From: Thermoanaerobaculia bacterium | Lineage (GTDB): Bacteria; Acidobacteriota; Thermoanaerobaculia; Gp7-AA8 | Length of the DNA: 64,000 bases | Assembly (NCBI GenBank): GCA_038244715.1 | Contig: JBBRTE010000015.1 | Span: forward strand, 38,956-102,955 | Direction: 5' to 3' | In this document: piece after piece, positions 1 to 64,000 of the stretch | Position numbering within the stretch: the first letter of the stretch is position 1 | Layout of the letters: each line of letters opens with the position of its first letter | Translations under genes and position numbers: made by a program | The notes under the pieces: generated by a model | Seen by the model: only the letters and a program-made list of their open reading frames with translations | What the model was told of the DNA's origin: nothing | The model's database searches: none

Positions 1-302
1 GACCAGCCGGTTGAGCGAATCGACGGCGTCGTAGAGAAGATCGGTCAGGTCCTTCGTGATCTCGATCTTCCCCATGCGCAGACGGTCGAGCATGTCCTCG
101 AGGCTGTGCGACAGCTCGGAGATCTCACCGAACCCGAGCATTCCCGCAAGTCCCTTGAGCGAGTGCACTTCCCGGAAGATCTTGTTGATGACCTCGGGCC
201 GGACGCTGGCGCCCTGCGACTCGAACTCAACGAGATCGCGCGAGAGCGTGTCGAGCAGCTCTTCGGCTTCGCCCGTGAACTCGTCCCGCGCCCGATCGTC
301 TT
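1..302 (-). CDS. cheA: CheA-like histidine kinase, N-terminal HPt (P1) domain; 5' part of a gene running off the window start
   Basis: Reverse-strand ATG at 302-300. Translation MSKEDDRARDEFTGEAEELLDTL...INKIFREVHSLKGLAGMLGF...DMLDRLRMGKIEITKDL contains the HSLKG phospho-histidine motif of CheA P1 domains. Absent from the ORF track because it has no stop inside the window. Confidence 0.6.
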
Positions 303-376
303 CCTTCGACATTGCGGGCATTGTACCGGCGAAGCACGCGTGCCGGTCGCGAACGCAGGGGTCGCCGCGACGGGCG

Positions 377-754
377 CTAGGTCACGCGCAGCAGCCTGCG
401 CAGTTTCTCGATCAGGTCGGCAGCCTGGAACGGCTTGACCAGGTACTCCTCCGCACCGAGGGCCGAGGCGCGCTTGAAGTCCTCGTCGCGCGATTCCGTG
501 GAGATCACCATGATCGGGATCGAGCGATACACGGGGTGGTTCTTGAGAAACGAGACCAGCTCGAGCCCGTTGATGTCCGGCATGTTGATGTCGGTGAGAA
601 TGGCGTCGAACTTGTGATGCGGAAGCGTCTTCAGCGCCTCGAAGCCGCTGGCCGCTTCGACGATCTCCAGTTCGTAGGCTTCGGTTCCCCCCTCGATGAT
701 CGTGGTGAGGTAGGCACGCATCGAGCTCGAGTCTTCGACGACGAGGACTTTCAA
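377..754 (-). CDS. cheY: CheY-like single-domain response regulator
   Basis: 125 aa, MKVLVVEDSSSMR...FDAILTDINMPDINGLEL...MVISTES...EYLVKPF. Has the receiver acidic pocket, the phospho-acceptor Asp in the DxxMP context and the conserved Lys. Confidence 0.85.
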   Translation of the reverse strand: MKVLVVEDSSSMRAYLTTIIEGGTEAYELEIVEAASGFEALKTLPHHKFDAILTDINMPDINGLELVSFLKNHPVYRSIPIMVISTESRDEDFKRASALGAEEYLVKPFQAADLIEKLRRLLRVT

Positions 755-2685
755 CGCTGGGCCTTTTCCGCGGCGAATACGGCGTTGCCGAACGCATAGC
801 CGGCCTGGGAGATGAAGATCTCGAGTCCTGTCATCTTGTCGATCGGAGCATGGTGCTCGGCGTTGTCGCCGTACAGAATACCAATCGTCCGCTTCGCGTG
901 CATGATCGGGAGTGCAACCACTTCAGTAGGCATCAACCCGCCTAAACCCTCGATGAGTTGCACATTGGCGGGCGTCCGCCGCATCTTCCCGCGATGGGCT
1001 CCTCCCGAGGCGGCGACGTCGCCGAGGATGGAGGGATCCGCGCGAGGGATGCGCAGGGACTTCACGAGGTCCGCCATCTCGCCGCCGCCATCCGTTGCAC
1101 CGAAGCCGGTCACCCCCGTAAAGGCATCCTCTCCGGCGATGAACAGCGCGCCACGGTCGAGGTACTGCGCCGACAGCCGCAGGATCGTGGCCGAGACCTC
1201 GCCGATGTCGTTCGGATCGGATAACTCATTGATGAGCTGCTTGAGCAGTCCGTAACTGCGGTCGACATTTTCTTTTTCGCCGCTCTCGTAGAACCGCTTG
1301 CCTGCTTCGGGGTCGAGCCCGCCGGTGAACTGCTCCCACTGCTTGAACGCACGCTCGGCGAAAAGCACCAGTTCGTCCGCGAAGAGCGTCAGCTCTTCCT
1401 CCGCCAGCCCCGGCTGCAGCCGCGCCGGCGTCGGTTTGGTGAGATAGAGGTCCGCACCACGGCGCAGCAGATCATGCCTGCGTCTCAAGTCTGCTTCCGA
1501 ATCGATGACCACGACCGGCAGCCGCGGATTTTTTCTTTTGAGCTGCTGGAGGAGGACATCGGCGTTGCCGGTCAACTCCAGGAACGTCACGAAGAACGTG
1601 TTCGCGCGAATCAGGTTCCCGATCTCGGCACGCGCGTCTTCGATGATTCCAAACTGTGCGATCTTCACGCCGCTTCGCTGGAATGCGCGCCGAGCCGCCA
1701 CGCGGATGAGCGGATTGCGCTCGAACAGCACGACATTGCGATAGGTGGCATCCGGCGATTCGACATCGAACAGACCGCCGGAAACCTTGAACTGACTCGA
1801 CGATGCGCGGGGAGCTCCGGCGGGTTCTGACGCCGGATCCTCCTCGGGTTCCGGCGCGTGCATCGGTTCCGATTTCAGCACTGGCTCTTGCGCTGGCTCG
1901 GGTTCTGGCTCGGGTGCTGGCTCGGGCTCCGTCTCGAGTTCGGGTGGCGGCAGCGGCGCGAGCGGCTGGTGGTCAGCGAGGGGTTCTTCGTCCGGTACCG
2001 GAGAAAATGTCGGACCGTCGTCGCGCGCCTCGATATTCGGGAAGGGCAGAACGTTGTCGTCCGCCACCGGCACAGGCTCCGGGCCCCTGGTCTGCCCAAG
2101 TCCGAGGTTGAGCGTCGTCGACGGCGGCTCGACCGCGGCGGAACGGAGGAGGGCGCGGCCCACCTTCAGAGATTCCTCGAGGCCGCGCAACGGCTTGAGT
2201 TTCTCTCCATCGGCCGCGCCAACGATCTTCTGCGGTGCGAAGCCACCTTCCTTGAAGATGGTGTCGGGGTCGTATTCGACGTCGAGAGGACCGACTTGGT
2301 CGCTGAGGATAAAGTTGAACTCCCCCTCGCGGCTCTGCAGGAGCGGGGCGACCACGTCCACGATCCGATCGTGAATGGCGTTGCCGAGGTCTGCGGCCGA
2401 GATGAAGTTCATTTCCACGGCCGCGGTTCCGTACGGGATCCCGCTCTCTTCCATCTGGCGCAGGCCCGGCGCCGCCGCTTCGGGCATCAGTCCGCGCGCC
2501 ACCAGATAGGTGAGCAGATCAGGGTGCTCCGGCGAGGAGGCGTTGACCACGAGCCCCTGCCGGAACAGCACTGTGTGCCGGCCTCGGCCGTCGACGATCT
2601 CGAGCACGCCGGTACGCCGGCTGAGATAGACGATCTGAACGATGTCGGTGAGTGAAAGATCTTCGAGGCGACCGAGAAGACTCAC
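751..2685 (-). CDS. DUF4388 (PATAN) domain protein with acidic Pro-rich linker, atypical receiver-like domain and C-terminal GAF-like region
   Basis: 644 aa. N-terminus MSLLGRLEDLSLTDIVQIVYLSRRTGVLEI is typical of DUF4388. PEPEPAPEPEPEPAQEP low-complexity linker. Receiver-like block VVLFERNPLIRVAARRAFQRSGVKIAQ...FVTFLELTGNAD...LPVVVIDSEAD...LYLTKP has Glu where the phospho-Asp is expected. 4-nt overlap with cheY start. Confidence 0.7.
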   Translation of the reverse strand: MSLLGRLEDLSLTDIVQIVYLSRRTGVLEIVDGRGRHTVLFRQGLVVNASSPEHPDLLTYLVARGLMPEAAAPGLRQMEESGIPYGTAAVEMNFISAADLGNAIHDRIVDVVAPLLQSREGEFNFILSDQVGPLDVEYDPDTIFKEGGFAPQKIVGAADGEKLKPLRGLEESLKVGRALLRSAAVEPPSTTLNLGLGQTRGPEPVPVADDNVLPFPNIEARDDGPTFSPVPDEEPLADHQPLAPLPPPELETEPEPAPEPEPEPAQEPVLKSEPMHAPEPEEDPASEPAGAPRASSSQFKVSGGLFDVESPDATYRNVVLFERNPLIRVAARRAFQRSGVKIAQFGIIEDARAEIGNLIRANTFFVTFLELTGNADVLLQQLKRKNPRLPVVVIDSEADLRRRHDLLRRGADLYLTKPTPARLQPGLAEEELTLFADELVLFAERAFKQWEQFTGGLDPEAGKRFYESGEKENVDRSYGLLKQLINELSDPNDIGEVSATILRLSAQYLDRGALFIAGEDAFTGVTGFGATDGGGEMADLVKSLRIPRADPSILGDVAASGGAHRGKMRRTPANVQLIEGLGGLMPTEVVALPIMHAKRTIGILYGDNAEHHAPIDKMTGLEIFISQAGYAFGNAVFAAEKAQR

Positions 2686-3095
2686 GGTGGGAGATTGTAT
2701 CGTTTCAAAATGCCATCGAGGATGCCGTTGATGAATTGGGACGACTTATCGTTCCCGAACTTCTTGGCAATCTCGATGGCCTCGTCGATGATCACCAGCT
2801 TCGGCGTCTCATCCTCGTGCAGGAATTCGTAGATGGACATCCGGATGATATTGCGGTCGACGACCGCCATCCGCGACAGGCGCCAGTTGTCGGCCTGGGC
2901 CTGGATCATCCCGTCGATGTCCACGATGTGCTCCACGGTGCCGCGGAAGATCTTCGTCGCGAATTCGCGCGTGTTGGGCTTCGACTTCTGCAGATCCTCG
3001 AACGTGTCGATGATCATGTCCGGCCCGTTTCCGGAGAGGTCGTGTTGATAGAGCATCTGCAGCGCGAGCTCCCGTGCTTTTCGACGCGCGCCCAT
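2682..3095 (-). CDS. nusB: Transcription antitermination factor NusB
   Basis: ORF 2682..3155 trimmed to the internal ATG at 3095 (MGARRKARELALQMLYQHDLSG..., classic NusB N-terminus). That ATG sits 1 nt after the ribH stop (3097-3099); ribH-nusB adjacency is conserved. Confidence 0.88.
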   Translation of the reverse strand: MGARRKARELALQMLYQHDLSGNGPDMIIDTFEDLQKSKPNTREFATKIFRGTVEHIVDIDGMIQAQADNWRLSRMAVVDRNIIRMSIYEFLHEDETPKLVIIDEAIEIAKKFGNDKSSQFINGILDGILKRYNLPP

Positions 3096-3096
3096 T

Positions 3097-3579
3097 TCAG
3101 ACGGGCCCTTCGCTGCGAAGCAGGCGCCCCAGATTTGCCATCTCGATGGCCGCAAGCGCTGCTTCCCACCCTTTGTTCCCGCTGCCGGCGGACGAGCGCG
3201 CCACCGCCTGCTCCTGCGTATTGCAGGTGATGACGCCGAACGCCACGGGGAACCGGGACTCGATAGCGATCCGGGAGAGATCGTTCGTCACCTGCGCGGA
3301 GATGAAGTCGAAGTGCGGGGTGTCGCCACGAAGCAGGCAGCCCAGCGCGACCACGGCATCGTGCCGGCCGCCATCGATCAGTCTCGCCGCGAACGTGGGA
3401 ATCTCGAACGCACCGGGAACGCGATAGATCTGAATCGCATCGTCGGAAACACCATGCCGGATGAGGCAATCAATGGCGCCTCGCAGCAGTCCATCGACGA
3501 TCTCGTCGTTGAACCGACTGGCGACAATGGCGACACGCAAACCTTCAGCGTTGTGATCGCCTTCGAAAGAGCGGGGCAT
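3097..3579 (-). CDS. ribH: 6,7-dimethyl-8-ribityllumazine synthase
   Basis: 160 aa, RVAIVASRFNDEIVDGLLRGAIDCL...FEIPTFAARL...DAVVALGCLLRGDTPHFDFI...; typical RibH length and motifs. Confidence 0.9.
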   Translation of the reverse strand: MPRSFEGDHNAEGLRVAIVASRFNDEIVDGLLRGAIDCLIRHGVSDDAIQIYRVPGAFEIPTFAARLIDGGRHDAVVALGCLLRGDTPHFDFISAQVTNDLSRIAIESRFPVAFGVITCNTQEQAVARSSAGSGNKGWEAALAAIEMANLGRLLRSEGPV

Positions 3580-3660
3580 AGCGGGCGCGGATTATATGCG
3601 CGGCGTTCGAAGGAGCCGGAACGAATACAACCCGGCCGGGCGCGGCAGTACCATTTCCTG

Positions 3661-4344
3661 ATGCGAAACAAACTGATGCTGGCCGCCGTCGCCATCCTGG
3701 CCTGCTCCGCGTGCGATCCACTCATCCGCAAATTCGAAGTCGTTCCGCAGCAGTTGCAGTGTCCCGGCAACGTCACCTTGACCTGGAAAGGTGATGCCGA
3801 CGGCCTCGACCTCGATGCCGACAAGCCGGTGAGTCCCGCCACCCCGCAGTCGCTGCTGAAAGAAGGTACGCAGAAGGAGATGGTCAGCGAGACCACGACC
3901 TTCATGGTTCACTATCCCGGTGCCGGACATCGGGAGAAAACCGTAACCGTCGCCAATCTGAATTGCGGCAATCCTGTTCCCATGCCGCAGCAGTGTTCGC
4001 CCGTCCCCCTCACGTTCAACGGCCAGTGCACGAACGCAACCATGGGCCCGTCGTACGACACGCAGGCGATCAGCGCCGCGGCTGGACCGGGGGCCATCAC
4101 GATGCTGAGCAACACAGCCAGCTTCCCCGTGCACGTCCAGCACAACGGCCAGGAAATCGCCCTCGGCGCCGGTGGTGGTCCGCTCTCTCCCATCCCGCCC
4201 AACCTCCCCGCGGCGGGCTCCTACACGATCATCGTTCCCGGACAGGCAGGCCTGCTGATCTGTCAGGGTGCGGGACCGACGAGTGGAACGACCGATGCGC
4301 CGCCGGTCACGGTTCTGGTGACGCCAACCTGTCCGAACCCGTAA
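3661..4344 (+). CDS. Putative lipoprotein, function unknown
   Basis: ORF 3313..4344 trimmed to ATG 3661 (upstream part is antisense to ribH). MRNKLMLAAVAILACSACDP gives a signal peptide plus lipobox (ILAC). Mature part is Cys/Pro/Thr-rich with no family recognised. Confidence 0.5.
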   Translation: MRNKLMLAAVAILACSACDPLIRKFEVVPQQLQCPGNVTLTWKGDADGLDLDADKPVSPATPQSLLKEGTQKEMVSETTTFMVHYPGAGHREKTVTVANLNCGNPVPMPQQCSPVPLTFNGQCTNATMGPSYDTQAISAAAGPGAITMLSNTASFPVHVQHNGQEIALGAGGGPLSPIPPNLPAAGSYTIIVPGQAGLLICQGAGPTSGTTDAPPVTVLVTPTCPNP

Positions 4345-4366
4345 GCGGCGTGTAGCGGACCAGCAC

Positions 4367-6199
4367 TCAGCGGCCGCTGGCGATCGCCGGGGCCGGGCGC
4401 ATCTGGTCGTCGCGGTCGTTGTAGAAATTCACGAGGCCTTCGTAGATCGCGTCGGCGACGCGCTGGCGATACTTCTTCGTCTTGATGAGCGCACGATCGC
4501 GCTCGTTGCCGAGGTTGCAGATCTCGAGGAGGACGCGGGTGGGAACGAGGTTGTAGCGGATCACGGCAGGCACCCACTCGCGCCCATCGCGCACGACGTT
4601 GTCGCGCACAGGGTTGAAGGGGTGCACTTTCAGCTCGCTGCTGTCGAATGCGTCGAGGATCGACTCCGCCAGGTCGCGCGACAAGCCTTCGGCAGCGAGT
4701 GACTCTTTCTCCGAGTGGCGGACGACGGGGCTCTCGCGGACTTCGGCTCGCGCCAGATACACCTGCTCACTTTTTTCGTACGAGCCGGTCACGTAACGCT
4801 GCCCCGGGATGTACGCCATCGCTCCGCGCAGCGAAGGATGGAGCGAATCGGCGTGAATGGAGACGAAGACGACCTTCTCCCGCGCTACGTGTTGTTTCAT
4901 CGCACGATGAAAGATGGAGTTGGCCAGATACCAGCGCAGGTTCACGCCGACGGCCGGATCGCCGATGACGTACTTCGGTGAGGTCAGGACGATGTGGTCG
5001 GTCTGTTCTTCGAGCTCATCGCCGTCCGGAATGTCGTAGCCGGCCTGCTTTGACTTCGTCGTCGCCGCGACGGTGGCGCCCGATTTCTTCTCGAGAATGC
5101 GCTTCAGCCGGCACATCACGTCGTACACGTAGTTCGATTCCCAGACGCCGTCATGGGTGGCGCCGACGTCGCGCCCTCCGTGGCCGGCATCGAGGATGAC
5201 GCGAACGCCGGCAAGACCTTTCGCACGCGCGCGGACGGCGAGCTTCGCGCTCTCGCGCTTGACCTGCTCGTTCGCGACGCGGGTGGGATCGTCGGGCGGG
5301 AGGTACTCCGGCAGCAGCAGGGACATCGGAATCTTCACGCGATAACCAATCGGAATCCTGGCGACGTCGTCGATGCCGTTGAACGTCACGAGACGTTCGA
5401 GGACATCGCCGACGTCTTTCGAATAGACACGGCCGGTGAATCGAATCGCCACCGATGAATAGAGTGCTTCGCCTTTTTGCAGCCGATAGACGGCAAACGG
5501 CTCGGAGCCGCTCCGGTCGTACGTCAGCGACGGTTGGCCGGGGGCGGCCACGGCTTCAGGTATCGAAACTGCCGCAGCATGAGCATCCGCGCTCGTACGC
5601 TCTTCCGAATCGTCTTCCGATTTCCGAATCTCGGCTGTTTTCGGTGCATTCCGTTCCTCCATTTCGCCGCGGCGGAATGCCGTAGCGAGAAGCTCCTTCG
5701 GGATGAGGATCACGTCACCTTTGTGGGTCGAGAGTCCCTGCGCGGGATTGGCGGCGCGGATGGCGGAGTAGTTCTCGCCGCGTCCGGTAAACCACTCCGC
5801 GATGTTCCAGAGAGACTCGCCTTCGACACCACTGTTGCCGACGACGATGTGCTTCCATCCGCTGGCGGTCTCGCTGTCGGATGGGAAGAGTGTCGACGCC
5901 ACTTCGCGCTGAAGAATGGGCCGGAGAATATTGAACGGAATGTGGACGCGCTGCTCGGGCGTGAGATTGCCGCCGGAGTGGTTGAACGCGGCGATGTCGT
6001 TCCAGCGGTCGCCGTCGCCCGTCACGCGTTTGGCAAGACGGCTCCAGGCATCGCCTTCATGCGGAGTCACCACGACATCGATGGTGTACTCCGCGGTCAG
6101 CGACGCACGCAGCTCGGGCGTGATCACCTTCCAGGAGGTCGCGGCGACGAGCGCCGCCGGAAGAAGTGCTCCAACGAGCCCCACCCACCACTTACGCAC
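4367..6199 (-). CDS. N-acetylmuramoyl-L-alanine amidase (Amidase_3, AmiC-like) with N-terminal signal peptide and LysM-like region
   Basis: 610 aa. Signal-like N-terminus MRKWWVGLVGALLPAALVAA. C-terminal VILDAGHGGRDVGA...VFVSIHADS...LLEICNLGN matches the Amidase_3 catalytic domain. Confidence 0.8.
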   Translation of the reverse strand: MRKWWVGLVGALLPAALVAATSWKVITPELRASLTAEYTIDVVVTPHEGDAWSRLAKRVTGDGDRWNDIAAFNHSGGNLTPEQRVHIPFNILRPILQREVASTLFPSDSETASGWKHIVVGNSGVEGESLWNIAEWFTGRGENYSAIRAANPAQGLSTHKGDVILIPKELLATAFRRGEMEERNAPKTAEIRKSEDDSEERTSADAHAAAVSIPEAVAAPGQPSLTYDRSGSEPFAVYRLQKGEALYSSVAIRFTGRVYSKDVGDVLERLVTFNGIDDVARIPIGYRVKIPMSLLLPEYLPPDDPTRVANEQVKRESAKLAVRARAKGLAGVRVILDAGHGGRDVGATHDGVWESNYVYDVMCRLKRILEKKSGATVAATTKSKQAGYDIPDGDELEEQTDHIVLTSPKYVIGDPAVGVNLRWYLANSIFHRAMKQHVAREKVVFVSIHADSLHPSLRGAMAYIPGQRYVTGSYEKSEQVYLARAEVRESPVVRHSEKESLAAEGLSRDLAESILDAFDSSELKVHPFNPVRDNVVRDGREWVPAVIRYNLVPTRVLLEICNLGNERDRALIKTKKYRQRVADAIYEGLVNFYNDRDDQMRPAPAIASGR

Positions 6200-6261
6200 G
6201 CCCCAAAGTGTAGCACCGGAGGCGACGCACGTAGTCCGCTGACTGCCGCACGGCTCGAAGA

Positions 6262-7656
6262 TCAGGTCCCCAGCATCCGCGGGACCGCGCGCCAGTAACC
6301 CGTCTCTCTCTCGAAGTAGCTCGCCGCCCGGAAGAGAGCGCGTTCCGAAAATTGCGGCGCCATGATCTGCAGCGACAGAGGCAGCCCCTGGCGGGAAAAG
6401 CCCGAAGGGACGGCGATCGCCGGGATGCCGACCAGATTCGCCGGCGCCGTGAAGATGTCACTGAGGTACATCGACAACGGATCGTCCGTTTTCGCGCCGA
6501 TTGGGAACGCCGGCTCGGGCGTCGTCGGCGTCAGGAGAAAATCGAACCTCCCGAACACCGCGTCGAAATCCGCACGCAGCTTCGCGCGCACCGCCTGCGC
6601 TTGACCGTAGTACGCGTCGTAGTAGCCGGAAGAAAGTGCAAACGTCCCGAGCATGATGCGGCGCTTGACCTCGTCCCCGAATCCTTCGCCGCGCGATTCC
6701 AGATAGACCTCGTGCAATGTCTTCGCGCGCGCGCTGCGATGGCCGAATCGGACGCCGTCGAACCGGGAAAGGTTCGCGCTCGCCTCCGCGTTCGCGAGGA
6801 TGTAGTAGATAGCGATGGCGTAGCCGATCGTGGGGACACTGGCCTCTTCCACGATCGCCCCGCCGCTGCGCAGGACGGCGATCGCTGCGTCGAAGTTCGC
6901 GCGCATCTCCCCCTCCAGCTGACCGACAGCTTCCCGCACGACCCCGAAGCGAAGCCCGCGGACTCCGGAATCGAGATCGGCGGCGTAGTCGTCGATCGCG
7001 TGTGCCGATGATGTTGAGTCAAGAGGATCGTGACCGGCGATGAGGCCCAGGATCTCAGCGGACTCCCTGACGGTCTTCGACACGATGCCGATCTGGTCGA
7101 CGCTGGAGCCGAAGGCCACCAGCCCGTTCCTGCTCACACGGCCGTACGTGGGCTTGAGTCCCACGACCCCGCAGAGCGCAGCCGGCTGCCGGACCGAGCC
7201 GCCCGTCTCCGAGCCGAGAGCAATGGGAACCATGCGCGCGGCGACGGCCACCGCGGAGCCGCCTGACGAACCGCCCGGAACGCGGGTTGGATCCCACGGA
7301 TTGCGCGTCGGACCGAAAGCGGAGTGCTCCGTCGATGATCCCATCGCGAATTCGTCGAGATTGGTCTTTCCAACGATGCTGCATCCCGCCGCGCGCAGAC
7401 GGCCGACCGCCGTGGCGTCGAACGGCGACACGAACCGGCCGAGGATCCTGGACGCACACGTGGTCGGCATGCCGGTCGTGACAATGTTGTCCTTCACCCC
7501 GAGAGGCATCCCGTCTTCCGAGTCGCGCGCGACGTGAAGAAACGCGTTCAGAGACGGATTCAACCGATCGATGGCCGCGAGGGAGGCGGCCACCAGCTCC
7601 CGTCCACTCGCTGCCGCACGCGCCTCATGCCAGGGAAGGTGCAGGAGGTCAGTCAC
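6262..7656 (-). CDS. gatA: Glutamyl-tRNA(Gln) amidotransferase subunit A
   Basis: 464 aa with amidase signature GGSSGGSAVAVAARMVPIALGSETGGSVRQPAALCGVVGLKPTYGRVSR; followed by gatC with an 8-nt overlap. Confidence 0.9.
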   Translation of the reverse strand: MTDLLHLPWHEARAAASGRELVAASLAAIDRLNPSLNAFLHVARDSEDGMPLGVKDNIVTTGMPTTCASRILGRFVSPFDATAVGRLRAAGCSIVGKTNLDEFAMGSSTEHSAFGPTRNPWDPTRVPGGSSGGSAVAVAARMVPIALGSETGGSVRQPAALCGVVGLKPTYGRVSRNGLVAFGSSVDQIGIVSKTVRESAEILGLIAGHDPLDSTSSAHAIDDYAADLDSGVRGLRFGVVREAVGQLEGEMRANFDAAIAVLRSGGAIVEEASVPTIGYAIAIYYILANAEASANLSRFDGVRFGHRSARAKTLHEVYLESRGEGFGDEVKRRIMLGTFALSSGYYDAYYGQAQAVRAKLRADFDAVFGRFDFLLTPTTPEPAFPIGAKTDDPLSMYLSDIFTAPANLVGIPAIAVPSGFSRQGLPLSLQIMAPQFSERALFRAASYFERETGYWRAVPRMLGT

Positions 7657-7936
7657 CGATCACCTTCGGCACGATGAAATGTCCGTCGTCGCTGAACGCC
7701 GGGGCGTTGGCGGCCACGGCGCTGCGCGCGACCGTCGGACCAGGGACATCGTCTCGCAGCGGCGTGCCGGTCGCGGCTGGAATCACGTCGACGCCGCGCA
7801 CGTCGACTTCGCGGAGCTGATCGATGTACGAGAGGATTTTCGTCATCTCCTCCGCCATTCGTTCGAGTCCCGCTTCATCGAACTCGAGATGGGCCAGAGC
7901 AGCGACGCGTCGCGCTTCGTCGCGATCGATCTTCAT
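7649..7936 (-). CDS. gatC: Asp/Glu-tRNA amidotransferase subunit C
   Basis: 95 aa, MKIDRDEARRVAALAHLEFDEAGLERMAEEMTKILSYIDQL; GatC-like and immediately upstream of and overlapping gatA. Confidence 0.8.
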   Translation of the reverse strand: MKIDRDEARRVAALAHLEFDEAGLERMAEEMTKILSYIDQLREVDVRGVDVIPAATGTPLRDDVPGPTVARSAVAANAPAFSDDGHFIVPKVIGD

Positions 7937-7946
7937 CGCCGGGAGT

Positions 7947-9626
7947 CTATGCCAGGCGTGCGTTCAGCATGTCGAGGAAGCGCTGCGTCAGTTCCGGGTC
8001 GAACTGCGTTCCGGCTCCCTGGGCCATCTTGACCGCGGCCTGGTCGAGACTTTCCGGAGCGGCATAACTGTCCGAGGCGATCATCGTCTCGTAGACATCA
8101 CAGATCTGGACGAGGCGTGTCACCGCCGGGATGGCGGTGCCCATCAGGTTGTTCGGATAGCCGAGTCCATCCCACCGTTCGTGATGGTAGAGCACGGCCC
8201 GCGCGATTTCATGTCCGAGGAGCGGCTCCACGATGGCGGCACTCACGGCGGGATGTTCCCGCAGGATCGCCAGCTCATCGGGCGAGAGGTTCTCGCGCCT
8301 GTAGAGATTGTCGTAGTCGAGCAGCCGCATGCCGACGTCATGGATGAGGGCCACGATGCGCGCCGTCTCCGCCTCCACCGGACTCAGACGCACGAACCGC
8401 GCGAATGCCTCAACCCGTGACGCGACCGCCTCGGAATGCCGGCGCAATTCGGGGTACTTCGAGAAATCGGGTTCCAGAAGCGCCACGGCAATGTTGGAGC
8501 GAATCTGCTGGAGCGCACGGCGCGACAGGGAGCTCTCGATGGCTACCTGGAGCTGACGGTGAAACACCGAGAGCAGTTCGTGGACAGCGCGTTCGGGCGC
8601 CGCGATGAACACAACGGTGAGGTAGATCCCGCGCAGGGACACCGCGACAACCGGTGCCGTGAAGACCTTGTTGATCTGTTGCTCGCGGATCGGCACCTCT
8701 TCGACGCCGAGAGGGAGCACGACGTTGGTCTTCAACAACCCGCCCGGCTCGCCGCGCTTGGTGAGCCACAGATTCAGCTTGGACTGCAGGACATTCAGCG
8801 CGTCGTCGGTGAGGGTCGACCGCGCGGCCACCTCCTGCACGCCGCCCAGATGGCCGTACGCGGAGACCATGGCCACAACGGCGCCCGGAAGCAGGAGCAA
8901 CGCCCGCAACATTTCCCGGATCGTCGCCAGGTCCGACTCGTCGATCGACTGCGGCGCGGCCGGAGGGGCAATCTGCTCCGCGTTGCTGCGCGCTTCCAGG
9001 ATCAGCGACGGAAGCCGCGGCACATGACTGGCCGGCTGCCGCTCCACAGGCCAGAGCGATGGCTTCGCCTGCGCGATCGTTGGCGGCCTTGAGGCAGGAA
9101 CCTCAGGTCCGGCATCGGTGATAGGGACGCTGACCCCGAGCACGACGGCCTTTTCCGGCGCTTCGGAAAGCGTGATGAAGTGCTGTCCGAAAACGTTCTT
9201 CTTTCTGAATTGCTCGCCGATCCGGTCGGCGATTTTCTGCGCCTTCGGCAGGTCGGACACGTCGAACAAAACCTTGCCCTGTTTGTCGCGCATGTCGATC
9301 ACGCCGACCAGGTGACCACGCAGGTAGATCGGTGCGGCCATCAGCCGGTCGCTGGCCGATTCGAACATGACCAGAGAGAACCGGGGCTCCGCGTTCAGAC
9401 CGTTCACGAAGAACGGCGTCCGCCCGCGGCCGCAACGATCGATGATCGGATCCGTCCGGTCCGCCGACGTGCGGACCGCATTGCGGAAGCCGTACTCGGT
9501 GACGAGCTCGAAGCGGCCCTGCGCGTCAAGAAGATAGAGCGCAGCCTTCGTGGCGCGAATCTCCACGGCACAGTCGTAAAGGATCTCCTTCAGTTTTGAT
9601 TGAAGTTCCTGAACCTCGGGATGCAC
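7947..9626 (-). CDS. GAF-domain-containing HD-GYP phosphodiesterase (c-di-GMP signalling)
   Basis: 559 aa. N-terminal GAF-like region. C-terminal HDVGM...HHERWDGLGYP, the HD-GYP signature. Confidence 0.85.
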   Translation of the reverse strand: MHPEVQELQSKLKEILYDCAVEIRATKAALYLLDAQGRFELVTEYGFRNAVRTSADRTDPIIDRCGRGRTPFFVNGLNAEPRFSLVMFESASDRLMAAPIYLRGHLVGVIDMRDKQGKVLFDVSDLPKAQKIADRIGEQFRKKNVFGQHFITLSEAPEKAVVLGVSVPITDAGPEVPASRPPTIAQAKPSLWPVERQPASHVPRLPSLILEARSNAEQIAPPAAPQSIDESDLATIREMLRALLLLPGAVVAMVSAYGHLGGVQEVAARSTLTDDALNVLQSKLNLWLTKRGEPGGLLKTNVVLPLGVEEVPIREQQINKVFTAPVVAVSLRGIYLTVVFIAAPERAVHELLSVFHRQLQVAIESSLSRRALQQIRSNIAVALLEPDFSKYPELRRHSEAVASRVEAFARFVRLSPVEAETARIVALIHDVGMRLLDYDNLYRRENLSPDELAILREHPAVSAAIVEPLLGHEIARAVLYHHERWDGLGYPNNLMGTAIPAVTRLVQICDVYETMIASDSYAAPESLDQAAVKMAQGAGTQFDPELTQRFLDMLNARLA

Positions 9627-9697
9627 GAGGGGAGTTTAACCCGCCGCCGTGGCCGGGCTGAACTCCGACCCTGACTCGTGCCACGGCCCGTCAGACC

Positions 9698-9925
9698 TCA
9701 GGCTCGGAGTGCAGCGATCTTATCGAGGATTTCCCGTTCCGTCGGAAACCGCCCTTCGTCGCCTTTTGAGAAGATGATTTTCTGATCGACGGTGACGACG
9801 AAAATCCCGCCGCTTCCGCGCACGATCTCACTGTCGAGGTCATGCTCGCGTTTGATCTCGGCCGCCAGACTGGAGGCTCGGGGGAGATAGTTTCAAACGC
9901 CGCAGTAGTCGATTCGAATGTGCAT
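9698..9925 (-). CDS. selW: Selenoprotein W-like (Rdx family) protein with in-frame UGA (putative selenocysteine) in the CxxU motif
   Basis: Not in the ORF track. Reverse-strand ATG at 9925-9923, in-frame TGA at 9895-9893 (codon 11), stop TGA at 9700-9698. Translation MHIRIDYCGV-U-NYLPRASSLAAEIKREHDLDSEIVRGSGGIFVVTVDQKIIFSKGDEGRFPTEREILDKIAALRA (75 aa). Aligns along its length with SelW (VxYCGxUGY...GSGGxFEVxV...LIxSKK..GxF). High GC3 is maintained after the UGA. Confidence 0.7.
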
Positions 9926-9946
9926 TTGGATGATTGTCGGTGATGG

Positions 9947-10711
9947 CTACGTCGTCTTCACGAGAATGGCCGTCACGTTGTCCAGCCCGCCGCGCTCGTT
10001 GGCCGTGTCGATGAGATCGCGGCAGGCCTTCTCCAGGTCGTCCGCGCTCGCGGTCACGAGCTTGAGGATCTCCTCTTCGGGAACCATGCCCGTGAGACCG
10101 TCCGAGCAAAGGAGGTAGACGTCGCCCGGGCGGCTGTCGATCTCGGAAGCGTCGGGATTGACGGAGAGGGCACCTCCGAGGGCGCGGGTGATGACGTTGC
10201 GGAGGGGATGCTTCTCGGCTTCGGCCTCGGTCAGCATTCCGGCCTGCACCTGCTCGAAGACCCAGGAGTGATCGTTGGTGATGCGCGAGATCTTGCCGCT
10301 ACGGATCATGTAGGCGCGCGAGTCGCCGACGTGTGCCACGGACATCTTCCCGTCATCGGCCATGCAGGCGACGACGGTCGTGCCCATGCCGCGGAGCCGG
10401 GCATCCTTGCGCATGGCTTCGAGGACGCGGGTGTTGGCCATGCGCAGGGCGGCCATCAGCCGGTTCGTCGTCCGTGTGTAGTGCTCGTCGTAGGCGTGGG
10501 GCCAGGTTCCATCATCCTCTTTCGTGTGGACGATGAACTCGGAGATGGAGTCGACGGCGATGCGGGAAGCGATCTCGCCGGCAGCGTGCCCGCCCATTCC
10601 GTCGGCGACGAGGAATAGCTTCGCTTCGTCAGCGACGAGGAACGTATCCTCGTTGTGCTGACGCTGCCGTCCGACATCTGTGAGGCCGTATGCCTTCACG
10701 TCCATTCCCAC
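9947..10711 (-). CDS. PP2C-family Ser/Thr protein phosphatase
   Basis: 254 aa, LTDVGRQRQHNEDTF...LVADGMGGHAAGEIAS...LLCSDGLTGMV...GGLDNVTAILV; PP2C metal-binding motifs. Confidence 0.85.
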   Translation of the reverse strand: MGMDVKAYGLTDVGRQRQHNEDTFLVADEAKLFLVADGMGGHAAGEIASRIAVDSISEFIVHTKEDDGTWPHAYDEHYTRTTNRLMAALRMANTRVLEAMRKDARLRGMGTTVVACMADDGKMSVAHVGDSRAYMIRSGKISRITNDHSWVFEQVQAGMLTEAEAEKHPLRNVITRALGGALSVNPDASEIDSRPGDVYLLCSDGLTGMVPEEEILKLVTASADDLEKACRDLIDTANERGGLDNVTAILVKTT

Positions 10712-11368
10712 TCAGCCCTTTTTGAAAAGGGTAAACCCCTTTCCGCCTTCCTTGGCGTCACCACGCTGTCGCAATTCGGCCAGTGCCGTACGGATTTCAA
10801 TATTGTCTGCATCCCACTTTAACGCTTCATCGAGATATCTCTCCGCCTTTGCGGTGAGGCCGGCCCGTTTGCAGATTAACCCAGCCTCCTTGAGATATGC
10901 CCCATTCATCGGCTCACGCTGGACGGCGGTCTCGATCGCCTGGACTGCCTGGCGGGCATAGGCGGGGATACGCGAGGCGGCCATGGCGAGATAGTGGAAC
11001 CCCTTGGCGTCCGTCGGATTGTGCTTCGTGGCCATGTCGAAGTTCTCGTACGCACTGCGCAGGTCTCCCTCGCGGTACGCCTTGATCCCTTTCGACAGGT
11101 ACGCTTTGCCGATCTGGGCGGGATCGCTCGCGGCGACCCGCGCACCAGGCGCGGCGACGTCGGCGTCGTGCTGCTTCCGCCGGGCGGGATTCGTCAGCAC
11201 GTTGACCGCCTCGGTCAGCGTCTGGAACTTCCGCTCGGCCGCAGTCTTGTCCGTCCCCTTGTAGCGGTCCGGATGCTGTTCCCGGGCAAGTTTGCGGAAG
11301 CGGTCGCGAATCTCCTTCTCGGAGGCAGACCGATCGACTCCGAGCAGCTCGTAGTAGTTGACCTTCAT
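10712..11368 (-). CDS. J-domain (DnaJ-like) protein with TPR repeats
   Basis: 218 aa. MKVNYYELLGVDRSASEKEIRDRFRKLAREQHPDRY is a J domain with the HPD motif. TPR-like helical repeats follow. Confidence 0.75.
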   Translation of the reverse strand: MKVNYYELLGVDRSASEKEIRDRFRKLAREQHPDRYKGTDKTAAERKFQTLTEAVNVLTNPARRKQHDADVAAPGARVAASDPAQIGKAYLSKGIKAYREGDLRSAYENFDMATKHNPTDAKGFHYLAMAASRIPAYARQAVQAIETAVQREPMNGAYLKEAGLICKRAGLTAKAERYLDEALKWDADNIEIRTALAELRQRGDAKEGGKGFTLFKKG

Positions 11369-12460
11369 TCAGGATTTTTGACTTCTCTGGGTGTACATTT
11401 TCCGGGCGAGCGAGCGGACGGTTTCGCTCACACCTTTGTCGTCCTTGAGGCTTTTCAGATCGCGTAAGGTTAATCGATTGATCAGCGGCACGACAACCCC
11501 CACGGGGCACTTCGGGTTGCGGGCGAGAGCAATGACGAAGTTGTATTTGGAAACCCACTCCCGTTTCATGCCGATGAGGCGCAGGACCTCCTCGGAAACA
11601 TTCCGCATGGTGGCGATGAGCTCGGCTTCGGCCTCGCTCATGCGCGGATTGCGCATCACCGCGCTGCACACGAGTTTGTTGTGATCCCGGACGAGGATCA
11701 CCCGCTCGGTCTTGCCGCCCTTGAACGCCAGCTTCACCTTGTCGGCGACGCCCATCAACAGAATCTGCGAGAAGACCGACAGCTTCTTCTCATCCTGTTT
11801 TTCCGTCTCGAGGAGCTGCGGCAGGGGAGCGTCGCTCTGCGGCTCCTCCCTCGCCTTCTCCAACAGGTCGGCGATCGGCTCGTCCGACAGACTGAGCATC
11901 GGCTCGTCTTCGTCCACCTCTTCCGGTTGCAGCGCGGCGAGGCGAGACTTCTTGTCGAAGAACTCCTCGCGTGTCTCCAGAGCCCTTCGGCGAACGTCCG
12001 ACGAAAGATGCGGATTGGCGAGGAGAGCGTCGAGGATCGCGGGCGAACGGAGAATGCGCGCCTGGTTGATGACGACGACTTCCTGCACCGCAGCGTCGGC
12101 CACGGCGGCCAGTTCGGTCACCAGTTCGTCGGTCACAGCGCGGTTGCGAATGAGCGCTTCGAGGATGAATGGGTCCTGACTGGCGCGCAGGAGCAGCGCC
12201 AGATGAGCCGGCGGCGCACTCTCATTGCCGGCGAACGCGTGGATATTGCGCGCCGGAACGTCGGCCAGCGATACCCGGGCTGCCGCCGAGATCTCCTCAT
12301 CCTGCCACGCGGTCAGATACGAGAAGACCGCGATCAGGTCGTCCTGAGGAAGCGGCAACAACCCGCGCGCGATCGTCTCGACGAGAGTGCGGGGCAATTG
12401 TCCCGTCTCGATCCGCTCGATGATCACATCGGCGGAGAGCTCGGCTGTAGAAGTGCTCAT
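11369..12460 (-). CDS. Hypothetical protein (helical repeat protein, no family recognised)
   Basis: 363 aa ORF with good coding character (high GC3, no internal low-complexity junk); abuts the DnaJ-like gene with no gap. Confidence 0.55.
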   Translation of the reverse strand: MSTSTAELSADVIIERIETGQLPRTLVETIARGLLPLPQDDLIAVFSYLTAWQDEEISAAARVSLADVPARNIHAFAGNESAPPAHLALLLRASQDPFILEALIRNRAVTDELVTELAAVADAAVQEVVVINQARILRSPAILDALLANPHLSSDVRRRALETREEFFDKKSRLAALQPEEVDEDEPMLSLSDEPIADLLEKAREEPQSDAPLPQLLETEKQDEKKLSVFSQILLMGVADKVKLAFKGGKTERVILVRDHNKLVCSAVMRNPRMSEAEAELIATMRNVSEEVLRLIGMKREWVSKYNFVIALARNPKCPVGVVVPLINRLTLRDLKSLKDDKGVSETVRSLARKMYTQRSQKS

Positions 12461-13350
12461 CGCGGGCTGGAGGGTTGAGTCGTTGCGTCGGTTTGCATCT
12501 TCTGCAGAAAGGCCCGATCGATCACGACGTCGTGAACTACCTGGCCGTCCTGGCCCAGGGAGGGCATCGGCAGATCGTTCAGTGTCATGGTCAGGCCGGC
12601 TGCATTGCCAATCGTTCGAAAGCGAAAGCTGTCCTTCGCATCGATCGTACGATGGTACCCGCGCCGAAGCTCGTCATTGACGACCTTCTCCCCATCCGCG
12701 TCGAGGATCAGCCAGGTCTTTTCCGTAACCTCGATGCTCAGAACCAGTTTCGCCGGAGTCCCTGTCTGAGGTTGCGTCGCAGTTGCGGACAGCGGCACCG
12801 CTACGGGCGCCGCGACCACGGGCGATGACGCCGTCGTCGTCGGGACGCGGGCTTCGACTGCGTTGCGCTCATCCGCGGCACGCGTCTCGCGCCGGTGCTT
12901 CAGGGCCCAGTAACTGACACCCGCCAACGCGATGACGACCAAGATGAGGATGTAGACATTCCGATCGACGCGGGCATACGCGGGAGGGATCCCTCTGACC
13001 GACGGATTTTTGCGCGGCAGAGGAGGAGCCTGCGGCGTGGTCAAGCGCTCGAGATGGGATGACTGCTCGATGCGATCATCTCCCACGGCGGCAAAGTTGT
13101 AGCGGTTGACCATCTCCTCCGCGTTCAACCCGAGGTATCGGGCGTACTCGCGAACGAAGCCGCGGGTGAAGACGGGAGCCGGCAGCGTCTTGTGGTCGTT
13201 GCGCTCGATTGCCTCCAGAAACCGCTTGCTGATCTTCGTGGAGTCCGCGATCTCCTTCAGAGAGATCCCGCGGATCTCGCGCTCGCGGCGCAGTTCATCG
13301 CCAAATGACGCGAGCTCCGACGATTGAGGCTGGGGATCCTGATCAGGCAT
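12457..13350 (-). CDS. rodZ: RodZ-like cytoskeleton protein (N-terminal Xre-type HTH, TM segment, C-terminal DUF4115-like domain)
   Basis: 297 aa. FGDELRREREIRGISLKEIADSTKISKRFLEAIE is an HTH. A hydrophobic segment VYILILVVIALAGVSYWAL follows, then a Pro/Thr-rich linker and a C-terminal domain. This is RodZ architecture. Confidence 0.6.
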   Translation of the reverse strand: MPDQDPQPQSSELASFGDELRREREIRGISLKEIADSTKISKRFLEAIERNDHKTLPAPVFTRGFVREYARYLGLNAEEMVNRYNFAAVGDDRIEQSSHLERLTTPQAPPLPRKNPSVRGIPPAYARVDRNVYILILVVIALAGVSYWALKHRRETRAADERNAVEARVPTTTASSPVVAAPVAVPLSATATQPQTGTPAKLVLSIEVTEKTWLILDADGEKVVNDELRRGYHRTIDAKDSFRFRTIGNAAGLTMTLNDLPMPSLGQDGQVVHDVVIDRAFLQKMQTDATTQPSSPR

Positions 13351-13370
13351 GGGACTGGTGGCCGACCATT

Positions 13371-14123
13371 CTAGTCAATTCGACCTCCGGTCGTCGTGAA
13401 AACGCCGGGCTCGATCCGCTCCACGCAACGACGCAGGTACGTCGAAGTCGCCGGGTGGTCATGAATGGTGCGCAGGTCCCGCAGTGTAAGAAACCGCAGT
13501 TGCGATGCCGCCGCGGAGCGCGGGGTCGAAGGATTCATCACCAACGCCCTGCGGATTGCATAGCGAAAGGACCATTTCCGGTCCCACGCCAGCAGCTGCA
13601 GCTTCTCCTCCGAGGCCTTTTCGGAGACTGCGAGAACCAGGAGATCCTCCTCGCGCAGAAGCTGGTTGTTCAGCAGGGCGCCGAAAACGCGGGGATCGGG
13701 GTCGAAGAGGAGCACCCGGATCAGCGCGGTGCTGCAGCGCTTGGCCGCGGTGATCTTCTCACCGAGGGAGAGCTTGTCGATCCGCAGGAGGAGCTGATTC
13801 TCGATCGCGTGGCGGACCTGGGCGGGAACTTTGACGTCGACCGACAAACGCAACAAGTCGGGCCAGAAGAGGTAGTGAACCAGCTTGACCGAGTGCACCA
13901 GAGGGGTGGCCCGGTTCTGCACGAGGCGCAGACGTACCCCGTAAAACGCAGCGAGATGTCTGCTCCGGGCAATGGTCTGACACATGTCCGGTGTGACATA
14001 GGGATTCTCCAGGATGGCGTGCGCTTCTTCCTGGACGAGCGACGCGCCGTTCTCCGCCAGAAACCGCGAAAGCTCGTCGCGCGAAAAGTTGCGGATTCGC
14101 TTGTAATCGGGAAAAGGTTGCAT
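13371..14123 (-). CDS. Hypothetical protein
   Basis: 250 aa, protein-like composition; the overlapping plus-strand 416-aa ORF is Arg-rich junk. Confidence 0.5.
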   Translation of the reverse strand: MQPFPDYKRIRNFSRDELSRFLAENGASLVQEEAHAILENPYVTPDMCQTIARSRHLAAFYGVRLRLVQNRATPLVHSVKLVHYLFWPDLLRLSVDVKVPAQVRHAIENQLLLRIDKLSLGEKITAAKRCSTALIRVLLFDPDPRVFGALLNNQLLREEDLLVLAVSEKASEEKLQLLAWDRKWSFRYAIRRALVMNPSTPRSAAASQLRFLTLRDLRTIHDHPATSTYLRRCVERIEPGVFTTTGGRID

Positions 14124-14161
14124 GAGCGCCCGAACAATTATCGTTCTGATCGGAACCGCGG

Positions 14162-15562
14162 ATGCAACGGCGGAGGTTCGTCGGACGACGAACGCAGTGC
14201 TTCGATCGAAGGTCCGCGAAGCGCCATGCTACTCTTCGCCCAATGCGCGAACGACGGTCCGCGGCGCGCGAGAGATCCGACCGCCTGTGGTACTGGCTTA
14301 TCGCCGTGCTCGTACTGGGCGCAGGCATCGTCCTCATTCCCATCATCTATACAGGAGGAGCGCTCGACGCGTTCCGCCTGCCAAAGGAAATGGCCTTCCG
14401 GGCCGAAGCGATCCTGCTGGCGGTCATCGCCGTATTTGCCGGCACCTCGCCGCATGCGAACTGGCGGAACGCTTTGGCCACACTCCCCCGCCGGGAGTGG
14501 GTTCTCCTTGCCGCCATGGCGGTCTGGAGCATCGTCACGACGCTCACGTCGCTGAACCGGCCACTCAGCGCGGCCAGCCTCGTCACCGTCGCCGCGACGC
14601 TCGTGATCTACATCGCCACGCGACTGGTGGCAGGCCGCCTGCGATTGCCGGCGCTCTACGTGGTCTTTGCAGGCGCCCTCGCAAACGCCGTGGTCGTAAC
14701 ACTGCAGGAGATCGGCCGCTGGAACGCCTTCGTTTTTCCTCCGGAGATCACCGGTCACTACAGGAGCGTGGGACTCCTTGGGAATCCGAATGACGTCGGA
14801 ACCTTCCTGGCCGGTCCGGCCGTGGTCGCGCTGATCGGGACGGTCGTCGTAAAGGGATGGCAACGCGTGACGTTCGGAGTCATCGCCGTCGTCCTGTTCA
14901 TGGGCATCGCGATGAGCCAGACGAGGACGGCCATGATCGCCTTCGTGACGGGCATCATCGTCGCTGCGCTGCTCCGTCCATGGCGCCAGGCGATGGCAGT
15001 TGCCGGAATCCTGATCATCTTCGGACTGGTTTCTCTGCGGCCGGGCACCGGCATCCGCGGGAACTTCGATCGATTGCTGGTCGGGGCGCGGAACCATGAC
15101 TACGCCATCCTCCTGTCCGAGCGCGCCGTGCCATTTCTGAGTGCCTTTGAAATGCTCAGAGCGCATCCTTTCACCGGCGTCGGACCGGGCTGCTTCAAAT
15201 ACTTCTTCATGACGACGCGGATGGATCTCGAGAAGCGCTACCCGCGGGATTGGACGCGTGGCTGGCCGATGAATTTCGGTGAGACGCACAACGATCACCT
15301 GCAGGTGGCCGCCGAGACCGGAGTGCCCGGCTATCTGTTGCTCCTGGCAGCCGGACTCCTTCTGGCGATTCCCGGGCGGCGGCGCCCTGCAGGCACGACG
15401 CTCACCTCGGAGCAGACGCTGGCCTCCGCGGCCCGTGCTCCGCTGGCGGCAACCTTCTTCGTCATCGCGCTCGCGCAGTTTCCGCTTCAACTGGCCGCGC
15501 CCCGGCTGATGTACATCACCCTCGGCGCGCTCGCCATCTCGTGGGATCGTCGCGATGCGTAA
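14162..15562 (+). CDS. O-antigen ligase (Wzy_C/WaaL) family polytopic membrane protein
   Basis: 466 aa with >10 hydrophobic segments and a central block MSQTRTAMIAFVTGIIVAAL typical of O-antigen-ligase-family proteins. The N-terminal 40 aa are Arg-rich, so the true start may be the internal ATG at 14243. Confidence 0.65.
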   Translation: MQRRRFVGRRTQCFDRRSAKRHATLRPMRERRSAARERSDRLWYWLIAVLVLGAGIVLIPIIYTGGALDAFRLPKEMAFRAEAILLAVIAVFAGTSPHANWRNALATLPRREWVLLAAMAVWSIVTTLTSLNRPLSAASLVTVAATLVIYIATRLVAGRLRLPALYVVFAGALANAVVVTLQEIGRWNAFVFPPEITGHYRSVGLLGNPNDVGTFLAGPAVVALIGTVVVKGWQRVTFGVIAVVLFMGIAMSQTRTAMIAFVTGIIVAALLRPWRQAMAVAGILIIFGLVSLRPGTGIRGNFDRLLVGARNHDYAILLSERAVPFLSAFEMLRAHPFTGVGPGCFKYFFMTTRMDLEKRYPRDWTRGWPMNFGETHNDHLQVAAETGVPGYLLLLAAGLLLAIPGRRRPAGTTLTSEQTLASAARAPLAATFFVIALAQFPLQLAAPRLMYITLGALAISWDRRDA

Positions 15563-16061
15563 TCCGATCGTGCGGTCGTTGTGCCGGCTCGTCGCGCTGG
15601 CAATGGGGGTCCTCGCGTTTCACCGGTACGCCTGGATGCCCGAGCACGCGGATCACGTCCTGAAGACGGTCAACGCGCACACCTCGATGGCCCTGCAGTG
15701 GAGCGGTGACCGGGCCATCTTCGCTGCACGGGACAATATCGATCGTCTGCAGGAGATCGCCCCGGCCTGCCGGCTTTCCGTCGCCTTCCACCTCGTGTAC
15801 GCCGCAAACGACCGCATCCTGGGACGCAGCGCCGACGCCATCGAGCACTACAGCGCGGCGCTCGCCGCCGCTCAACGTCCGGAGATCTATTTCGATCGCG
15901 GCGCTACCTATCTCGAAGCGGGCAAGCTCGACGCGGCCACTCCAGACCTCGCGCTGGCCACGCGGTTCAACCCCTACCTCCTCGACGAAGTCGACGGCGT
16001 CATGCGGGACCGCATCGCAGCATTCAATAAGTCCCTGCCGTATAATCCGCCGCCGCGCTGA
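15555..16061 (+). CDS. Hypothetical TPR-like protein with N-terminal hydrophobic segment
   Basis: 168 aa; start overlaps the upstream stop by 8 nt; TPR-like helices (YFDRGATYLEAGKLDAA). The antisense 234-aa ORF looks like junk. Confidence 0.45.
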   Translation: MRNPIVRSLCRLVALAMGVLAFHRYAWMPEHADHVLKTVNAHTSMALQWSGDRAIFAARDNIDRLQEIAPACRLSVAFHLVYAANDRILGRSADAIEHYSAALAAAQRPEIYFDRGATYLEAGKLDAATPDLALATRFNPYLLDEVDGVMRDRIAAFNKSLPYNPPPR

Positions 16062-16086
16062 GCCGCCCGCGCCTGGGGGATATCCA

Positions 16087-17082
16087 TTGAGAGTTCTGAT
16101 CACCGGAGGGTCCGGGTTCATCGGATCACACCTCGCCGACACGTACCTGAGCCGGGGAGATGAGGTTTCGATCATCGACGACCTGTCGACCGGAAGCATC
16201 GAGAACATCGCGCATCTCAAGTCGAACCCGCGCTTTCACTACACGATCGACACCGTGCAAAACATGCCGCTCCTGACGGAGCTCGCCGATGCCTGCGACG
16301 TGATCGTTCATCTCGCCGCCGCCGTCGGCGTAAAGCTGATCGTGGAGAGTCCGGTACGGACGATTGAGACAAACGTGCGCGGCACGGAAGTGCTGCTCGC
16401 CGTCGCGAACAAGAAGAAGAAGCGGGTCCTCATCGCATCGACGTCCGAGGTCTATGGGCTGAGTGCGGACGTTCCGTTTCGCGAGGATGGCAACCTCGTG
16501 ATGGGCGCGACGACGAAAGGACGCTGGAGCTACGCCTGCTCGAAGGCGATCGACGAGTTTCTCGCACTCGCCTACTGGCGCGAGAAAAAACTCCCGACCA
16601 CCGTGGTCCGCCTGTTCAACACCGTTGGACCACGGCAGACCGGCCAGTACGGAATGGTCATCCCGACGTTCGTGAAACAGGCGCTGGCCGGACAGCCGAT
16701 CACCGTCTATGGAAGCGGCGACCAGACCCGCTGCTTTGCCTACGTGGGCGACGTGGTGAAGGCACTCGTGGCATTGATGGATCGCCAGGACTCCGTCGGC
16801 GAGGTCTACAACATCGGGTCAAGCGAAGAAGTCTCGATGAATGCGCTGGCCGAGCGCATCCGCACGTTGACCAGCTCGAAATCGGAGATCGTCCACATCC
16901 CCTACAACGAGGCCTACGAGGCAGGATTCGAGGATATGCCACGCCGGGTGCCCGATACGTCCAAGATCCATGCGTTGGTCGGGTTCCGCCCGGAAACGAG
17001 ACTCGACGACATTCTCCGGAGTGTCATCGCCTATCAGTCGGGCAGACAGCCAGAGCGAGCCACGACCAGAAGCCAGACCTAA
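16087..17082 (+). CDS. NAD-dependent sugar-nucleotide epimerase/dehydratase (SDR family)
   Basis: TTG start at 16087 (no in-frame ATG upstream of the Rossmann motif). LRVLITGGSGFIGSHL...YACSKA (YxxxK catalytic motif). 331 aa. Confidence 0.8.
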   Translation: MRVLITGGSGFIGSHLADTYLSRGDEVSIIDDLSTGSIENIAHLKSNPRFHYTIDTVQNMPLLTELADACDVIVHLAAAVGVKLIVESPVRTIETNVRGTEVLLAVANKKKKRVLIASTSEVYGLSADVPFREDGNLVMGATTKGRWSYACSKAIDEFLALAYWREKKLPTTVVRLFNTVGPRQTGQYGMVIPTFVKQALAGQPITVYGSGDQTRCFAYVGDVVKALVALMDRQDSVGEVYNIGSSEEVSMNALAERIRTLTSSKSEIVHIPYNEAYEAGFEDMPRRVPDTSKIHALVGFRPETRLDDILRSVIAYQSGRQPERATTRSQT

Positions 17083-17133
17083 GTCCAGGCTTGTATCAAA
17101 TAGCTAAATAACTTAGGCTTCCGCAGTTCCGTT

Positions 17134-19050
17134 ATGCCTGATTCCGTTTTCTTGGCCGCGTCAGTCATTGGCATGACTGCGTTTGCTGCCGCCGCGATCG
17201 CAACGCCGGTCGTTCGGTCGGTGGCGCGTCGCTTCGGCGCCGTAGCCGTACCCCGGCAGGACCGCTGGCACCAGCGTCCCACCGCCATGATGGGCGGGAT
17301 CGCCATCTTTCTGTCCGTGTTCGGGGTGCTCGCGGCGATGGTGCACATGAATCGCGAAGGCTGGGTCGTCCTCGGTGCAAGCACGCTTCTGTTTCTGGTC
17401 GGGTTGATCGACGATTTTCTGAAGATCAAGCCGTATCAGAAACTCATCGGCCAGCTTGCGGGAGTGGCGGCGGTCATGTATTTCGGCCTGGTGCTGCCGT
17501 GGACGGATTCCGCGTCGCTGAACATGATCACCACGCTGGTCTGGCTGATCGGCATCACGAACGCAGTCAACATGCTGGACAACATGGACGGCCTGTCGCC
17601 CGGCATCGCCGCGATCGCCGCCACCTTTCTGGGGATCAACTTCGCGCTCAACGGACAGTACAACGAGGCGCTGATGCTGGCCGGGTTCGCGGGAGCACTG
17701 CTTGGCTTCCTGATTTACAACCACAGCCCGGCCTCGATCTTCATGGGCGACTGCGGCTCGATGTTCATCGGTTTCTTCCTGGCGTCTACGGCGCTGATGA
17801 GCGGTTCCGGTGGCGGTCGTTCCCGCAGCGTGGTGGCCGTACTGGCCGTTCCCGTCCTGGTGCTGCTGGTCCCGATCTTCGACACGACTTTCGTCACGCT
17901 CATGAGAAAGATGGCTGGCCGCGCCGCCTCGCAGGGCGGACGCGATCACACGTCCCATCGCCTGGTGGCGCTCGGCCTCAGCGAGAAGCACGCGGTGTGG
18001 ATGCTCTACACCCTCGCCGTCAGCGGCGGCGTTCTCGCCCTCGTGGCCCGTCATGCCTCGATCGATGTCAGTATCGTCGCCATCGTCGTCTTCACGGTCG
18101 CGCTCACGTTTCTCGGGATCCACCTCGGCCGCGTCCGCGTTTACGACGAGAAAGACCTGGCCGCCGCCCACGAGAAACCGCTCGTCTCGTTTCTCCTGGA
18201 CCTCTCGTACAAGCGCCGGATCTTCGAGGTGATCCTCGATGTCATCCTGATCTCTCTCGCTTACTATCTCGCGTACGCATTGAAGTTCGGACCGGCACGA
18301 CCCTCCGGCGACTGGCAGCTCTTCGCCAGCACGCTGCCGATCGTGGTGATGGTGAAGCTGGCGACGTTTCTCGCGACGGGTCTCTACCGCGGTCTTTGGC
18401 GGTACGCCAGTCTGGCCAGCGTGGTGGACTTCGGCAAGGCGACCGTCGTCGGTTCGGTCGCCACGGTCCTGACCCTCCTCTTCGCCTTTCGCTTCGATGG
18501 CTTTTCTCGCACCGTATTCGCGCTGGATGCCGTGCTGCTGATGGGAGCGCTGACTGCCAGCCGCTTCGCGTTCCGCATCCTGCGACGCGTCTTTCCGGCA
18601 CCGCACCGCCACGAGTTCCACCGCGTCCTGATCTACGGAGCGGGCGACGGCGGCGAACTGGTCTACCGCGAGATCCGCAACAACATGGAGCTCGGTGCCG
18701 TGCCGGTGGCGTTCGCCGACGACGACGCGGCCAAGAACGGCCGGCTCATCCACGGCCTCCGCGTCTATTCCACCGCGACACCGGTTGAAGAGCTCTGCCA
18801 GCGGCTCCAGATCGACCAGGTCCTGATCTCGACCACGAAGTTGTCGCAGGACCGGCTCACGGAGATCGTCGGGCAGTGCGCCGCCGCGGGCGTCGCGGTC
18901 CTGCGTGCAGGAATGAGCTTTCAGACTCTGTCACCGTCGGAATTCGGTTGGGTCTTCGGCGATGAGAACGCGACCATCGACGGTGTGTCCCTGATTGCGC
19001 AGCGTGGCACTCTCGTCCATCCACCTCGCCCAACCGCATCGGGCCACTAG
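17134..19050 (+). CDS. WecA/MraY-like polyprenyl-phosphate N-acetylhexosamine-1-phosphate transferase (GT4 PNPT) fused to a C-terminal PHPT/CapD-N-terminal-like TM + Rossmann domain
   Basis: 638 aa. The N-terminal half has PNPT motifs DDFLKIKP, NAVNMLDNMDGL and IFMGDCGSMFIGF. The C-terminal half has 4 TM helices then HRVLIYGAGDGGELVYREI, as in the non-catalytic N-terminal region of WbaP-type transferases and CapD/PglF. Confidence 0.8.
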   Translation: MPDSVFLAASVIGMTAFAAAAIATPVVRSVARRFGAVAVPRQDRWHQRPTAMMGGIAIFLSVFGVLAAMVHMNREGWVVLGASTLLFLVGLIDDFLKIKPYQKLIGQLAGVAAVMYFGLVLPWTDSASLNMITTLVWLIGITNAVNMLDNMDGLSPGIAAIAATFLGINFALNGQYNEALMLAGFAGALLGFLIYNHSPASIFMGDCGSMFIGFFLASTALMSGSGGGRSRSVVAVLAVPVLVLLVPIFDTTFVTLMRKMAGRAASQGGRDHTSHRLVALGLSEKHAVWMLYTLAVSGGVLALVARHASIDVSIVAIVVFTVALTFLGIHLGRVRVYDEKDLAAAHEKPLVSFLLDLSYKRRIFEVILDVILISLAYYLAYALKFGPARPSGDWQLFASTLPIVVMVKLATFLATGLYRGLWRYASLASVVDFGKATVVGSVATVLTLLFAFRFDGFSRTVFALDAVLLMGALTASRFAFRILRRVFPAPHRHEFHRVLIYGAGDGGELVYREIRNNMELGAVPVAFADDDAAKNGRLIHGLRVYSTATPVEELCQRLQIDQVLISTTKLSQDRLTEIVGQCAAAGVAVLRAGMSFQTLSPSEFGWVFGDENATIDGVSLIAQRGTLVHPPRPTASGH

Positions 19051-19113
19051 ATCGGATTTTGACGACACGATGCGACCCGCGTATGGTGTCGCCCGCAATT
19101 CCCACCCCACTCC

Positions 19114-19938
19114 ATGCCTGACATCACCAATGCACTGACGATCGACTTCGAAGACTGGTACCAGGGCCTCGAGATCCCGCACACCGAATGGAACCGATTC
19201 GACGACCGGATCGTCCCCGTAGGCCGGCGGCTTCTGGAGATCCTCGACCGGGCCGGAGTCAAGGCGACCTTCTTTGTCCTCGGATACGTGGCCGAGCACC
19301 ACCCCGAAATCGTTCGTGAGATCGCCGCGGCCGGCCATGAACTGGCGACGCATGGGTATTCGCACACTCTGATCTACACCCAGACGCCGGCCGTGTTCCG
19401 CGAGGAGCTCAAGCGCGCGCTGGCAGCGGTGGAACAGGTTACCGGAGTAAAGGTTCTCGGCCATCGCGCACCGTTCTTCTCGATCACGAAACGCTCGCTC
19501 TGGGCGCTCGACATCCTCGGAGATCTCGGTGTCCGGTACGACACGAGCATCTTTCCGGTGATGAACTATCGGTATGGCATCGAGGATGCTCCGCGTTGGA
19601 CCTACGATATCGATGCCGGAGGCCACGCCATCCGCGAGTTCCCGATTTCGACCTGGCGCATCCTCGGCAAGAACATTCCGATTGCCGGCGGCGCCTACTT
19701 CCGCATCTTTCCGTATGCCGTTACACGCGCTGGATTCCGCAGCATCAACCGAGGCGGCAAGCCGGCCGTCTTCTATCTGCATCCGTGGGAAATCGATCCC
19801 GGGCAACCGCGCATCGAACTTCCGCGGCGTATCGCCGCGACCCACTATTTCAACCTCAAAGCAACGGAAGGCCGCCTCGTGCGGTTGCTTCACGACTTCC
19901 GTTTCGCTCCGATGAAGGAGATTGTCAATGTCCATTGA
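19114..19938 (+). CDS. Polysaccharide deacetylase family protein (PEP-CTERM/exosortase-locus subfamily, DUF3473-type C-terminus)
   Basis: 274 aa, LTIDFEDWYQGLEI...VKATFFVLGYVAEHHPEIVREIAAAGHELATHGYSH; NodB-fold motifs plus the C-terminal extension. Confidence 0.75.
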   Translation: MPDITNALTIDFEDWYQGLEIPHTEWNRFDDRIVPVGRRLLEILDRAGVKATFFVLGYVAEHHPEIVREIAAAGHELATHGYSHTLIYTQTPAVFREELKRALAAVEQVTGVKVLGHRAPFFSITKRSLWALDILGDLGVRYDTSIFPVMNYRYGIEDAPRWTYDIDAGGHAIREFPISTWRILGKNIPIAGGAYFRIFPYAVTRAGFRSINRGGKPAVFYLHPWEIDPGQPRIELPRRIAATHYFNLKATEGRLVRLLHDFRFAPMKEIVNVH

Positions 19939-20590
19939 TCATTCCGTCGACGAAAAAGTCGCACACTATTTCCATCTCGACGCGCAGCGTTTCGACGCCA
20001 TCTACAACGACCGCAAAGGCCCGTTCGCTCGGTTCGTGGACAACGTCTGGCGCGGTGTCGTCCGGCGGCGCCTTGACCTCACCGTCGAGAAACTCGCGCC
20101 GCTGGAGGGCAAGTCCGTGCTCGATGTCGGGTGCGGTTCCGGTCGGTTCTGTTTCGCATTCGCGCAGCACGGCGCCAAACGAGTTCTGGGCGTCGATTTC
20201 GCGGAGGGCATGATCGAGCTGGCGCGCAAGTATGCGGATGAGCTGCACGTCGCGGACCGCTGCGAGTTCCGCGTCGGCCGCTTTCCCGATGCAGTCCCCG
20301 AGAAGGGATTCGATGCCTCCACCGCCCTCGGTTTTTTCGACTACATCGAAGATCCGGTCAGCATCGTCCGGGCCATGCGCGAGAAAACGAACCAGACGAT
20401 CGTGATGAGCTTCCCCAAAGCGATCGAGTGGCGCGTCCCCATCCGTCGTGCACGCTTCCTGCTCAACGGCTGCCCGTTGTTTCTCTACACGCGCGGACGC
20501 GTCGCATCCATTCTGCGGGAGGCGGGCATCGACAAGTACGACTGGATCAACCTCGATCGCGACTATCTGGTCATCGCCCACATGAAGTGA
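19922..20590 (+). CDS. Class I SAM-dependent methyltransferase
   Basis: 222 aa; VLDVGCGSGRF SAM-binding motif I; stop overlaps the next start (ATGA). Confidence 0.75.
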   Translation: MSMSIDHSVDEKVAHYFHLDAQRFDAIYNDRKGPFARFVDNVWRGVVRRRLDLTVEKLAPLEGKSVLDVGCGSGRFCFAFAQHGAKRVLGVDFAEGMIELARKYADELHVADRCEFRVGRFPDAVPEKGFDASTALGFFDYIEDPVSIVRAMREKTNQTIVMSFPKAIEWRVPIRRARFLLNGCPLFLYTRGRVASILREAGIDKYDWINLDRDYLVIAHMK

Positions 20591-21807
20591 TGGCCGCGAC
20601 CCGTCCACTCCGCGTTCTTCACATCATTACTCGTCTGATCGTCGGCGGCGCGCAGGAGAACACCCTGCTGACCTGTGAAGGTCTGGCCGCGATGCCGGAG
20701 TACGACGTCACCCTGGCCACAGGCGTCGACCGGGGACCTGAAGGCGATCTGCTCGAACGCGCAGAGAAAACCGTCCATCTGATCCTCGTGCCCGAGCTCG
20801 CACGCAACATCAACCCGATCGCCGATGTGGGCGCATTGTGGAAGCTCTATCGTCTGATACGGCGCGGGCGCTACCACATCGTCCACACGCATTCCTCAAA
20901 GGCAGGAGTCCTCGGACGGATCGCCGCATGGATGGCCGGCACACCGCTGATCGTCCACACACTGCACAGTCTCGTCTTTCATGATTACCAGCCGTGGCTC
21001 GTCAACCGCACATGGTGGCTGGTCAAGAAGATCTGTGCGCCTCTGACGGACCACTTTCTTTCCGTCTCGTCAGTCATCGTTCGAAAAGCCGTCGCGGCCG
21101 GCATCGATCGTCCCGAGAAGTTCACGACGGTCTACAGCGGGATGGAACTCGACTGGTTCCTGAATTCGAAGGCTGACGGAGCCGCCGTGCGTCGGGAGTT
21201 CGGCATTCCGGAGGACGCCCCGGTCGTCGGCAAGATCGCCCGGCTCTTTCCTCTCAAGGGGCACGACCAGCTGATGGACGCGGCGCCGGAGATCGTGCGT
21301 CGCGTTCCCAATGTGCGGTTCTTCCTCATCGGCGACGGAATCCTTTTCGACCATCTGCGCGAGCGTGCCCGGGCAGCGGGGATTCTCGACAACTTCGTCT
21401 TTGCGGGCCTGATCCAGCGCGAGCGAATCCCGGAGATGCTCGCAGCGATGGACGTCGTCGTCCATACGTCCTTGCGGGAAGGACTGGCGCGCGTCCTGCC
21501 GCAGGCACTGGCGATGGGCAAGCCGTGCGTCAGCTTCGACATCGACGGCGCACCGGAAGCAGTCCTTGACGGCGAAACGGGATACCTCGTGCGCCCCTAC
21601 GACTACGAAACGCTCGCGGACCGCATCTCCTCGCTTCTCTCCAATCCCGAGCTGCGCGCCACGATGGGCGCCAATGGACGACGCCACGTCGATCCCGCAT
21701 GGCGCACGGAAACCATGGTCGCGGACACCGCCGCGGTCTACGCGATGCTGGAGAAAAAGCACCAGGAGCGCATCGCCAAATTCGATGCCCGTAACGGCAG
21801 CATCTGA
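20590..21807 (+). CDS. Glycosyltransferase family 4 (GT-B, RfaG-like)
   Basis: ORF 20428..21807 trimmed to the ATG at 20590 that overlaps the upstream stop. C-terminal VVHTSLREGLARVLPQALAMGKPCVSFDIDGAPEAVLDGETGYLV contains the GT4 E-x7-E region. Confidence 0.8.
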   Translation: MAATRPLRVLHIITRLIVGGAQENTLLTCEGLAAMPEYDVTLATGVDRGPEGDLLERAEKTVHLILVPELARNINPIADVGALWKLYRLIRRGRYHIVHTHSSKAGVLGRIAAWMAGTPLIVHTLHSLVFHDYQPWLVNRTWWLVKKICAPLTDHFLSVSSVIVRKAVAAGIDRPEKFTTVYSGMELDWFLNSKADGAAVRREFGIPEDAPVVGKIARLFPLKGHDQLMDAAPEIVRRVPNVRFFLIGDGILFDHLRERARAAGILDNFVFAGLIQRERIPEMLAAMDVVVHTSLREGLARVLPQALAMGKPCVSFDIDGAPEAVLDGETGYLVRPYDYETLADRISSLLSNPELRATMGANGRRHVDPAWRTETMVADTAAVYAMLEKKHQERIAKFDARNGSI

Positions 21808-21833
21808 TCGATCGCCGTCGGTCACACGGTCCG

Positions 21834-22760
21834 TTACCGTGCACGTGTTCCGACGGCACACCAGAAGGGCGCCTGCGATCGGAAGGTGATTCCGGTCAAC
21901 CCAGCCTCGCGCATCATCTCGTCGATCCGGACACGGCTGAAACGCTGCTCGAGGCGGGTTCCGAATCGGTCGAGCGCATCGGTTCGCATCACGTAGAAAC
22001 TTCGCCGCCTGTAAAACGCCAGAGGGAGTGAGCTCGCCCCTCGCATTCCCACGGTTTCGCATAGACCTGCAAACCGCGCCAGAGGCCAGTAGATCAGGAC
22101 CGCAAGCACCTGACTGATGGCGTAACGCATGGGATGCGGCAGACGTGAGATGAGAAAGCGAAGTACCTCGGTGGACTTCCACAGCGCGCGATACCAAATC
22201 GGCCGATTGTCCAGCGCATAGTAAAGATAAAGGAGCAACGGAGCGCCCGGCCGCAGTTTGACGACACACGCCCGAATCGCAGACTGCGTGTCCGGGATGT
22301 GGTGCAGAACTCCGAGCGAGTACCCGAAGTCGGCGCTGTCGTCCGCCAAGGGGATCTCGTCCACGGACGCGTTGTGCATCCTCACGTTCTCGTGTCCCGC
22401 CAGCGCGCGCTGCGCAACTGCAAGCGCCGCGGCGCTGGGATCGATGCAATGCAGAGTGCCGACGCGTGGCGCGACGAACCGTGCCCACCGGCCGCTGCCA
22501 CATCCGAGGTCGAAGCCGACAGAATCAGGCGGGAGAGCGGACCAGGGAAACTCGGAAAAATAGGCCTCGAACAGCTCCTGGAGCTCCGTATCCGACAGAG
22601 ACGTCTGATCGAATCGCGTCCATTCGTCTCCGAATCCCTCCACCACCGCCAGATCGACGTTCCGTGTCACCGGGAGGTTCTCTCCAGAACGAAACGGATT
22701 TCGTAGCACGGGAAGAGATAGCAGAAATTCTCTTCCCAAAGCTCCTGTGCGTAACGACAC
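21834..22760 (-). CDS. Class I SAM-dependent methyltransferase
   Basis: 308 aa, FDLGCGSGRWARF motif I. An alternative GTG start at 22670 overlaps the upstream stop (GTGA) and is probably the true start. Confidence 0.7.
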   Translation of the reverse strand: MSLRTGALGREFLLSLPVLRNPFRSGENLPVTRNVDLAVVEGFGDEWTRFDQTSLSDTELQELFEAYFSEFPWSALPPDSVGFDLGCGSGRWARFVAPRVGTLHCIDPSAAALAVAQRALAGHENVRMHNASVDEIPLADDSADFGYSLGVLHHIPDTQSAIRACVVKLRPGAPLLLYLYYALDNRPIWYRALWKSTEVLRFLISRLPHPMRYAISQVLAVLIYWPLARFAGLCETVGMRGASSLPLAFYRRRSFYVMRTDALDRFGTRLEQRFSRVRIDEMMREAGLTGITFRSQAPFWCAVGTRAR

Positions 22761-23284
22761 GAGTTGAACACCGTTCCGATCACGCGCTTGATGCCATGCC
22801 TGAAAATGAACGGACGCGCCGACTTAAAGAGCAGATCGACGCTGCGGAGCCGGAGGTCGGTGCGGCGCACATAGCCGGGCACGCGCCGCCGGAACAGATC
22901 GTCGACGACGAGGTAGGAGAACGTGTAGAGCCCGAAGCGGTTTTTGTGCGTCGGATCCGAAGAGAAATAGGGGTGTGCGAAGTGCGGCACGATGACCTCG
23001 ATCCGGCCCTCCGCGCGGACCACGCGCGCCATCTCGCCCAGAAACACGTCCACATCCGGGACGTGCTCGAGGAAATGGCTGGAGGTGATCAGGTCCGCAG
23101 TGCCAGACGGGAAGGCTCGCAGCGCTTCCATCGCATCACCGACGATGTCGACACCGTCATACGCAATTGCATCGATGCCGATCGACGGTGAATACCGCTT
23201 GCGGGGACCACAGCCCACCTCGATCGTCAGCGGGTGATGCTGATCCAGGTTCGCAAGCACCCTCCCTTTGTCGATGAGAGACAT
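22667..23284 (-). CDS. Class I SAM-dependent methyltransferase (Methyltransf_11/23-like)
   Basis: 205 aa, TIEVGCGPRKR...GIDAIAYDGVDIVGDAMEALRAFPSGTADLITSSHFLEHV. Confidence 0.7.
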   Translation of the reverse strand: MSLIDKGRVLANLDQHHPLTIEVGCGPRKRYSPSIGIDAIAYDGVDIVGDAMEALRAFPSGTADLITSSHFLEHVPDVDVFLGEMARVVRAEGRIEVIVPHFAHPYFSSDPTHKNRFGLYTFSYLVVDDLFRRRVPGYVRRTDLRLRSVDLLFKSARPFIFRHGIKRVIGTVFNSCRYAQELWEENFCYLFPCYEIRFVLERTSR

Positions 23285-23290
23285 ATCCCG

Positions 23291-25030
23291 TTACGAGCGC
23301 GCGCTCGTGTCATCCGGCTGCCGAGGATTCGTCGTCGCCCCAGCCACCGCGATCAGCAGACAGAGTCCCATCAAGATCATTGCCCGATGGCGGAACAGCG
23401 TTCCGAAATTACTGATCGTAAAGCACAGCAGCAGCATGATCGTGGGCGTCATCACCGCCACGAGCCAGAACGATCCGTTCCGGAGCACTCCCCGCGACAG
23501 GCCACGAAAAACGTAGTAGGCCGCGGCAATGAGCAGGAAATCGAACACGAGAGTGTCGATCTCCACGATGGCCCACAGCCCACGCCCTCCACCAATGTGG
23601 ATGAGACCGAGCCACTCTCCGATCATATGGGGCAGGACAACTGCCGCGACACCGGCCACGATTCGCGCGACCGTCGAGCGCGGCATCCCCGGGACGCCGG
23701 AAGCCGGAGAACGCGAGGCTCTGCGTTTTGCAACAGTCCCAGCCGGCCTGGCCACAACCACTGGTGCGGGTGCCGGCGACTTGGACGTGGCAGCGGTGGG
23801 TGCGGGTGCCGGCGACTTGGACGTGGCAACAGTGGGTGCGGGTGGCGGAATCGCGCTGTTTTTCCCGGCGCCAGGTCCGCCCGCAGCAGCCGTTCTGACG
23901 GTTCGAGGCGGCTCCCGCGCGATCGCTTCATGGGTGAGCGAGGGCGCCTGCGACGCGCCGGGAGATTCCGTCACCGGCTTCGAATCGGAGTCTCCGTCAC
24001 CCGGCATCGCCGCCGGACCCGCTCCGCCCTCGGACGGGTCGATCCGCCGAAGGGTGCTGCCTTCCTGGATCATCGAATTGCCATGCGAGGCGTCGAATCC
24101 CGCTCGCGTCCGCAGTAAGGCAGTGGTCAGCGGCTCGGTCGTCGTAATGGTCCGCGCGCCGAGCAATCTCGCGACTTGGGGCGGGACATAGGGTCGACCC
24201 GCAAAAAGAATAACCTGAGAGAGCGCAACAAATACCGCGGCGTTGCACACTCCGGCTGCCAGGCGACGATCGCTTCGCCAGGCAGCGATGACAAAGAACG
24301 GTGCCGACGCGAACCATAGGATCAGCCCGAAATACCAACGAACGCCGACCACGGAATAGAGGACCACCGCCATCAGCAGCAGTGGCACGACGAACCGGGC
24401 CAACGGCTGACGGAGCCCGATCCACGCGTCCTGCCACATCGCGGACGCAGCCACAAACGCGGCAACCGCGAAGATGAAGAAGGGATCCTTGAGAGGCTGT
24501 GCAGACCAGAGGATCACCGCGGGAGCGAAACTCAACGCCCCTGCCGCGACGAGCGCGGATGGTCGGATGAGTCCGTCTTCCGTGCGACCCAGCCGGAGAA
24601 TCGCGGCACAGGCGCCCAGATACGCGAAGAGATTCAGGAACGCGCCGACTGCTGCTGCGCCCCCGAAGAGGAGGATGAAAACCGCGAGAACCTGCAGAAA
24701 GGCGGGGGAAGGCAGGGTCTTATCAACGAGCACCACAGCCTTCCAACCCTGTGTCAGGAGGCCCTGGGACATCACGAAGTAGAGATGGCCATCGATGGCC
24801 AGGTTCCAGAAGCCTTCCCCATCCTGAAGAGGCCGCGCAATGGGAAGGTGCAGGTAAGAAATCCAGAACATCGCCTGCGCCATGAACGCCCGGGCCACGA
24901 GACCGATCCCGATCAGCAACCCGGCACGAGCACTCCACGCCGCGAGCCGGCGCCAGATCATCCACAGCAGCCATCCCGCCCCAAACGTGAGGAACACCTG
25001 GATTGAGGCTAGGAGAAATAACCAGGGCAT
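23291..25030 (-). CDS. Polytopic membrane protein of unknown function with internal Pro/Thr-rich repeat linker
   Basis: 579 aa with multiple TM helices at both ends and a central soluble Pro/Ala/Thr/Ser-rich region containing PAPAPTVATSKSPAPAPTAATSKSPAPAP, which is encoded by a 36-bp tandem repeat. Confidence 0.55.
   Translation of the reverse strand: MPWLFLLASIQVFLTFGAGWLLWMIWRRLAAWSARAGLLIGIGLVARAFMAQAMFWISYLHLPIARPLQDGEGFWNLAIDGHLYFVMSQGLLTQGWKAVVLVDKTLPSPAFLQVLAVFILLFGGAAAVGAFLNLFAYLGACAAILRLGRTEDGLIRPSALVAAGALSFAPAVILWSAQPLKDPFFIFAVAAFVAASAMWQDAWIGLRQPLARFVVPLLLMAVVLYSVVGVRWYFGLILWFASAPFFVIAAWRSDRRLAAGVCNAAVFVALSQVILFAGRPYVPPQVARLLGARTITTTEPLTTALLRTRAGFDASHGNSMIQEGSTLRRIDPSEGGAGPAAMPGDGDSDSKPVTESPGASQAPSLTHEAIAREPPRTVRTAAAGGPGAGKNSAIPPPAPTVATSKSPAPAPTAATSKSPAPAPVVVARPAGTVAKRRASRSPASGVPGMPRSTVARIVAGVAAVVLPHMIGEWLGLIHIGGGRGLWAIVEIDTLVFDFLLIAAAYYVFRGLSRGVLRNGSFWLVAVMTPTIMLLLCFTISNFGTLFRHRAMILMGLCLLIAVAGATTNPRQPDDTSARS
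23765..23847. repeat. In-frame 36-bp tandem repeat (2.3 copies) inside the membrane-protein gene
   Basis: gcgggtgccggcgacttggacgtggcagcggtgggt at 23765-23800, repeated at 23801-23836 with 2 mismatches, then an 11-nt partial copy. Confidence 0.8.
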
Positions 25031-25122
25031 GGAAGTCGTGAGTCTATCGGTCGTATCCAGGAATCGTCAAAGCGCCATACGGACGTGAACATCGCGTAAG
25101 GGGCCCATCAGCGCGACGCAAT

Positions 25123-26394
25123 TCAGCGGGCAGCCACTGTACCAGAGTCCCCAAACGCAGAACGCCGCGTCGCCCGAACGACGACGAATCCGAAGACTAG
25201 CAGCGACGTCAACTCGGCCGCTGCAAGCGCACCCACCAGTCCCCATAACCCGAACCAGCGGATCAACAGGAACTGATACACGAGCGCGAGAGCAAGCGTC
25301 AGGACGGAGAGCCGGGCGGTCAGCGACTCGTATCGCATCGCCTGCAGGAGCACGCCAGCCAGGGTCGTACCGACGGTGATGTAGGCCGTCGCCGCATAGG
25401 CGATCACCAGAGGCATCGACTGAGGCGGGATGTGAAGAGCCGACGCGACGAAATGGCGCGCCAGGAAGAGTGCGGCGGCAGCCACCGTCAAGGCCAGCAG
25501 CGACAATCCGAGTGAATCGCGAACCACTCTGCCGAGACGACGGCGGTCCCGTTCGGCCGCGGCCACGGTGAGCGCCGGATAATTCAGCAGCGCGATCGAC
25601 AGCGGAAACAGCAGAAGAATATTCTGCAGCGCTGACGCCGCGCCGACGAGTCCGAGGTCCTGCCGTCGATAGTGCTCGACGACAAAAACGGACAGGCGCG
25701 AATAGACAACACCCAGGATCGCCTGAATGCTGAATGGCCACAGACCGGCAGCCGTCGGCATCAGATGACGGAATGCCGCCCGGTAGAGGTCCCGCCGTCC
25801 GTGCATCATCACCACCGCTTCCGCAACGCGGCCGATGACGTACGCGACGACGACGCTATGAGGACCCGGCGCAAAGCGTTGTGCAACAAACGCGAGTATG
25901 AGGAACATCGCCAGTCCGACAGTCACGGCGACACCGATGCCGCCGATCTCGCGCGTCACGATCCGGTCGCTGACACCATTCAGGCTGTAGATCGTGATCG
26001 GGCACAAAAGGCCGAGTTCGAGCGCGAACCGGATCGCCTCCGCGGGGAGGGCATGCGTAATGGCGAGCAACCCGGTCGTCAGGAGGAACAACAACGCAAG
26101 CATCAAACGGAGTGCATTGGCCGTTGCCGCAGGAGCGACACTCCCGCCCGGCGATGCGCGCACCAGGGCAAGCTCGCGCGGCAGCCAGCGCGTGCAACCC
26201 CAGTCGGTGACGATCAGGCCGACCGCGACGAAGGAGCTGGCGAAGGTATATCCGGCGAGCGCCGCCAATCCCCAGCGATGGGCGATGTAAAGCCCGATCA
26301 GAATCGGCATCCCTCCCGAGAGGCCGCGGAACGCCACGACTGGGAAGACGTGCAACAGTCGTGTGAAGCGCCTCAACTGGTCTAGGCCAGTCAC
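25123..26394 (-). CDS. wzx: Polysaccharide flippase (Wzx-like, MOP superfamily)
   Basis: ORF 25123..26697 trimmed to the GTG at 26394 that overlaps the upstream stop (GTGA). ~12 TM helices, VTGLDQLRRFTRLLHVFPVVAF..., typical Wzx-like topology. Confidence 0.7.
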   Translation of the reverse strand: MTGLDQLRRFTRLLHVFPVVAFRGLSGGMPILIGLYIAHRWGLAALAGYTFASSFVAVGLIVTDWGCTRWLPRELALVRASPGGSVAPAATANALRLMLALLFLLTTGLLAITHALPAEAIRFALELGLLCPITIYSLNGVSDRIVTREIGGIGVAVTVGLAMFLILAFVAQRFAPGPHSVVVAYVIGRVAEAVVMMHGRRDLYRAAFRHLMPTAAGLWPFSIQAILGVVYSRLSVFVVEHYRRQDLGLVGAASALQNILLLFPLSIALLNYPALTVAAAERDRRRLGRVVRDSLGLSLLALTVAAAALFLARHFVASALHIPPQSMPLVIAYAATAYITVGTTLAGVLLQAMRYESLTARLSVLTLALALVYQFLLIRWFGLWGLVGALAAAELTSLLVFGFVVVRATRRSAFGDSGTVAAR

Positions 26395-27578
26395 GCGGTC
26401 ACCGTTCGTCGGCGGCCCGCCGCCTCGAGCAACACGGCGGAGATTCCTTTGGCAAACCCCGCGACGGAGTAGTGCTCGACCGCATAACGCCGGCCGGCAT
26501 CGGCCATGAGGCGTCGTTCGCCGGAATCGCGCAGCAATCGTTCGAGAGCGGATCTCCATTCCTCGGGCGTGGTGGCCTGCAGATGGGTGACGCCCGCGAT
26601 TCCGATCTCGCGGACGATCCCGACGGGGCTGGCGACGCACGCGACCCCGGCTGCGAAATACTGAATGATCTTCAGTCCTGATTTCCCGCGCGACCACGAA
26701 TCGTCCGGGAGCGGGTAGATGCCCACATCGATCGTCTGGAAGTCGTGCACCTCACGGTCGAGGCGCCACGGCAGCAACTCGACGTCGACACCGCGCACGG
26801 CCAGGGAGGGCCGGCCCGATCCGACGACTTTCAACCGAAACGGAACCGATTGCGCGAGCGTTTCGAGCAGAGGCAGCAGCGGCTCGACATAGCGCCACGT
26901 ACTGTGCGTGCCCACCCAGCCGACGACCGGTACGTCGTGGGGAGCATCCGTTCGAGGCGTGACCGATGCCGTGTCGACGATCGTGGGCATGATCACGGCG
27001 CGCGCGCCGAGGGACTGGACATGATCGGCAATCACCTGGTTCCCGCAGATCACGGTATCGGCCCAGCGAATCAATTGATCCGTCTTGGAGGGCCACTTCA
27101 GCAGCGTGGCCAACCGGCCGTAGACAGGGCTCGTCACCGCGATCCATGTGGCATCGTCGAGGTCGAGCACGATCGGAACGCGCGCGACCCTCGATGCCAG
27201 CCATTCGATCCAGGGAGGTCCGAAGAGCATGACTTCCCGCTGCACCAGGAGGACATCCGCGCGCAGGATCCGCGGTAGTTGAAGGATCCGGCGCAGAAGC
27301 GAGACGCAAACACGGAACGAGGTCACCACCGCCTTCTTCGGATCGTAGAGATCGCGGAATGTCGCATCGGTGAGAAATGGGAAAAAGGTTACGCGGAGAC
27401 CGCCCGAGGCGAGGTGGGGCAGGAACTGGACGATGCGGAATCGGGTGGCGGCAGCGCCGAGCGGAAATGTCGATAGCGCAACGACATCGACGGATTTCCC
27501 CTCTGGCTCACTCCTCACGGCGCCCTCAACCGATAGGCGGGAAGTGCGATTCCTGGACCTGAATTTTCCAAAACCCAA
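26391..27578 (-). CDS. Glycosyltransferase family 4
   Basis: 395 aa; the track start codon is TTG. C-terminal LKIIQYFAAGVACVASPVGIVREIGIAGVTHLQATTPEEW is a GT4 donor-binding region. Confidence 0.7.
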   Translation of the reverse strand: MGFGKFRSRNRTSRLSVEGAVRSEPEGKSVDVVALSTFPLGAAATRFRIVQFLPHLASGGLRVTFFPFLTDATFRDLYDPKKAVVTSFRVCVSLLRRILQLPRILRADVLLVQREVMLFGPPWIEWLASRVARVPIVLDLDDATWIAVTSPVYGRLATLLKWPSKTDQLIRWADTVICGNQVIADHVQSLGARAVIMPTIVDTASVTPRTDAPHDVPVVGWVGTHSTWRYVEPLLPLLETLAQSVPFRLKVVGSGRPSLAVRGVDVELLPWRLDREVHDFQTIDVGIYPLPDDSWSRGKSGLKIIQYFAAGVACVASPVGIVREIGIAGVTHLQATTPEEWRSALERLLRDSGERRLMADAGRRYAVEHYSVAGFAKGISAVLLEAAGRRRTVTA

Positions 27579-27689
27579 CGATCTAAAAAATCGCGAGAAG
27601 TGTGTTCCAGGTCACGGCTGCTGGTGACATAATGGCGGACATTGCCGGCATCCAACCCGGTAACCACCAACAAACGAGGAGGCAGGACT

Positions 27690-28625
27690 ATGCAAACCAC
27701 AAGGTTGCGTTTGGGGCTTATTGCCCTTGTTATCCTGGTCACCGCGCTCGCAGCGCAGGGTCAGGCAACCCGCACTTGGGTATCCGGCGTCGGCGACGAC
27801 GTCAACCCGTGCAGCCGCACGGCACCGTGCAAAACATGGGCAGGTGCCATTTCGAAGACCGCCAGTGGCGGCATCATCGATGCGCTTGATCCAGGTGGGT
27901 TCGGAGCCCTGACCATCACGAAGCCGATGACCCTCGAAGGGAACGGCACGCTGGCCAGCACTCTCCACTCGGGAGTCAATGGCATCATCGTCAACATCAC
28001 CTCGGGCACGAACCGCAACGTCGTTCTGCGGAACATCCTCATCGATGGCAGCGGCATCACGATCGGCACGAACGGCGTCCGTTTCATCGCTGGCGACTCG
28101 CTCCTGGTCGAGGGCTGTTCCATCCATACAGACTCAGCGACCGGAATCGACTTCGAGAACGATCTCGGCATCGGCCAGCTGATCGTCCGAAATACCGTGA
28201 TCACGTCGACGACGACCGGCATCCTGATCAAGCCGCAGGCCGCTGCAAGCGCCGCTCGCGCGTCCATTCAGGATTCGCTCATCTCGGGATGCACTACAGG
28301 CATCCGAGCGGAAGACAAGGCCAACGTCAACGTCTACCAGAGCCGCGTTTCGGGGAACACCGATGGCGTTCTCTCCTTCGCAGCCGGCGGGATCGGCACA
28401 GTCGTGACGGTGAACAACTCCCAGATCGCTGGCAACAGTGGTTCGGGGTTGAAGACGCAGGGTGGCAATTCGTTCCTGCGCGTTTCCGCATCGACCATCA
28501 CCGGCAACGGTCTCGGTCTCGACCACGCGGCCGGCGGAGTACTGGAGTCCTACGTGAACAACGTGCTTTCGGGGAACACCACGAATGGCACGTTCACAGG
28601 CAACGCAGTTCCCGGCCTGCAGTAA
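27690..28625 (+). CDS. Secreted right-handed parallel beta-helix repeat protein (possible polysaccharide lyase/hydrolase)
   Basis: ORF 27642..28625 trimmed to ATG 27690, which is preceded by a GGAGG RBS. Signal peptide MQTTRLRLGLIALVILVTALAAQGQA. Periodic G/N/T/I-rich repeats (IIVNITSGTNRNVVLRNILIDGSGITIGTNGV...) typical of pectate-lyase-fold proteins. Confidence 0.75.
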   Translation: MQTTRLRLGLIALVILVTALAAQGQATRTWVSGVGDDVNPCSRTAPCKTWAGAISKTASGGIIDALDPGGFGALTITKPMTLEGNGTLASTLHSGVNGIIVNITSGTNRNVVLRNILIDGSGITIGTNGVRFIAGDSLLVEGCSIHTDSATGIDFENDLGIGQLIVRNTVITSTTTGILIKPQAAASAARASIQDSLISGCTTGIRAEDKANVNVYQSRVSGNTDGVLSFAAGGIGTVVTVNNSQIAGNSGSGLKTQGGNSFLRVSASTITGNGLGLDHAAGGVLESYVNNVLSGNTTNGTFTGNAVPGLQ

Positions 28626-28648
28626 GCGACATCAGTCCCTTCGACTGA

Positions 28649-28682
28649 AAGCCGCTCCGCCTTCGGGTGGAGCGGCTTTTTT
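28649..28682 (+). terminator. Rho-independent terminator after the beta-helix gene
   Basis: AGCCGCTCC-gccttcgggt-GGAGCGGCT, a 9-bp GC-rich stem, followed by TTTTTTC. Confidence 0.65.
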
Positions 28683-28931
28683 CTTGCGCCGCCGATCGCG
28701 CCAGGACGCTTGCCGCTCGGTCAGATCACTGAAAGTAGCCGGTGACGTCGATGATCACGTGAACCTTTCCGCTCGCGTTGAACACGGAGAGATCGTTCGG
28801 AGATGCACCGAATCCGACGATGGCACCATTGGCGACCCGCATCCAGAAGTTCGTCGTCTGACCAGATGTCACCGAGATCGATGACCCAACGGCCCCGGCC
28901 GATCGGGTTCGACGTGTCACCGGAGGTGCCG

Positions 28932-29210
28932 ATGTACGACCGACAAGTGATCGCGATCCCCGTGGGCATGGACGACACCCGCTGGCTCGTCATTCGCCGC
29001 GCGGCGGCCGGTAGCACGATCCAGGATCCGAACGATCCATTCCTGCTGAATCAGTTCGACGGGATGAGCAACGCCATCGACCACTACCCCGCGATGAGCG
29101 TGGACATGAAAGCGCGGCTGATGACGGCACCGGACGGGCGTGTCCTGGTCATCGCATTGAAGACGCCGGAGCCACCGCCGGCGAGACGGCATCCGGCGGA
29201 TCACTAGCCT
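28932..29210 (+). CDS. Small hypothetical protein (92 aa)
   Basis: ATG at 28932 preceded by GGAGG 6 nt upstream. MYDRQVIAIPVGMDDTRWLVIRRAAAGSTIQDPNDPFLLNQFDGMSNAIDHYPAMSVDMKARLMTAPDGRVLVIALK..., high GC3. Its 3' end overlaps the low-complexity tail of the convergent asnB-like gene by ~60 nt. Family not recognised. Confidence 0.35.
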
Positions 29211-31143
29211 CGTTGCGTCTGCGGTCCAGCCAGGCCTGGAACATCAGGATCGTCCAGAGGTACTGCTGCCACTCGCCACGACCGGCGACGTGCTCGGTCC
29301 ATTTATCGCGAACCAGCTCGACGTCGAAGAATCCCTCATCGCGCAGACGGCGCTCGCTCAGCAGCGACTCCGCCCACTCACGCAGAGGTCCGCGCAGCCA
29401 GGAATCCAGAGGAAGTCCGAAGCCCATCTTCGGACGGTTCGTCAGCGACTCCGGAACATAGCGCGCCAGCAGCTGCTTGAGGATCCACTTCCCGCCGCCT
29501 TCCCGAAGTTTCATCGACAACGGCAGCCGCCAGGCGAGATCGATGAGGCGATGATCGAGCAGCGGTTCGCGCGCTTCCAGACTGACCGCCATACTGGCCC
29601 GATCGACCTTGGTGAGGATGTCATCCGGAAGGTAAGAAACCTGGTCGAGGTACATCATCCGGTCGATGACGTCGGGAAGGTGCGGCCAGCCCCGGCGGTC
29701 CGTGATCGCGATCGGCAGTTCGCGAGCGCCCGGCACGACGCTCGGCCATTGCATGACCACTTCGCGGTAGAGCGCATCGGCGTCATCCGCCGTCATCGCG
29801 CGGGCCAGTTTGTGGATCCGCTCGCCGGCGCGCTCGCGCCGGAAAGCCCGCGGAACAAAACGACGCGTGGGCGACAGCAGCGTGTTCCATGTCCGGATCG
29901 GGACCGCGCGCATCGCAGCGGAGGCGATCGGTCGTGCGATTCGCGGAAGCGCCTCCACCTTGTCCCACAGGCGGCGTCCCAGGAAGTACCGGTGATAACC
30001 GCCGAAGAATTCATCCCCGCCGTCTCCGGAAAGACTGACCGTGACATGTTGCCGGGCCAGTCTTGAAACGAGGTAGGTAGGAATCTGCGACGAGTCGGCA
30101 AAGGGCTCGTCGTAGATGTCCGGCAGCATCGGGATGACGGCGAGTGCGTCGGAGGCCGTGACGTAGAGCTCCGTGTGATCGGTTCCGAGGTGATGGGCCA
30201 CCGCCGCGGCGTAATGGGCTTCGTCGTATTCGGCCTCACGAAATCCGATGCTGAAGGTTTTCACCGGCACGCTGCTCTGGGCCTGCATCAATGCGGTCAC
30301 GAGCGACGAGTCGATTCCACCGGAGAGAAACACGCCGAGCGGAACGTCCGACACCATCCGCAGCCGCACCGACTCCATCGCTACTCTCTCGAGCTCATCG
30401 ATGGCCTCGGCGTCCGTTCCGGAGAATCGATTGGCGGCGGCCCGTGTGATGACGTCGCGCAGGGACCAGTACTCGCGCTCGCTCCGCACGCCATCCGCAT
30501 CGAATGTCACGATCGTCCCCGGCCGTACTTTGAAAGCACCTTCGTAGATGCTGTACGGCGCGGGCACGTACGCGAAGCGCGTATACAACGCCAGCGCGCC
30601 GCGATTGATCGTCGTCGGGCACTCCTCGGCCACCGTCATCGCCTTCAGCTCGGAGCCAAACAGGATCGCGCGCGGCGTCGCGCTGTAGTAGAGCGGCTTC
30701 ACGCCCATGCGGTCGCGCACGAGGTGCAGCCGGCGCTCGCGGCTGTCCCAGACCGCGAATGCGAACATTCCGACAAACCGCTTGACCGTCTCGTCGAGAC
30801 CCCACGCCTCGAGCGCGGCAAGGATGACTTCCGTATCGGAATGACCGCGCCATTCCGGGGCGAGACCGGCGCGCTCCAGTTCCTTTCGGATCGACGCAAA
30901 GTTGTAGACCTCACCATTGAAGACGATCGTGTAGCGGCCGCTGACGGACTGCATTGGCTGATGTCCCGCCGGCGATACGTCGATGATCGACAGGCGGCGG
31001 AACCCGAGCGCGATTCCCGCTTCGACGTCCGACCAGACGCCGGAGTCATCGGGGCCGCGATGCGCGAGGCGGGCCGCCATCCGGGCTGCTGTCTCCGCAG
31101 CGCCGGTACCCTCTCGTCTCCAGATGCCTGCGATTCCGCACAT
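29149..31143 (-). CDS. asnB: Asparagine synthetase (glutamine-hydrolysing) family amidotransferase, EPS-locus type
   Basis: ORF 29149..31230 trimmed to ATG 31143, giving MCGIAGIWRREG with the catalytic N-terminal Cys2. SGGIDSS PP-loop ATP pyrophosphatase motif. 664 aa. Confidence 0.85.
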   Translation of the reverse strand: MCGIAGIWRREGTGAAETAARMAARLAHRGPDDSGVWSDVEAGIALGFRRLSIIDVSPAGHQPMQSVSGRYTIVFNGEVYNFASIRKELERAGLAPEWRGHSDTEVILAALEAWGLDETVKRFVGMFAFAVWDSRERRLHLVRDRMGVKPLYYSATPRAILFGSELKAMTVAEECPTTINRGALALYTRFAYVPAPYSIYEGAFKVRPGTIVTFDADGVRSEREYWSLRDVITRAAANRFSGTDAEAIDELERVAMESVRLRMVSDVPLGVFLSGGIDSSLVTALMQAQSSVPVKTFSIGFREAEYDEAHYAAAVAHHLGTDHTELYVTASDALAVIPMLPDIYDEPFADSSQIPTYLVSRLARQHVTVSLSGDGGDEFFGGYHRYFLGRRLWDKVEALPRIARPIASAAMRAVPIRTWNTLLSPTRRFVPRAFRRERAGERIHKLARAMTADDADALYREVVMQWPSVVPGARELPIAITDRRGWPHLPDVIDRMMYLDQVSYLPDDILTKVDRASMAVSLEAREPLLDHRLIDLAWRLPLSMKLREGGGKWILKQLLARYVPESLTNRPKMGFGLPLDSWLRGPLREWAESLLSERRLRDEGFFDVELVRDKWTEHVAGRGEWQQYLWTILMFQAWLDRRRNEASDPPDAVSPAVAPASSMR

Positions 31144-31147
31144 GGTT

Positions 31148-32095
31148 TCAGCGCCGGGAGGACTCGAACCACGCGATGGTCTTTGCAAGGCCGGCTTCGA
31201 ACGTGGTGGTGGCCCGGAAGCCAAACTCACGTTTCGCGCGAGTCACGTCGAGCATGCGCCGTGGCTGACCGTTCGGCCTGCTGGTGTCCCAGATGATCTC
31301 TCCGTGAAAGCCGGTCGTCCTGGCGATGATGTTCGCGAGCTCGCTGACGGCGATCTCTTCCCCGCGTCCGAGGTTCACCGGCTCCGTGCCCGAGTACTGC
31401 TCGGCAGCGGCAACGATTCCGATCGCCGCATCCTCGACGTAGAGGAACTCCCGCGTCGGCGTCCCATCGCCCCAAAGCACGACGGTGCGATCACCACGAT
31501 CCCGCGCTTCGATGAATTTGCGGATCATCGCAGGGATCACGTGGCTCGTCTCCAGATCGAAGTTGTCGCGCGGTCCATAGAGATTCACCGGCAGCAGGTA
31601 GATGCCATTGAATCCATACTCCTGCCGATACGCCTGCAGTTGCACGAGCAGCAGTTTCTTGGCCAGACCGTAGGCGGCGTTCGTCTCCTCGGGATAGCCA
31701 TTCCACAAGTCTCCTTCATGAAACGGGACAGGAGTGTTCTTCGGATACGCGCAAATCGTTCCCAGGCAGACGAGTTTCTCGACACCAGCCAGTCGTGCCT
31801 CTTCGATGAGGTGGATGCCCATGACCGCGTTCTCGTAAAAGAAGCGGCCCGGGTGAGCGCGGTTCGCTCCGATGCCTCCGACGACGGCGGCCGCGTGAAT
31901 GATCAGATTCGGCCGCGTGGTGCTCAGGTACGCGCGGACAGCTGTGGTGTCGAGAAGATCGAGCGCGGAAGCCTTCGGTGCGAAGAGAGCGGCAGGGTTG
32001 TGCAGTTCCAGGCTGCTGCGAAGGAATCCCCCCAGAAAGCCACCGCCGCCGGTGAGAAGAACACGGCGATCGTTCCAGAAGGAGGTCATCGTCAC
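31148..32095 (-). CDS. fcl: GDP-L-fucose synthase (GDP-4-keto-6-deoxymannose 3,5-epimerase/4-reductase)
   Basis: 315 aa, [12 protein letters not shown]...YGLAKK...; SDR with Fcl/WcaG layout; 4-nt overlap with gmd. Confidence 0.85.
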
Positions 32096-33159
32096 CTCGC
32101 CCTGAGGCGCGCCTCAACGGCAGCAAGCTCGAGATCGGCGTCGACCATCAGATCGACCAGCTCCGCGAATGTCGTGCGCGGCGACCAACCAAGCTTCTCC
32201 TTCGCCTTGGAAGCATCACCGAGGAGCAGTTCCACTTCGGTCGGCCTGTAGTATCCCGGGTCGATTTCCACTCTCACGGCACCCGTCCGCCGATCGATCC
32301 CACGTTCCGCGGCATTGGCACCTTCCCAGGCCAACTCGACACCCGTGCGCGCGAATGCGCGATTGCACAACTCGCGCACCATATGTGTCTGTCCGGTCGC
32401 GATGACGAAATCCTCGGGCACATCCTGTTGCAGCATCCGCCACATCGCTTCGACGTAGTCTTTGGCGTATCCCCAGTCGCGCTGCGCGTCGAGATTTCCG
32501 AGATAGAGACGGTCCTGCAGTCCGTGTTTGATGCGGCTGGCCGCGCGGGTCACCTTGCGCGAGACGAAGGTCTCGCCACGGCGTGGAGACTCGTGGTTGA
32601 ACAGAATCCCGTTGACCGCGAACAACCCGTACGCCTCGCGATAGTTGACGGTCATCCAGTACGCGTAGACCTTCGCCGCACCGTAGGGGCTGCGGGGATA
32701 AAAGGGCGTCTGCTCGGATTGCGGAGTCTCTCTCACTTTCCCGAACATCTCCGAGGAGGAGGCCTGATAGATCCGCGGGCGGATTTGAAGCTCGCGGATC
32801 GCCTCCAACAAGCGAGCCGCCCCAAGTCCGGTCACGTCGCCTGTGTATTCGGGCGTATCGAACGACACCTTCACATGGCTCTGCGCGCCGAGGTTGTAGA
32901 TCTCGTCGGGGTTGACGATGCGAAGAATGCGATTCAGGGACGAGCTGTCGTTCAGATCGCCGTAATGGAGGATGAGCCGCCGCCCTTCCTCGTGCGGATC
33001 CTGGTAGATCGCGTCGAGGCGCCCCGTGTTGAAGGACGAGGAGCGCCGGATGATGCCGTGCACCTCGTAGCCTTTTTCGATCAGGAGCTCCGCGAGATAC
33101 GAGCCATCCTGTCCGGTGATGCCCGTGATCAGCGCTTTCCTGCGTGAAGGTTCTACCAA
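32092..33159 (-). CDS. gmd: GDP-mannose 4,6-dehydratase
   Basis: 355 aa, [41 protein letters not shown]...[10 protein letters not shown]; canonical Gmd. Confidence 0.9.
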
Positions 33160-33167
33160 GCATCACC

Positions 33168-34559
33168 TCATGCGCGAACGATGTTGATCCCGGCGTTGCG
33201 GGGAACGACGTTGCGCGTGTCGATGACGAGCTTCGCGCTGGCATACAGCTTCGGATCGGCGAAGTGCGAATGCGCCGTCGAGATCAGTACCGCATCGTGG
33301 TTGGCGAATTCGTCTGCCGTACACGGGACGGAGCTGAGGCTGATGTCGTGCTTCCTCCCCCGTCGGGCCACGGGCACGTACGGATCGCAGTAAGACACGA
33401 TCGCGCCCCGTTCCTGCAGAAGCTCGATCAGTTCGAACGATGGTGACTCGCGGTCGTCGTCGATGTCCGCTTTGTACGAGAGCCCGAGGACGAGCACCTT
33501 CGCGCCGGCGATGCTCTTCCCCATCTGATTCACCGCTTCCGTCGTGCGGTCGACCACATACCTGGGCATGGAGGCGTTGATCTCGCCGGCCAGCTCGATG
33601 AAGCGCGCCCAGGTCCCGTACTCGGCGGCCTTCCACGTCAGATAAAACGGATCGAGCGGAATGCAGTGCCCCCCCAGCCCAGGGCCCGGATAGAAAGGCA
33701 TGAACCCGAAGGGCTTCGTCTTCGCTGCGGCGATGACTTCCCATACGTCGATTCCCATGCGGTCGAACACGACCTTCATCTCGTTGACGAGAGCGATGTT
33801 CACGGCCCGGAAGATGTTCTCGAGCAGCTTCGCCGACTCCGCCACCTCCGCGCTGGACACGGGAACGACGCGGTCGATCGCGGATTCGTAGAGCGCCTGC
33901 GCCGCCGTCAGTGACGGCGCATCGATGGCGCCAACGATCTTCGGGATCGTCCGGGTGTTGAAGTGCTCGTTGCCGGGATCCTCGCGCTCCGGCGAGAAGG
34001 CGAGAAAGTAGTCGCGTCCGCAGACGAGGCCCTTCGCCTCGAACCGAGTCAGCAACTCCTCGCGCGTCGTCCCCGGATAGGTCGTCGACTCCAGCACGAC
34101 TAGCTGGCCGGGACGCAACCGCTCGGCAATCCCTTCCGCGGTCATCCGGACATACCTGAGATCGGGCTCGCGATGAACGCCCAGCGGCGTAGGCACGCAG
34201 ATGATGATCACGTCGCACTGCGCGAGGCGGTCGAAATCCGTCGTCGCCGTGACGCGGTCGCTACCAAATGCCCGCCGGATCCGCTCCTCGCCGATGTGTT
34301 TGATGTAGGACTCACCGCGGTTGAGGGCGGATGTCTTGTTGACGTCGACGTCGAAACCGATGACGGAAAAGCCCTGCTCCTCGAACAGAAGCATGAGCGG
34401 AAGACCGACGTATCCAAGTCCGATGATACCCACCACAGCGGTGCGAGCGTGGACCGCCGTCAGAAGTGTATCGAGCGTTTGTGTGTCTGTCGTCGGGGCG
34501 GTCACGGGAAACTCCTCCGGGGATTGGGCTAAGACACCTGGAAGTAGTCTTTGTACCAC
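33168..34559 (-). CDS. Nucleotide-sugar dehydrogenase (UDP-N-acetyl-D-mannosamine / UDP-GlcNAc dehydrogenase-like, WecC/TviB family)
   Basis: 463 aa, [14 protein letters not shown]...[12 protein letters not shown] (catalytic Cys). An alternative GTG start at 34505 would avoid a 31-nt overlap with the upstream gene. Confidence 0.8.
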
Positions 34560-35536
34560 GATACAAAACGAGCAATTCCCTCGTCGATCGTGATGGTGGG
34601 GCGAAAGCCGACGGCCTTCTCCAGCTCGGTGACATCGGCCCGTGTGGAAACGACGTCACCCGGCTGCATCGGCAGAAGGTTCAGCTGCGCCTTCTTTCCG
34701 AGCGCCCGCTCGACGGCCCCGATGTAGTCGAGCAGGAGCACGGGGCGGTCGTTTCCGATGTTGAAAATGCGATAGGGCGCGTTGCTCCTCCCCGGGTCGG
34801 GATTCGCTCCGCTCCACTGCGGATCCCCCTCCGCACGCCGGTCCAGCACACGAATGACCCCTTCCACGACGTCGTCGACGTACGTGAAATCCCGAATCAT
34901 CCGCCCTTCATTGAACACAGGGATGGGCTCGCCGGCGATGATGCCTCGCGTGAAGCGGAAGAGCGCCATGTCCGGCCGGCCCCACGGTCCGTACACGGTG
35001 AAGAAGCGCAGGCCGGTCGAGGCGACACCGAACAGATGCGCGTATGTATGCGCCATCAGCTCGTTCGCCTTTTTCGTGGCCGCGTAGAGCGACACCGGAT
35101 GATCGACATTGTCATGCTCGGAGAACGGCTGCTTCGTATTGGCGCCGTAGACCGAGCTCGAGGACGCATAGACGAGATGCTCGACACCATGGTGCCGGCA
35201 GCCCTCGAGGATGTTCAGAAACCCGGTGATGTTGCTCTCGGTGTATGCATGGGGGTTCGTGAGGGAGTAGCGCACGCCTGCCTGGGCCGCCAGATGGACG
35301 ACGCGCTGCGGCTTGTGGCGCTCGAACAATCCGTTGATGGTTGCGGCATCGGCCACGTCGGCGAGCACGAATTCGAACCCGCTGAATTTCCGCAGAATCT
35401 CCAGCCGCGCCTGCTTGAGCGAGGGGTCGTAATAGTCGTTGAGGTTGTCGATGCCGACGATCGGTTCGCCGCGGCTCAGCAGTGCCTTCGCGACATGAAA
35501 GCCGATGAAACCGGCGGCGCCGGTTACGAAGATCAA
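34529..35536 (-). CDS. NAD-dependent sugar-nucleotide epimerase (UDP-glucuronate/GlcNAcA 4-epimerase-like, CapI/WbpP family)
   Basis: ORF 34529..35758 trimmed to the TTG at 35536, which overlaps the upstream stop. [20 protein letters not shown]...YAATKKANE (YxxxK). Confidence 0.7.
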
Positions 35537-36252
35537 AGCGTGAACCCAGCCTTCCTGCCGTCTTCGAAAAACATCTTGACGGTGTCCAGCGAATAGTCGG
35601 CCAGGTCCTTCCCGATCAGCGGCAGCTTCTTGAGGATGTCGTTCGTGACGGTGATGATGTGGCAGCCGATGGCATCGGCCTGAATGATGTTGAGCAGCTC
35701 GCGCGGACTGGCCCAGATCAGTTCCGCCTCCGGCGCCGCTTTCAGGATGCCGACGCACTCCGTCATGAGCGGAACGGGATCGCGGCCGGTATCGGCGATC
35801 CGGCCCGCGAATACGGAAACGCAGGAGGGAGCGCCGTCCTTCACCGCGTCGACGACGTTGCGCACCTGGTCGACGGTCATGATGGCTGTGATGTTCAGCT
35901 TCACGCCTTCATTCGCCAGGCGCCGCACGAGGTCATACGCTGGCTCCCGCCGCGTGTTCGTGACCGGAATCTTTACGTAGACGTTCTCGCCCCACGTCGT
36001 GATATCGCGCGCCTGCCGCTCCATCTCGTCAAACTCGTCGGAAAAGACCTCGAACGAGATGGGACGGTCGGGGATGGCCTCGACGATGCTGCGAGCGAAC
36101 GCACGATAGTCCGTGAGCCCGGCTTTGTGCATCAGCGTGGGGTTGGTCGTGAAGCCCTTGATCCACGGCTTCGCATACATCTCCAGCATTCCGGCCTTTT
36201 CAGCACCGTCTGCGAAGATCTTCACCTGCAGTTGGTCGACGGATTTCATCAT
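35533..36252 (-). CDS. tal: Transaldolase / fructose-6-phosphate aldolase family protein
   Basis: ORF 35533..36486 trimmed to ATG 36252 (ATGATGA overlap with the gmhB stop). [41 protein letters not shown]...VKIPVT (Schiff-base Lys context). 239 aa. Confidence 0.8.
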
Positions 36253-36773
36253 TGGTTTGCCAGGATCCATTCGGCAGCATCGAGGAGTGAGGTGACACGG
36301 ACAAAGGGAGCGACCGGCTGCCGCTCCGCATAGCCCTGGTCGACAAAAAGACACTGGCAACCGGCGCGCTGCCCTGCTTCCACGTCGCGCCAGCGGTCGC
36401 CGATCATGTAGGACTGCTCCAGGAGGAGACCGTGCCTGCGCGCGGCATCGAGCAATGCGCCTGGCTTCGGCTTCCGGCAGTCGCACGCGTCGCCGTCGTG
36501 ATAGCAGGCGAGGATCTCGTCGAGCGGCAATGCCTGGCGAAGGTGTGCATGGATCGCTTCGACCGCTTCCCTGGTCTGCGTTCCGCGGGCGACGTCGGGC
36601 TGGTTCGTGACGACGATGAGGCGAAAGCCGGCCTGGTGCAGTTTCCGAAGGCCGTCTTCGGCCCCGTCAGCAAGCTCGAGCGCATCGACGGAGGGCGGCG
36701 CATACGGCTTCCCATCCCGCACGACCGCGCGATTGATCACGCCGTCGCGGTCGAGAAAAACGGCGCGCCCCAC
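36249..36773 (-). CDS. gmhB: D-glycero-D-manno-heptose 1,7-bisphosphate phosphatase (HAD family)
   Basis: ORF 36249..36839 trimmed to the GTG at 36773 that overlaps the upstream TAG. VFLDRDGVIN...LIVVTNQ HAD motifs I/II. 174 aa. Confidence 0.75.
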   Translation of the reverse strand: MGRAVFLDRDGVINRAVVRDGKPYAPPSVDALELADGAEDGLRKLHQAGFRLIVVTNQPDVARGTQTREAVEAIHAHLRQALPLDEILACYHDGDACDCRKPKPGALLDAARRHGLLLEQSYMIGDRWRDVEAGQRAGCQCLFVDQGYAERQPVAPFVRVTSLLDAAEWILANQ

Positions 36774-37369
36774 TACCGGGTCGACTCCCACTTCGTCTCC
36801 GCTGCCTTCAGCGCCGGATGGGACACCAGAAGATGCCACACCACGGCCTGGAAGGCTTCGGTGTGCGGGGTCACATTCTGAGGATTTACCGTGGGGATGA
36901 TCACGCAGGCATCAGCAACCTTCGCGGTATGGCCCCCATCCCGACCGACGATTCCGCAGATCGTCGCGCCGACCTCTTTGCCGTACTCGAGAGCAGCCAC
37001 GAGGTTGGGACTTACGTTCTTCTCCAGGTTTCCACCGCCGACCGAGAGAACGAAGAGGAGGTCCGACGGCGAGAGCCGGCTGACCTTCAGCCATTCGATG
37101 AAGACCGAGGCCCACCCCTCGTCGTTCGTCCGCGCCGTCAGCTCACTGACGTTGTCCGTCGGGGCATACGCTTCGATCCCACAGATCTTGCGAAAATCGT
37201 TGACGGCGTGCGAACAGTTCGCCGCGCTGCCGCCGACGCCGAGAAGGAAGAGCCTGCCGTGGCGCGCACGCAGCTCGGACAGGAGCTGCGCCGTCTTCTC
37301 GATCGCTTCGACATCGAGCTGGCCGATGATCGCGGCAGCCTCCTGGAGGTGCTGTTCCGTATAGCGCAT
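36773..37369 (-). CDS. gmhA: Phosphoheptose isomerase (SIS domain)
   Basis: ORF 36773..37633 trimmed to ATG 37369 (MRYTEQHLQEAAAIIGQL...). GRLFLLGVGGSAANCSHAVNDF SIS motif. 198 aa. Confidence 0.8.
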   Translation of the reverse strand: MRYTEQHLQEAAAIIGQLDVEAIEKTAQLLSELRARHGRLFLLGVGGSAANCSHAVNDFRKICGIEAYAPTDNVSELTARTNDEGWASVFIEWLKVSRLSPSDLLFVLSVGGGNLEKNVSPNLVAALEYGKEVGATICGIVGRDGGHTAKVADACVIIPTVNPQNVTPHTEAFQAVVWHLLVSHPALKAAETKWESTR

Positions 37370-37395
37370 GGACGACCGGCATTGTAACCGCGCCG

Positions 37396-38376
37396 TCACG
37401 ACATGAGGACTTTCGTCCCTTCGAAGTCGAAACGGAAGCGCACTTCGTCCAGCCCCGCCTCCCGCATCGCCTGCCGCAGTCCTTTTCGATCCTCGGCGTA
37501 GAAGAGAAGGAACCCACCACCGCCCGCACCGACGAGCTTTCCTCCGATGGCGCCATTGCGGCGGCCCAGCTCGTACCACTCGTCGATCTTCGGATTGCTC
37601 ATCCCTCGGGAGCGCCGTTTCTTGTGCTCCCAATGCTCGTGCAGCAGCTCACCGAACTCCTGACAATGACCCGCCTCCAGCGCGCGCTGGCTCCGGTACC
37701 CGAGGTCCTTGACGTAGTGGAGGTTGTCGATCATCTCGGGATCGGCCTCTTCGGAACGTGTCTTCTGATCCTGCAACAGGCTGCCCGCGCTCCGGGAGAA
37801 GCCGGTGAAGAAGAGGAGGAGGTTGTCCTCCAGCTCGAAAAGCGTGTCCATGTCGATGGCGAGCGGGCGGGCGGCGACGGTACCGTCGGGATGAAAATCA
37901 AAACAGGTGACCCCGCCATACGCGGCAATGTATTGATCCTGCTTTCCGACCGGTTCGTGCAGCCGCTCGATCTCGATCTCGCAGGCCAGCCGCGCGACCT
38001 CGCTGGAATGCAGGAGCCGCCGCCGGTGGGCATAGAGCGCCTTGACGAGGGCGGTGGTGAAACTTCCCGATGATCCCAGGCCGGTGCCGGAAGGAATCTC
38101 GGCGAGCGTGGTGATCTCGATCTGCGGCGTGCGCAGATTCATCATCCGTAACGCCTCGCGCAGGATGGGATGACGCACTTCCTCGACCGTGTCGACGTTC
38201 TCGATGTCGGAGTACTTCAGCCGGATGCCGGTACCGAACGGGCGGTTGACGGTCACGTAAACGTACCGGTCGATGGCTGCGGCGATGAGAAAGCCGCCGA
38301 ATTTCTCGTAATACGACGGAAGGTCGGTCCCGCCGCCTCCCAGGCTGATGCGCAGCGGACTGCGGGTGAAGATCAT
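37396..38376 (-). CDS. hddA: GHMP-family sugar kinase, D-glycero-alpha-D-manno-heptose 7-phosphate kinase-like
   Basis: 326 aa, PLRISLGGGGTDLPSYY...PSGTGLGSSGSFTTALVKAL GHMP motifs; adjacent to gmhA and gmhB. Confidence 0.7.
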   Translation of the reverse strand: MIFTRSPLRISLGGGGTDLPSYYEKFGGFLIAAAIDRYVYVTVNRPFGTGIRLKYSDIENVDTVEEVRHPILREALRMMNLRTPQIEITTLAEIPSGTGLGSSGSFTTALVKALYAHRRRLLHSSEVARLACEIEIERLHEPVGKQDQYIAAYGGVTCFDFHPDGTVAARPLAIDMDTLFELEDNLLLFFTGFSRSAGSLLQDQKTRSEEADPEMIDNLHYVKDLGYRSQRALEAGHCQEFGELLHEHWEHKKRRSRGMSNPKIDEWYELGRRNGAIGGKLVGAGGGGFLLFYAEDRKGLRQAMREAGLDEVRFRFDFEGTKVLMS

Positions 38377-39305
38377 CGAGGTTGCTCACTCTCCCGGAGC
38401 CATGCGTACGTCGTCGTCAGACCATCGTGCAGCGACGTCGCGGGAGGAAGATTCGCCAGCGTCCGCAGGCGGCTGCCATCAAGGACGCTGCGTTCCTGCT
38501 CTCCCTCTTTCGCAGCGGCCTGGTTTGCAGGAGTGTTCACGCCGGCAACGCCCGCGAGCAGATCGTAGAGCGCGCGGATCGAAGTCTCGACGCCGGTCCC
38601 GACGTTGTAGTGTCCCTGCCATTCCGCATCGCTGGCGGCCATGTTGGCCGCGACGACGTCGCCGATGAACACAAAGTCACGCGTCTGGGCGCCGGTCCCG
38701 TTGATGGTTGCGGCCTGTCCGTCGCGCAGCCGTCCGCCGAAGATGGCGACCACTCCCGCTTCCCCATGCGCGTTCTGCCGCGGCCCGTACACGTTGGCGT
38801 AGCGAAGCGCGACGGAGGAGAGGCCGCGCACCACGCGGTAGAAATGGAGGTAGTGCTCGACCGCGAGTTTGGCACAGCCGTACGGTGAGAGCGGCGCGGT
38901 CGGGTGCGACTCATCCTGCGGCACCTTGACGGGCTCGCCGTAGATGGCCCCTCCGGTCGATGCGAAGACGAAGCGCTTCACGCCTGCGTCCGCGGCCGCC
39001 TCCAGAATCCGCAGGGAGCCGACGACATTCACATCGGCATCGGCGGCAGGATCCTCGACCGACCGGCGCACGTCCATCTGCGCGGCGTGATGGTTGATCA
39101 CGTCCGGCTTCAGTTCGCGAATGAGTGCGCCCGCGGCGGCATCGCGGATATCCACTTCATGAAAGGCCGCCTTCGCGGGGAGGTTCTTCCGTTTTCCCGT
39201 CGAGAGATCATCGAGGATCGTCACGCGCCATCCGCGTTCGAGATAGGCGTCGGCGAGGCTGGATCCGATGAATCCCGCCCCGCCGGTGACGAGCACATGC
39301 TTCAT
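38373..39305 (-). CDS. galE: UDP-glucose 4-epimerase-like NAD-dependent epimerase
   Basis: 310 aa, [22 protein letters not shown]...YGCAKLAVE (YxxxK). Confidence 0.75.
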
Positions 39306-40213
39306 GAATGTGCCGCCGTGACGGAGCGCCCCACTCTCTGACTCTGCTCGGTGAGAAGATTGAGCAGGTATTGGCCATAGGTACTCCGCGCGAGTTTGGT
39401 GGCGAGATCGCGCAGCTGCTCGGTATCGATGAGTCCGAGGTAGTGAGCCACTTCTTCAGGACAGGCGATTTTCAACCCCTGCCGGAGCTCGACCGTCTCC
39501 ACGAAGTTTGCCGCCTGCAACAGCGACTCCTGCGTCCCCGTGTCGAACCAGGCAAATCCGCGTCCAAGTTGCTCGACGCGCAGTTCGCCGATCTGGAGAT
39601 AGACGCGGTTCAGATCGGTGATCTCCAGTTCGCCACGCGCGGAGGGCGAGAGGTTTGCCGCGAAGTCGCAGACGCGCTCATCGTAAAAATAGAGACCGGT
39701 CACGGCAAAGTTCGAGCGCGGCTTGGCCGGCTTCTCTTCGATGCTGACCGCGCGGCCCTGTTCGTCGAACTCGGCGACGCCATATCGCTCCGGATCGTTC
39801 ACGCGATAGACGAAGACCGTCGCTCCGCTGTCGCCGTATGCGGCACGGCGGAGCGAGTCCGGCAATCCATGTCCATAGAAGATGTTGTCACCCAGGATGA
39901 GACAGCTCGGCTCCCCCGCCACGAAGTCCCGTCCGATCAGGAAGGCCTGCGCCAGCCCACCCGGTTCCGGCTGGGCCGCGTACTCGATGCGGATTCCCCA
40001 CTGCGATCCGCTGCCGAGCAGTTTCTGAAAGCTGGCCTGGTCCTCCGGAGTGGTGATGATCAGAAAATCCGTGATGCCGGCGAGCATGAGCGTCGTCAGC
40101 GGGTAGTAGATCATCGGCTTGTCGTACACCGGCAGCAGCTGTTTCGACATCGCCGAGGTCATCGGATAGAGCCGCGTACCGGAGCCGCCGGCGAGAATGA
40201 TTCCCTTTTTCAA
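39302..40213 (-). CDS. rmlA: Glucose-1-phosphate thymidylyltransferase (RmlA family)
   Basis: ORF trimmed to the TTG at 40213 overlapping the upstream stop (TTGA). [46 protein letters not shown]...[10 protein letters not shown]...[12 protein letters not shown]...[10 protein letters not shown]; near motif-for-motif RmlA. Confidence 0.8.
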
Positions 40214-40929
40214 ACGTCCTCCACTTCGACCGCATATCGTGTCACACGTTCCCGCGGTCCGCGACGAGCGATCGCACCGACGACCGCTCCGAAAACGAAT
40301 CCGCCCACGTGGGCCCACCAGGCCACGCCGGCCGCTTCCTGCGTCGCGTGCGCCGCAGCGATGGTCAGGAAGCCGTTGAAGAACTGCATGCCGAACCACA
40401 CGGGCAGAAAAATCACGGCGCGGATCTCGATCAGTGCCCAGTAGATGACGAATGGCATAAGCGTGACGATCCGCGCCTTCGGACGCAGCACAAGGAAGGC
40501 TCCCAGGATGCCGGCAATACTGCCGGATGCACCGATCGAGGGGATCGCCGACTGTGGAAAGAGCATCGTGTGCGTGAGGCTGCCGATGACGCCGCAGAGG
40601 ATGTAGAAGGCCAGAAATGGCATCCGTCCCAACGCATCCTCAACGGCTCCGCCGAACACCCAGAGGTAGATCATGTTTCCGATCAGGTGTACGAAGCCGC
40701 CGTGCAGGAAGAGCGACGTGAGGAGCGTGATGCTCACCTCGAACATCGTATAGCCGTGCGCGGCGGGATGAACGAGGCGCGCCGGGATGAACCCGAAGAG
40801 ATTGATGAGGGTCTCCGTCCGCTGCCCGAGCACGACCTGCGCGACGAATACGACTACGTTGGCGGCGACGAGGGCGCGCGTGACCACGGGTGTCTCGCGT
40901 GGAGGCGAGGTGTGGCGGAGGGGAATCAT
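40210..40929 (-). CDS. Rhomboid-family intramembrane serine protease
   Basis: 239 aa, 6 TM helices, [13 protein letters not shown] (catalytic Ser in GxSG) and a downstream AHxxGFxxG-type His. Confidence 0.8.
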
Positions 40930-42050
40930 CCCAGTGCCGCGGCGATCTCCCGAACGACTTCAGCCATCTGGTCGCGCGTCAGCTCGGGGAAGATCGGGAC
41001 GGCCAGCGTCTGCAGCGCCGCGCGATCCGAGTGCGGGTACGGATCACCCGCCGAGGGGACGTTCGTGAAGCACTCCTGCTGCGGCAGCGTCAGCGGGTAG
41101 TACACCTCGCATCCGATCCCGGCGCCCCTCAGGTGGTTCATCACGCGATCGCGCGTGCCGTCACCATCCGTGAAGCGGACGATGTACTGGTTGTACACGT
41201 GATGGCGCCGCGGGAGTTCGCGCGGCAGGACGATGCGGTCGGCGAGCTTCGCGTCCGCGAAGAGCTCTCCATATGTCTCCGCATTGCGCCGCCGCGCCGC
41301 GGACCACGCGTCCAGGTGTGCCAGTTTGACCTGCAGGATGGCCGCCTGGAGCGCGTCGATGCGGAAGTTCCCGCCGACGTAGCGGTGGTAGTACTTCGGC
41401 CGCATGCCGTGCACGCGGAAGTCGATGAGCTTCTGGTAGGTGTCCTCGTCTTCGCAGGTCGCCGCCCCCGCATCGCCGAAGGCACCGAGGTTCTTGGACG
41501 GAAAAAAGGAAAACGCCCCGATCGTACCGAGCACACCTGCCCTCCGCCCGTCGTACTCCGCGCCAACCGCCTGCGCGGCATCCTCCACCACGGCCAGGCT
41601 GTGCTTGGCCGCGATGCGGTTGATCTCCTCCATCGCCGCGCATTGTCCGTAGAGGTGCACCGGCATGATGGCCCGGGTATTCGACGTGATGCGCGACTCG
41701 ATCTGCTGCGGATCGATGTTGTAGTCGGCCAGGTCGATGTCGACGAACACCGGGATGGCGCCCAGCCGGTCCACGACGCCCGCCGTGGCGAAGAAGGAGT
41801 ACGCCGGGACGATGACTTCGTCGCCCGGACCGACGCCGAGGACCATCAGGGCGATGAGGAGCGCGTCGGTTCCGGAGGAGAGGCCAACCGCGTACTTGCT
41901 GTGGCAGTACGTCGCGAAGTCGCGTTCGAAATCGTCGACGCGCTTGCCGAGGATGAAGTACTGCGAGTCATAGACCTCTTCGGTGACGCGGAGGACTTCC
42001 TCGCGAATCGTGGCGTACTGCAGCTTCAGATCGAGCAGCGGAATGGGCAT
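40926..42050 (-). CDS. DegT/DnrJ/EryC1/StrS-family PLP-dependent sugar aminotransferase
   Basis: 374 aa, ...SGTDALLIAL...AIMPVHLYGQ...SFFPSKNLGAFGDAG (PLP-binding Lys). Confidence 0.85.
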   Translation of the reverse strand: MPIPLLDLKLQYATIREEVLRVTEEVYDSQYFILGKRVDDFERDFATYCHSKYAVGLSSGTDALLIALMVLGVGPGDEVIVPAYSFFATAGVVDRLGAIPVFVDIDLADYNIDPQQIESRITSNTRAIMPVHLYGQCAAMEEINRIAAKHSLAVVEDAAQAVGAEYDGRRAGVLGTIGAFSFFPSKNLGAFGDAGAATCEDEDTYQKLIDFRVHGMRPKYYHRYVGGNFRIDALQAAILQVKLAHLDAWSAARRRNAETYGELFADAKLADRIVLPRELPRRHHVYNQYIVRFTDGDGTRDRVMNHLRGAGIGCEVYYPLTLPQQECFTNVPSAGDPYPHSDRAALQTLAVPIFPELTRDQMAEVVREIAAALG

Positions 42051-42260
42051 GGCGGCCGGAGTTTATCCCAACGCTTTTGCGCTGGGCCGCGTATCTAGGC
42101 TGCAAAACGCACACGACAACGGCCGCGGCCTGCGGCTGTTCGTGTGCGTTTTTCGTGTTGATTTACCACGATTCTTTTTGATGCTGTGATCGCATAAAAT
42201 TCTAGACATTCTTTTTCGAGACTGCGTATCAACGCGCAACTGATGAAGGAGAAAACTCGA

Positions 42261-43331
42261 ATGAACCTCAAACACATCGTCACCGCAGCAGCCCTCACCC
42301 TTTTTCCACTCGCCGCCAGCGCCACCACCCTGATCATTCCCGCGTCCGGCACGGGCCCGGGCGCCAACGACAGCCACTGGCAGACCGAGCTCACGCTTCA
42401 CAACACGAGCGCCAGTGCCATCACGGCCACGCTCACGTTCCATGACCTGGTCGGGACCGGCGAGTCGTCCAGCGTCACCGTGGCGCCTCGCGCGACCGTA
42501 TCCATCGCCGACGTCGTGGCCAGCAGCTTCGGACGCACCGGCGCAACCGGCGCCATCGACGTCACCTTCGACAGCGCGTTCGCACAGAAGCTGACCGTCA
42601 GCTCGCGCACGTTCAACAAGTCCGCGAACGGTGAATTCGGACAGGACATCCCCGCCATCGACCAGAGCACGGCGCCGACAGCGGGCGGACTGACGGTCCT
42701 CAGCGGACCGTCGTCGGCAACCGACGCGCGCTTCAACTTCGGTCTCTACGCGATCGACGCCGCCTCGGTCCGCTGGGAGCTCATCCGCGCCGACGGCACC
42801 GTGGCCGCGTCGCGGGAAGTCTCCTACAACGCGGGAACGCAAGTGCAGTACAACTCCGGCGTCTCCCTGTTCTTCAACGCTTCGGCGGAGGACAGAGACA
42901 CCGTGCAGGCTTTGGTCACGAGCGGCCACGCCCTCGCCTACGGCAGCATCGTCAACAACGCCTCGGGCGATCCGACCTACGTCCCGGGCGTTCTCGCCCG
43001 CGCCGACCTCCGCGTCAACTTCCTCGGCGTTGAATTCGGGGGATCCGGGAAGATCGATATCGCCGACGCCAACCACGACGGCGTGCTCGATCGCGCGATC
43101 GACATTCCGACCGGCAAGTTCCCGGTGGGCTTCCGCGTCGTCGTGACGTCGTCAGGACCGGTGACGTTCGAACTGGTGAACGCGCCGATCGATGTGAGGC
43201 TCGTCGACAACAACGGCGGAATCGTCTGGACTCCGACGACGATCGGCGGAGGCACGACCACCACCCTCACGCTGCGGATCACCGCTGACGGCACGACGGA
43301 GATCATCACGATCCCGGTAAACGTCCGCTAG
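42261..43331 (+). CDS. Secreted hypothetical protein
   Basis: ATG at 42261 preceded by an AAGGAG RBS; signal peptide MNLKHIVTAAALTLFPLAASA; Thr/Ser/Gly-rich beta-type composition; no family recognised. Confidence 0.6.
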   Translation: MNLKHIVTAAALTLFPLAASATTLIIPASGTGPGANDSHWQTELTLHNTSASAITATLTFHDLVGTGESSSVTVAPRATVSIADVVASSFGRTGATGAIDVTFDSAFAQKLTVSSRTFNKSANGEFGQDIPAIDQSTAPTAGGLTVLSGPSSATDARFNFGLYAIDAASVRWELIRADGTVAASREVSYNAGTQVQYNSGVSLFFNASAEDRDTVQALVTSGHALAYGSIVNNASGDPTYVPGVLARADLRVNFLGVEFGGSGKIDIADANHDGVLDRAIDIPTGKFPVGFRVVVTSSGPVTFELVNAPIDVRLVDNNGGIVWTPTTIGGGTTTTLTLRITADGTTEIITIPVNVR

Positions 43332-43359
43332 GCGGATCGCAGCGCCCTCAATCCATGAA

Positions 43360-43396
43360 GCGGGCCGGAGCCACCACTCCGGCCCGCATTTTTTTT
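43360..43396. terminator. Bidirectional intrinsic terminator between convergent genes
   Basis: GCGGGCCGGAG-ccaccac-TCCGGCCCGC followed by ATTTTTTTTAA; the tyrS stop codon overlaps the U-run. Confidence 0.6.
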
Positions 43397-44585
43397 AAGC
43401 GAATGCGATTCTGGCGAACCGGCGCTTGCCGACCTTGAGCAGATAGGACTTGCCGGCGCTGGTGTCGAGCGTCGCGCGCGGGTCGCTGACTTTCGCATCG
43501 TCGACGAGCACCCCTCCCTGCGCGATGACGCGCTGCGCGTCTTTGTTCGAATCCGACAGACCCGCCGAAACGATGATCTTCGACAGCAGCTGCGGCTCGC
43601 CCGCGGAGGGAAGCGTGGTCTCCTCGATCTCAGCCGGCGCCTGACGCTCGGTGAACACGCGTCGGAAACCCTCCTCCGCTGCCTCCGCCGCCGCGCCGTC
43701 ATGGAAGTCGCGGATGATCGACTTCGCGAGCTCCCGTTTGGCCTCCATCGGATGCGAGGACGCCTTCCGTGCAGCGATCTCGGCCGGCGTGAGGTCGGTG
43801 CAGAGCGTGTAGTACTTCCACATCAACTCGTCGGAAATCGACATGATCTTGCCGAAGATCGACTGCGGGTCTTCGTGGATGCCGATGTAGTTGCCGAGGG
43901 ATTTGGACATCTTCTCGACGCCGTCGAGGCCTTCCAGGAGTGGCATCGTGATGACGACCTGCGGCTCCAGCTTGTACTCGCGCATCAGATCGCGCCCGAC
44001 CAGCAGATTGAAGAGTTGATCGGTGCCGCCCATCTCCACGTCGGCATTCAATGCGACCGAGTCGTAGCCTTGCGCCAGCGGGTAGAGCAGCTCGTGGATC
44101 GCGATCGGCTGGTGCGCGTCGAACCGTTTGCGGAAGTCGTCACGCTCGAGGATGCGCGCCAGCGTGTACTTCGCCGCCAGCTTGATCATCCCTTCTGCGC
44201 CGAGAGCGCCGAGCCACTCGGAGTTGAAACGGATCTCGGTGGTCTTCGGATCGAGGATCTTGAAGACCTGCTGTTTGTACGTCTCCGCGTTCTGCAGCAC
44301 TTCTTCCTTCGACAGCGCCGGCCGCGTGGCCTTCTTGCCTGTGGGATCGCCGATGAGGCCCGTGAAATCGCCGATCAGAAAGATGACCCGATGCCCGAGC
44401 TGCTGGAAATGCTTCATCTTGCGGATCACGACGGTGTGACCGAGGTGAATATCGGGAGCCGTGGGGTCGAACCCGACCTTGACGGTGAGCGGCTTGCCCC
44501 GGGCGAGCTTCGTCTTCAGGTCGTTGCGATCGATGAAGTCGACCGTCCCCTTGCCGAGGAAGGCGAGTTGTTCGTCGAGAGTCAT
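43395..44585 (-). CDS. tyrS: Tyrosine--tRNA ligase
   Basis: ORF trimmed to ATG 44585 ([10 protein letters not shown]...). HIGH ([10 protein letters not shown]) and KMSKS motifs present. 396 aa. Confidence 0.9.
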
Positions 44586-44683
44586 CGGGGCATTGTAGTT
44601 TGGGGTGTGTTGCCGGGTTGCCGGCCAACCAGGCAACCAGGAATTTGACACCACCACGACACGTCTCTACACTTCGCCACCCG

Positions 44684-44731
44684 ATGAACAGCCTGTTCGC
44701 CCAGCAGCACCACCATCATCACCACACCTAG
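44684..44731 (+). CDS. hisL: his operon leader peptide (6 consecutive His codons)
   Basis: atgaacagcctgttcgcccagcagcaccaccatcatcaccacacctag translates to MNSLFAQQHHHHHHT*; it lies ~100 nt upstream of hisZ and is followed by hairpins and a terminator. Confidence 0.6.
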   Translation: MNSLFAQQHHHHHHT

Positions 44732-44826
44732 GGGCGCGAACCGCCCCGATCGGACAAGGGGCGTTCAGCGAACAACGTAGCCGACTGACAAGACCTCTTC
44801 TCCGGTTTCGAGAATGAGGTTTTTTG
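44732..44826 (+). promoter_or_regulatory. Putative his attenuator: alternative GGGGCG/CGCCCC hairpins plus terminator hairpin with U-tract
   Basis: GGGGCG(44732-37) / CGCCCC(44743-48) / GGGGCG(44759-64) can pair alternately. Terminator CCTCTTCTC-cggtttc-GAGAaTGAGG (44794-44819) is followed by TTTTTT (44820-25). The GAGG of the 3' stem doubles as the RBS for the hisZ ATG at 44832. Confidence 0.5.
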
Positions 44827-44831
44827 ACTTT

Positions 44832-45716
44832 ATGGCCGCGAAATCGAGATACCCCACTGGTGTTCATCCGCTGCTGGTCGAAGAGACCGCGCGGCGGAGG
44901 CGCATCGAAGCCCGCTTCGTCGACACCTTCGAGAAGGCGAGCTTCTCGGAAGTGATCCTGCCCATCATCGACTACGTGGAGCCGTACGCGCCGCTGGTCG
45001 ACAGCGCGGCGGCGAAGCAGAGTTATCGGTTCATCGATCGGGAAGGCGACCTGGTCGCCATCCGTGCCGACTTCACGCCGATGCTCGCACGTGCCCTCTC
45101 CCCCACCCTCGACGCGGGCACGCTCCCGCTCCGCCTCTTCTACCGCGGTGACGTCATCCGCGTGGAAGCGTCACGCCTCGGCACGAACAGGGAGTTGTTC
45201 CAGATTGGCGCGGAGATCGTCGGCGACGACTCGATCGATGCGGACGTGGCGATGCTCCATCTCGCCGCCGAGCTCGGGCGTACCGACGAAAGCGAGCCCG
45301 CGGTGGTCTACAACGATGTCTCCATCGCCACGTCGCTGATCGCACAATCCGACGCCGTCCGCGAAGCACTGGCCGCCAAGCGGATGACCGCGGGCGTTCC
45401 TGCCGCGCTGCGGACCATCGTGGCGAAGCTCATCTCCGGCGAGGCCACGATCGATGACGTCGCGCCGTTCGCACCGGAGGCGGCGGCCAGGCTCTGCGCG
45501 ATCGGCGATGCGCTCGCCAGCGATTCTCTCTTTTCCCTGCACCTCGACGACATCGACGGGAGCGCCGGCTATTACACCGGCCTCCGCTTTCGCGTCTACG
45601 CAGGCCGCGCTCGAGCAAAGGTCGCTCAGGGCGGACGCTACGACACTCTCTACGAACGCTTCGGCCAGCGCGCCGCGGCCATCGGATTCACCTTCACTCT
45701 CGACGACCTGGATTGA
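44832..45716 (+). CDS. hisZ: ATP phosphoribosyltransferase regulatory subunit
   Basis: Class II aaRS-like HisZ (FRYERPQ-type region present as FRVYAGRARAKVAQGGRYD). The track start at 44814 lies inside the terminator stem, so the ATG at 44832 is preferred. Confidence 0.8.
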   Translation: MAAKSRYPTGVHPLLVEETARRRRIEARFVDTFEKASFSEVILPIIDYVEPYAPLVDSAAAKQSYRFIDREGDLVAIRADFTPMLARALSPTLDAGTLPLRLFYRGDVIRVEASRLGTNRELFQIGAEIVGDDSIDADVAMLHLAAELGRTDESEPAVVYNDVSIATSLIAQSDAVREALAAKRMTAGVPAALRTIVAKLISGEATIDDVAPFAPEAAARLCAIGDALASDSLFSLHLDDIDGSAGYYTGLRFRVYAGRARAKVAQGGRYDTLYERFGQRAAAIGFTFTLDDLD

Positions 45717-45721
45717 ACGAC

Positions 45722-46333
45722 ATGCGCATTGCCATTCCCAAAGGACGACTGCAGGACCGCGCCCTCGGCGTCTTCGCCGGAGCCGGGTACAACGTGCCCA
45801 CGGACAACGACCTCAAGACCCGCAAGCTGGTGTTCGAGCGTGATGGGATCGAGTGGATCTTCGTCAAGGACGGCGACGTACCGGTCTACGTGGAGCACGG
45901 CGCCGCCGACGCCGGCATCGCCGGACTCGATCAGATCCTCGAGCACGAGTGCACCGCCTACCAACCAGTCGAGTTCCCGTTCGGCCGCTGTCGGATGATG
46001 CTGATCGCCGCTCCCGACGCACCGCCGCTGACGAAAGTGGCGACGAAGTATCCGCGCATCACGCGCCAGTTTCTCGAGAGCCGCGGGATCCGCGCCGAGA
46101 TCGTGCCGCTCAACGGTTCGGTCGAGCTGGCCGCCGTGCTGAATCTGACCTCGCACGTGGTCGATCTCGTCGAAACGGGAGAGACCGTGCGCGTGCATCA
46201 CCTGGAGTTGCAGGATGTGATCGCGGAAATCAGTCCGCGGCTGATCGTCGGGAAGAACTTCTACCGGACGGAACAGAAGCTCGTGCGCGACATGATCACG
46301 CGCATCGAGGAGGCGATGAATGTCGCGCGTTGA
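45722..46333 (+). CDS. hisG: ATP phosphoribosyltransferase (short form)
   Basis: MRIAIPKGRLQDRALGVFAGAG...; the alternative TTG at 45713 overlaps the hisZ stop. Short HisG is consistent with the presence of HisZ. Confidence 0.88.
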   Translation: MRIAIPKGRLQDRALGVFAGAGYNVPTDNDLKTRKLVFERDGIEWIFVKDGDVPVYVEHGAADAGIAGLDQILEHECTAYQPVEFPFGRCRMMLIAAPDAPPLTKVATKYPRITRQFLESRGIRAEIVPLNGSVELAAVLNLTSHVVDLVETGETVRVHHLELQDVIAEISPRLIVGKNFYRTEQKLVRDMITRIEEAMNVAR

Positions 46334-46428
46334 GTGCCACGGCGGCGGGGTCGCCCGGTTTCGTGATCGCGCGATTGCGGCCTGTTCGCTAAGGCAAATC
46401 TGGTCTCCCATCCAGAGTGCAGCCGCCG

Positions 46429-46583
46429 ATCGTGAGGTCCTTCGCCCCCGCGCGAGCGGGGGAGAAGGTGGCCGAAGGCCGGATGAGGGGGCTCTGATCG
46501 GCGCGCAATGCCACGCCCCTCACCCGCACTCCGCTTCGCTCCGTGTCTCCCTCTCCCCGCTGTCGCGGGGCGAGGGTTGCTCG
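46429..46583. repeat. REP-like palindromic intergenic element, copy 1 (~155 bp)
   Basis: Near-identical to 46723-46877 (2 mismatches). Contains the palindromes CCCCCGCGCGAGCGGGGG and CCCCGCTGTCGCGGGG. Confidence 0.7.
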
Positions 46584-46722
46584 CGCTCAAACAGCGGGCC
46601 GGGGTTGCCTTCGACGACGTTTGGGCGTCGTCCCTTCCTGGACCAGGGAGATGCTCTGAATCGCAAGGGCTCGACGGCGGTTGAGCCTGATCGCTCGATC
46701 CATCAAGGTCTACAGGCTCTGA

Positions 46723-46877
46723 ATCGTGAGGTCCTTCGCCCCCGCCCGAGCGGGGGAGAAGGTGGCCGAAGGCCGGATGAGGGGGCTCTGATCGGCGCGC
46801 AATGCCACGCCCCTCACCCGCACTCCGCTTCGCTCCGTGTCTCCCTCGCCCCGCTGTCGCGGGGCGAGGGTTGCTCG
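46723..46877. repeat. REP-like palindromic intergenic element, copy 2
   Basis: Direct repeat of 46429-46583, 294 bp apart, between hisG and hisD. Confidence 0.7.
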
Positions 46878-46953
46878 GTGGGGAGGATTGGTGAAGAGAT
46901 CGAAAATCCCCATCGCGATTTCCAATCCGACCGATCTTTGCTCACCGTACAAG

Positions 46954-48132
46954 GAACCCACCATGCAGCCTGCTGACATCGACCTCGCGCTGAAGGATCT
47001 TGAAACCCGCCGTGGCAGCTCGAACGACAACGCCATGCGCGTCGCAACCGAGATGATCGCCGGCGTGCGCGCTCGTGGCGACGCGTTCGTCACCGAGCAG
47101 ATCCAGCGCTTCGACCGGGTCACCGTCGACCCGATTCTCATCACGCCCCGCGAGACGTCGATCGACCCCGCGATGCGCGAGGCCATCGAGACCGCCATCG
47201 AGCGCATCGACGCCTTTCATCGGCCGCAGCTTCCGCAGTCCTATCGATGGGAAGGGATGGAGCACCGCGTTCGTCCCTTGCGGCGCGTCGGGATCTACGT
47301 ACCTGGTGGCCGCGCGGTCTATCTCTCGACGCTCATCATGTGCGCGGTGCCTGCGCGCATCGCGGGCGTACGCGAACTGGTCGTGATCACGACGCCGGGC
47401 GCCGCCGCTCGCGACGAGCTCCACTACGCTTGCAAACGCCTCGGCATCACGGCGATCTACCAGTGCGGTGGCGCCGCCGGCATCGCGGCCGCCGCCCTCG
47501 GCACCGAGTCGCTGCCGCGCGTCGACAAGATCGTCGGTCCCGGCAATCAGTACGTCACGGCGGCCAAGGCGCTGCTCGTCGGAACCGTCGGTATCGACAT
47601 GACCGCCGGCCCCACGGAGCTCGTCGTCATCGCAGACGCGTCGTCGAACCTCGCATTCGTGCAGGCCGATCTCGACGCACAGGCCGAGCACGGCGACGAC
47701 TCCGCGGTCATCTGCATCTCCATCGGAAAGACACTCGATGTCCGCGCGACGCTGAATCTCACCGTCGGTTCGGTGGCCGAGGCGGCGGCGCTGGCCGACC
47801 GGATCGCGCCGGAGCATGTCTCCATCCACGCCGTCGACGCGGACCAGATTGCCGCGCACCTGGAAAATTGCGGCGCGATCTTCTGCGGTCCGTTTTCGCC
47901 GGTCGCCGCCGGCGATTACGTGGCTGGTCCGAACCACGTCCTCCCCACCGGCGGCAGTGCCCGTTTCTTCTCCCCTCTCGGCGTCTACGATTTCGTGAAG
48001 CGTTCGAATGTGATCAGCCTCACGGAGGATGCGCTCACAGCCATCGCTGACGCTGGCGAACGGATCGCCAGTTTCGAAGGGCTGCCCAGACACGCCGCCT
48101 CCATCGCGGCACGGAGGACTCATGTCGCGTGA
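46954..48132 (+). CDS. hisD: Histidinol dehydrogenase
   Basis: ORF 46837.. trimmed to ATG 46954, because upstream in-frame sequence is repeat element. ...IYVPGGRAVYLSTLIMCAVPARIAGV...AQAEHGDDS...HAVDADQ. Confidence 0.88.
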   Translation, partial: EPTMQPADIDLALKDLETRRGSSNDNAMRVATEMIAGVRARGDAFVTEQIQRFDRVTVDPILITPRETSIDPAMREAIETAIERIDAFHRPQLPQSYRWEGMEHRVRPLRRVGIYVPGGRAVYLSTLIMCAVPARIAGVRELVVITTPGAAARDELHYACKRLGITAIYQCGGAAGIAAAALGTESLPRVDKIVGPGNQYVTAAKALLVGTVGIDMTAGPTELVVIADASSNLAFVQADLDAQAEHGDDSAVICISIGKTLDVRATLNLTVGSVAEAAALADRIAPEHVSIHAVDADQIAAHLENCGAIFCGPFSPVAAGDYVAGPNHVLPTGGSARFFSPLGVYDFVKRSNVISLTEDALTAIADAGERIASFEGLPRHAASIAARRTHVA

Positions 48133-49153
48133 CGTCGTCGCAGCCATGACCGCCTACACGCTGGAGTTGCGTGAGGCGGCCATCAAGCTCAATCAGAATG
48201 AAAGCCCAACTGATTTTCCGGCGGAACTGAAGCAGCAGATCCTGGCCCGTTTCGCGGAACGGCCGTGGAACCTCTATCCCGACTTCGAGTCGATGCAGCT
48301 GCGTGGTGCGCTGGCAAAGGCCTACGGCTACTCCACGGAGAACGTCCTCGTCGGCAATGGCTCGAACGAGTTGCTGGCCGCTGCGATCCCGACGTTCGTC
48401 GGTCCGGGCACGCCGGTCGTTTACCCGAAGCCGTCGTTCGCACTCTACGAGAAGCTGATCGCCGTCGCCGGCGGCATCGCGTTACCGATCGCCATCGATC
48501 CGGCCACCGGGGAGCTCCCGCTGGACGGCATGCTCGACACGATCGCGCGCTGCGACAACCCCATCGTCATCGTCTGCTCGCCCAACAACCCGACGGGAGG
48601 CGTCCTCGCGGAGGGTGGCATCAACGCGCTGCTGGCCACCGGTTCGACGGTCCTCTTCGATCGCGCATACGGCGACTTCGCGGAAGACAGCATGCCGCAG
48701 CTGAACGATCGCCTGGTCACGTTCTCCACGTTCTCGAAGGCCTGGGGACTGGCCGGCCTGCGCGTCGGCTGGCTGGCCTCCACCGCGGCGACGTGCCGCG
48801 AGATCCGCAAGGTGAAGCTGCCCTACTCGCTGAACATCATCAGCGAAGCGGTCGCGGCGATGGCGCTCGAGAACCCCGAGATCCGCATGCGCACCGTCGC
48901 CGACACGATCGCGGAGCGTGGCCGCATGTTCGACGCGATGTCTCAGATCGACGGCGTGACGCCGTTTCCGTCGCGATCGAATTTCATCGCCTTCACTACG
49001 CGCCGCGATACAAAAACGATCTTCAACGACCTGCACGGGCGCGGAATCCTGATCCGCGACATCGGCGCCGCCGTTCCGAACGCGTTACGCGTTTCCGTCG
49101 GCACACCCGCGCAGAACGACGCATTCCTGGAGGCACTCTCATCATGCGCATAG
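48122..49153 (+). CDS. hisC: Histidinol-phosphate aminotransferase
   Basis: ATG 48122 (MSRDVVAAMTAYTL), overlapping hisD by 11 nt. ...FSKAWGLAGLRVGW (PLP Lys). Confidence 0.85.
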   Translation: MSRDVVAAMTAYTLELREAAIKLNQNESPTDFPAELKQQILARFAERPWNLYPDFESMQLRGALAKAYGYSTENVLVGNGSNELLAAAIPTFVGPGTPVVYPKPSFALYEKLIAVAGGIALPIAIDPATGELPLDGMLDTIARCDNPIVIVCSPNNPTGGVLAEGGINALLATGSTVLFDRAYGDFAEDSMPQLNDRLVTFSTFSKAWGLAGLRVGWLASTAATCREIRKVKLPYSLNIISEAVAAMALENPEIRMRTVADTIAERGRMFDAMSQIDGVTPFPSRSNFIAFTTRRDTKTIFNDLHGRGILIRDIGAAVPNALRVSVGTPAQNDAFLEALSSCA

Positions 49154-49734
49154 CCACCATCAACCGGACGACGAAGGAAACCAACGTCGCAGTCACCGTG
49201 AATCTCGACGGCGACGGATCGCACTCGCACATCGAGACACCCGTCGGCTTCCTCTCCCATATGCTCGACGTCATCGCACGGCACGGCAAGGTGGACATGG
49301 ATGTCGTCTCGACCGGCGATACGCACATCGACTACCACCACACCGTCGAAGACACCGCCCTGGTCCTCGGTGAAGCATTCGCCGAGGCCCTCGGCGACAA
49401 GCGCGGGATCCGCCGCTTCGGTCATGCCTATGTGCCACTCGACGAAGCACTGGCCCGAGTCGTGGTCGACTTCGCAGGCCGGCCCTATCTCGTCTTCGAC
49501 GTCCCCTTCGACCGCGAGATGCTGCTGATCCACAAGGATTTCCCTTTCGCTCTGGTCGAGGAGTTCTTCAAGTCGTTCGCGAACAAGTGCGCGTGCAACA
49601 TCCACGTCGATCTCATCCGCGGACGCAACGGACACCATGCGGCCGAGGCGATCTTCAAGGCGTTCGCGATCGCGCTGCGCGAGGCGAAGGCGGTCGTCGG
49701 CACGGACATCCCAAGTACCAAGGGAGTGATCTAA
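49144..49734 (+). CDS. hisB: Imidazoleglycerol-phosphate dehydratase
   Basis: ATG 49144 overlapping the hisC stop. MRIATINRTTKETNVAVTVNLDGDGSHSHIETPVGFLSHMLD...HHTVEDTALVLGEAF. Confidence 0.9.
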   Translation: MRIATINRTTKETNVAVTVNLDGDGSHSHIETPVGFLSHMLDVIARHGKVDMDVVSTGDTHIDYHHTVEDTALVLGEAFAEALGDKRGIRRFGHAYVPLDEALARVVVDFAGRPYLVFDVPFDREMLLIHKDFPFALVEEFFKSFANKCACNIHVDLIRGRNGHHAAEAIFKAFAIALREAKAVVGTDIPSTKGVI

Positions 49735-49810
49735 CCCCTTCGACAAGAACCACGACGACGTGCGTCGGGCTCTCCAGCCCGACCTTCGTGAAACCGTCGG
49801 GCTGAGACTC

Positions 49811-50413
49811 ATGAAAACGATCCTGATCGACTCTCCTGTCGCGAACGTCGCCAACATCGCGCGTGCCTTGCGCACGGCCGGGGCGGATCTCGACGTCACG
49901 CGCGACGCCAACGCCATCGCGCGCGCGCGAAAGCTCGTGCTGCCCGGCGTCGGTTCGTTCGCCGCGGCCATGCGCTGGCTGACCGAGAACCGGATCGATG
50001 GTGCCATTCGTGACGCCGTTTCCAGCGGTGCCGCGCTGCTTGGTGTTTGCGTCGGTCACCAACTTCTCTTCGACCTCTCGCATGAGATGGGCACCACGCC
50101 CGGGCTCGGCCTGCTGCGCGGAGAGGTGCGCAAGTTCGAGGGTGCGCTGCCCATCCCGCAGATTGGATGGAATCGGGTGACGGCCGCGGGTGATGCGGAG
50201 CAGGGACTCTTCGGCGGCGTCGCCGATCAGTCGTTCTACTTCGTCAACTCCTATGCAGCCGTCGACGCACCCGACGAGATCGCGCGTGCGGATTACGGCG
50301 GTTTCTTCACCGCCGCCGTGCAGCATGAGCGCGTCTTCGGTGTGCAGTTTCATCCCGAGAAATCGTCGCGGGCGGGGTTGCGCGTCCTGAGGAACTTCAT
50401 CGCATGGACGTAA
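49811..50413 (+). CDS. hisH: Imidazole glycerol phosphate synthase, glutamine amidotransferase subunit
   Basis: ATG 49811 (MKTILIDSPVANVANIARAL...). LLGVCVGHQLL with catalytic Cys; ...VQFHPEKS. Confidence 0.9.
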   Translation: MKTILIDSPVANVANIARALRTAGADLDVTRDANAIARARKLVLPGVGSFAAAMRWLTENRIDGAIRDAVSSGAALLGVCVGHQLLFDLSHEMGTTPGLGLLRGEVRKFEGALPIPQIGWNRVTAAGDAEQGLFGGVADQSFYFVNSYAAVDAPDEIARADYGGFFTAAVQHERVFGVQFHPEKSSRAGLRVLRNFIAWT

Positions 50414-51870
50414 TTCCCTCGCTCGACCTCCTCGGCGGTCAGGTGGTCCGGCTCCTTCACGGCGACTTCGCGAAGGTAACGCCGTACGGTGATCCGCAAC
50501 GAGTGCTCGACACTTTGAACGTCCCCCGGGGATCGCGTCTCCACGTCGTCGATCTCGAGGCCTCGCGAAGCGGACGGCCGGTGGAAACAGAGATCGTGCG
50601 GCGGCTGGCGACGCGCGGTCTGCGCATCCAGGCCGGCGGCGGGATTCGATCGCTGGCCGATGCACGCGCCTGGATCGATGCCGGTGCGGAGAAAGTCGTC
50701 ATCGGCACCGTCGCCGCGGATTCACCCGACGTCCTGCGCAGCATCGTCGATGCGTTGGGAGCCCGGCGCGTCGTCGCCGCGATCGACGTCCGCGACGGCA
50801 TCGTGCGTGTCGCAGGATGGGAGCGCGATGCGACCTCGTCGCTCAGTGAAGTACTGGAACGCGTCGAAGCGCTCGGAATCGCCGAGGCGTTGATCACGGA
50901 CATCCGCAAGGACGGTGCGATGCGTGGCCCGTCGTTCGCGCTCTACCGCGCGCTCCGCACCGGGCTCTCCATCATCGCCTCGGGCGGAGTGTCGACGGTC
51001 AGCGATGTGGTCTCGCTCAGCCGGATCCCTGCCGTCGGCGCGTGCGTCATCGGCCGCGCTCTGCTCGACGGCCGAGTGTCGCTCGCCGAGACGCAGGCGC
51101 GCGTGGCGACGACGAACCGCATTCCTGAACGCATCATCCCCTGTCTCGACGTGCGCGACGGACGGGTCGTGAAAGGCGTGAACTTCGTCGACATCCGCGA
51201 CGCTGGCGACCCGGTCGAGTGCGCGGTGCGCTACGAAGCGGAAGGCGCCGACGAACTGGTCATCCTCGACATCTCGGCCACCGACGCGAATCGCTCGACC
51301 GCGCTCGACATCGTCCGGCGCGTCTCGGAATCGCTCTTCATTCCTCTGACGGTGGGCGGCGGCGTGCGGTCGATCGAAGACTTTCGCGCTCTGCTGCGGG
51401 CCGGGGCGGATCGGGTGGCGATCAACACCGCTGCCATCCGGAATCCGCAAATCATCGCAGATTGTGCGACCGAGTTCGGCGTCCAGGCCGTGGTGCTGTC
51501 GTGCGACGCGAAACTCGTCGACGGACGGTTCGAAGCCATGGTCCGCGGCGGCAAAGAGTCGTCGGGTGTGGATGCCATCGAATGGTGCCGGCGCGCCGAG
51601 GAGCTGGGGACGGGCGAGATCCTGCTCACGTCGGTCGATCGCGACGGCACGAACAGCGGCTACGACATTCCGCTGCTGCGCGCGGTGACCAGTTTCGTGA
51701 AGATCGGCGTCATCGCGTCGGGCGGCGCTGGGAGCGTGGACGACTTTCGCGATGCCATCGAAGCCGGCGGCGCCCGCGCGGTGCTGGCCGCATCACTGTT
51801 TCACGATCGGCGTCTCTCGATCGGTGACGTCAAACAATTTCTGCAACAGGAAGGGATACCGGTTCGATGA
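50404..51870 (+). CDS. hisA-hisF: Fused HisA-HisF: ProFAR isomerase (N-terminal) fused to imidazole glycerol phosphate synthase cyclase subunit (C-terminal)
   Basis: Single uninterrupted 488-aa ORF. Residues ~1-235 [17 protein letters not shown]...[17 protein letters not shown] (HisA). Linker [13 protein letters not shown]. Residues ~250-488 [19 protein letters not shown]...[12 protein letters not shown] (HisF). Confidence 0.85.
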
Positions 51871-52430
51871 AACTCACCCCCGCCATCATCCAGGATGCTC
51901 GAACGGGCGAAGTCCTGACGCTCGCCTACATGAACGACGAAGCGCTGCAACGCACCCGCGAGACCGGCCAGACCTGGCTCTGGAGCCGCTCGCGCAACGA
52001 GCTGTGGCACAAGGGAGCGATGTCGGGCAACACGCAGCGCGTCATCGCCATCAGCGAAGACTGTGACCGGGATGCGTTCGTCCTCAGCGTGATCCCGAAC
52101 GGTCCCGCATGTCACACCGGCGCGCGCTCCTGCTTCACCGGGGTGCCGCCGCGCACGATCGAGCGGCTGATGCGTGTGCTCCGCGATCGCCACGAACGAC
52201 GCCCCGAGGGGTCGTACACGGCCACCCTGTTCAACGGCGGCCGAGGGCGCATTGCCAAGAAGATCGGCGAAGAAGCGACGGAAGTCGTCATCGCCTCGCT
52301 CAGCGAGACGCGCGAGCGCCTGGTCAGCGAGATCGCCGACCTGGTTTTTCACGTCAGCGTGCTGATGACGGAGGCCGGCGTCGAGTGGAGCGAGATCGAG
52401 GGCGAGCTGGACGGGCGAGCGAAGGAATAA
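51867..52430 (+). CDS. hisIE: Bifunctional phosphoribosyl-AMP cyclohydrolase / phosphoribosyl-ATP pyrophosphatase
   Basis: 187 aa. N-terminal [32 protein letters not shown]...C..G..SCF (HisI). C-terminal EGSYTATLF...[13 protein letters not shown]...ADLVFHV (HisE). Confidence 0.9.
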
Positions 52431-52450
52431 GCCGAAAGGTAGCGCCTTGC

Positions 52451-52882
52451 TTTCGCGCGAAGCGCTTCGAACGGCGGGAAAAAGGTACGCCTCCCCCTTT
52501 CGCGCGAAGCGCTTTGGACTGTGGTGGCAGGGCCACCGCTTTGGGCGGGGGATTGTGCCTGTTCCGGAAGCGTTGAATCCTTTCGCGCGAAGCGCTTTGG
52601 ACTGCGGTGGCAGGGCCACCGCTTTGGGCGGGGGATTGTGCCTGTTCCGGAAGCGTTGAATCCTTTCGCGCGAAGCGCTTTGGGCTGCGGTGGCAAGGCC
52701 ACCGCTTTGGGCGGGCGATTGTGCCTGTTCCGGAAGCGTTGAATCCTTTCGCGCGAAGCGCTTTGGACTGTGGTGGCAGGGCCACCGCTTTGGGCGGGGG
52801 ATTGTGCCTGTTCCGGAAGCGTTGAATCCTTTCGCGCGAAGCGCTTTGGACTGCGGTGGCAGGGCCACCGCTTTGGGCGGGG
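52451..52882. repeat. Tandem array of an 83-bp palindrome-containing repeat (degenerate leader copy + 4 full units + 1 partial)
   Basis: Unit cgcgcgaagcgctttggactgcggtggcagggccaccgctttgggcgggggattgtgcctgttccggaagcgttgaatccttt at 52501-52583, 52584-52666, 52667-52749 and 52750-52832, a partial copy at 52833-52882 and a degenerate copy at 52451-52500. Units are contiguous with no unique spacers. Confidence 0.85.
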
Positions 52883-52992
52883 AAAGCTTCGGCCGAGCCA
52901 AAAAAGAAGGCAGCTCCCTCCTTCCGCGCGAGCACTTTCGAAGGGCCGTGGCAAGGCCACCCCTTTTGTTACTTCGGACGAGCCTTCGCCCT

Positions 52993-53041
52993 CCCAAAGC
53001 GGTGGCCCTGCCACCGCAGTCCAAAGCGCTTCGCGCGAAAG
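52993..53041. repeat. Inverted partial copy of the 83-bp repeat unit
   Basis: cccaaagcggtggccctgccaccgcagtccaaagcgcttcgcgcgaaag is the reverse complement of the unit's first ~49 nt. Confidence 0.7.
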
Positions 53042-53105
53042 AGGTTGACGAGCCTCCTCTCGCCTGGCATTGTCCCTTCTCGGCATTTCCGCTAACGTTC
53101 CTTCC

Positions 53106-54488
53106 ATGCTGCGACGCTCGCTTCTTGCTCTCTCACTCGTTCTCGCCTTCGCTGCTCCTGCGGCGCAGCGCAACGTCGACCTCGTCATCACGCATGGAAC
53201 CGTCATTCCCATGTCCGGCCCGAACCTCGATGACGGCGCGGTGGCTATCGACAAAGGCGACATCGTCGCTGTCGGCAAGTCTTCGGATTTAACGAGACGG
53301 TTCAAGGGCCGTGAGGTCATCAACGCGCGTGGCATGGCCGTCCTCCCCGGCTTCGTCAACGCGCATACGCACGTCCCGATGACGCTCTTCCGCGGCATCG
53401 CCGACGATCTCGACCTGATGGACTGGCTGCAGCACTTCATCTTTCCGGCCGAGGCGAAAAACGTCGATCGCGACTTCGTCCGGTGGGGAACGCGCCTGGC
53501 CGCGGCGGAGATGATCGCTTCCGGCACGACGACATTCACCGACATGTACTACTTCGAGAGCGACATCGCTGCGGAAGCGAAGAAGGCGGGGTTGCGCGCG
53601 GTCGTCGGCGAAACGATGATCGACTTTCCCGCGCCCGACAGCAAGACGTGGGACGCTTCCGTCGCGTATGTGCGCGACTTCGTGAAGCGCTGGCACGGCG
53701 ACCGGCTCATCACCCCCGCCCTCGCGCCGCACGCGCCCTACACCGTCTCGCGCGCGCACCTCGAGCAGATCCGTGCGCTCGCGACGGAGTTGCACGCGCC
53801 GATCCTCATCCATGTCGCCGAGACGAAGAATGAGGGAGCGCAGATCAAGGACAACACCGGCGGCCTCTCCCCCGCCGCCTACCTCGACTCCATCGGCTTC
53901 CTCGGCCACGACGTCGTCGCGGCACATGGAGTGTGGCTGACTGCGGACGACATCAAGACCTTCGCCGCCAAACGCGTCGGCGTCGCGCACTGCCCCGAGA
54001 GCAACATGATGCTGGCCTCCGGCGTCGCTCCCGTCGTCGACATGCGCCGCGCCGGAGTCGCGCTCGGATTGGGAACTGACGGACCGGCCGGATCGAACAA
54101 CAACCTCGACATGGTCGAAGAGGCCGCCAGTGCAGCCCGATTGCAGAAGATCACTCGCGGCGATCCGAAAGCGCTCAGCGCCCGCGACGTCCTGGAGATG
54201 GCTACCCTCGGCGGCGCCCGCGCCCTCGGCATGGAGGATCGCATCGGGACCCTCGAAGCCGGCAAACGCGCCGATGTCATCGTCATCGACCTGCAACAGG
54301 CGAAAACACAGCCGGTCTATGCCGTCGAATCCGCGATCGTCTATGCCGCGTCCGGAAGCGCCGTCGTAACCACCATCTGCGACGGCAAGGTGCTGATGCG
54401 CAACCGCAAGGTCCTCACCGTCGATGTCCCCGCCGCCATCGCCAAGGCGAAGGAGTATCGCGACAAGGTTCGGAAGAGTCTGCATTAG
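53106..54488 (+). CDS. Secreted metal-dependent amidohydrolase (chlorohydrolase/aminohydrolase family)
   Basis: ATG 53106 (MLRRSLLALSLVLAFAAPAAQ signal peptide). GFVNAHTHVPMT (HxH metal motif)...HVAET...GTDGPAGSNN. Confidence 0.8.
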   Translation: MLRRSLLALSLVLAFAAPAAQRNVDLVITHGTVIPMSGPNLDDGAVAIDKGDIVAVGKSSDLTRRFKGREVINARGMAVLPGFVNAHTHVPMTLFRGIADDLDLMDWLQHFIFPAEAKNVDRDFVRWGTRLAAAEMIASGTTTFTDMYYFESDIAAEAKKAGLRAVVGETMIDFPAPDSKTWDASVAYVRDFVKRWHGDRLITPALAPHAPYTVSRAHLEQIRALATELHAPILIHVAETKNEGAQIKDNTGGLSPAAYLDSIGFLGHDVVAAHGVWLTADDIKTFAAKRVGVAHCPESNMMLASGVAPVVDMRRAGVALGLGTDGPAGSNNNLDMVEEAASAARLQKITRGDPKALSARDVLEMATLGGARALGMEDRIGTLEAGKRADVIVIDLQQAKTQPVYAVESAIVYAASGSAVVTTICDGKVLMRNRKVLTVDVPAAIAKAKEYRDKVRKSLH

Positions 54489-54514
54489 GCTCGGTCCGCG
54501 CTAAACTCCTGCCC

Positions 54515-55819
54515 ATGAAACGATTCCTCATCGCATCACTCCTCCTCGTCGCCTCCGTGGCGCAGGCCAAAGAGGTGCTTCCGTGGATCGAGAACGACTA
54601 CACCAAGGCAATCGCCCGTGCCCGCGCCGCAGACCTTCCGGTCTTCGTCGAGGCGTGGGCGCCGTGGTGACACACGTGCCGCTCCATGAGGGCCTATGTC
54701 TTCACGGACAAGACCCTTGAGCGGTACGCCGGACGGTTCGTCTGGCTCTCGATCGACACGGAAAACGCAACGAACACGGCCTTCCTGAAGGCGCATCCGA
54801 TCAGCGTCTGGCCGACGTTGCTCATCCTCGACCCGAAGGACAAGGTCGTCTTCCGTTACCCCGGCGGAGGGACGGTGGCGCAGGTCCGCAAATTGCTCGA
54901 CGATGGCGAACGCGCGGCACGCGGCTCACATGCGAAGGCCGACATCGCCTTCGTACGCGCCGATGCTCTGGCCGGAGAGGGAAAGCAGGCCGAAGCGGCG
55001 AAGGCGTTCGATGAGGCAATCGCCGCGGCGCCGAAACACTGGCCGGGCCTCGGACGCGCCTCCGAGTCGCTGGTCCTGGCGCTCGCGCAGAGCCGGGATC
55101 CGCAGCGTTGCGCCGAGCGTGCGCTCGCCCTCTACCCACGCATTCGCGGAACGGGATCAGCGGTGAACGTCGCAGGCATGGGTCTCTCGTGTGCGACGGA
55201 TCTCGACGCCGCGAAATCGTGGAATCGCTCCGAGCTCATCGCCGGCCTGGAGAAGGCGACGCGCGAAACGCTTGCCGCAGCCGACCGGATCCGGATGTCC
55301 GCCGATGATCGCTCCGGCCTCTACGAATCGCTCATCGAGGCGCGTGTCGAGGCGAAGGACGAAGCCGCCGCCCGAGCCCTCCGCGAACAACAGGCCGCGT
55401 TCCTCGAGGCAGAGGCGGCGAAGGCGAAAACACCCGACCAGCGGGCCGTCTATGATCCCCACCGCCTCACCGTCTACCTCGGACTGAAGCAGCCGGAAAA
55501 AGCGATTGCGATGCTGGAACAGTCCGAGCGCGATCTGCCGAAGGACTACAACCCGCCCGCGCGCCTCATCTCGGCGTACAAGGCAGCGAAGCGTTACGAC
55601 GACGCCATCGCCGCATCCGACCGTGCGCTCAAACTCGCGTACGGCCCGCGCAAGATCGGCATCTACCGCAACCGCGCATCGGTCTACATCGCGAAGGGTG
55701 ACAAGGACGAGGCGAAAACGACCATCGAGGAAGCGATCCGCTACGCCGAGTCGCTTCCGAAAGAGCAGCAGAGCGAAGCCCAGGTCGCGTCGATGAAGAA
55801 ACAGTTGACGACGATGTGA
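54515..55819 (+). CDS. Secreted thioredoxin-like (Thioredoxin_7/DsbD-gamma-like) + TPR protein with UxxC redox motif: putative selenoprotein (in-frame TGA at 54668-54670)
   Basis: ATG 54515: MKRFLIASLLLVASVAQA (signal) KEVLPWIENDYTKAIARARAADLPVFVEAWAPW-U-HTCRSMRAYVFTDKTLERYAGRFVWLSIDTEN...WPTLLILDPKDKVVF. TGA sits exactly where the first Cys of the WCxxC thioredoxin motif is expected. Same frame continues into the track ORF 54686..55819 (TPR-like C-terminal domain). 434 codons. Confidence 0.65.
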
Positions 55820-55827
55820 GGTCGAGG

Positions 55828-55857
55828 CCTGGTAATCCTCCCACGAGGGTTACCAGG
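55828..55857. terminator. GC-rich hairpin between convergent genes (terminator-like, no U-tract)
   Basis: CCTGGTAA-tCCTCccacGAGGg-TTACCAGG, in the 70-nt gap between convergent genes. Confidence 0.3.
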
Positions 55858-55890
55858 CACGCCCGCGAACCTGAATCGGCTTGCCGAGCC

Positions 55891-58692
55891 CTAGTGTCTC
55901 GCCGCCCGTGTCCTTGGCGGAGCGATCGCGGTCACAAGACCGGCGTTGCTGTCGACCGGACTGCCGCAGGCGCCGGTGATGCGGACCCAGTACGAGGTGT
56001 TGCCGCTGATCGCGCCGGTGACGAACGTCGCCGAGTCGGTGCCGTACGGCTTGGACGTATCGCCCTTCGCGCCCTGGAACCATTGATAGTGCAGGCCGTT
56101 CCCGGCGCCCGTTACGTGGAGGGTGGCCGCAGTGCCGATGGGGGCGGTCGTGTTCGCCGGCTGCGTGGTAATGAATGGGCTCGAGCAGCCGATCGTGACG
56201 ATGGCCGTGTTGCTGTCGGCGCTCTGCACGCTGCTGCAGTTGTTCGTGACGCGCACCCAGTACTTCGCCGTGACGGAGGGCGATTGCGTCAGTGACGCGT
56301 TCGTGGCGCCGGTGATCGGATTGGCGGTGTCGCCCTTGTCGCCGACGAACCATTGGAAGGTGAACGGAGCCGTGCCTCCCGCGACGACGGTCAGCGTCAC
56401 CGGCGCGCCCGCGTTGATCGTCGTGCTTGCCGGTTGCGCGGCGATCGTCGGCGCCGTGCAGACTGTGCCGCTCACGAAGACGACGACGCTGGCGTCCTGG
56501 CTGCCGCAGGGGGCGGTCACGCGCACCCAGAAACCGGTCGTCACGGTGGGGGAAACGAGGGTGCTCTGCGTCGCCGCGATCGGCGTGGACGTATCGCCGA
56601 CGTTCCCGCGGTACCACTGGAACGTGAATGGTCCGGTTCCGTTCGTCGTCACGTTGAGCGTGGAGGACTGTCCGTTGTTGATCGTCGAGGGAGTGGCGAC
56701 GGGCGAGCCGGAGATGGGCGCGCAGGTCACGGTCACGGTCGTCGACGCGCTGTCAAACGCCGGCGCGCACTGGCCGTTGATGCGCACCCAGTACGAGGTG
56801 GTCGCTGCCGGCGTGACCGTCAGGAACGCGCTGTTGGCGCCGATCGGACTGCTGGTGTTTGGGGACGTGCCGATGTACCACTGATACGTAAACGGCCCCG
56901 TTCCCGTGGGGCTCACCGAGAGCGAGCTCGATTGTCCCTGCGGGATGGAGGACGGCGATGCGAAGGGCGCCGAGGCGGATGGCGGGACGCAGGCGGCAAC
57001 GGTCACGGTCGTCGTCGCGCTGTCGGAGTTTGGCGTGCAGGCTCCGAAGACGCGGACCGAGTATTGCGTCGTCACGGACGGCGAAACGGTGATGACGTTG
57101 TTGCTCGTCACGCCGCCGATCGGCGCGCCGGTCGACGGCGTTCCGCCGCTGAACCACTGATAGGTCAGCGGTCCGCTACCGGTGGCGTTTTCGGTGAGCG
57201 TGCTGGATTGTCCCGAAGCGATTGACGACGGCGATGCGAGCGGCGCCTGCGCTGAGGGAGGTGTGCAAGTCGTAACGGTCACCGTTGCCGGATTGCTGTT
57301 TAGAGGGGCGCCGCAGGCGGTTACTTGAACCCAATACGTCGTTGTACTTGGCGGCGTCACGGTCAATGACGATGACGTTCCGTTTGGAGCCGTCGTCGTT
57401 GTGGTGGGTGGGGTTCCGATGTACCACTGATACGCGGCGCTCGTGCCCGCAGCGGCTACTGTGAGCGTCGTCTGGCTTCCCGAGACAATCGACTTATTGG
57501 ACGGTTGGCCGGAAATCGTCGGAGCGAAGCAGTAGTCGAAGGTCGCCGATGGGGACGCCCAACGTGTGTTCGAAAGGTAATCCGCGGGAACGCCCGTACC
57601 GGTTTTGCCCGCGTATACGGTCCGGATGGCGTCGAGGTCCCATTGCTGCAAGATCAGAACATTGATGGTCGAGTTCATGATCGCGTTGCTGGTACAAAAC
57701 GACACGCATGGGTTGCCGAACGTGTCCTGGTCCGAATGGCGTAGACCCAACGTATGACCGAGCTCGTGGGTCATTACGGCGTTAAACGTTGACTGACTCA
57801 TGCTGAAGTTCTTTCCGACGACCACGTCTACCTCGCTGGTTGATCCGCTGGTCACGTCAGAAACGCCACCGGCAGCGGCAACACCCGGCGGAAGAAGGTT
57901 TGCCGGATCATTGAAAAGTACCGCCGTGATGTGGTCCAAGGTGCTGAGACCTCCGGTCGCGTTCGGGTTGGCAACACCGAGGCGGTAGTTCACGCCAGCG
58001 CCGGCGCCATTCCAGTTGCTTGTCGCAGCACTAATCGCACTCACTCCATCGAGACCGCCCGGGACTGCGGCGTCGGGTTTCGGTGCAAATCCGGACGCGA
58101 CGCGCAACGTTTGGTCTGACTGAAGAAAGTAGTCTGAACGTGCGGGCGCACCCGACTTGGCGCTTAGGGTCTTGACGAATGCCTCAAACGCGATTGCATC
58201 CCGCACTCTCTCAACGTGGGACGCATTTCCAATCTCATCCCAACCTGAGATCGCCTCACCGATTCCGCGAGTCAGGACCTGATCGCCGGAGGGATCGACG
58301 GAATATTGGAATTGCCCCAGGCCGAAACCGTAGGTGGCCCACCCGTCCGGCGTACGCCGCAGGAATACCAGGTATTGCTTACCAGCAGCGTAGCGCGGCG
58401 ATCCAGAGATGAAGGTAACCCTATTTCCTACTGCGCCACCGGCTTCGACGAGATCGATCGTTCGCTGGTTGCCAAAGTCCCCTTTGAAGACTTCGTCCAC
58501 GGCGAGCGTTGCAATCGTCACGACGCATCCGTCGCGCGTGATCTCAGAATGGGAGGTGACAGCCGTGGCGATGACGATTGCTTCCGACCGCATCACCAGA
58601 TCTCGATCGGTGGGAACGATGTACGTGGCGGCCTGCAGGGACGTGGCAGCAGCCAGGAACGACACAATCAACAAACGGACGTGGATTTTCAA
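55891..58692 (-). CDS. Secreted zinc metalloprotease (HExxHxxGxxH, matrixin/M10-like) followed by eight tandem Ig-like repeats
   Basis: Track ORF 55891..61218 (1775 aa) trimmed to the TTG at 58692, after which comes a canonical signal peptide (M)KIHVRLLIVSFLAAATSLQA. Catalytic motif VMTHELGHTLGLRHSDQ. C-terminal half has eight ~85-aa repeats, each with a [YF]QW[YF] motif and conserved Cys pair. Confidence 0.75.
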   Translation of the reverse strand: MKIHVRLLIVSFLAAATSLQAATYIVPTDRDLVMRSEAIVIATAVTSHSEITRDGCVVTIATLAVDEVFKGDFGNQRTIDLVEAGGAVGNRVTFISGSPRYAAGKQYLVFLRRTPDGWATYGFGLGQFQYSVDPSGDQVLTRGIGEAISGWDEIGNASHVERVRDAIAFEAFVKTLSAKSGAPARSDYFLQSDQTLRVASGFAPKPDAAVPGGLDGVSAISAATSNWNGAGAGVNYRLGVANPNATGGLSTLDHITAVLFNDPANLLPPGVAAAGGVSDVTSGSTSEVDVVVGKNFSMSQSTFNAVMTHELGHTLGLRHSDQDTFGNPCVSFCTSNAIMNSTINVLILQQWDLDAIRTVYAGKTGTGVPADYLSNTRWASPSATFDYCFAPTISGQPSNKSIVSGSQTTLTVAAAGTSAAYQWYIGTPPTTTTTAPNGTSSSLTVTPPSTTTYWVQVTACGAPLNSNPATVTVTTCTPPSAQAPLASPSSIASGQSSTLTENATGSGPLTYQWFSGGTPSTGAPIGGVTSNNVITVSPSVTTQYSVRVFGACTPNSDSATTTVTVAACVPPSASAPFASPSSIPQGQSSSLSVSPTGTGPFTYQWYIGTSPNTSSPIGANSAFLTVTPAATTSYWVRINGQCAPAFDSASTTVTVTCAPISGSPVATPSTINNGQSSTLNVTTNGTGPFTFQWYRGNVGDTSTPIAATQSTLVSPTVTTGFWVRVTAPCGSQDASVVVFVSGTVCTAPTIAAQPASTTINAGAPVTLTVVAGGTAPFTFQWFVGDKGDTANPITGATNASLTQSPSVTAKYWVRVTNNCSSVQSADSNTAIVTIGCSSPFITTQPANTTAPIGTAATLHVTGAGNGLHYQWFQGAKGDTSKPYGTDSATFVTGAISGNTSYWVRITGACGSPVDSNAGLVTAIAPPRTRAARH

Positions 58693-58697
58693 TGCGA

Positions 58698-58709
58698 TCT
58701 CTCTCTCTC
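58698..58709. repeat. (TC)6 dinucleotide repeat in the ribosome-binding region of the metalloprotease gene
   Basis: tctctctctctc lies 6-17 nt upstream of the TTG start; it reads (GA)6 on the mRNA. Confidence 0.8.
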
Positions 58710-58769
58710 GGCGAATGGGATGGGGGCAAGTTATTGTACACAATGCCCGGATCGCAGTGGTGTCCTGGA

Positions 58770-61142
58770 TCACACTGCGCTCGCGAGCATGCGCCGGCGC
58801 CGGATCCCCATTCCCAAGCCCCCACCACAGAGCAACACCAGTGTTGAGAGCGAGATGGCTCGTCCGCGCACGAAGCTGTCGGGCAGATAGGTCAACCGGA
58901 TGCTGTGTCCGCCAGGAGGCACATACACGCCGATGAAGGCGGTATTCGCGAAGAAGTGCTCGACGCGGCGGTCGTCGATGTAGACGCGCCATCCGTCCCA
59001 CCGCGGCTCGGTGATGACCACCCAGGAACCGGAGGCGGTTGCGGCATCGATGACGAGATCGCCCGATTCTCGCCGCACACCGGCGATCGTGCCGCCCTCG
59101 TTGGCGCGCTCGCCCGCGGCCAGCGGAGCTTCGATCCAGGCGCGCTGGTGGAAGTCCGACGCGGCCGTCATGGCTTTGATCGTCTCGTCGAACCCCGTGC
59201 CGAACACGACTCGCACCGGCACGAACGCGCGGGGAAAGACGCGCAAATTCTCCAGGAGCTCCGCACCACGCTGTGTGGCGACGACGCGCCAGCCGGCATC
59301 CGGCGGGATGTGCTCCGAGGCGATGGCGTAACGCACGTTGAGCATGGAGAGGAATGGTTTGGAGAGATCGTCGACACGGTTGAACCAGACCGGTTGATGC
59401 TTGCACCAGGCATCGTAGGTGGCGACATAGCGCGAGAAGGTCATCGCCTCGTATCCACGAACGTCTTCCAGTTCGTAGAGCGCACTCGATCCGGGGACGA
59501 GTGCATGCGCGCGTCCGACGATGCGGAACGGTGCGCCGCCGCGCGCGATCGCGCGCAGGATCGGAATCGGCGGATAGGCCCCATACGCCGGCAACGTCGG
59601 GTAGATGTCGCGGCCGGCCATCCACCGTTGTGCGGTGAGGAGCACGAGGATGGTCATGGCCATCGTCAGACCACGGGCCCGGACCAGCAACAGCACGATC
59701 GCCGCTACCCCGAGACAGAACAACTCGCCGAAGAGGGTGTAGACGCCCCACTCCTTGCTCAGCGCCACCTGCAGGCGTTCGATCAGGAAGAGGCTTCCCG
59801 CAAGGAGGAACGTCGCTCCCGCCAGCGCGTAGCCGAGTGTACGGTCGTGCGTGCGCAGGGCGTGTTCGAGGCCGAGAACCGCCAGGACGACGAGGGAAAA
59901 CGCGGCGGCGAAACAGAATCGCTCGTTGAGCGTGATGTCGAACAACGGCAGCTTCTGCAGAAGCGCCGCAAGCGGAGTCCATGCCGCCGCACAGAGGATT
60001 CCAAAGAGCGCCAGGGCCGCGAAAAACGCGACCTCGCGCCGGCGTACGCGGGCCAGCGCGTAGAGAGCCAGCGCGACGATGATGCTGCCGGCGGCCGAGG
60101 TCTCGAGAGGATTCCAGTGGGGACTCTTGTGCAGCCACCAGCCCCCGTGAAGGTGGGGGAAGAAGTCCATCAGGATCCGGGCACGGCTCTCGTCGGCGGA
60201 GACGCCGCGCGGGACGTCGCGGTAGCCGCCGGTGCGGAACTGCTGCTCCATCGTCTGCGGCGCCGCCTCGAGCATGGGCAGGAGGTAGATCGCCGACAGC
60301 AGCAACGCGATCGCTCCGGCGGCACCCGCGCCGAGAAGTACGCGCGGGACCGCGCGCCGCACGACGAGCAACTCGACGACGCCGTAGAGCGCTCCGCAGA
60401 AGACGATATGAAAGGCCGTCTCGGGATGGCCGGCCAGGAGCAGCAGCGTGAGCACGGTCATCAATGCCGTCGCCGTACGCAGACCCGGCTCGTGCACGCA
60501 ACGGCGCGTGGTGAAGAGCACGAGCGGCAGAAACGCCCACGAGCCCCCGAGAGACCAGAGGACGAAGAAGGCCATCGATCCCGAATACATCCAGCCCGCC
60601 GCCGCGCAGAGGGCCACGGATTCGCGGCAGCCGAGCTCCCGCGCGAAGAGAAACGCGCCGAGGCCAGCCAGGAAGAAGGTGAGCGCAGCGGTGAAAGTGA
60701 TGCTGTGCGCCACCGGCAGCAGACAGGCAATCCACGTGAAGGGCGAGTACGCCGCCGGCTGCGCCGCAGCCGCAAGCTGGGTCCCGGAGAGCATGAACGG
60801 ATTCCAGAGCGGCCATCGATGATGGGCGAGCGCGAACTGCACGGCTTTCCGCCACGGGATCATCTGCGCATAGAGATCGGAGAGCATCCCGTTGTGCGGG
60901 CGCGGCATTCCGAGAGGAACGCGCATGTCGCGCAACGGTTCGGTGAGGTAGGGAAGATCGACCGGCCCGAAAACGCCCCCCGTCAGAAGTGCCTTTCCCG
61001 TGATGCACAACGGCAGCAGCAACAGCACGATCGCAGCCCCCCGCGAAACGGGCGTCAGCGTCCGCCGCGCGAGCCAGAGCAGGAGCACCGCCGTGATGAC
61101 GTACAGCAGGAATGACATGGGTCGCGGAGTGTACCTGCTCAC
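58770..61142 (-). CDS. Large polytopic membrane protein, YfhO/GT-C-like (putative glycosyltransferase)
   Basis: 790 aa. ~13 TM helices in the first ~520 aa and a C-terminal soluble domain. Topology resembles YfhO/ArnT-type GT-C enzymes. Confidence 0.6.
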   Translation of the reverse strand: MSRYTPRPMSFLLYVITAVLLLWLARRTLTPVSRGAAIVLLLLPLCITGKALLTGGVFGPVDLPYLTEPLRDMRVPLGMPRPHNGMLSDLYAQMIPWRKAVQFALAHHRWPLWNPFMLSGTQLAAAAQPAAYSPFTWIACLLPVAHSITFTAALTFFLAGLGAFLFARELGCRESVALCAAAGWMYSGSMAFFVLWSLGGSWAFLPLVLFTTRRCVHEPGLRTATALMTVLTLLLLAGHPETAFHIVFCGALYGVVELLVVRRAVPRVLLGAGAAGAIALLLSAIYLLPMLEAAPQTMEQQFRTGGYRDVPRGVSADESRARILMDFFPHLHGGWWLHKSPHWNPLETSAAGSIIVALALYALARVRRREVAFFAALALFGILCAAAWTPLAALLQKLPLFDITLNERFCFAAAFSLVVLAVLGLEHALRTHDRTLGYALAGATFLLAGSLFLIERLQVALSKEWGVYTLFGELFCLGVAAIVLLLVRARGLTMAMTILVLLTAQRWMAGRDIYPTLPAYGAYPPIPILRAIARGGAPFRIVGRAHALVPGSSALYELEDVRGYEAMTFSRYVATYDAWCKHQPVWFNRVDDLSKPFLSMLNVRYAIASEHIPPDAGWRVVATQRGAELLENLRVFPRAFVPVRVVFGTGFDETIKAMTAASDFHQRAWIEAPLAAGERANEGGTIAGVRRESGDLVIDAATASGSWVVITEPRWDGWRVYIDDRRVEHFFANTAFIGVYVPPGGHSIRLTYLPDSFVRGRAISLSTLVLLCGGGLGMGIRRRRMLASAV

Positions 61143-61272
61143 CGCGCAATCGGACGAAGTGACCGGTTGCTTTCAAGCCTCGCGTTCCAACGTCGCTTCG
61201 CACGAAACGACCAGTCATTCCGAGCCGGCGGAGCGGGCTTCCGGTGGGCGAACAACTGCGAGGAGCCCGCGA

Positions 61273-62571
61273 TCAAAACGGCTTCTCGAGCGACTCGGAC
61301 TGCGGCGTAAAGAGAGCTGCGCCATCCGCCGTGATGTGCATGTCATCCTCGAGCCGCACTCCGAACTCGCCGCGAATGTAGATGCCTGGCTCATTGCTGA
61401 ACGCCATTCCGGGCTGCGCTCGCAGCGACTTCTCCCAGCCGAACATGTTGTTCTTCACGAGGTACGGCCACTCGTGGCCGTCCATCCCGATGCCGTGTCC
61501 GAGGCGATGGGAAAAGTACTGGAAGCCGGGCCCGTAGCCGAAGCGGACGATGACCTCGCGTGCCGCGGCATCGATCGACTCGAGTGGCACGCCCGGCCGC
61601 GCGGCTTTCAACGCCGCGTCCTGCGCCTTGCGGACGATGCCGAACACCTTGTTCATCTTCTCCGTCGCCTTGCCCAGCACGAACGTCCGCGTGATGTCGG
61701 ACTGATAGCCCTCCACTGTGCAGCCGTCATCGACCATGATGATCGTGCCTTCGCGGATGGTCTGCGGCGTCGTCGATCCGTGCGGGAGGGCGGTGTATTC
61801 GCCGGTCTGCACGCTCGCCTCACCCGGGAACCCAACCCGTTTGTACGCAGCAGAGATCAGGCTCGAGACCTGGTTCTGCGTCATGCCGGGCTGAATGGCC
61901 TGATAAACCGCGTGGTAGACCTTGAGCGTGGCCGTGTTGGCAAGCTGCATCAGCTCTAGTTCGTGCGCATCCTTGATCATCCGGCAGCCGGCGGTGATCG
62001 GCGTACCGCTCACCACGCGCGCCTGCGGAGCGGCGGAGGCGATGCCGCTGCTCCAGACGAACTTCGCGTTCTCTTCGATGCCGATCGAGCCCGTGCGGAT
62101 CCCACGATCCTTGAGACCGCGGGCGACGAGCGCGTAGGGACTCTCATCTTCCTGCCACGTGCGCACGTCGGCGCGTCCGCCGCCGAAGGGTCCGAGGGCG
62201 ATCTGCTCGCGCGCGCGATCCTCTTCGAATGCGGGACAGACGACGAACGGCTCGCCCTTCGCGGGAATGACGCAGGCAAACAAGCGCTCGCCTCCCGACC
62301 AGCGGATGTTCGTGAAATAGAGGAGGGATGTGCCGCTGGTCAGCACGAGGGCATCGATCCTCCGAAGCGCCAAGAGCTGCCTAACCTTCTCGATGCGCGC
62401 ACGGCGTTCGTCGTTCGTGATCGGCCGCGCCTGGTCGCGCATCGACGTCAGCGCCGCGATCGATGCTGGAAGTGACGGCGTCGCGTCTGCCGGTCCGCGC
62501 TGCGCGAACGCGGGCATTTTCCACAGCGCCGCCAGCGCGGTCGTGGATCCGATGAATCTGCGGCGGTTCAT
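61273..62571 (-). CDS. M24-family Xaa-Pro aminopeptidase/prolidase with twin-arginine (Tat) signal
   Basis: MNRRRFIGSTTALAALW (RRxF Tat motif). Creatinase_N-like domain then the pita-bread catalytic domain with HGxGxxxHE (FSHRLGHGIGMDGHEWP). Confidence 0.8.
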   Translation of the reverse strand: MNRRRFIGSTTALAALWKMPAFAQRGPADATPSLPASIAALTSMRDQARPITNDERRARIEKVRQLLALRRIDALVLTSGTSLLYFTNIRWSGGERLFACVIPAKGEPFVVCPAFEEDRAREQIALGPFGGGRADVRTWQEDESPYALVARGLKDRGIRTGSIGIEENAKFVWSSGIASAAPQARVVSGTPITAGCRMIKDAHELELMQLANTATLKVYHAVYQAIQPGMTQNQVSSLISAAYKRVGFPGEASVQTGEYTALPHGSTTPQTIREGTIIMVDDGCTVEGYQSDITRTFVLGKATEKMNKVFGIVRKAQDAALKAARPGVPLESIDAAAREVIVRFGYGPGFQYFSHRLGHGIGMDGHEWPYLVKNNMFGWEKSLRAQPGMAFSNEPGIYIRGEFGVRLEDDMHITADGAALFTPQSESLEKPF

Positions 62572-62689
62572 ATCAGGCCTTCCTTTGAATCGGAATCTCG
62601 ACGCTCAGTTTATCGCGCGCGGGTGAGGGACAACGCACCTGCTCCGCTTCCACGTAAGATGAAGTCTCCTTAGGAACAACAGGAGCTCG

Positions 62690-64000
62690 ATGAACCTCTT
62701 TGATGCCGTAACGTTCCCTGCCGCGGTTCGGCGCATCCCGTTCCTCTTCGTTGGACTCGTCGCACTCGCCGGCGTTGCGCGCGGCGACGGCTTCCTGAAA
62801 CCGATCGGCGGTGACGGCGGCGGCCAGTTCATCGCACGCTGTCCGCCAGGCCAGAGCCTGGCCGGCGTCGAACTGCGCGCCGGCGACGACGTCGATGCCA
62901 TCCGTCCCGTCTGCGTGGTCGCATACGGAGCGAAGGAGACCAGCGTTCCTGCGCTCACGAACGGATCTGGGCTCGTACCCGTCAGTCCCGAGTCACCGGT
63001 GTTCAAGGCCCAGAAGGTGGCATCGGGCTGGTATGGCGGACCGGGTGGCGGGATCGTGCCGGTGATGTGTCCCGCGAGCACGCCGATCGTCATCGGGATG
63101 GACGTCGCGGCCGAGGGCAACAATACGGTCACCGTCAACAGCATCCATCTGTTCTGCGGACTGGCGGTGGCGACGCAGGTGACGGCATCTCTCCCTTCCG
63201 CGGTGTTCGATGGACCGACCCTCAATCAGCAACCCATCTTCGGCCTCGGCAACGGCCGCTCCGGTTCCCAGCGATGCCCGTCCGGCTCGATCGCCGTCGG
63301 CGTGCACGGTCGCGCGGGAACCTGGCTCGATTCGGTCGCGCTGATCTGCGACGTGCCGCACCTTAGCCCCAACCCGCACCCGAGCGTCGCGTTGGGCCGC
63401 GTCACCGGCACGGCTCCTGCCGGTCCTCCTATGTCGATCTGCGATCGCGCCAAAGCGGCGCGCGCACGAAACTCGCCCGCCGCTGCGTCGCTGGAAGAAC
63501 AGTGCCGTGCACAGAAGCCGTCCGTTTCCCTGGGACGCGTTGTCAGTACGGCACCTGCTGATGGACCGCCGGTATCGGTCTGCGACGCCGCAGCCGCGGC
63601 GCGCGACCGCAACTCCCCCACCGCCCCCGCACTCGCCGCGCGTTGCAAAGCGCTCGGCGGTCAACTTCCTGATGCCCCAGCCGGCTCCGATCCATCTCCC
63701 GACGAGCTTGCCGCAAAGGGCGAAGCGATCGCCGGGAGCCTTGCGCTCGCCGCGGACCTGCGCAATCGCCAGCCGGAAGGGCCGATCCGCCGCGGGTTCG
63801 ACATCGGCCTGGGCGCCGCGGAAGGGCAGACGGCGTGGGGTCCCGGCAAACAGAAGATCCTCAGTGGACTGACGGCCGGGGAACAGGAGGGCTTCAAGGT
63901 CGCGATCTCATTCGCGCTTGATCAGAATCGCAACGCGGACCTTGCGCTGGTCGGCGCAGCGATCGCGGAAGCCGATCCTGTGGTGGCTCAGGCGCGCGCG
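62690..64000 (+). CDS. Secreted Cys-rich repeat protein, 3' partial (runs off the window end)
   Basis: Not in the track (no stop). ATG 62690 preceded by an AGGAG RBS. Signal peptide MNLFDAVTFPAAVRRIPFLFVGLVALAGVARG. Three copies of a ~55-aa module (ARCPPGQSLAGVELRAGDDVDAIRPVC / VMCPASTPIVIGMDVAAEGNNTVTVNSIHLFC / QRCPSGSIAVGVHGRAGTWLDSVALIC). Two copies of SxCDxAxAARxRNSP...C. No stop through 64000. Confidence 0.55.
   Translation, partial: MNLFDAVTFPAAVRRIPFLFVGLVALAGVARGDGFLKPIGGDGGGQFIARCPPGQSLAGVELRAGDDVDAIRPVCVVAYGAKETSVPALTNGSGLVPVSPESPVFKAQKVASGWYGGPGGGIVPVMCPASTPIVIGMDVAAEGNNTVTVNSIHLFCGLAVATQVTASLPSAVFDGPTLNQQPIFGLGNGRSGSQRCPSGSIAVGVHGRAGTWLDSVALICDVPHLSPNPHPSVALGRVTGTAPAGPPMSICDRAKAARARNSPAAASLEEQCRAQKPSVSLGRVVSTAPADGPPVSVCDAAAAARDRNSPTAPALAARCKALGGQLPDAPAGSDPSPDELAAKGEAIAGSLALAADLRNRQPEGPIRRGFDIGLGAAEGQTAWGPGKQKILSGLTAGEQEGFKVAISFALDQNRNADLALVGAAIAEADPVVAQARA

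Follow-up and report, generated by a model that had tools for sequence, protein, structure and literature searches.

We report here that a 64 kb stretch of Thermoanaerobaculia DNA (the window, by which we mean the whole of the stretch analysed) very probably contains a functional selenoprotein gene, whose 75-residue product belongs to the SelW-like (Rdx) family and in which an in-frame UGA encodes selenocysteine. The gene occupies positions 9698–9925 of the minus strand and consists of 75 codons plus a stop, running from an ATG at 9925–9923 to a terminal TGA at 9700–9698. Read from 9925 to 9698, its translation is MHIRIDYCGV-TGA-NYLPRASSLAAEIKREHDLDSEIVRGSGGIFVVTVDQKIIFSKGDEGRFPTEREILDKIAALRA-TGA. 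The single internal TGA, codon 11 (9893–9895, minus strand), lies in the motif C-G-V-U and is assigned as a putative selenocysteine codon on the basis of its conservation and of alignment to Rdx structures; the first residue of this CxxU redox motif is Cys8 (codon TGC, 9902–9904, minus strand). A preliminary description of this DNA had claimed that a 75-codon reverse-strand gene, reading through the TGA at 9895–9893 and lying between a PP2C phosphatase gene and a GAF/HD-GYP gene, is invisible to stop-codon-based ORF calling. Our translation of 9698–9925 is identical to the one given there, both neighbours were named correctly as judged by Pfam, and a mechanical ORF list holds in the same frame just a 41-aa GTG-initiated fragment (9698–9823).

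Membership of the SelW/Rdx family had likewise been proposed, and it was borne out by profile searches in which the U of the query was replaced by C and which gave scores above the curated cut-offs of both Pfam and NCBIfam. The Pfam family Rdx (PF10262) was matched with E = 3.8e-17 and 62.7 bits against a cut-off of 22.6, NCBIfam TIGR02174 ('CXXU_selWTH') with 50.8 bits against 34.2, and NF041051 ('SelT/SelW/SelH family (seleno)protein') with 89.8 bits, marginally above its cut-off of 88. Matches among solved structures all have the Rdx fold; they include SAV_2001 (3DEX, E = 8e-9), Atu0228 (2FA8, E = 2.8e-8), MIEN1 (2LJK), mouse SelW (2NPB) and others, and are full-length for the PDB Rdx proteins. 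The UGA had been placed at the conserved Sec position of the family, and this agrees with the alignments to 3DEX and 2FA8, in which it coincides exactly with the second Cys of the YCTQC motif and Cys8 with the first; a Cys is aligned at the UGA position in the distant Cys homologues 3DEX, 2FA8, 2OKA, 2OBK and 2P0G. The fold was modelled on a proxy, P0001, which is the closest full-length database homologue and is 71% identical to the window protein. Its AlphaFold model has a pLDDT of 91.4 and superimposes on 2FA8 with a TM score of 0.90 and an rmsd of 1.1 Å; thioredoxins appear only among the distant matches in the structure comparison. Judged from this proxy, the window protein is predicted to have a thioredoxin-like beta-alpha-beta-beta-beta-alpha fold. 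Strand beta1 spans residues 3–8 and helix alpha1 residues 14–28 of the model, so that residues 8–11 would lie in the beta1-alpha1 loop and the CxxU motif (C8-G-V-U11) would directly follow the first beta-strand. The beta1-alpha1 loop is the usual site of a thioredoxin-type redox motif.

The UGA is conserved in relatives of the gene far beyond the class from which the window comes. Searches of a genome collection with peptide patterns, one of them ASSLAAEI, yielded 56 loci, mostly from Thermoanaerobaculia but also from Vicinamibacterales, Pirellulaceae, Gemmatimonadota, Betaproteobacteria, Zixibacteria and Eisenbacteria. Codon 11 is TGA in 55 of these 56 loci, with the reading frame and the start codon kept, and the TGA-bearing loci span Acidobacteriota, Planctomycetota, Gemmatimonadota, Betaproteobacteria and Zixibacteria; Cys8 is invariant in all 56 sequences. 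For a census without the bias of these peptide patterns, metagenome contigs were scanned with a pattern in which the conserved codons on either side and the core of the hairpin described below were fixed and the codon at the Sec position was left free, and every one of the 120 matches returned had TGA at that position. These counts and the E value of the Rdx match exceed chance by far. Cys in close relatives, or an alignment breaking at the UGA, had been named beforehand as observations that would speak against the gene; neither was seen in the 56 genome and 120 metagenome loci, and TGY was found at the Sec position in none of these 176 loci. This fits the published observation that, in organisms that use Sec, Cys homologues of SelW-like selenoproteins are few or absent (PMC1794560). 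Coding character on both sides of the UGA, another earlier claim, is seen in the codon-position entropies of 163 distinct sequences, which are 0.87/0.77/1.31 (positions 1/2/3) for codons 2–10 and 1.07/0.84/1.43 for codons 23–70. The substitution pattern upstream of the TGA thus matches that of the downstream part, indicating that the upstream codons are translated.

A few database entries and loci depart from this pattern at the Sec position. On a Vicinamibacterales chromosome (OZ219745.1, L046:5001-5216), a 9-nt in-frame deletion removes GTTGAAAGT, the Sec TGA included, from a gene that is otherwise ~95% identical to three TGA-keeping relatives; either the active-site Sec has been lost in this lineage or the assembly is at fault. 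AGA (Arg) stands at the Sec position in two full-length homologues, P0001 (L057:1075-1302, codon 1105-1107), the protein that served as our structural proxy, and in P0013 (L058:875-1093, codon 905-907). The two belong to different SelW-like subgroups and to different ENA assemblies (ERZ27285802, ERZ27315235), and the SECIS hairpin is intact in both. In the PP2C gene adjacent to the former, AGA is used for none of 17 Arg codons. The variant was met in 2 of ~146 protein clusters and in 0 of 176 DNA loci. SECIS-directed Sec insertion has been documented at non-UGA codons, sense codons included (PMC10778597), and acidobacterial tRNASec-like allo-tRNAs with AGA/AGG anticodons have been described (PMC5389517), and in view of these precedents the AGA variants could, on thin evidence, be natural cases of SECIS-directed recoding or could simply be rare mutations. 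A 'W' at the Sec position of P0016 goes back to a JGI entry in which both TGAs were translated as Trp under another genetic code; the DNA has TGA.

A SECIS-like hairpin had been expected a short distance past the UGA, and a hairpin of this type is present in the predicted place. It spans 9860–9878 of the minus strand, reads A-GCC-U-CCA-[GUC]-UGG-C-GGC-C, and was identified through an RNAalifold consensus, covariation and constraint at synonymous sites. The apical loop GUC lies at 9870–9868, 22 nt past the UGA. Within the stem, U 9874 and C 9864 stand opposite each other without pairing; at its outer end (9878/9860), 50 of 55 distinct sequences have a standard pair where the window has A.C. Unprompted, RNAalifold returned the same architecture: a GUY loop on 3 bp, which a U/C mismatch separates from another 4 bp farther out. 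Paired cells make up 98.7% of the consensus structure, compared with 14–43% when the partners are slid by 1–3 columns. Covariation is seen at two pairs (GC30/AU16/GU2/CG1/UA1 and CG50/UA5), each of which involves synonymous third-codon positions. Codons 17–22, GCY UCC AGU YUG GCR GC, are near-invariant with their synonymous sites included: in the genome set, where the search had left the synonymous choice unconstrained, third-position entropy is 0–0.43 bit at codons 17–21 compared with ~1.2–1.9 at other four-fold degenerate codons. The Ser codon AGT is invariant inside the hairpin, though it accounts for only 5.9% of the window's Ser codons, and the hairpin core occurs a single time in the 64 kb window.

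The predicted hairpin fits the published bacterial SECIS model (PMC13188914). This model asks for an apical loop of 3–9 nt and an upper stem of 4–16 bp (its Fig. [quoted passage not shown] The loop here can be read as GUC (3–5 nt), or as A-GUC-U fitting N1-G-[G|U]-N-N2; the stem counts 6 bp in the window, one fewer than the 7 bp of most relatives, and the spacing is 22 nt. The region from the UGA to +51 has an MFE of -10.5 kcal/mol, within the threshold, and the bare hairpin reaches -7.2 kcal/mol in the window, slightly short of it; among the relatives the bare hairpin has a median of -8.2 and lies at or below -7.5 in 47 of 56 sequences. The folding z-score of the 71-nt region is moderate (-1.93). 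At gathering thresholds, a search of the whole window with Rfam gave no match, neither to the hairpin nor to a tRNA-Sec. Lower helices around the UGA, which appeared in the single-sequence MFE fold, were rejected as parts of the conserved element, being 60–65% paired in relatives. The UGA at 9893–9895 can also pair with a UCA at 9853–9855, which straddles the Ile24 and Lys25 codons; this pairing (columns 7–9 with 47–49 of alignment A1) is possible in 47–55 of 55 distinct sequences and recalls the fdhF SECIS, in whose fold the UGA belongs to the stem region. As the columns concerned are also fixed by the amino acids encoded, no conclusion is drawn from it; conservation in the remainder of this lower helix is poor.

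Among known elements, the hairpin may be compared with the minimal SelB-binding SECIS hairpin of Escherichia coli fdhF, GGU-U-GCA-GGUC-UGC-ACC, the fdhF SECIS sequence having been verified in >5,400 E. coli genomes. Both lie directly downstream of the UGA within the coding region, and both have 3 bp, an unpaired 5' U, another 3 bp closed by A-U, and a loop that contains G-U-C. The folds differ, (((.(((....)))))) for fdhF and (((.(((...))).))) for the window hairpin: the window loop has 3 nt (GUC) where that of fdhF has 4 (GGUC), and the unpaired U faces an unpaired C in a 1x1 internal loop in the window, whereas in fdhF it forms a bulge. In addition, the G-U of the window loop lies at nt 26–27 counted from the U of the UGA, one codon farther than in fdhF (23–24), and the lower stem enclosing the UGA lacks comparative support in the SelW-like set. 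The loop G-U is invariant and the unpaired U is found three pairs below the loop; binding of a SelB to the window hairpin is a prediction.

We also looked for the machinery that would be needed to decode the UGA. Pfam searches revealed no SelA, SelB or SelD domains among the 50 predicted proteins of the window, and a tRNA search with ARAGORN came out empty for the window and for loci L001–L056; run on 180 sequences (the window and the retrieved loci), ARAGORN gave 3 tRNAs, none of them for Sec. A tblastn search with E. coli SelD as query over 1.13 Mb (again the window and the retrieved loci) gave no match. With no Sec machinery in these sequences, we infer the ability of the organism to decode Sec from the conserved unit of UGA and SECIS. 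A GC3-based scan of the window for other TGA-interrupted genes produced 32 candidates, which resembled off-frame noise and none of which had a redox motif; the scan also missed the SelW-like gene, because the upstream part of the gene lies under its GC3 threshold, and it is therefore uninformative.

That the UGA is read with the help of the hairpin as Cys or another standard amino acid rather than as Sec seems to us very unlikely. Such a reading could be the work of a tRNASec-like Cys-tRNA (selC*/SelB* type) or of near-cognate suppression, at least when selenium is limiting, and it has its precedents: at the Sec UGA of selD, Cys can be inserted by selC*, a tRNACys whose anticodon is UCA, and tRNASec-like allo-tRNAs exist in Acidobacteria (PMC5389517). 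The outcome of the machinery search over 1.13 Mb would be in line with it as well. However, selC* is known from Firmicutes, Thermodesulfobacteria, Nitrospirae and Proteobacteria and not from Acidobacteria (PMC5389517); if Cys were equally good at this position, TGY would be expected among the 176 loci, and none is seen; and the hairpin conforms to the SECIS model of the SelB type. Insertion of Cys in the selC* manner, known from other phyla, has no positive support at the SelW-like locus. A reassigned code, with TGA read as Trp or Gly, was considered and rejected: TGA is the commonest stop in the window and ends 29 of the 53 predicted genes, the SelW-like gene included, from which it follows that it is not reassigned in this organism.

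This same frequency of TGA as a stop might be held in favour of the idea that the TGA at codon 11 is a true stop, so that the locus would be a decaying pseudogene or would yield only a C-terminal fragment from an internal start; public annotations do call 'Rdx family protein' fragments of 41–68 aa that start past the TGA, and the missing Sec machinery in the window and the retrieved loci (1.13 Mb) would be in keeping with it. We nevertheless give this idea even less credence than a reading as Cys, since the ten upstream codons, Cys8 included, are in frame and keep a coding pattern in more than 160 distinct sequences from several phyla. Moreover, the first in-frame start past the TGA in the window is the GTG that leaves 41 aa, a fragment which, judged from the P0001 model, would be without beta1, the redox motif and helix alpha1, and the constraint on the hairpin at the RNA level would be left unexplained. 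Finally, it had been pointed out that resequencing might turn the TGA into TGC or TGT. Single-base errors are known in metagenome assemblies, though nothing specific to this locus suggests one, and the same TGA recurs in 175 independently assembled loci with no TGY at the site, which excludes a sequencing or assembly error for practical purposes and makes it the least probable of the explanations considered.

Taking the UGA to encode selenocysteine, we propose the following course of events. Translation would begin at the ATG at 9925, on a transcript probably shared with the upstream PP2C gene and possibly in coupling with PP2C translation. At the UGA at 9895–9893 the ribosome would not terminate; instead, a SelB-type elongation factor carrying Sec-tRNASec would bind the hairpin at 9878–9860, whose apical G-U lies 22–24 nt past the UGA, and deliver selenocysteine, after which translation would run on to the ordinary TGA stop at 9700–9698. 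In the product, the C8-G-V-U11 motif would occupy the beta1-alpha1 loop. The protein would most likely work as a thiol/selenol oxidoreductase, with a Cys8-Sec11 selenenylsulfide formed and resolved in each cycle. The function of bacterial SelW-like proteins has been described as unclear, probably redox (PMC1088965).

The gene lies in a conserved neighbourhood. Directly upstream on the minus strand is a gene for a PP2C-type Ser/Thr phosphatase (9947–10711; Pfam PP2C_2 and PP2C), and directly downstream one for a protein with GAF and HD_5 domains of HD-GYP type (7947–9626, minus strand; Pfam HD_5, HD and GAF). The GAF/HD-GYP protein is of the c-di-GMP phosphodiesterase type. PP2C adjoins the SelW-like gene upstream in 24 of 26 Thermoanaerobaculia loci (L001–L026), and the GAF/HD-GYP gene follows it in 18 related loci; the gene order in L001–L026 is RodZ-like HTH, unknown, DnaJ-domain, PP2C, SelW-like, GAF/HD-GYP, GatC and GatA. 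This synteny is conserved across Thermoanaerobaculia and is lost in other phyla with the same selenoprotein. In the window, 4367–14123 of the minus strand form a long co-directional cluster from the RodZ-like HTH gene through GatA to amidase_3. The PP2C gene shares strand and frame with the SelW-like gene, and its stop (9949–9947) precedes the SelW-like ATG by 21 nt; the distance between the PP2C stop and the SelW-like start varies from ~3 to 70 nt by locus. No Shine-Dalgarno sequence was found ahead of the SelW-like ATG in the window, and none is evident in most of the loci. The short spacing and the missing Shine-Dalgarno sequence suggest that the PP2C and SelW-like genes are co-transcribed and perhaps translationally coupled.

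Any functional link between the SelW-like gene and its neighbours is speculative. It is conceivable, if rather unlikely, that in Thermoanaerobaculia the SelW-like protein goes beyond the role of a free-standing antioxidant and serves as the selenium-dependent redox module of a conserved signalling cassette composed of PP2C, SelW-like and GAF/HD-GYP proteins. In such a cassette the SelW-like protein would be co-translated with the phosphatase and would switch the activity of a neighbour by selenenylsulfide exchange, in a loose parallel to mammalian SELENOW, which binds signalling partners in a redox-dependent way.

Two further features of the window may be recorded here. A 4-kb block at 24001–28000 has an AT skew of +0.259, compared with an absolute value of <=0.09 everywhere else; it lies in a polysaccharide-biosynthesis region and overlaps long minus-strand ORFs (23291–25030 and 25123–26697) that have no Pfam match. 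A 1775-aa ORF at 55891–61218 of the minus strand is matched by Pfam only in its C-terminal Ig-like domains (Ig_7 'CHU_C associated' and Ig_3), its N-terminal ~1,500 residues being without a match, and its product is probably a large secreted or surface protein. The regions 14162–43331 and 44814–52430 hold ordinary housekeeping genes, namely an exopolysaccharide/O-antigen-type cluster (Wzy_C, glycosyltransferases, epimerases, asparagine synthase and a DegT aminotransferase), tyrS, and a histidine-biosynthesis operon comprising hisZ-like, hisG, hisC-like and hisH genes, a fused two-domain His_biosynth gene (hisA/hisF type) and hisIE.

Bacterial SelW-like/Rdx selenoproteins have been known for about twenty years, and a specialist will find the window gene unsurprising. 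With 48 genes, SelW-like proteins outnumbered every other selenoprotein family in the Sargasso Sea data (PMC1088965), and they have been recorded among the selenoproteins of Geobacter, Desulfotalea, Symbiobacterium and others; Acidobacteria were credited with selenoproteins already in 2006 (PMC1794560). In a 2026 review, the entry 'SELENOW-like protein, PF10262, CxxU' stands below the heading 'predicted with high confidence', which sets it off from the families named before that heading (PMC13188914), and many homologues have already been labelled 'selT/selW/selH-like putative selenoprotein' by JGI. The proteins described in the surveys of Kryukov, Zhang and Gladyshev (PF10262/TIGR02174/NF041051; PMC1088965, PMC1794560) resemble the window protein in their length of ~75 aa and their N-terminal CxxU, in a Sec-UGA followed by a SECIS within the coding region, and in having few or no close Cys homologues. 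There is no essential difference; what sets the window gene apart is its conserved PP2C/HD-GYP neighbourhood and its host lineage, Thermoanaerobaculia (Acidobacteriota), which is absent from the selenoprotein literature searched, our search having found no paper that ties this class to selenocysteine. Since the family is known and all of its testable properties were found in the window gene, we regard the gene as a new, unannotated member of a known family.

More distant relatives share the fold. The Cys-type bacterial Rdx proteins (Atu0228 2FA8, SAV_2001 3DEX, 2OBK, 2OKA, 2OJL and 2P0G) have the same thioredoxin-like fold, superimpose on the P0001 proxy model with TM scores of 0.88–0.92 and rmsd values of 1.0–1.7 Å, and carry the redox motif in the same place. 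In contrast to the window protein, they have CxxC and not CxxU, are 30–38% identical and ~20–30 residues longer, and need no recoding. Mammalian selenoprotein W (SELENOW, 2NPB) and MIEN1 (2LJK) belong to the Rdx family and share its fold, and SELENOW has CxxU at the same position as the window gene, but they are remote from the window protein (E = 0.005, 20% identity). In eukaryotes, the SECIS is located in the 3' UTR and differs in structure from the bacterial one (PMC13188914).

Stop-codon-based gene callers miss or truncate the SelW-like gene, so that databases hold fragments without the active site. The 'Rdx family protein' entries P0012, P0014, P0019, P0055, P0098, P0082 and P0085 are truncated in this way to 41–68 aa; they begin past the TGA (MPRASSLAAEI..., MAAEIK..., VRGSGG...) and are without beta1 and the CxxU motif. 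One of them, P0014, corresponds to L004:5001-5216.

While the SelW-like gene leaves the current understanding of selenoprotein biology unchanged, it provides a clean comparative case of a coding-region SECIS, with a core that is invariant across phyla and covariation at synonymous sites, and the set of SelW-like hairpins could seed a bacterial SECIS covariance model. Recognition of the full gene adds one more selenoprotein to a poorly studied acidobacterial class and implies that these organisms use selenium.

Follow-up and report, generated by a model that had tools for sequence, protein, structure and literature searches.

Background

Streptomyces lincolnensis and S. caelestis build the lincosamide octose with the transaldolase LmbR, the isomerase LmbN, the kinase LmbP, the phosphatase LmbK, and the guanylyltransferase LmbO, which act ahead of the tailoring enzymes LmbM, LmbL, LmbZ, and LmbS; published accounts of lincomycin biosynthesis describe a GDP-octose as the product of the first five enzymes and ribose-5-phosphate as the LmbR acceptor (PMC5854111, PMC7014725, PMC4351081, PMC12945683). 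Among characterised pathways, this octose route alone combines these enzymes.

The pathway to GDP-D-glycero-alpha-D-manno-heptose (GmhA, HddA, GmhB, and HddC), found in S-layer glycan, capsule, and O-antigen clusters, employs an isomerase, a GHMP kinase, a HAD-IIIA phosphatase, and an NTP-transferase of families shared with the cassette described here, whereas the ADP-heptose pathway (GmhA, HldE, and GmhB) relies on a PfkB rather than a GHMP kinase. Sedoheptulose-7-phosphate (S7P) is a ubiquitous transketolase product made in essentially all bacteria, so a pathway based on it needs no transaldolase of its own, and we know of none in the characterised GDP-heptose clusters of Aneurinibacillus, Campylobacter, Burkholderia, and Yersinia. 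In Coxiella burnetii, the reversed HldE CBU0678 is reported as essential to phase I LPS, and its gene lies close to those for a histidinol-phosphatase (CBU0673), a phosphoheptose isomerase (CBU0674), and two SDRs (CBU0676 and CBU0677) (PMC5843353, PMC9997736).

Here, we describe a transaldolase-containing sugar-activation module from an acidobacterium that, by analogy with the Lmb enzymes, we propose with moderate confidence to form the core of a higher-carbon-sugar pathway that is widespread, horizontally mobile, and so far uncharacterised, and in which the ketose phosphate is probably octulose-8-phosphate.

Organization of the module and its operon

Four genes on the minus strand of the window (the whole 64-kb stretch of DNA that was analysed) encode, in order of transcription, a kinase, an isomerase, a phosphatase, and a transaldolase (Tal) of the Pfam families GHMP_kinases_N/C, SIS_2, HAD, and TAL_FSA, respectively (Table 1). 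The ORFs and the junctions read in the sequence make these genes one translationally coupled operon: 26 nt separate the kinase stop from the SIS ATG, the SIS stop meets the GTG start of the HAD gene in TAGTG, and the HAD stop and the Tal start share ATGATGA. The kinase gene is joined to the upstream epimerase gene (SDR1) by ATGA, and the Tal gene to the downstream SDR gene by TTGA. A preliminary description of this DNA had reported the same four ORFs and overlaps, including ATGATGA, with a gap of 27 nt that needs correction to 26; its statement that tal precedes gmhB is true in plus-strand coordinates only, the gene being transcribed last. Its treatment of the four genes as a single functional module is supported, the module being of the type ketose phosphate to aldose phosphate to 1,n-bisphosphate to aldose-1-phosphate.

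The module lies within a tightly packed operon in which genes for a DegT aminotransferase, a rhomboid protein, RmlA, and SDR1 precede the four-gene core, and genes for SDR2 (a GalE/TviC-like SDR epimerase), an NDP-sugar dehydrogenase, a GDP-mannose 4,6-dehydratase, a GDP-fucose-synthase-like SDR, and an AsnB-type amidotransferase follow it.

Table 1. Features of the module and its operon, in window coordinates
Feature	Position	Strand	Length	Evidence and remarks
Enclosing nucleotide-sugar operon	29149..42050	-		tightly packed
Transaldolase (Tal)	35533..36252	-	239 aa	TIGR02134, 339.8 bits (cut-off 281.95); TAL_FSA, 141 bits; last core gene
HAD-IIIA phosphatase	36249..36773	-	174 aa from GTG start	GmhB/histidinol-phosphatase-domain type
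SIS-domain aldose-ketose isomerase	36773..37369	-	198 aa	SIS_2, 34.8 bits; distinct GmhA-related subfamily
GHMP-family sugar-phosphate 1-kinase	37396..38376	-	326 aa	Pfam GHMP_kinases_N/C; HddA/WcbL-like; first core gene
SDR1, GalE-like NAD-dependent SDR epimerase	38373..39305	-	310 aa	Pfam Epimerase, 202 bits
RmlA equivalog (glucose-1-phosphate thymidylyltransferase)	39302..40213	-		TIGR01207, 483.1 bits (cut-off 360.65)

Relationship to canonical heptose enzymes

Each core gene was tested for equivalog membership against NCBIfam models with curated cut-offs. The names gmhA, gmhB, and hddA given earlier are not justified by the scores, which reach 46.8 bits for the isomerase against TIGR00441 (gmhA, cut-off 209), 73-113 bits for the phosphatase against the GmhB models (cut-offs 150-250), and 169.5 bits for the kinase against NF049969 (HddA, cut-off 600); the GmhA, HddA, and GmhB models also stay below their cut-offs in one distant cassette. 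Enzymes of the GDP-heptose pathway nevertheless provide the nearest solved structures for all three proteins. Heptokinases are the closest solved relatives of the kinase (3k85, WcbL, and Cj1425; E 1e-50 to 1e-40), the best PDB entries being 3k85, 4usk (WcbL), and 4n3o (E 7e-50 to 5e-40), with fucokinase, mevalonate kinase, and galactokinase far behind, in agreement with the heptose-kinase type first suggested and against a galacto- or mevalonate-kinase type; the protein is 71% identical to a cassette kinase from a Bradyrhizobium metagenome-assembled genome. The phosphatase exceeds the cut-offs of TIGR01656 (125.8 bits) and TIGR01662 (92 bits), matches GmhB in the PDB (E 1e-18), and carries a C-x-H...C-x-C loop (CYHDGDACDC) with the GmhB-type Cys/His residues; its predicted role is to dephosphorylate a sugar 1,n-bisphosphate at the terminal position.

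The isomerase departs from GmhA in its active site. Aligned to the Burkholderia pseudomallei enzyme, it retains His64 and His183, but two catalytic residues of GmhA have changed, Glu68 to Asp58 and Gln175 to Glu171, and the phosphate loop is remodelled by a 6-aa insertion, features that are invariant in 69 cassette homologues.

The transaldolase scores above the trusted cut-off of TIGR02134 ("transald_staph"), and its Asp15, Glu68, Lys94, and Phe148 align to the catalytic residues of the Thermoplasma acidophilum transaldolase. The possibility that the gene encodes a fructose-6-phosphate aldolase (FSA) was ruled out by this catalytic set and by the missing FSA Gln/Tyr pair. TIGR02134 includes the only transaldolase known from Staphylococcus and from Coxiella, so that the family can be housekeeping; in contrast to stand-alone pentose-phosphate enzymes of TIGR02134, the gene in the present clade forms part of a sugar-activation module, with whose genes it is in some cases fused. 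The transaldolase is predicted to make the ketose phosphate on which the SIS isomerase acts.

Conservation, linkage, and gene fusions

The whole operon is syntenic in related Thermoanaerobaculia/Acidobacteriota genomes at 70-94% protein identity, with Tal at about 90%, the kinase at 91-94%, RmlA at 91-92%, and the SIS isomerase at 87-89%. This synteny and the recurrence of the SIS-HAD-Tal core across phyla argue that the arrangement is not due to chance. Tal was found at 62-90% identity in 80 species-level loci, the best matches to the window protein, so that the linkage figures describe the clade of at least 62% identity rather than the whole family. These loci belong to Acidobacteriota, Alpha-, Beta-, Gamma-, and Deltaproteobacteria, Legionellales, Chloroflexota, Planctomycetota, Omnitrophota, Elusimicrobia, Bacteroidota, Spirochaetes, Chlorobium, and Actinomycetes; cultured carriers of the cassette include Lawsonia intracellularis, Rhizobium jaguaris, and Rhodoblastus sphagnicola.

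Among the 49 species-level loci with at least 5 kb of sequence on either side, all but one (48/49) contain the cassette SIS gene, 42 the HAD gene, 35 the kinase gene, and 28 a small nucleotidyltransferase gene. The SIS-HAD-Tal triad is the constant part, and the kinase and nucleotidyltransferase part varies, consisting of a GHMP kinase with the small nucleotidyltransferase, a GHMP kinase with another NTP_transferase, or a reversed HldE-like PfkB/cytidylyltransferase fusion. Loci of the last type (L074 and similar) carry two SDR genes besides the SIS-HAD-Tal triad, and their bifunctional cytidylyltransferase-like/PfkB protein has a reversed domain order; they resemble the C. burnetii cbu0673-cbu0678 region as described in the literature. 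In most cassette versions there are also genes for a small nucleotidyltransferase, for three oxidoreductases, and for GT2 and GT-C transferases. Physical fusions join HAD to Tal (proteins P0122, P0125, P0138, and P0153; in frame at L008, L011, and L059), Tal to SIS (P0128), and SIS to Tal (P0129). Linkage and fusions of this kind across phyla are hard to explain if Tal is a mere supply enzyme, and they weaken the earlier rationale of an S7P supply line, Tal being the tightest-linked partner of the isomerase.

Proposed pathway and alternative readings

Judged from published descriptions, the cassette and the Lmb pathway are alike at the level of enzyme families, and each is encoded in one gene cluster; the lmb genes also overlap, by 4 bp. 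By this likeness, the probable product of the cassette is an uncommon cell-surface sugar of seven or eight carbons. From the GmhA/HddA/GmhB and LmbR/N/P/K pathways we infer the order of reactions; the acceptor, chain length, and activating nucleotide are likewise predictions. Tal, as the obligatory first enzyme rather than a booster, would transfer a dihydroxyacetone unit from fructose-6-phosphate or S7P onto an aldose phosphate, yielding a dedicated ketose phosphate; on the LmbR precedent, the acceptor would most likely be ribose-5-phosphate and the product octulose-8-phosphate. The variant SIS isomerase would convert this ketose phosphate to an aldose phosphate, the GHMP kinase would add a phosphate at C1, and the GmhB-type phosphatase would release the terminal phosphate, leaving a sugar-1-phosphate for activation by a nucleotidyltransferase, as in the Lmb scheme.

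Also encoded in the wider cassette are an SDR epimerase, a protein of the NDP-sugar-dehydrogenase family, and a Gfo/Idh/MocA oxidoreductase; their putative counterparts in the Lmb set are epimerase M, dehydrogenase L, and oxidoreductase Z. The differences are that the widespread cassette has an adh_short reductase in place of the Lmb aminotransferase and ends in GT2 and GT-C transferases, and that the window module belongs to a surface-polysaccharide setting instead of an antibiotic cluster, lacks a dedicated nucleotidyltransferase comparable to LmbO, and, unlike Lmb, has an isomerase without a carrier-protein domain.

Several observations count against an octose: the kinase, isomerase, and phosphatase all have heptose-pathway enzymes as their nearest characterised relatives, a dedicated nucleotidyltransferase is lacking in the window's lineage, and RmlA, although present in L005-L007, does not occupy this place in L008 or L009. 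Nor do we know of a bacterial surface polysaccharide in which an octose has been reported. The model of the preliminary description, in which D-glycero-alpha-D-manno-heptose-1-phosphate is made from S7P, Tal only raises or secures the S7P supply of a transferable cassette independent of host pentose-phosphate wiring, and an unlinked or RmlA-type nucleotidyltransferase yields an NDP-heptose, is a plausible but less likely alternative. It agrees with the closest structural relatives, with the GmhA, HddA, and GmhB models as the best NCBIfam matches (all below cut-off), with the Cys/His loop of the phosphatase, with the production of S7P by transaldolase from erythrose-4-phosphate and fructose-6-phosphate, and with the frequency of heptoses in bacterial glycans. 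The related-looking C. burnetii genes are annotated as heptose enzymes and needed for full-length LPS, but the function of CBU0678 is unknown according to the same authors (PMC5843353, PMC9997736). Against a heptose product stand the two- to four-fold shortfall from the equivalog thresholds, the replaced Glu and Gln and remodelled loop throughout the SIS subfamily, the near-obligatory linkage and fusion of Tal, integral here and absent from the GDP-heptose pathway, and the fact that S7P is not limiting in normal metabolism. We favour a dedicated ketose phosphate over an S7P supply line.

The same linkage and fusions would equally suit an obligatory transaldolase that builds some other non-standard ketose phosphate, for example a heptulose of different configuration from another tetrose phosphate or a nonulose from a hexose-6-phosphate, with a product that is neither the classical manno-heptose nor an Lmb-type octose. 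Transaldolases accept several aldose phosphates (PMC5854111), the full cassette is rich in tailoring oxidoreductases, and the remodelled SIS site points to a different substrate without saying which; yet the octose route is characterised whereas this one has no precedent, and the sequence indicates no particular alternative acceptor, making it unlikely. A housekeeping pentose-phosphate transaldolase that landed in the operon by chance, with no dedicated role in the module, is highly improbable and was already disfavoured: the conservation of Tal among relatives, its membership of a family that includes the only known transaldolase of some bacteria, and the pentose-phosphate GO term placed by PGAP on the Lawsonia copy would fit it, but the neighbours are equally conserved, the link to SIS and HAD persists in unrelated phyla amid differing surrounding genes, and the gene has been fused independently multiple times.

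Activation and tailoring of the predicted sugar

In most lineages, a dedicated nucleotidyltransferase of 234 aa is encoded between the kinase and SIS genes; at 80 bits against an HddC cut-off of 300, it is no HddC equivalog. The GDP (alpha) route suggested in the preliminary description is a conjecture. The window's lineage lacks it, and tblastn across the whole 64 kb found neither an HddC-like nor a small nucleotidyltransferase, which, with the profile scores, bears out the earlier remark that no HddC lies nearby. RmlA, rightly recognized before as RmlA-like, is the only nucleotidyltransferase in the operon. For the octose-type pathway favoured here, the dedicated enzyme would have been lost in this lineage, and the adjacent RmlA or an unlinked enzyme would have to serve; RmlA may activate the sugar-1-phosphate of the module.

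SDR1 could tailor the sugar once it is activated. The protein scores below the cut-offs of the GalE (167.6 bits) and dTDP-glucose dehydratase (129 bits) models, the residues around its active site, STGGAIYG...YGCAK, do not include the dehydratase Asp-Glu, and homologues with 43-44% identity adjoin variant cassettes in L041 and L064. It may epimerise the product before this enters the exopolysaccharide or surface glycan whose genes surround the operon. Elsewhere in the window, at 19114-19938, lies a gene for an XrtA/PEP-CTERM-type polysaccharide deacetylase (TIGR03006, 316.6 bits; cut-off 276.2).

Gene layout of the glycan operon

The four genes analyzed here, encoding a GHMP kinase, a SIS-domain isomerase (SIS), a HAD-IIIA phosphatase (HAD), and a transaldolase (Tal), comprise a module that is a reduced form of a widespread, unannotated cassette with an obligatory Tal. 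In the window, the four ORFs are arranged head to tail, and inspection of the junctions base by base revealed a 26-nt gap between the kinase and SIS genes, TAGTG at the SIS/HAD junction, and ATGATGA at the HAD/Tal junction. This reading confirmed the coordinates and overlaps assigned to these genes in the preliminary description, apart from the length of the kinase/SIS gap, put there at 27 nt, and the place of Tal, which does adjoin the other core genes but is the last of the four in the order of transcription, not the first. The coupling extends beyond the core, with ATGA linking the upstream SDR and kinase genes and TTGA linking Tal to the downstream SDR gene.

Coordinates of the core genes and of additional features in the window
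Feature	Coordinates	Strand	Source
GHMP kinase, 326 aa	38376->37396	-	ORF reading
SIS-domain protein, 198 aa	37369->36773	-	ORF reading
HAD-IIIA hydrolase, 174 aa, GTG start	36773->36249	-	ORF reading
Transaldolase, 239 aa	36252->35533	-	ORF reading
Rhomboid-family intramembrane protease	40210-40929	-	
Exosortase (XrtA/PEP-CTERM) marker	19114-19938	+	
Exosortase (XrtA/PEP-CTERM) marker	29149-31230	-	
Histidine-biosynthesis operon	44814-51870	+	
Long ORF without Pfam or NCBIfam match	42243-43331	+	
Long ORF without Pfam or NCBIfam match	23291-25030	-	
Long ORF without Pfam or NCBIfam match	21070-22503	-	
Long ORF without Pfam or NCBIfam match	14162-15562	+	

The core is part of a long operon that starts with genes for a DegT aminotransferase, a rhomboid protein, RmlA, and a GalE-like SDR, and continues after Tal with genes for a GalE/TviC-like SDR epimerase, an NDP-sugar dehydrogenase, a GDP-mannose dehydratase, a GDP-fucose-synthase-like SDR, and an AsnB-type amidotransferase. 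Upstream of this operon are tyrS and the histidine operon; on the downstream side are genes for a glycosyltransferase, a MatE/flippase-like protein, and a methyltransferase, followed at a greater distance by an XrtA/PEP-CTERM-type polysaccharide deacetylase and a phosphoglycosyltransferase. The surroundings of the core are thus an exopolysaccharide or surface-glycan neighborhood. The GC content is flat across the region (0.62-0.64), ruling out a composition marked by horizontal transfer.

Exosortase markers are present in the glycan locus: the polysaccharide deacetylase passes TIGR03006 (316.6 against a cut-off of 276.2), and the top model for the AsnB-like amidotransferase is that of the XrtA-system amidotransferase, with a score below the cut-off (585 against 817). 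Because of these markers, the sugar produced by the module may be incorporated into a PEP-CTERM-associated exopolysaccharide.

Several other features of the locus deserve mention. The rhomboid gene is coupled to the upstream DegT aminotransferase gene by an ATGA overlap, and also to the downstream RmlA gene, and keeps its position in the related loci L005-L008 (L numbers denote the genomic loci compared); a nucleotide-sugar operon is unusual company for a protease. The histidine operon (hisZ-like, hisG, hisD, hisC, hisH, hisA/F) immediately precedes the glycan operon on its upstream side; the module HAD belongs to the histidinol-phosphatase-domain superfamily, and its counterpart in Coxiella is annotated as 'histidinol-phosphatase', a possible source of mis-annotation. 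The four long ORFs without matches to Pfam or NCBIfam have a coding-like GC3 and may encode membrane proteins of the polymerase/ligase type or proteins specific to the lineage.

Identity of the four core proteins

Tal passes the TIGR02134 model (339.8 bits against the trusted cut-off of 281.95); this family includes housekeeping transaldolases. Asp15, Glu68, and Lys94 align with Asp6, Glu60, and Lys86 of the Thermoplasma acidophilum transaldolase, its catalytic Asp and Glu and its Schiff-base Lys; all three are kept in the alignment with the Thermoplasma and Thermotoga enzymes, and Phe148 is present at a position where FSA carries Tyr. In FSA, Gln replaces the catalytic Glu of transaldolases and Tyr replaces Phe. 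The FSA equivalog models scored Tal below their cut-offs (TIGR00875, 87.6 against 245.95; NF009299, 51 against 214), so that, together with Glu68 and Phe148, the FSA reading, which the preliminary description had named among the outcomes that would overturn its interpretation, can be dismissed. Given the TIGR02134 score, the catalytic Lys, Glu, and Asp, and Phe148, the protein is a transaldolase, not an FSA. A sulfofructose-transaldolase was also considered and rejected, the PDB matches being weak (E ~1e-8).

The other three core proteins had been labeled hddA, gmhA, and gmhB, and these labels do not hold: each protein scores below the curated NCBIfam cut-offs, and the active site of the SIS protein is altered. 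For the kinase, the solved structures nearest to it are those of heptokinases (PDB 3k85, WcbL, and Cj1425; E-values of 7e-50 to 5e-40), whereas matches to other GHMP kinases are far weaker (fucokinase, 5e-20; mevalonate kinase and galactokinase, no better than 1e-12). This rules out a galactokinase or mevalonate kinase, the second outcome that the preliminary description had named as fatal to its interpretation. Its proposed kinship with heptose kinases therefore stands, but not the HddA type, the score being 169.5 bits against the NF049969 cut-off of 600.

The SIS protein reached 46.8 against 209.45 on the GmhA model TIGR00441 and 40 against 265-320 on the other GmhA models (NF0105xx). Compared with Burkholderia pseudomallei GmhA, both active-site His ligands (His64 and His183) are kept, whereas the catalytic Glu68 is replaced by Asp58 and Gln175 by Glu171; the Ser/Thr-rich phosphate loop, S-T-S-G-x-S in GmhA, reads S-V-G-G-G-N-L-E-K-N-V-S, with a 6-aa insertion, and five residues are deleted beyond the first active-site helix. 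Across 69 homologues from other genomes, His54, Asp58, Glu171, His179, and S-V-G-G-G...S-x-N are invariant. On this alignment, the SIS protein represents a separate, conserved isomerase subfamily rather than a drifting GmhA, and the remodeled site indicates an altered substrate or stereochemistry, without saying which. The HAD protein carries the Cys-x-His...Cys-x-Cys loop typical of GmhB/HisB-N phosphatases and passes the superfamily models TIGR01656 and TIGR01662 but falls below all three GmhB cut-offs (NF050049, 73.5 against 250; TIGR00213, 92.4 against 149.6; NF006506, 112.8 against 178). The proteins of a distant cassette are likewise below the heptose cut-offs (HddA, 157 against 600; GmhA, 51.6 against 209; GmhB, 112 against 178).

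Conservation, linkage, and gene fusions

Among the matches listed, Tal homologues about 90% identical to the window protein come from Thermoanaerobaculia and other Acidobacteriota MAGs, in which the whole operon is syntenic (kinase 91-94%, RmlA 91-92%, Tal 90%, SIS 87-89%, and HAD 70-76% identity). The family at large is much broader: when the representatives of clusters formed at 50% identity were searched exhaustively, at least 730 clusters, from dozens of phyla, gave a match at E <= 1e-30. A genome scan, restricted to one genome per species and using a 16-sequence alignment as the query, yielded a best 80 loci with 62-90% Tal identity, distributed among Acidobacteriota, Alpha-, Beta-, Gamma-, and Deltaproteobacteria, Legionellales/Coxiellaceae, Chloroflexota, Planctomycetota, Omnitrophota, Elusimicrobia, Bacteroidota, Spirochaetes, Chlorobium, and Actinomycetes. 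The high identity across phyla (71% for the kinase, 73% for SIS, 68% for Tal, and 53% for HAD between the window and a Bradyrhizobium MAG) indicates horizontal spread under strong purifying selection.

To count linkage, the proteins of the window and of a reference cassette served as tblastn queries against those loci in which Tal is flanked by 5 kb or more on each side, 49 in all. The variant SIS was linked to Tal in 48 of the 49 loci, HAD in 42, the GHMP kinase in 35, and the small nucleotidyltransferase (NT) of other lineages in 28, figures that cover the clade within 62% identity of the window Tal, not the whole family; in these loci, SIS, HAD, and Tal are mostly direct neighbors. Natural fusions join the same proteins. 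Among the Tal-family cluster representatives (P numbers), there are HAD-Tal fusions (P0122, P0125, P0138, and P0153), a Tal-SIS fusion (P0128; 52% identity to the window SIS over 192 aa), and a SIS-Tal fusion (P0129; 57% over 122 aa), and in-frame HAD-Tal fusions were also detected in three assembled genomes (L008, L011, and L059). Odd architectures in the family (P0189, P0126, and P0216), namely a GIY-YIG/NUMOD3 homing-endonuclease-like N-terminus joined to Tal, a tandem Tal-Tal, and a partial Tal attached to a PDZ/radical-SAM-like domain, may be mobile-element insertions or gene-calling artefacts.

The full cassette and its variants

All five families (Tal, SIS, GHMP kinase, HAD, and NT) are adjacent in Rhodoblastus sphagnicola DSM 16996 (L062), in the Bradyrhizobium MAG (L028), and on plasmid 3 of Lawsonia intracellularis (L085), an obligate intracellular pig pathogen; four of them are adjacent in the window, with an RmlA-type NT only. 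The full cassette, found in L062, L028, and many other loci, consists there of a GT2 glycosyltransferase, an LPG_synthase_TM membrane protein, an SDR epimerase, a UDPG/MGDP-dehydrogenase-family protein, an adh_short reductase, a Gfo/Idh/MocA oxidoreductase, the GHMP kinase, a 234-aa NTP-transferase, SIS, HAD, Tal, and a PMT_2 (GT-C) transferase, in this order. The complete Lawsonia cassette (NC_008014.1, 13328-31915) encodes GT2, SDR, SIS, HAD, Tal, an LPG_synthase_TM protein, an NDP-sugar dehydrogenase, SDR, Gfo, the GHMP kinase, and NT, under NCBI names that are generic or misleading ('SIS domain-containing protein', 'HAD-IIIA family hydrolase', 'transaldolase', 'galactokinase', and 'nucleotidyltransferase family protein'); its Tal is labeled 'transaldolase - pentose-phosphate shunt'. 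The SIS gene is also present on a Rhizobium jaguaris megaplasmid.

The window lineage is a reduced version of this cassette. The small NT, which itself scores 80 bits on the HddC model (cut-off of 300), has no homologue in the 64-kb window by tblastn, and the dehydrogenase, reductase, Gfo protein, GT2, and GT-C of the full cassette also have none in these 64 kb; in place of the absent genes, the GalE-like SDR and an RmlA equivalog are located directly upstream of the core. The RmlA equivalog, the sole NT in the cluster, scores 40 bits on the HddC model, so that profile scores and tblastn agree with the earlier observation that no HddC-like guanylyltransferase is nearby and the adjacent NT is RmlA-like. 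The involvement of RmlA in the module is uncertain because L008 and L009, which are the next relatives, lack it there.

Variant loci retain SIS-HAD-Tal and swap the activation enzymes, some of them carrying a different NTP_transferase. In L074, this role is taken by an HldE with reversed domain order (N-terminal cytidylyltransferase-like and C-terminal PfkB domains; L074 6278-7843), accompanied by two SDRs, a Gfo-family protein, and a dehydrogenase-family protein; L044, L046, L058, L068, and L072 are of the same type. The reversed architecture is abundant in metagenomes (6564 matches at E <= 1e-20), and relatives of the L074 protein are at least 79% identical among the matches listed. By its published description, a region of Coxiella burnetii corresponds gene for gene to the L074-type variant. 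There, cbu0678 codes for an HldE homologue whose domains are in reversed order; it is essential for phase I LPS, its function is given as 'unknown', and it forms an operon with cbu0676 and cbu0677, both SDR genes, near cbu0674 ('phosphoheptose isomerase') and cbu0673 ('histidinol-phosphatase') (PMC5843353, PMC13552124, PMC9997736 supplement). A DNA search with the SIS-HAD-Tal region of an enterobacterial MAG produced no match in E. coli genomes, and therefore no structurally solved E. coli O-antigen can serve as an anchor. Searches of the literature on transaldolases in heptose, O-antigen, or capsule clusters, and on octoses in glycans, turned up no account of the cassette.

Predicted product of the module

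SIS-HAD-Tal is the invariant unit of the cassette, with the kinase and NT interchangeable; this constancy, together with the fusions, argues that Tal is integral and that its product feeds the isomerase. On this view, Tal would form a dedicated ketose phosphate that the SIS isomerase would then take. The interpretation in the preliminary description is partly supported: it had recognized a real module but cast it as a GDP-heptose pathway in which Tal supplies sedoheptulose-7-phosphate to gmhB-gmhA-hddA; a canonical pathway of this kind with a helper enzyme it is not, in view of the missed equivalog cut-offs and the integration of Tal by linkage and fusions. Heptose is nevertheless the main rival, given that for three of the four proteins the nearest characterized relatives belong to heptose enzymes, but we consider it the less likely reading, because the kinase, SIS, and HAD are not equivalogs of those enzymes and Tal is obligatory in the cassette. 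Sedoheptulose-7-phosphate is a normal transketolase product and, to our knowledge, no transaldolase is included in the characterized GDP-heptose clusters (Aneurinibacillus, Campylobacter, Burkholderia, and Yersinia). A Tal that is dedicated to the module and co-evolves with it is easier to explain if its product is a ketose phosphate otherwise absent from the cell.

Such a route is known from lincomycin biosynthesis, where LmbR transfers a C3 unit from fructose-6-phosphate or sedoheptulose-7-phosphate to ribose-5-phosphate to yield octulose-8-phosphate, the isomerase LmbN, kinase LmbP, phosphatase LmbK, and guanylyltransferase LmbO convert this to GDP-octose, and LmbM, LmbL, LmbZ, and LmbS tailor the product (PMC5854111, PMC7014725, PMC4351081, PMC12945683). 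In enzyme logic, the four window genes correspond one for one to LmbR, N, P, and K. The full cassette adds an O-like enzyme and epimerase, dehydrogenase-, and oxidoreductase-family proteins of the kinds given as M, L, and Z for the Lmb pathway; in the place of the Lmb aminotransferase, it carries a short-chain reductase. The relation is one of shared enzyme logic; this sugar-1-phosphate logic, of the Lmb or heptose type, is already known, and the cassette itself is unannotated. Based on the R/N/P/K match and the O-, M-, L-, and Z-like extras, we give about even chances to a 'Tal-primed' route that ends in a higher sugar 1-phosphate, with an octose as the likeliest sugar; the remodeled phosphate loop of SIS is compatible with formation of octulose-8-phosphate from ribose-5-phosphate and its conversion to octose-8-phosphate but is not diagnostic. 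More tentatively, and at somewhat less than even chances, SIS-HAD-Tal with the kinase and NT would constitute a phylum-spanning NDP-octose pathway. It would be the counterpart of the lincosamide sugar pathway in primary metabolism and possibly its evolutionary origin, and the product of the full cassette, with its epimerase, dehydrogenase-family, Gfo-family, and short-chain reductase proteins, may be an 8-deoxy-octose.

Should the octose reading be correct, eight-carbon aldoses would be a widespread, overlooked class of bacterial surface sugars. They would decorate the envelope or exopolysaccharide of Acidobacteriota from soil, of rhizobia and methanotrophs, and of intracellular pathogens (Lawsonia, for example), and the cassette would perhaps also supply the sugar behind phase I LPS in Coxiella. 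Any dedicated higher sugar would imply a new, very widely distributed nucleotide-sugar pathway, whose parts now bear either generic names ('SIS domain-containing protein', 'galactokinase') or the wrong label of heptose enzymes, and an unrecognized envelope sugar in the cultivable R. sphagnicola, R. jaguaris, and L. intracellularis; the lincomycin octose genes would gain a testable origin. It would also offer a hypothesis for the 'function unknown' genes required for virulent phase I LPS in C. burnetii, and, if the match is confirmed, Coxiella would provide a virulence-relevant, genetically tractable representative of the cassette. Were the product an ordinary heptose after all, the obligatory, fusion-prone Tal would still add a design feature new to heptose biosynthesis.

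In one Anaerolineales locus (L018, 10049-13522), a second, more distant set of HAD (36%), SDR, and SIS (37%) genes is located 6 kb downstream of the Tal cassette. This set may be a canonical heptose cluster, in which case the locus would be a natural example of the two pathways side by side.

Follow-up and report, generated by a model that had tools for sequence, protein, structure and literature searches.

The DNA analysed here is a stretch of 64,000 nucleotides from a Thermoanaerobaculia bacterium, referred to below as the window. It carries a histidine operon with the gene order hisZ, hisG (short form), hisD, hisC, (hisB), hisH, a fused hisA-hisF and hisIE. The preliminary description of this DNA had announced a hisZG-DCBH-AF-IE operon; gene searches recovered hisZ, G, D, C, H, AF and IE, while hisB is deduced only from the gap between hisC and hisH. 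The product of the first gene matches TIGR00443 hisZ_biosyn_reg (E = 8.7e-49, 166.3 bits, a score below the curated cut-off of 271.65). Its closest HisZ relatives, at 78-93% identity, come from soil and permafrost metagenomes, and those that bear a name belong to Thermoanaerobaculia or Acidobacteriota metagenome-assembled genomes (MAGs). Homologues begin with MAAKSRYP, which places the hisZ start at 44832; an in-frame ATG at 44814, specific to the window and absent from relatives, is thus not the start codon. The tyrS gene lies upstream of the his leader, in divergent orientation.

An open reading frame of 15 codons precedes hisZ. It starts with the ATG at 44684 and ends with the TAG at 44729-44731, 100 nt before the hisZ ATG, and its translation is MNSLFAQQHHHHHHT. 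The codons run ATG, AAC AGC CTG TTC GCC CAG CAG, six consecutive histidine codons, ACC and TAG, so that a leader with many codons for histidine, the product of the operon, stands in front of hisZGDC(B)H(AF)(IE). The sequence agrees here with the preliminary description, which had reported six consecutive CAC/CAT codons in a 15-codon frame 100 nt before hisZ. The pattern of six CAY codons occurs once in the 64-kb window, both strands included, and in none of 100 dinucleotide-preserving shuffles; the leader frame and its histidine run are real and non-random. The three mutually exclusive segments reported downstream (GGGGCG, CGCCCC and again GGGGCG) were also located as described, and the features of the region are as follows.

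44645..44673, + strand: sigma-70-type promoter, −35 TTGACA (44645-44650), 17-bp spacer, −10 TACACT (44668-44673); from a motif scan and relatives
44684..44731, + strand: leader open reading frame MNSLFAQQHHHHHHT plus TAG, 15 codons; from the window sequence and relatives
44694..44700, + strand: 5' strand of helix P0, UGUUCGC (leader codons 4-6), partner 44768-44774; from the naked MFE fold and a cognate versus non-cognate duplex test
44707..44714, + strand: segment A (GCACCACC, start of the His run), able to pair with B; from the naked MFE of the window
44708..44725, + strand: six tandem His codons CAC CAC CAT CAT CAC CAC, the proposed stall site
44731..44736, + strand: segment B, GGGGCG, starting with the G of the TAG stop; from sequence and alignment
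44742..44747, + strand: segment C, CGCCCC, partner of either B or D; from alignment and folding
44748..44763, + strand: segment D, GAUCGGAcAAGGGGCG; its GGGGCG (44758-44763) pairs with C, its GAUCGGA and AAGGGG pair with E (antiterminator)
44768..44774, + strand: 3' strand of helix P0, GCGAACA; from folding and the duplex test
44794..44807, + strand: segment E, the terminator 5' arm CCUCUUCUC (44794-44802) and the loop bases CGGUU, which also pair with D
44810..44825, + strand: segment F, the terminator 3' arm GAGAAuGAGG (44810-44819, U44815 bulged) and a U6 tract (44820-44825)
44832..45716, + strand: hisZ (294 aa), first gene of the operon; TIGR00443 hisZ_biosyn_reg

The leader is conserved upstream of hisZ in Thermoanaerobaculia

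A genome scan with one genome per species yielded 30 evaluable Thermoanaerobaculia loci, with HisZ identities of 53-84%, together with two loci from other phyla at 30% identity. The earlier proposal to look for the same leader in related genomes gave a clear answer, since the peptide and all RNA segments lie upstream of hisZ in 30/30 of these genomes and in 15 metagenome contigs. Each of the 30 Thermoanaerobaculia loci has a His-rich, in-frame leader of 12-22 codons with 4-8 His, located about 100-130 nt upstream of hisZ (150 nt in L020). The stop codon, UAG in 29 of the 30, is fused in every case to GGGGUGC, and then come GCGCCCC, GGGGCGC and a hairpin of the form CCUCUUCUCC...GGGGAAGAGG that has a U tract. 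The overlap of the stop codon with segment B is found in 30 of the 31 loci compared. Both 30%-identity loci of other phyla lack this design. The organisms concerned are known only as metagenome-assembled genomes.

When metagenome contigs were scanned for the motif, 120 matches were obtained, 15 of which carry in-frame His codons before the TAG and show the same design; the other 105, devoid of His codons, were discarded as chance matches. A hisZ homologue (53-86% identity) follows in all 14 metagenome matches with enough downstream sequence, and the scan revealed the motif before no gene other than hisZ. As the upstream neighbour gene varies between loci, the leader element travels with hisZ.

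Across relatives, the His codons differ by C or U at the third position, or by a single-base change to a Gln, Arg or Leu codon (CAG, CGC, CUC). Insertions and deletions within the leader are whole codons, and the start codon stays in frame over at least seven leader lengths. Taken together, synonymous variation of the His codons, whole-codon indels and a maintained start frame suggest that the leader is translated. Outside the His run, the peptide is variable in both sequence and length (12-22 aa).

The promoter has the consensus form TTGACA-17-TAcACT and scored 10/12 in the scan, with 0.1 such promoters expected in shuffles. TTGACA-17/18-TA(C/A/G)ACT is present in about 25 of 31 loci, weaker forms occur in several others, and no recognisable promoter was seen in L022, L023, L028 and L030. 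The leader AUG lies 7-13 nt 3' of the −10 hexamer across loci (mode 10; 10 nt in the window), and no Shine-Dalgarno-like motif stands 5' of the leader start in any locus compared. With a start site predicted about 7 nt past the −10 hexamer, the 5' UTR would measure 0-6 nt, and the leader mRNA is probably leaderless or nearly so; in the window, with a 5' UTR of about 3 nt, the transcript would not be leaderless in the strict sense. Because a conserved consensus promoter ends 10 nt 5' of the leader AUG, we infer that transcription starts upstream of the His codons.

An antiterminator connects the leader to the terminator

In the window, the B:C and C:D hairpins are nearly isoenergetic (−10.7 and −11.5 kcal/mol). 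In the alignment, B:C cells are 98.8% paired over 24 distinct sequences; B:C and C:D are altogether 97-99% paired and their sequence is nearly invariant, which is consistent with pairing and gives no covariation signal either way. The segments of the preliminary description correspond to C pairing with B or with D, and the true antiterminator, D:E, was not identified there.

The D:E link was revealed by folding transcripts cut before the terminator 3' arm. Segment D with its preceding bases (GAUCGGAcAAGGGG, 44748-44761) pairs with CCUCUUcUCCGGUU (44794-44807), the 5' arm and loop of the terminator, and the duplex reaches −17.1 kcal/mol in the window. The GGGG of D is common to C:D and D:E, which makes these two pairings mutually exclusive, and D:E competes in turn with E:F; the leader thus contains an antiterminator in competition on both sides. 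Folding thereby supplied the alternative structure, tied to the terminator, for which the preliminary description had proposed to search, and compensatory changes accompany it in relatives.

Applied to the full MAFFT alignment, RNAalifold recovered B:C and the terminator alone. The variable linker was misaligned there, and an anchored-block alignment (A3) was therefore used instead. In A3, both sides have changed in 6 of the 13 D:E pairs, for example from G-C to A-U and from A-U to G-C at columns 25-48 and 26-47. The structure combining B:C and D:E is 88.6% paired, as against 48-62% when the partners are slid by 1-3 columns, and its covariation score is 0.185, as against 0.129 (sd 0.009) in shuffles. 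Moreover, cognate D/E duplexes from 22 distinct sequences have a mean of −16.2 kcal/mol, compared with −13.8 (sd 0.5) for permuted partners, and none of 10,000 permutations was as low, in tests made without correction for phylogeny. In L018, L024 and L030, CUCC of E has become CCUC or CCUG and GGAcAAGGGG of D has become AGGAAGGGG, while F is unchanged. Such a joint change of E and D with a constant F suggests that selection acts on D:E itself. Further variants from metagenomes retain D:E pairing, at −10 to −19 kcal/mol.

The His-codon region also takes part in the folding. In relatives, GGGGUGC of B pairs with GCACCaCC at the start of the His run, and this A:B stem is in the MFE of most of them; most also have an inner hairpin between His codons and the codons 3' of them (CAUCAC...GUGAUG). 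The U of B is conserved because it pairs with the A of a CAC codon, though it makes only a G-U wobble with C. Likewise, the residues that follow the His run (VM, SMI, LV, PV, LMT) result from codons complementary to CAY and are dictated by RNA pairing. In L009, L010 and L037, CAUCAC/GUGAUG is replaced by CAUCGC/GCGAUG, a compensatory double change at the cost of one His codon. In the window, where B reads GGGGCGC and not GGGGUGC, A:B is weak: GCaCCaCC (44707-44714) faces GGGGcGC, and the 5' part has a z-score of 0.1.

The long-range helix P0 joins leader codons 4-6 to the bases that follow D. Cognate P0 duplexes have a mean of −12.0 kcal/mol, compared with −9.9 (sd 0.4) after permutation, with 0 of 10,000 permutations as low, again uncorrected for phylogeny, and the compensatory variants include CGUCGC:GCGACG. 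The MFE of the naked, i.e. untranslated, window RNA contains P0, A:B, C:D and E:F together. In about 25 of 31 sequences, untranslated RNA that stops after D has B in an upstream pairing and contains the C:D helix. An initial five-segment switch that lacked A:B, and that predicted read-through of untranslated RNA, was replaced by the six-segment scheme, in which B pairs with the His-codon region in untranslated RNA.

The terminator and the probable hisZ ribosome-binding site

A predicted intrinsic terminator is present, and conserved, between the leader and the first structural gene. The 9-bp stem (44794-44802 with 44810-44819) encloses a 7-nt loop, CGGUUUC, and is followed by the U6 tract at 44820-44825; the hairpin has a stability of −13.6 kcal/mol. 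In the alignment, E:F is 91% paired and both sides have changed in 5 of 11 pairs. At least four U directly follow the stem in 29 of 31 loci; L024 and L026 have weak U tracts. The preliminary description called this terminator clean: the stem, loop and U6 are indeed as it reported, but U44815 is bulged, and a simple consensus terminator scan of the window did not list the hairpin, which was missed because of this bulge and of the AU-rich inner stem. A crude search of the whole window for other terminator-before-gene arrangements returned only hairpins of coding-sequence type; as the his terminator itself was missed, this search is uninformative on other attenuators.

The terminator 3' arm was also said to overlap the hisZ ribosome-binding site. 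The arm does contain GAGG (44816-44819), 12 nt 5' of the hisZ ATG, and no other Shine-Dalgarno-like element precedes this start codon, from which the end of the U tract is 6 nt away. Judged from these motifs, the ribosome-binding site of hisZ probably lies in the 3' arm of the terminator. A spacing of 12 nt from GAGG to AUG is long for a Shine-Dalgarno element. Since GAGG lies within arm F, the terminator hairpin would mask the site and the antiterminator would expose it.

Ribosome position switches the predicted fold of the window RNA

We modelled the ribosome as a footprint that covers −15 to +12 nt relative to the first nucleotide in the A-site codon and folded the remaining window RNA in silico. 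With the ribosome at the stop codon, B is covered, C:D and E:F form, and the terminator has a probability of 0.96. With the ribosome at His1-4, B is free, B:C and D:E form, and the terminator probability falls to 0.02-0.04; in this antiterminator state, F is left single-stranded. When the ribosome is at His5-6, its footprint reaches into B and the terminator fold returns, with a probability of 0.94-0.95. The energies of the three window states differ by no more than 1 kcal/mol (−25.8, −26.6 and −26.2).

Among transcripts truncated 5' of F, about one third of the sequences show clearly more pairing of E when the ribosome sits at the His codons than when it sits at the stop, and none shows clearly less. 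When full-length RNAs are folded at equilibrium, the terminator wins in most relatives whatever the ribosome mask, and many of them have a C:D helix that is more stable than B:C. From this, we infer that, as in classical attenuation, the outcome must hinge on the order in which the RNA folds during transcription. Because attenuators act kinetically, we regard the non-discriminating equilibrium folds as a limit and not as evidence against the model.

Discussion

The D:E link and the conservation of the leader support the reading of the preliminary description, namely ribosome-mediated his attenuation. According to the sequence comparisons and the folding models, hisZGDCBH(AF)(IE) is very probably controlled by a histidine-responsive transcription attenuator of this type, conserved in Thermoanaerobaculia. 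The proposed scenario is as follows. Transcription would start a few nucleotides before the leader AUG, and a ribosome would translate the 15-codon leader while the RNA polymerase makes the downstream segments. When His-tRNA is ample, the ribosome would get to the UAG, and its footprint would cover B, the first base of which is the G of this stop codon. With B covered, C:D would pair, E would be free, and the E:F hairpin with its U tract would terminate transcription, the same hairpin hiding the probable hisZ ribosome-binding site. When His-tRNA is scarce, the ribosome would stall on the early His codons, occupying A and leaving B free. B would then capture the emerging C before D exists, so that D stays unpaired and can pair with E before F is made; the terminator would be blocked and F exposed. 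An untranslated RNA would adopt A:B, C:D and E:F, aided by P0, and terminate by default.

The elements shared with other attenuators and those that seem peculiar to this one can be joined in a fuller proposal, to which we give about an even chance of being right in all its parts. It would be a his attenuator of independent origin, present throughout the Thermoanaerobaculia sampled, leaderless or nearly so, that combines the six-segment logic of Salmonella with a P0 helix locking the terminating fold in untranslated RNA. The codons after the His run would be selected for complementarity to the His codons, RNA structure thereby dictating the C-terminus of the peptide, and the terminator 3' arm would serve as the hisZ ribosome-binding site, coupling transcriptional and translational control.

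Control might instead be purely translational, with E:F sequestering the hisZ ribosome-binding site without any termination and leader stalling setting the exposure of GAGG. Attenuators that sequester ribosome-binding sites have been described (PMC9413887), and the position of GAGG in F, the only Shine-Dalgarno-like element, with a U tract ending 6 nt before the AUG and an arm that is single-stranded in the antiterminator state, would suit such a device. A sequestrator has no need, however, of the four or more U kept after the stem in 29 of 31 loci, and stem length, GC content and loop size all fit an intrinsic terminator. Moreover, the two modes are not mutually exclusive, and masking of the ribosome-binding site is more likely an added layer than an alternative. 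We therefore consider translational control on its own improbable.

The leader may also be read in ways that dispense with stalling at His codons. The His run could be an RNA element read by a trans-acting sensor, either an uncharged tRNA-His contacted in T-box fashion or an RNA-binding protein that stabilises one helix. His T-boxes control his genes in Firmicutes and Actinobacteria (PMC9413887), and the His-codon region does lie within a conserved hairpin. Against this, neither His_leader, T-box nor any other Rfam family matched positions 44300-45100 at E<=10, or the window and 18 related loci at the gathering score. The CAY run is always in frame between start and stop, across whole-codon indels, and varies mainly at synonymous third positions; a stop codon overlapping B in nearly every locus makes sense only for a translating ribosome. 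A sensor of this kind thus appears very unlikely. That the frame encodes a functional His-rich micropeptide, for instance a metal-binding one, close to a terminator by coincidence, seems to us scarcely credible. His-rich peptides do bind metals and the frame is conserved, but the peptide varies in sequence and length outside the His run, its last residues are dictated by RNA pairing, and the frame sits directly upstream of hisZ at every locus found. We consequently retain ribosome-mediated transcription attenuation as the preferred reading.

The model for the Salmonella his attenuator opposes A:B, C:D and E:F, the terminating default of untranslated RNA, to B:C and D:E, the read-through state (PMC4046918). 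The Thermoanaerobaculia leader resembles the enterobacterial hisL (Rfam His_leader RF00514) in several respects. Both have a leader of 15-16 codons with 6-7 tandem His that ends about 100 nt before the first his gene, and in both, six segments form alternative pairings, A being located in the His-codon region, B by the stop codon and E:F forming a U-tailed terminator; untranslated RNA is likewise predicted in both to terminate by default. The term enterobacterial-style used in the preliminary description is thus apt for the control logic, and it does not extend to Rfam His_leader similarity or to a leader Shine-Dalgarno motif, both of which are lacking. Other differences are that the first gene is hisZ, of the short-form HisG system, instead of a long-form hisG; that the host belongs to the Acidobacteriota and the leader start lies about 10 nt past the −10 hexamer; that the terminator 3' arm doubles as the probable ribosome-binding site of the first gene; and that there is an additional long-range helix, P0. 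Homology to the enterobacterial leader was rejected, as no Rfam covariance model matched in the searches of the window and of 18 related loci, and an origin independent of it is likely.

The preliminary description nevertheless overstated the novelty of finding such a leader in front of hisZ. His leader peptides before hisZ had already been predicted in the Bacillus cereus group, in C. difficile and in other Firmicutes (PMC2965389, PMC4833913, PMC9413887), and the his attenuators of Firmicutes, including those of Peptostreptococcaceae and Erysipelotrichales, are regarded by their authors as independently evolved (PMC2965389, PMC9413887, PMC4833913). A conference paper, as cited in PMC4833913, concerns a search for his leader peptides in Actinobacteria. 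The Firmicutes leaders are likewise His-codon frames (with 3-5 His there) followed by terminator and antiterminator hairpins, in front of a hisZ-led operon and outside Proteobacteria, and they too are computational predictions. Compared by description, they belong to another phylum with low-GC genomes, and a leaderless start does not figure in their published descriptions.

Leaderless control of this general kind has been described elsewhere: predictions for Deinococcus deserti comprise 14 leaderless leader-peptide attenuators (PMC4007540), and mycobacteria have leaderless short ORFs of the polycysteine type (bioRxiv 10.1101/834739). As we predict for our case, a regulatory short frame located at, or next to, the transcript 5' end and devoid of a Shine-Dalgarno motif controls downstream amino-acid genes. 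Their transcription starts were mapped, whereas ours is deduced from promoter geometry alone, and they concern other amino acids and other phyla, with no histidine example reported there. A full-text literature search found no his attenuator described in Acidobacteria or Thermoanaerobaculia.

What we describe is therefore a lineage-specific example of a known control mechanism, and the mechanism itself is not new; our understanding of attenuation is unchanged. The design of the his attenuator has probably arisen by convergent evolution, and this further likely case of convergence bears on the ease with which leader-peptide switches arise. For the Acidobacteriota, the comparisons and models add what appears to be a well-supported amino-acid attenuator. 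Being compact and equipped with a consensus sigma-70 promoter, it lends itself readily to tests in vitro or in E. coli. Annotators gain a motif absent from Rfam that explains a conserved region of about 190 nt, from the promoter to hisZ, in many soil and permafrost MAGs.

A conserved long-range helix in the his leader RNA

The leader RNA contains a conserved long-range helix, which we call P0:

44694-44700 with 44768-44774: P0, at the same positions in the leaders of the related Thermoanaerobaculia loci (L001-L030)

P0 pairs leader codons 4-6 with the bases immediately 3' of segment D (44748-44763), the segment that pairs either with C or with the 5' arm of the terminator. The duplex energy averaged -12.0 kcal/mol for cognate pairs versus -9.9 kcal/mol when partners were swapped among leaders (0 of 10,000 permutations reached the cognate value), and compensatory variants are present. 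P0 may lock the terminating fold of the untranslated RNA, and may also account for the conservation of residues N-F-A in the leader peptide.

A second pairing was found within the coding part of the L001-L030 leaders, where the codons following the His run (GUG AUG, UCG AUG AUC, CUG GUG or CCG GUG; for example L001:1017-1073) are complementary to the His codons and pair with them as a hairpin. A compensatory CAUCGC/GCGAUG variant, replacing His by Arg, occurs in two of these loci (L009 and L010) and in the metagenome locus L037. This inner hairpin is absent from the window and six close relatives, whose leaders end in HHT, HHI or HHS.

The 3' arm of the terminator also holds an ATG codon:

44814-44816: ATG in the hisZ frame

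It is found in the window only, relatives carrying GGGGAAGAGG at that site, and could lead gene callers to place the start of hisZ there in error.

Gene context and other RNA elements

Two genes of the window belong here:

43395-44585, minus strand: tyrS (tyrosine--tRNA ligase), divergent from the his leader
50404-51870, plus strand: fused hisA-hisF, a single uninterrupted 488-aa frame

Only ~100 bp separate tyrS from the leader. It appears to be the upstream neighbour in L003 and L005 too, as judged from the identical upstream start sequence rather than a protein-family scan, and is not found in most other loci. In the fusion, residues 1-234 are HisA-like and 241-488 HisF-like. Since three related metagenome loci carry the same single-frame fusion (L058, 87% identity; L097 and L051, 72% each), it is a real feature of the lineage rather than a sequencing error.

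No tRNA gene, and no Rfam family at gathering score, was found anywhere in the 64-kb window (1-64000). Among the chance matches of the metagenome motif scan, six unrelated contigs (L062, L065, L082, L142, L145 and L151) have one identical upstream context, ...CCN CAT TAG GGGTGC (translation ..VPH*GGC), which suggests another conserved element that happens to include the search pattern.

Follow-up and report, generated by a model that had tools for sequence, protein, structure and literature searches.

We analysed a 64-kb window of a genome from the class Thermoanaerobaculia (Acidobacteriota), and our subject is a gap of about 600 bp on its forward strand that is filled with repeats. To the left of the gap is hisIE (51867..52430, + strand, with its stop codon at 52428-52430), the last gene of the his operon, which we recognised from its translation and from homologues that contain PF01502 and PF01503. 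To the right is an amidohydrolase gene (53106..54488, + strand), which was recognised in the same way (its homologues contain PF01979 and PF07969). The N-terminus of the amidohydrolase resembles a signal peptide, in agreement with a preliminary description of this DNA, which had placed the gap between hisIE and a secreted amidohydrolase. Both genes are outside of the element. The gene order hisD-C-B-H-AF-IE is also present at two loci from relatives, L031 and L033.

The most prominent feature of the gap is a tandem array at 52496-52882 (+ strand), which starts 66 nt past the stop codon of hisIE; no other tandem repeat in the window comes close to it in strength. TRF reports a period of 83, 4.7 copies, 97% matches, no indels, and a score of 739. 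From a listing of the units, the array consists of five 53-nt cores (52498-52550, 52581-52633, 52664-52716, 52747-52799, and 52830-52882, all on the + strand, with nhmmer E values of 7e-16 to 1e-14) and four linkers of 30 nt each (52551-52580, 52634-52663, 52717-52746, and 52800-52829). All four linkers are identical, which excludes a CRISPR. So the preliminary description was correct that there are five copies of an 83-bp unit after hisIE, that they have no unique spacers, and that they are not a CRISPR; the unit-to-unit differences that it listed (ctgcgg/ctgtgg and cagggcc/caaggcc) are also present. The SNPs follow an ordered pattern along the units, 1-2-3-1-2. The array also has a higher-order period of 249 nt: 138 of 138 positions are the same between units 1-2 and units 4-5.

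Each unit contains the motif TTCGCGCGAA and the mini-hairpin GCGC-GAA-GCGC, and every unit is predicted to fold into one hairpin of 4 bp and one of 8 bp. In unit 1, folding of the DNA (+ strand) places hairpin 1 (GCGC-GAA-GCGC) at 52502..52512 and hairpin 2 (G[T/C]GGTGGC-A[G/A]G-GCCACCGC, with an 8-bp stem) at 52521..52539, and both recur at +83 nt per unit. The preliminary description had assigned the hairpin CGGTGGC-agg-GCCACCG to every unit. This hairpin is exact, with a(g/a)g as the loop, in three units (2, 3, and 5) as well as in an inverted copy farther downstream, but units 1 and 4 have TGGTGGC. We could not confirm an 18-nt palindrome (GCGCTTCGCGCGAAGCGC) that was thought to form across the unit junctions: it is absent from the window, unit junctions included. 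There is a 16-nt box, with two overlapping palindromes within it, that occurs in seven exact copies in 600 nt. Across the whole window, this box has 8 matches, versus 0.19 expected, and the main hairpin motif has 11 matches, versus 0.09 expected. Motif searches did not find any cores in the 64 kb beyond the hisIE-amidohydrolase locus.

We rejected several other ideas about the array. It is unlikely to be coding, as its period of 83 is not divisible by 3, and the long open reading frames on both strands are artefacts of GC-rich DNA. We also rejected a phage origin, with 0 matches among viral contigs. And we rejected the idea that the linker is a decayed inverted core, as the score of their local alignment was equalled by about 40% of shuffles. 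The linker was absent from all of the loci that we fetched from relatives; GCCTGTTC is common to the array linker and to the element in L031. A scan for promoters and terminators gave nothing promoter-like, and terminator-like sites numbered 1, versus 1.9 expected.

The array is accompanied by three outlying cores. Before it, at 52450..52477 (+ strand), is a truncated core that has only the 5' box (CTTTCGCGCGAAGCGCTTCGAACGGCGG) and lacks the second hairpin (nhmmer hit at 52451-52476, E = 6.6e-4). It contains the exact 16-nt box at 52452-52467, and it is also present in an independent contig from the same species (L030). After the array is a degenerate forward core at 52922..52968 (+ strand, nhmmer E = 5.3e-4), with a match to the hairpin with 3 mismatches at 52945-52963. 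Then, 103 nt past the end of the array, a full inverted core starts (52986..53041, - strand, nhmmer E = 3e-16). The preliminary description had noticed this inverted copy and considered it to be partial (49 nt, 52993-53041), but it is a complete core of 56 nt and is 96% complementary to unit 2. Its position upstream of the amidohydrolase start is conserved, as it aligns in L031 and L033. The degenerate and inverted cores together form a doublet of about 120 nt, which is the commonest size of doublet in the relatives, and the inverted core is the right arm of this doublet. The gap between its two arms is 17 nt, compared with 15-39 nt in 14 of 25 convergent doublets. The inverted core can also pair with the last array unit in a long REPIN-like hairpin (52829..53041, with no strand assigned). 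This 213-nt hairpin has 77-nt arms that are 87% complementary and a 59-nt loop, and its predicted fold as single-stranded DNA has a dG of -96.3 kcal/mol (z = -12.75 versus shuffled sequence). A search of the window against Rfam gave 0 matches at the gathering score. We consider the sub-threshold matches, to the plant miRNA precursors MIR1437 and MIR1858, to be artefacts that merely reflect the 213-nt hairpin. The truncated core, the degenerate core, the 213-nt hairpin, and the 249-nt period are all additions to the preliminary description.

In relatives, we found the core at 28 loci in six MAG species of Thermoanaerobaculia, and one complete chromosome of 5.89 Mb (OY970380.1) has at least 11 matches to the exact pattern and at least 16 copies. 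The functional unit is a core of about 50 nt, TTTCGCGCGAAGCGCTTTGGA(G/C)TGCGGTGGC-loop-GCCACCGCTTT, with the mini-hairpin and the 8-bp hairpin, which is GC-rich, and its ends are sharp: the flanks diverge directly outside TTTCGCG...CCGCTTT. Copies are present in both orientations at unrelated loci. Most of them are intergenic, and many lie 7-30 nt past a stop codon; our gene calls were crude, with over-extended start codons, and we do not trust the 7 cases of "overlap" with a gene. Copy number seems to be low, with minimum values in the tens per genome and not in the hundreds. A match in Verrucomicrobiae (L022), which has a different gap and does not share flanks with the others, was treated as a chance or partial match and was excluded from the alignments. 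The family is dispersed, multi-copy, and extragenic in the relatives, while a single locus is visible within the 64 kb from the window's genome. Full-text searches did not find a published account of a REP family in Thermoanaerobaculia.

Single arms are common in this family, and each has its own hairpins. Of the 38 pairs of adjacent cores, 25 are convergent, with the TTTCGCGCG ends outermost, and in the relatives these doublets are 108-191 nt long and variable in their interior. For example, the doublet at L004 folds with a z of -11.4. The usual form of the element is a convergent doublet (REPIN), which is predicted to form a single long hairpin. Among 26 doublets, target-site duplications of at least 2 nt are absent: in 21 of them there is no shared base at all, and in 5 there is a single shared base, which is the chance level. 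The head-to-tail order that we see in the window is unusual in the family and was found elsewhere at just one place, beside the transposase gene (RAYT) in L037.

Both hairpins are maintained across the family. In 66 family members, the stems are paired in 99.6% of 791 cells, versus 17-66% if the partners are slid. The four pairs of hairpin 1 are 100% paired, and at one of them CG is replaced by GC in 2 of the 66 members. The eight pairs of hairpin 2 are 99.4% paired, and two of them show double changes (UA to CG and GC to AU). Over three pairs, there are 10 cells with double-sided changes, which was reached by 0 of 500 shuffles. The sole variable position of the box changes on both sides (TTCGGGCGAAGCCC), which breaks the palindrome TTCGCGCGAA and keeps the GCGC-GAA-GCGC stem. 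Conservation of the 16-nt box is partly due to ascertainment, as the search pattern required the box; partner arms that were not selected with this pattern also keep it. The tetranucleotide GTAG or GT[AG]G is absent from the foot of the palindrome in the core alignment, and the main stem is preceded by GGA(G/C)T. We did see GTAG upstream of the start codons of RAYT genes, outside the repeat.

In relatives, clusters of cores adjoin the gene for an HUH/Tyr protein of 179-182 amino acids. The distances from core to start codon are 49 nt (L033), 60 nt (L037/L038), and 161 nt (L035), all within the 200 bp that RAREFAN allows between a repeat and a RAYT (10.1101/2022.05.22.493013). The open reading frame at L033:4583-5131(-) matches the NCBIfam family NF047646 (REP_Tyr_transpos) with E = 2.3e-14, over positions 9-146 of the 146 in the profile, but with 53.5 bits it falls below the curated cut-off of 80 bits. 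By that threshold, the L033 protein is a divergent relative and not an equivalog. Its match to Pfam's Y1_Tnp is weak (E = 0.043). All of 17 homologues, which are 58-91% identical to the L033 protein, share the HUH motif (NHYHL) and RLRY-T-x-x-N-x-V-x-H without variation. With a sequence profile, the best match in the PDB is 4ER8 (TnpA-REP). A single-sequence search of the PDB gave only noise and did not recover 4ER8, so this RAYT would be missed by RAREFAN at its default search threshold (tblastn E < 1e-30), for which it appears to be too divergent. An AlphaFold model (pLDDT 88.9, pTM 0.85) has 4er8_A as its top match in Foldseek (E = 1.1e-7), and every match at ranks 2-30 is a TnpA structure of the IS200/IS605 type. 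The sequence is ~13% identical to TnpA-REP from E. coli. We conclude from the sequence and the predicted structure that the adjacent protein is probably a divergent REP-associated tyrosine transposase (RAYT) of the HUH/Y1, IS200/IS605 type. Next to RAYTs at 59-65% identity (L039-L041), the flanking repeats have diverged and keep the signature CGCGAAGCG-YTGGAGTGCGG-hairpin. The RAYT is at different chromosomal sites in different species, and a tblastn search found none in the 64-kb window.

At the hisIE-amidohydrolase site itself, L031 and L033 carry the same types of elements as the window, with shared left and right termini, and in L033 and L034 the RAYT gene lies between hisIE and the doublet. 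Relatives at 90-91% have no repeat upstream of the amidohydrolase gene and keep, just before its start codon, the stretch TTCCGCTAA(C/G)GTTC, which is a candidate promoter element. The contig from the same species, L030 (SRR19962014), shows no difference from the window through the truncated core and into unit 1, where it ends just past the C/T site (ctgTgg versus ctgCgg) that separates unit 1 from units 2 and 3. Metagenome scans with the array linker and with the window's variant of the core (AGG loop) gave 0 matches each, and a second assembly of the array was not found in these scans. Exact look-ups of the window's two flanking proteins gave no match on record, and when we looked for a same-species contig with the amidohydrolase that spans the right junction, the closest one was at 94%.

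We are fairly confident that the array consists of clustered REP elements, from a REP/REPIN family that is dispersed in the Thermoanaerobaculia and is paired with a divergent RAYT. A REP array was one of the options in the preliminary description, and it gains weight from the relatives, where a dispersed, extragenic, hairpin-forming family lies beside RAYT genes. Several observations count against it: the cores lack a GTAG tag, the protein scores below the NCBIfam cut-off and weakly against Y1_Tnp, copy number in the relatives looks low, the head-to-tail order is unusual in the family, terminator-like sites are not in excess, and the 64-kb window has neither a RAYT nor cores outside this locus. 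By analogy with E. coli TnpA-REP, the RAYT would cut and join hairpins of single-stranded DNA and so spread the repeats, and we suspect that the window's genome still has such a RAYT. The doublet at the hisIE-amidohydrolase site would have been in place before the lineages of L031, L033, and the window split. Later, in the last of these lineages, a single forward core and 30 nt of adjoining DNA would have been multiplied head-to-tail. As units 4-5 duplicate units 1-2 exactly, the array would have grown through unequal exchange between direct copies or through slippage between them during replication, and a 249-nt block of three units may have been copied most recently. The term "minisatellite-like" from the preliminary description fits this growth but does not account for the origin of the unit.

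The preliminary description also proposed a structured RNA array. The units could be small RNAs or a cis-acting RNA, such as a terminator or stabiliser at the 3' end of the his mRNA or a leader for the amidohydrolase. The compensatory changes in both hairpins fit RNA as well as they fit single-stranded DNA, the whole intergenic region as RNA folds far better than shuffled sequences (z = -9.8), and the many members that lie shortly past stop codons have CCGCTTT(T) after the stem. On the other hand, the copies at unrelated loci face either way, with convergent pairs in the majority, and copies cluster beside a transposase gene. Also, the T-run in the window's units is just 3 nt, the terminator scan gave no excess, and nothing beyond the artefactual matches to plant miRNAs came from Rfam. 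We consider an RNA array to be improbable as an alternative, and a role in RNA can be secondary to being a REP, as in E. coli, which would make it an added function more than a rival. Another proposal was a cluster of sites for a dimeric protein, such as a regulator of the amidohydrolase or a nucleoid protein, that binds double-stranded TTCGCGCGAA or AAGCGCTT. Seven boxes with overlapping palindromes in such a short region are suggestive, and BIMEs in E. coli do bind IHF and gyrase. But the variation at the one variable position of the box preserves the mini-hairpin at the expense of the palindrome, and the box is never alone, except in the truncated copy: it moves as a unit with the second hairpin to unrelated loci. 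Furthermore, the 90-91% relatives manage without the repeat upstream of the amidohydrolase, yet they keep the candidate promoter stretch. It seems very doubtful that binding sites explain the array.

We give as little credence to a classical MITE, in which the elements would be deletion derivatives of an insertion sequence with a DDE transposase and with ~50-nt terminal inverted repeats, one end of which was tandemly amplified. The doublets do look like MITEs in their size, their variable interiors, and the long terminal inverted repeats at whose outer ends TTTCGCGCG lies. But they lack target-site duplications, arms often occur singly with hairpins of their own, and no DDE transposase was seen beside the doublets; the only transposase-like gene that recurs next to them is the HUH/Y1 RAYT. 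Finally, the copy number, or even the array itself, might be an artefact of mis-assembled repeats. The sole contig from the same species does stop inside unit 1, and the right junction is not covered by any contig on record. However, that contig matches the window into unit 1, and a break there is what a short-read assembler is expected to do at a real repeat. Neither the ordered 1-2-3-1-2 pattern of SNPs nor the presence of the same types of elements at this site in L031 and L033 would be expected from a mis-assembly, and we think that there is very little chance of it.

The REP/REPIN family of the Thermoanaerobaculia has much in common with the REPIN-RAYT systems of Pseudomonas and Enterobacteria (PMC3116915; 10.1101/2022.05.22.493013). 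In both cases, the repeats are short, extragenic, and hairpin-forming; most copies are inverted doublets that form one long hairpin; an HUH/Tyr RAYT gene has clusters of repeats no more than 200 bp away; and the repeat and the RAYT diverge jointly, without target-site duplication. Pseudomonas fluorescens SBW25 has tandem arrays of evenly spaced single REPs, as well as clusters of REPINs beside RAYTs (PMC3116915). In contrast to those systems, the host here belongs to the Acidobacteriota, the core is longer and has two hairpins, GGA(G/C)T rather than a GTAG tag precedes the main stem, the RAYT is below both the RAREFAN default threshold and the NCBIfam cut-off, the copy number is apparently in the tens per genome instead of the hundreds, and the chromosomal site of the RAYT differs between species. 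The BOX elements of Streptococcus pneumoniae (boxA-boxB(n)-boxC), which are small, non-coding, and mobile-like, have an internal module that is repeated variably between inverted terminal modules. The array shares their tandem module, but BOX has an unrelated sequence and no RAYT, and the module here is a terminal repeat plus a linker.

Like the BIMEs of E. coli (PMC8266576), the array combines several REPs and fixed linkers in one intergenic region, and BIMEs are often at the 3' ends of operons. However, BIMEs alternate the orientation of their REPs (Y and Z types) with defined linkers, while the array is head-to-tail with a single type of REP: all five cores are on the + strand, there is one type of linker, and only the last pair is inverted. 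E. coli REPs have a GTAG motif, which our core lacks, and their palindrome is imperfect and has a bulge. The RAYT of the relatives is predicted to share the fold of E. coli TnpA-REP (PDB 4ER8) and has the same HUH and Tyr motifs. Closer in taxonomy, TIRYTs are outlined in PMC3733652 as tyrosine (HUH) transposases, flanked by long inverted repeats, in isolates of the class Acidobacteriia, and the repeats of the TIRYT ORF1552 of Koribacter versatilis as a repeated DNA family in dimers and clusters. These are HUH transposases of Acidobacteria with inverted repeats, as here, although they are from another class.

If the array is a REP cluster, then an odd 600-bp block of repeats is the normal outcome of a known process, namely the spread of REPs and REPINs followed by local tandem amplification. 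As these two steps would explain the block, no new system is needed. By analogy with enterobacterial REPs, the five hairpins and the 213-nt hairpin may end or stabilise the transcript of the his operon. On the practical side, arrays of such repeats break short-read assemblies, as in L030, and they could serve as strain markers because their length would vary in steps of 83 bp. More broadly, a REP family and its cognate RAYT are now documented in the Thermoanaerobaculia, a class in which the family had no description, and the GTAG-less, two-hairpin substrate could inform how HUH enzymes recognise DNA. A bolder idea, which we consider rather unlikely, is that this is a distinct and so far uncharacterised REPIN-RAYT lineage outside of the Proteobacteria, with its own mode of recognition for a GTAG-less substrate of about 50 nt and two hairpins (GCGC-GAA-GCGC among them), and that head-to-tail arrays, such as this one and the run beside the RAYT in L037, are functional and not accidental. 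If so, arrays might persist, for example, because they give the his operon a 3' end or an insulator made of several hairpins, or because they store copies of the substrate where a RAYT used to be.

Directly after hisIE, whose stop codon lies at 52428-52430, the window carries a tandem array that is a real feature, is not CRISPR, and is non-coding, as its period of 83 nt is not a multiple of 3. TRF places it at 52496-52882 (4.7 copies, 97% matches, 0 indels), and its score of 739 is outstanding window-wide. The preliminary description had recognized the period and the location, the unit-to-unit SNPs, the absence of unique spacers, and that this is not CRISPR, and we agree on each point. Laid out in register, and as assembled in the window's contig, the array consists of five cores of 53 nt each (starting at 52498, 52581, 52664, 52747, and 52830; TTTCGCGCGAAGCGCTTTGGACTG[C/T]GGTGGCA[G/A]GGCCACCGCTTTGGGCGGGG) and four linkers of 30 nt (GATTGTGCCTGTTCCGGAAGCGTTGAATCC), and the linkers are all identical. 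On the other hand, the palindrome GCGCTTCGCGCGAAGCGC that was described is absent throughout the window: the motifs that each unit really contains are TTCGCGCGAA and GCGC-GAA-GCGC. An inverted copy had been noticed downstream and is indeed present, but it is not partial. It spans a full core of 56 nt (52986-53041), with 96% complementarity to unit 2. Its true extent had been missed, as had three other features: 52450-52477 is a truncated core, a profile search shows a degenerate forward core at 52922-52968, and the last unit pairs with the inverted copy in a 213-nt hairpin (arms of 77 nt that are 87% complementary; dG -96.3 kcal/mol, z -12.75 versus shuffles).

The 16-nt box TTCGCGCGAAGCGCTT has 7 exact occurrences, all in 52452-53039; if up to 2 mismatches are allowed, there are 8 matches in the window versus 0.19 expected, and the hairpin motif has 11 versus 0.09 expected. 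Neither motif nor similarity searches found further copies of the core elsewhere in the 64-kb window. The second-strongest tandem repeat in the window, at 23763-23848, has a period of 36 nt (2.4 copies, 94% matches, score 151), which is divisible by 3, and it may be a coding repeat.

The array groups together several members of a dispersed, REP/REPIN-type family. We scanned one genome per species for a composite pattern (the box, a gap of 2-20 nt, and the hairpin) and found 29 loci, 28 of which are in six MAG species of Thermoanaerobaculia. (The other locus, from a Verrucomicrobiae MAG, looks like a chance match.) The complete 5.89-Mb chromosome OY970380.1 has 11 exact matches to the pattern, and there were no matches to the family in viral contigs. 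At all 28 loci, similarity begins abruptly at TTTCGCGCG and stops shortly past CCGCTTT, with unrelated sequence on either side. Searching with a profile of these copies identified 65 copies in the window and the 29 loci; with redundant loci removed and later-fetched loci included, the count is 72 copies in 31 loci. The copies are mostly intergenic, and by crude gene calls, many begin 7-30 nt past a stop codon. Adjacent copies are usually convergent (25 of 38 pairs), with the TTTCGCGCG ends outermost, and these doublets span 108-191 nt and fold as near-perfect long hairpins (for example, z -11.4 at locus L004). The only neighbors in the same orientation are four in the window's array and four in L037, which is a transposase locus of BP_50. 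Could the doublets be MITEs of the DDE type? None of 26 doublets shows a target-site duplication of 2 nt or more, which argues against this and fits single-strand transposition by an HUH enzyme.

Another possibility is that the box is an operator that is bound as a duplex. The hairpins speak to this. A single 83-nt unit, folded as single-stranded DNA, forms exactly two hairpins: GCGC-GAA-GCGC (hairpin 1) and GCGGTGGC-AGG-GCCACCGC (hairpin 2). Hairpin 1 contains GCGAAGC, which is a notably stable DNA mini-hairpin. In an alignment of 66 distinct family members that covers both hairpins, 99.6% of 791 cells have standard pairs, versus 17-66% with the partners offset by 1-3 columns. Three pairs, one in hairpin 1 (CG to GC) and two in hairpin 2 (UA to CG, GC to AU), have double-sided changes; these amount to 10 cells, a number that none of 500 shuffles reached. 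So the structure of both hairpins is conserved across the family. Furthermore, the change in hairpin 1 (TTCGGGCGAAGCCC) destroys the double-stranded palindrome TTCGCGCGAA yet spares the stem, and this favors a folded single strand over a duplex operator.

The closest named relatives of the window's flanking proteins are from Thermoanaerobaculia, and orthologous hisIE loci suggest which enzyme is involved. In L033/L034, where hisIE is 85% identical, a doublet occupies the same place as the window's elements, and a 182-aa ORF lies on the minus strand between hisIE and the doublet. Several lines of evidence indicate that this ORF is a REP-associated tyrosine transposase (RAYT). The whole NCBIfam NF047646 profile ("REP-associated tyrosine transposase") aligns to it (E = 2.3e-14), although its 53.5 bits fall under the curated cut-off of 80, and it has a weak match to Pfam's Y1_Tnp (E = 0.043). 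At E <= 1e-5, its family comprises 524 proteins, and the records of Thermoanaerobaculia MAGs already give some of these the name REP-associated tyrosine transposase. Across 17 homologues, neither the HUH motif (NHYHL) nor the tyrosine motif (RLRYTxxNxVxH) varies. The best hit of the family profile in PDB is 4ER8, which is TnpA-REP of E. coli (E = 0.0044). This is also the top Foldseek hit for the AlphaFold model of P0121 (pLDDT 88.9; E = 1.1e-7), and the next hits are only TnpA structures from IS200/IS605.

Other RAYT homologues also lie next to the repeats. OY970380.1 encodes a 69%-identical homologue at a different chromosomal site (L035), preceded by five cores, the nearest of which is 161 nt from its start. 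Seven cores precede the homologue in BP_50, with the nearest 60 nt away, and four of these share an orientation and form a loose direct repeat of ~190 nt. Diverged repeats flank the RAYTs with 59-65% identity and retain the signature CGCGAAGCG-YTGGAGTGCGG-hairpin, which implies that the repeat and the enzyme diverge together. We also noticed a conserved stretch directly upstream of the start codons of RAYTs that are 59-70% identical (L035:2940-3000, L037:2942-3000, and, for more distant RAYTs, L039:2950-3000 and L041:2950-3000). It reads GTAG(A/G)A...TTGAC or TTGCAA...GCCGAGGGA and may be a common promoter or 5' leader; it has a GTAG, while the repeat itself does not. L041:2600-2800 has a run of direct repeats of ~25-30 nt (GCGCAGTAAAACTTTGCTCGG-like) upstream of the RAYT and the flanking repeat, and L035:1-747, about 2 kb from the RAYT/REP cluster, is an ORF with a weak match to a reverse-transcriptase domain (RVT_1).

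The contents of the gap between hisIE and the amidohydrolase vary across relatives. The gap contains the expanded array in the window (52431-53105), the intact 124-nt doublet and the RAYT in L033, and an internally deleted element of ~88 nt in L031. Relatives whose amidohydrolase is 90-91% identical (L042 and L043) have one or two Uma2-family genes and no repeat, L032 has genes for TIR_2-domain and patatin proteins, and OY970380.1 has other genes after hisIE. So the gap is a variable insertion hotspot. In gap alignments, the window, L031, and L033 have a common left terminus, TTT[C/T]GCGC[G/A]AAGCGC, and the right-hand inverted core is in the same place upstream of the amidohydrolase's start. 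On these alignments, the simplest reading is that a doublet was present at this site before these three lineages split. In the window, the degenerate forward core and the inverted core make up a doublet of ~120 nt, the commonest size in the relatives, and the five cores upstream of it would be younger.

Units 1-2 and units 4-5 are identical at 138 of 138 positions at an offset of 249, so the array has a higher-order period of three units, and its latest growth step was a block duplication between direct repeats, via unequal exchange or slippage. The same-species contig L030, from an independent short-read assembly (SRR19962014), has a 99%-identical hisIE. It is an exact match to the window up to and including the truncated core, and it ends right past the C/T site (ctgTgg versus ctgCgg) that separates unit 1 from units 2 and 3. 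This is how a real repeat behaves in a short-read assembler.

Near this site and at the related loci, we noticed some other features. At 53087-53100, 6-19 nt upstream of the amidohydrolase's ATG, the window, L033, L042, and L043 share the conserved stretch TTCCGCTAA(C/G)GTTC, and L031 has a variant of it, regardless of the upstream insert; this could be the native -10 region of the gene, which would then have a very short leader. Directly after the amidohydrolase, a 51-aa ORF (54515-54670) has a 51-aa counterpart in the same position in L031, L033, L042, and L043, with no Pfam match and with a TPR protein next in each case, and it seems to encode a conserved small protein with no assigned function. 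Downstream of the amidohydrolase in L033, a doublet (L033:6761-6910) is flanked by a perfect 12-nt inverted repeat (CAGCTGAGTGCT / AGCACTCAGCTG), as if it had inserted in the loop of a pre-existing hairpin, possibly a terminator. The long hairpin at L043:3885-4030, also downstream of the amidohydrolase, has GATTAGT-like heptamer repeats and their complement and is unrelated to the REP family. Between hisB and hisH, L033:1393-1822 has three tandem copies of a sister type of doublet (period 137-145, 90-95% matches), with CTGGAGTGCGGCGGCCATGCCGCCGCTCT and its inverse as arms. It has the TGGAGTGCGG-hairpin part in common with the family we studied, lacks the TTTCGCGCGAAGCGC box, and may be a second REP population of that genome.

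In Pseudomonas fluorescens SBW25, REP doublets are the replicative unit, clusters of REPINs adjoin each RAYT, and there are tandem REPIN clusters that include flanking sequence (Bertels and Rainey, PMC3116915). A separate group of tyrosine transposases, from Acidobacteria and with families of repeated inverted repeats, has also been described (Di Nocera et al., PMC3733652). Our case fits both accounts. According to the RAREFAN preprint (10.1101/2022.05.22.493013), REP/REPIN populations are tied only to RAYT groups 2 and 3, which enterobacterial and Pseudomonas RAYTs typify. Compared to the described REP systems, the Thermoanaerobaculia family is in a different class of hosts, its core is long and has two hairpins, its repeat lacks the GTAG tag (as seen in the family alignment), its copy number is apparently low, and its RAYT is divergent and falls under curated thresholds. 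A full-text literature search found no published description of this repeat family in Thermoanaerobaculia. Overall, we are fairly confident that the array is a tandemly amplified REP cluster of a REPIN-RAYT-type system and not a new kind of system.

If the homology to studied systems is a guide (PMC8266576, PMC3116915), the RAYT would recognize the folded single-stranded core and spread it. The array itself is probably a neutral by-product. It occupies the his operon's 3' end, where read-through transcripts would hold five 8-bp GC hairpins and the 213-nt hairpin (z -9.8 for the RNA fold of the whole gap). A terminator scan gave no statistical support for canonical terminators. Given its position, the array may halt transcription or shield the 3' end of the mRNA, as enterobacterial REPs do.
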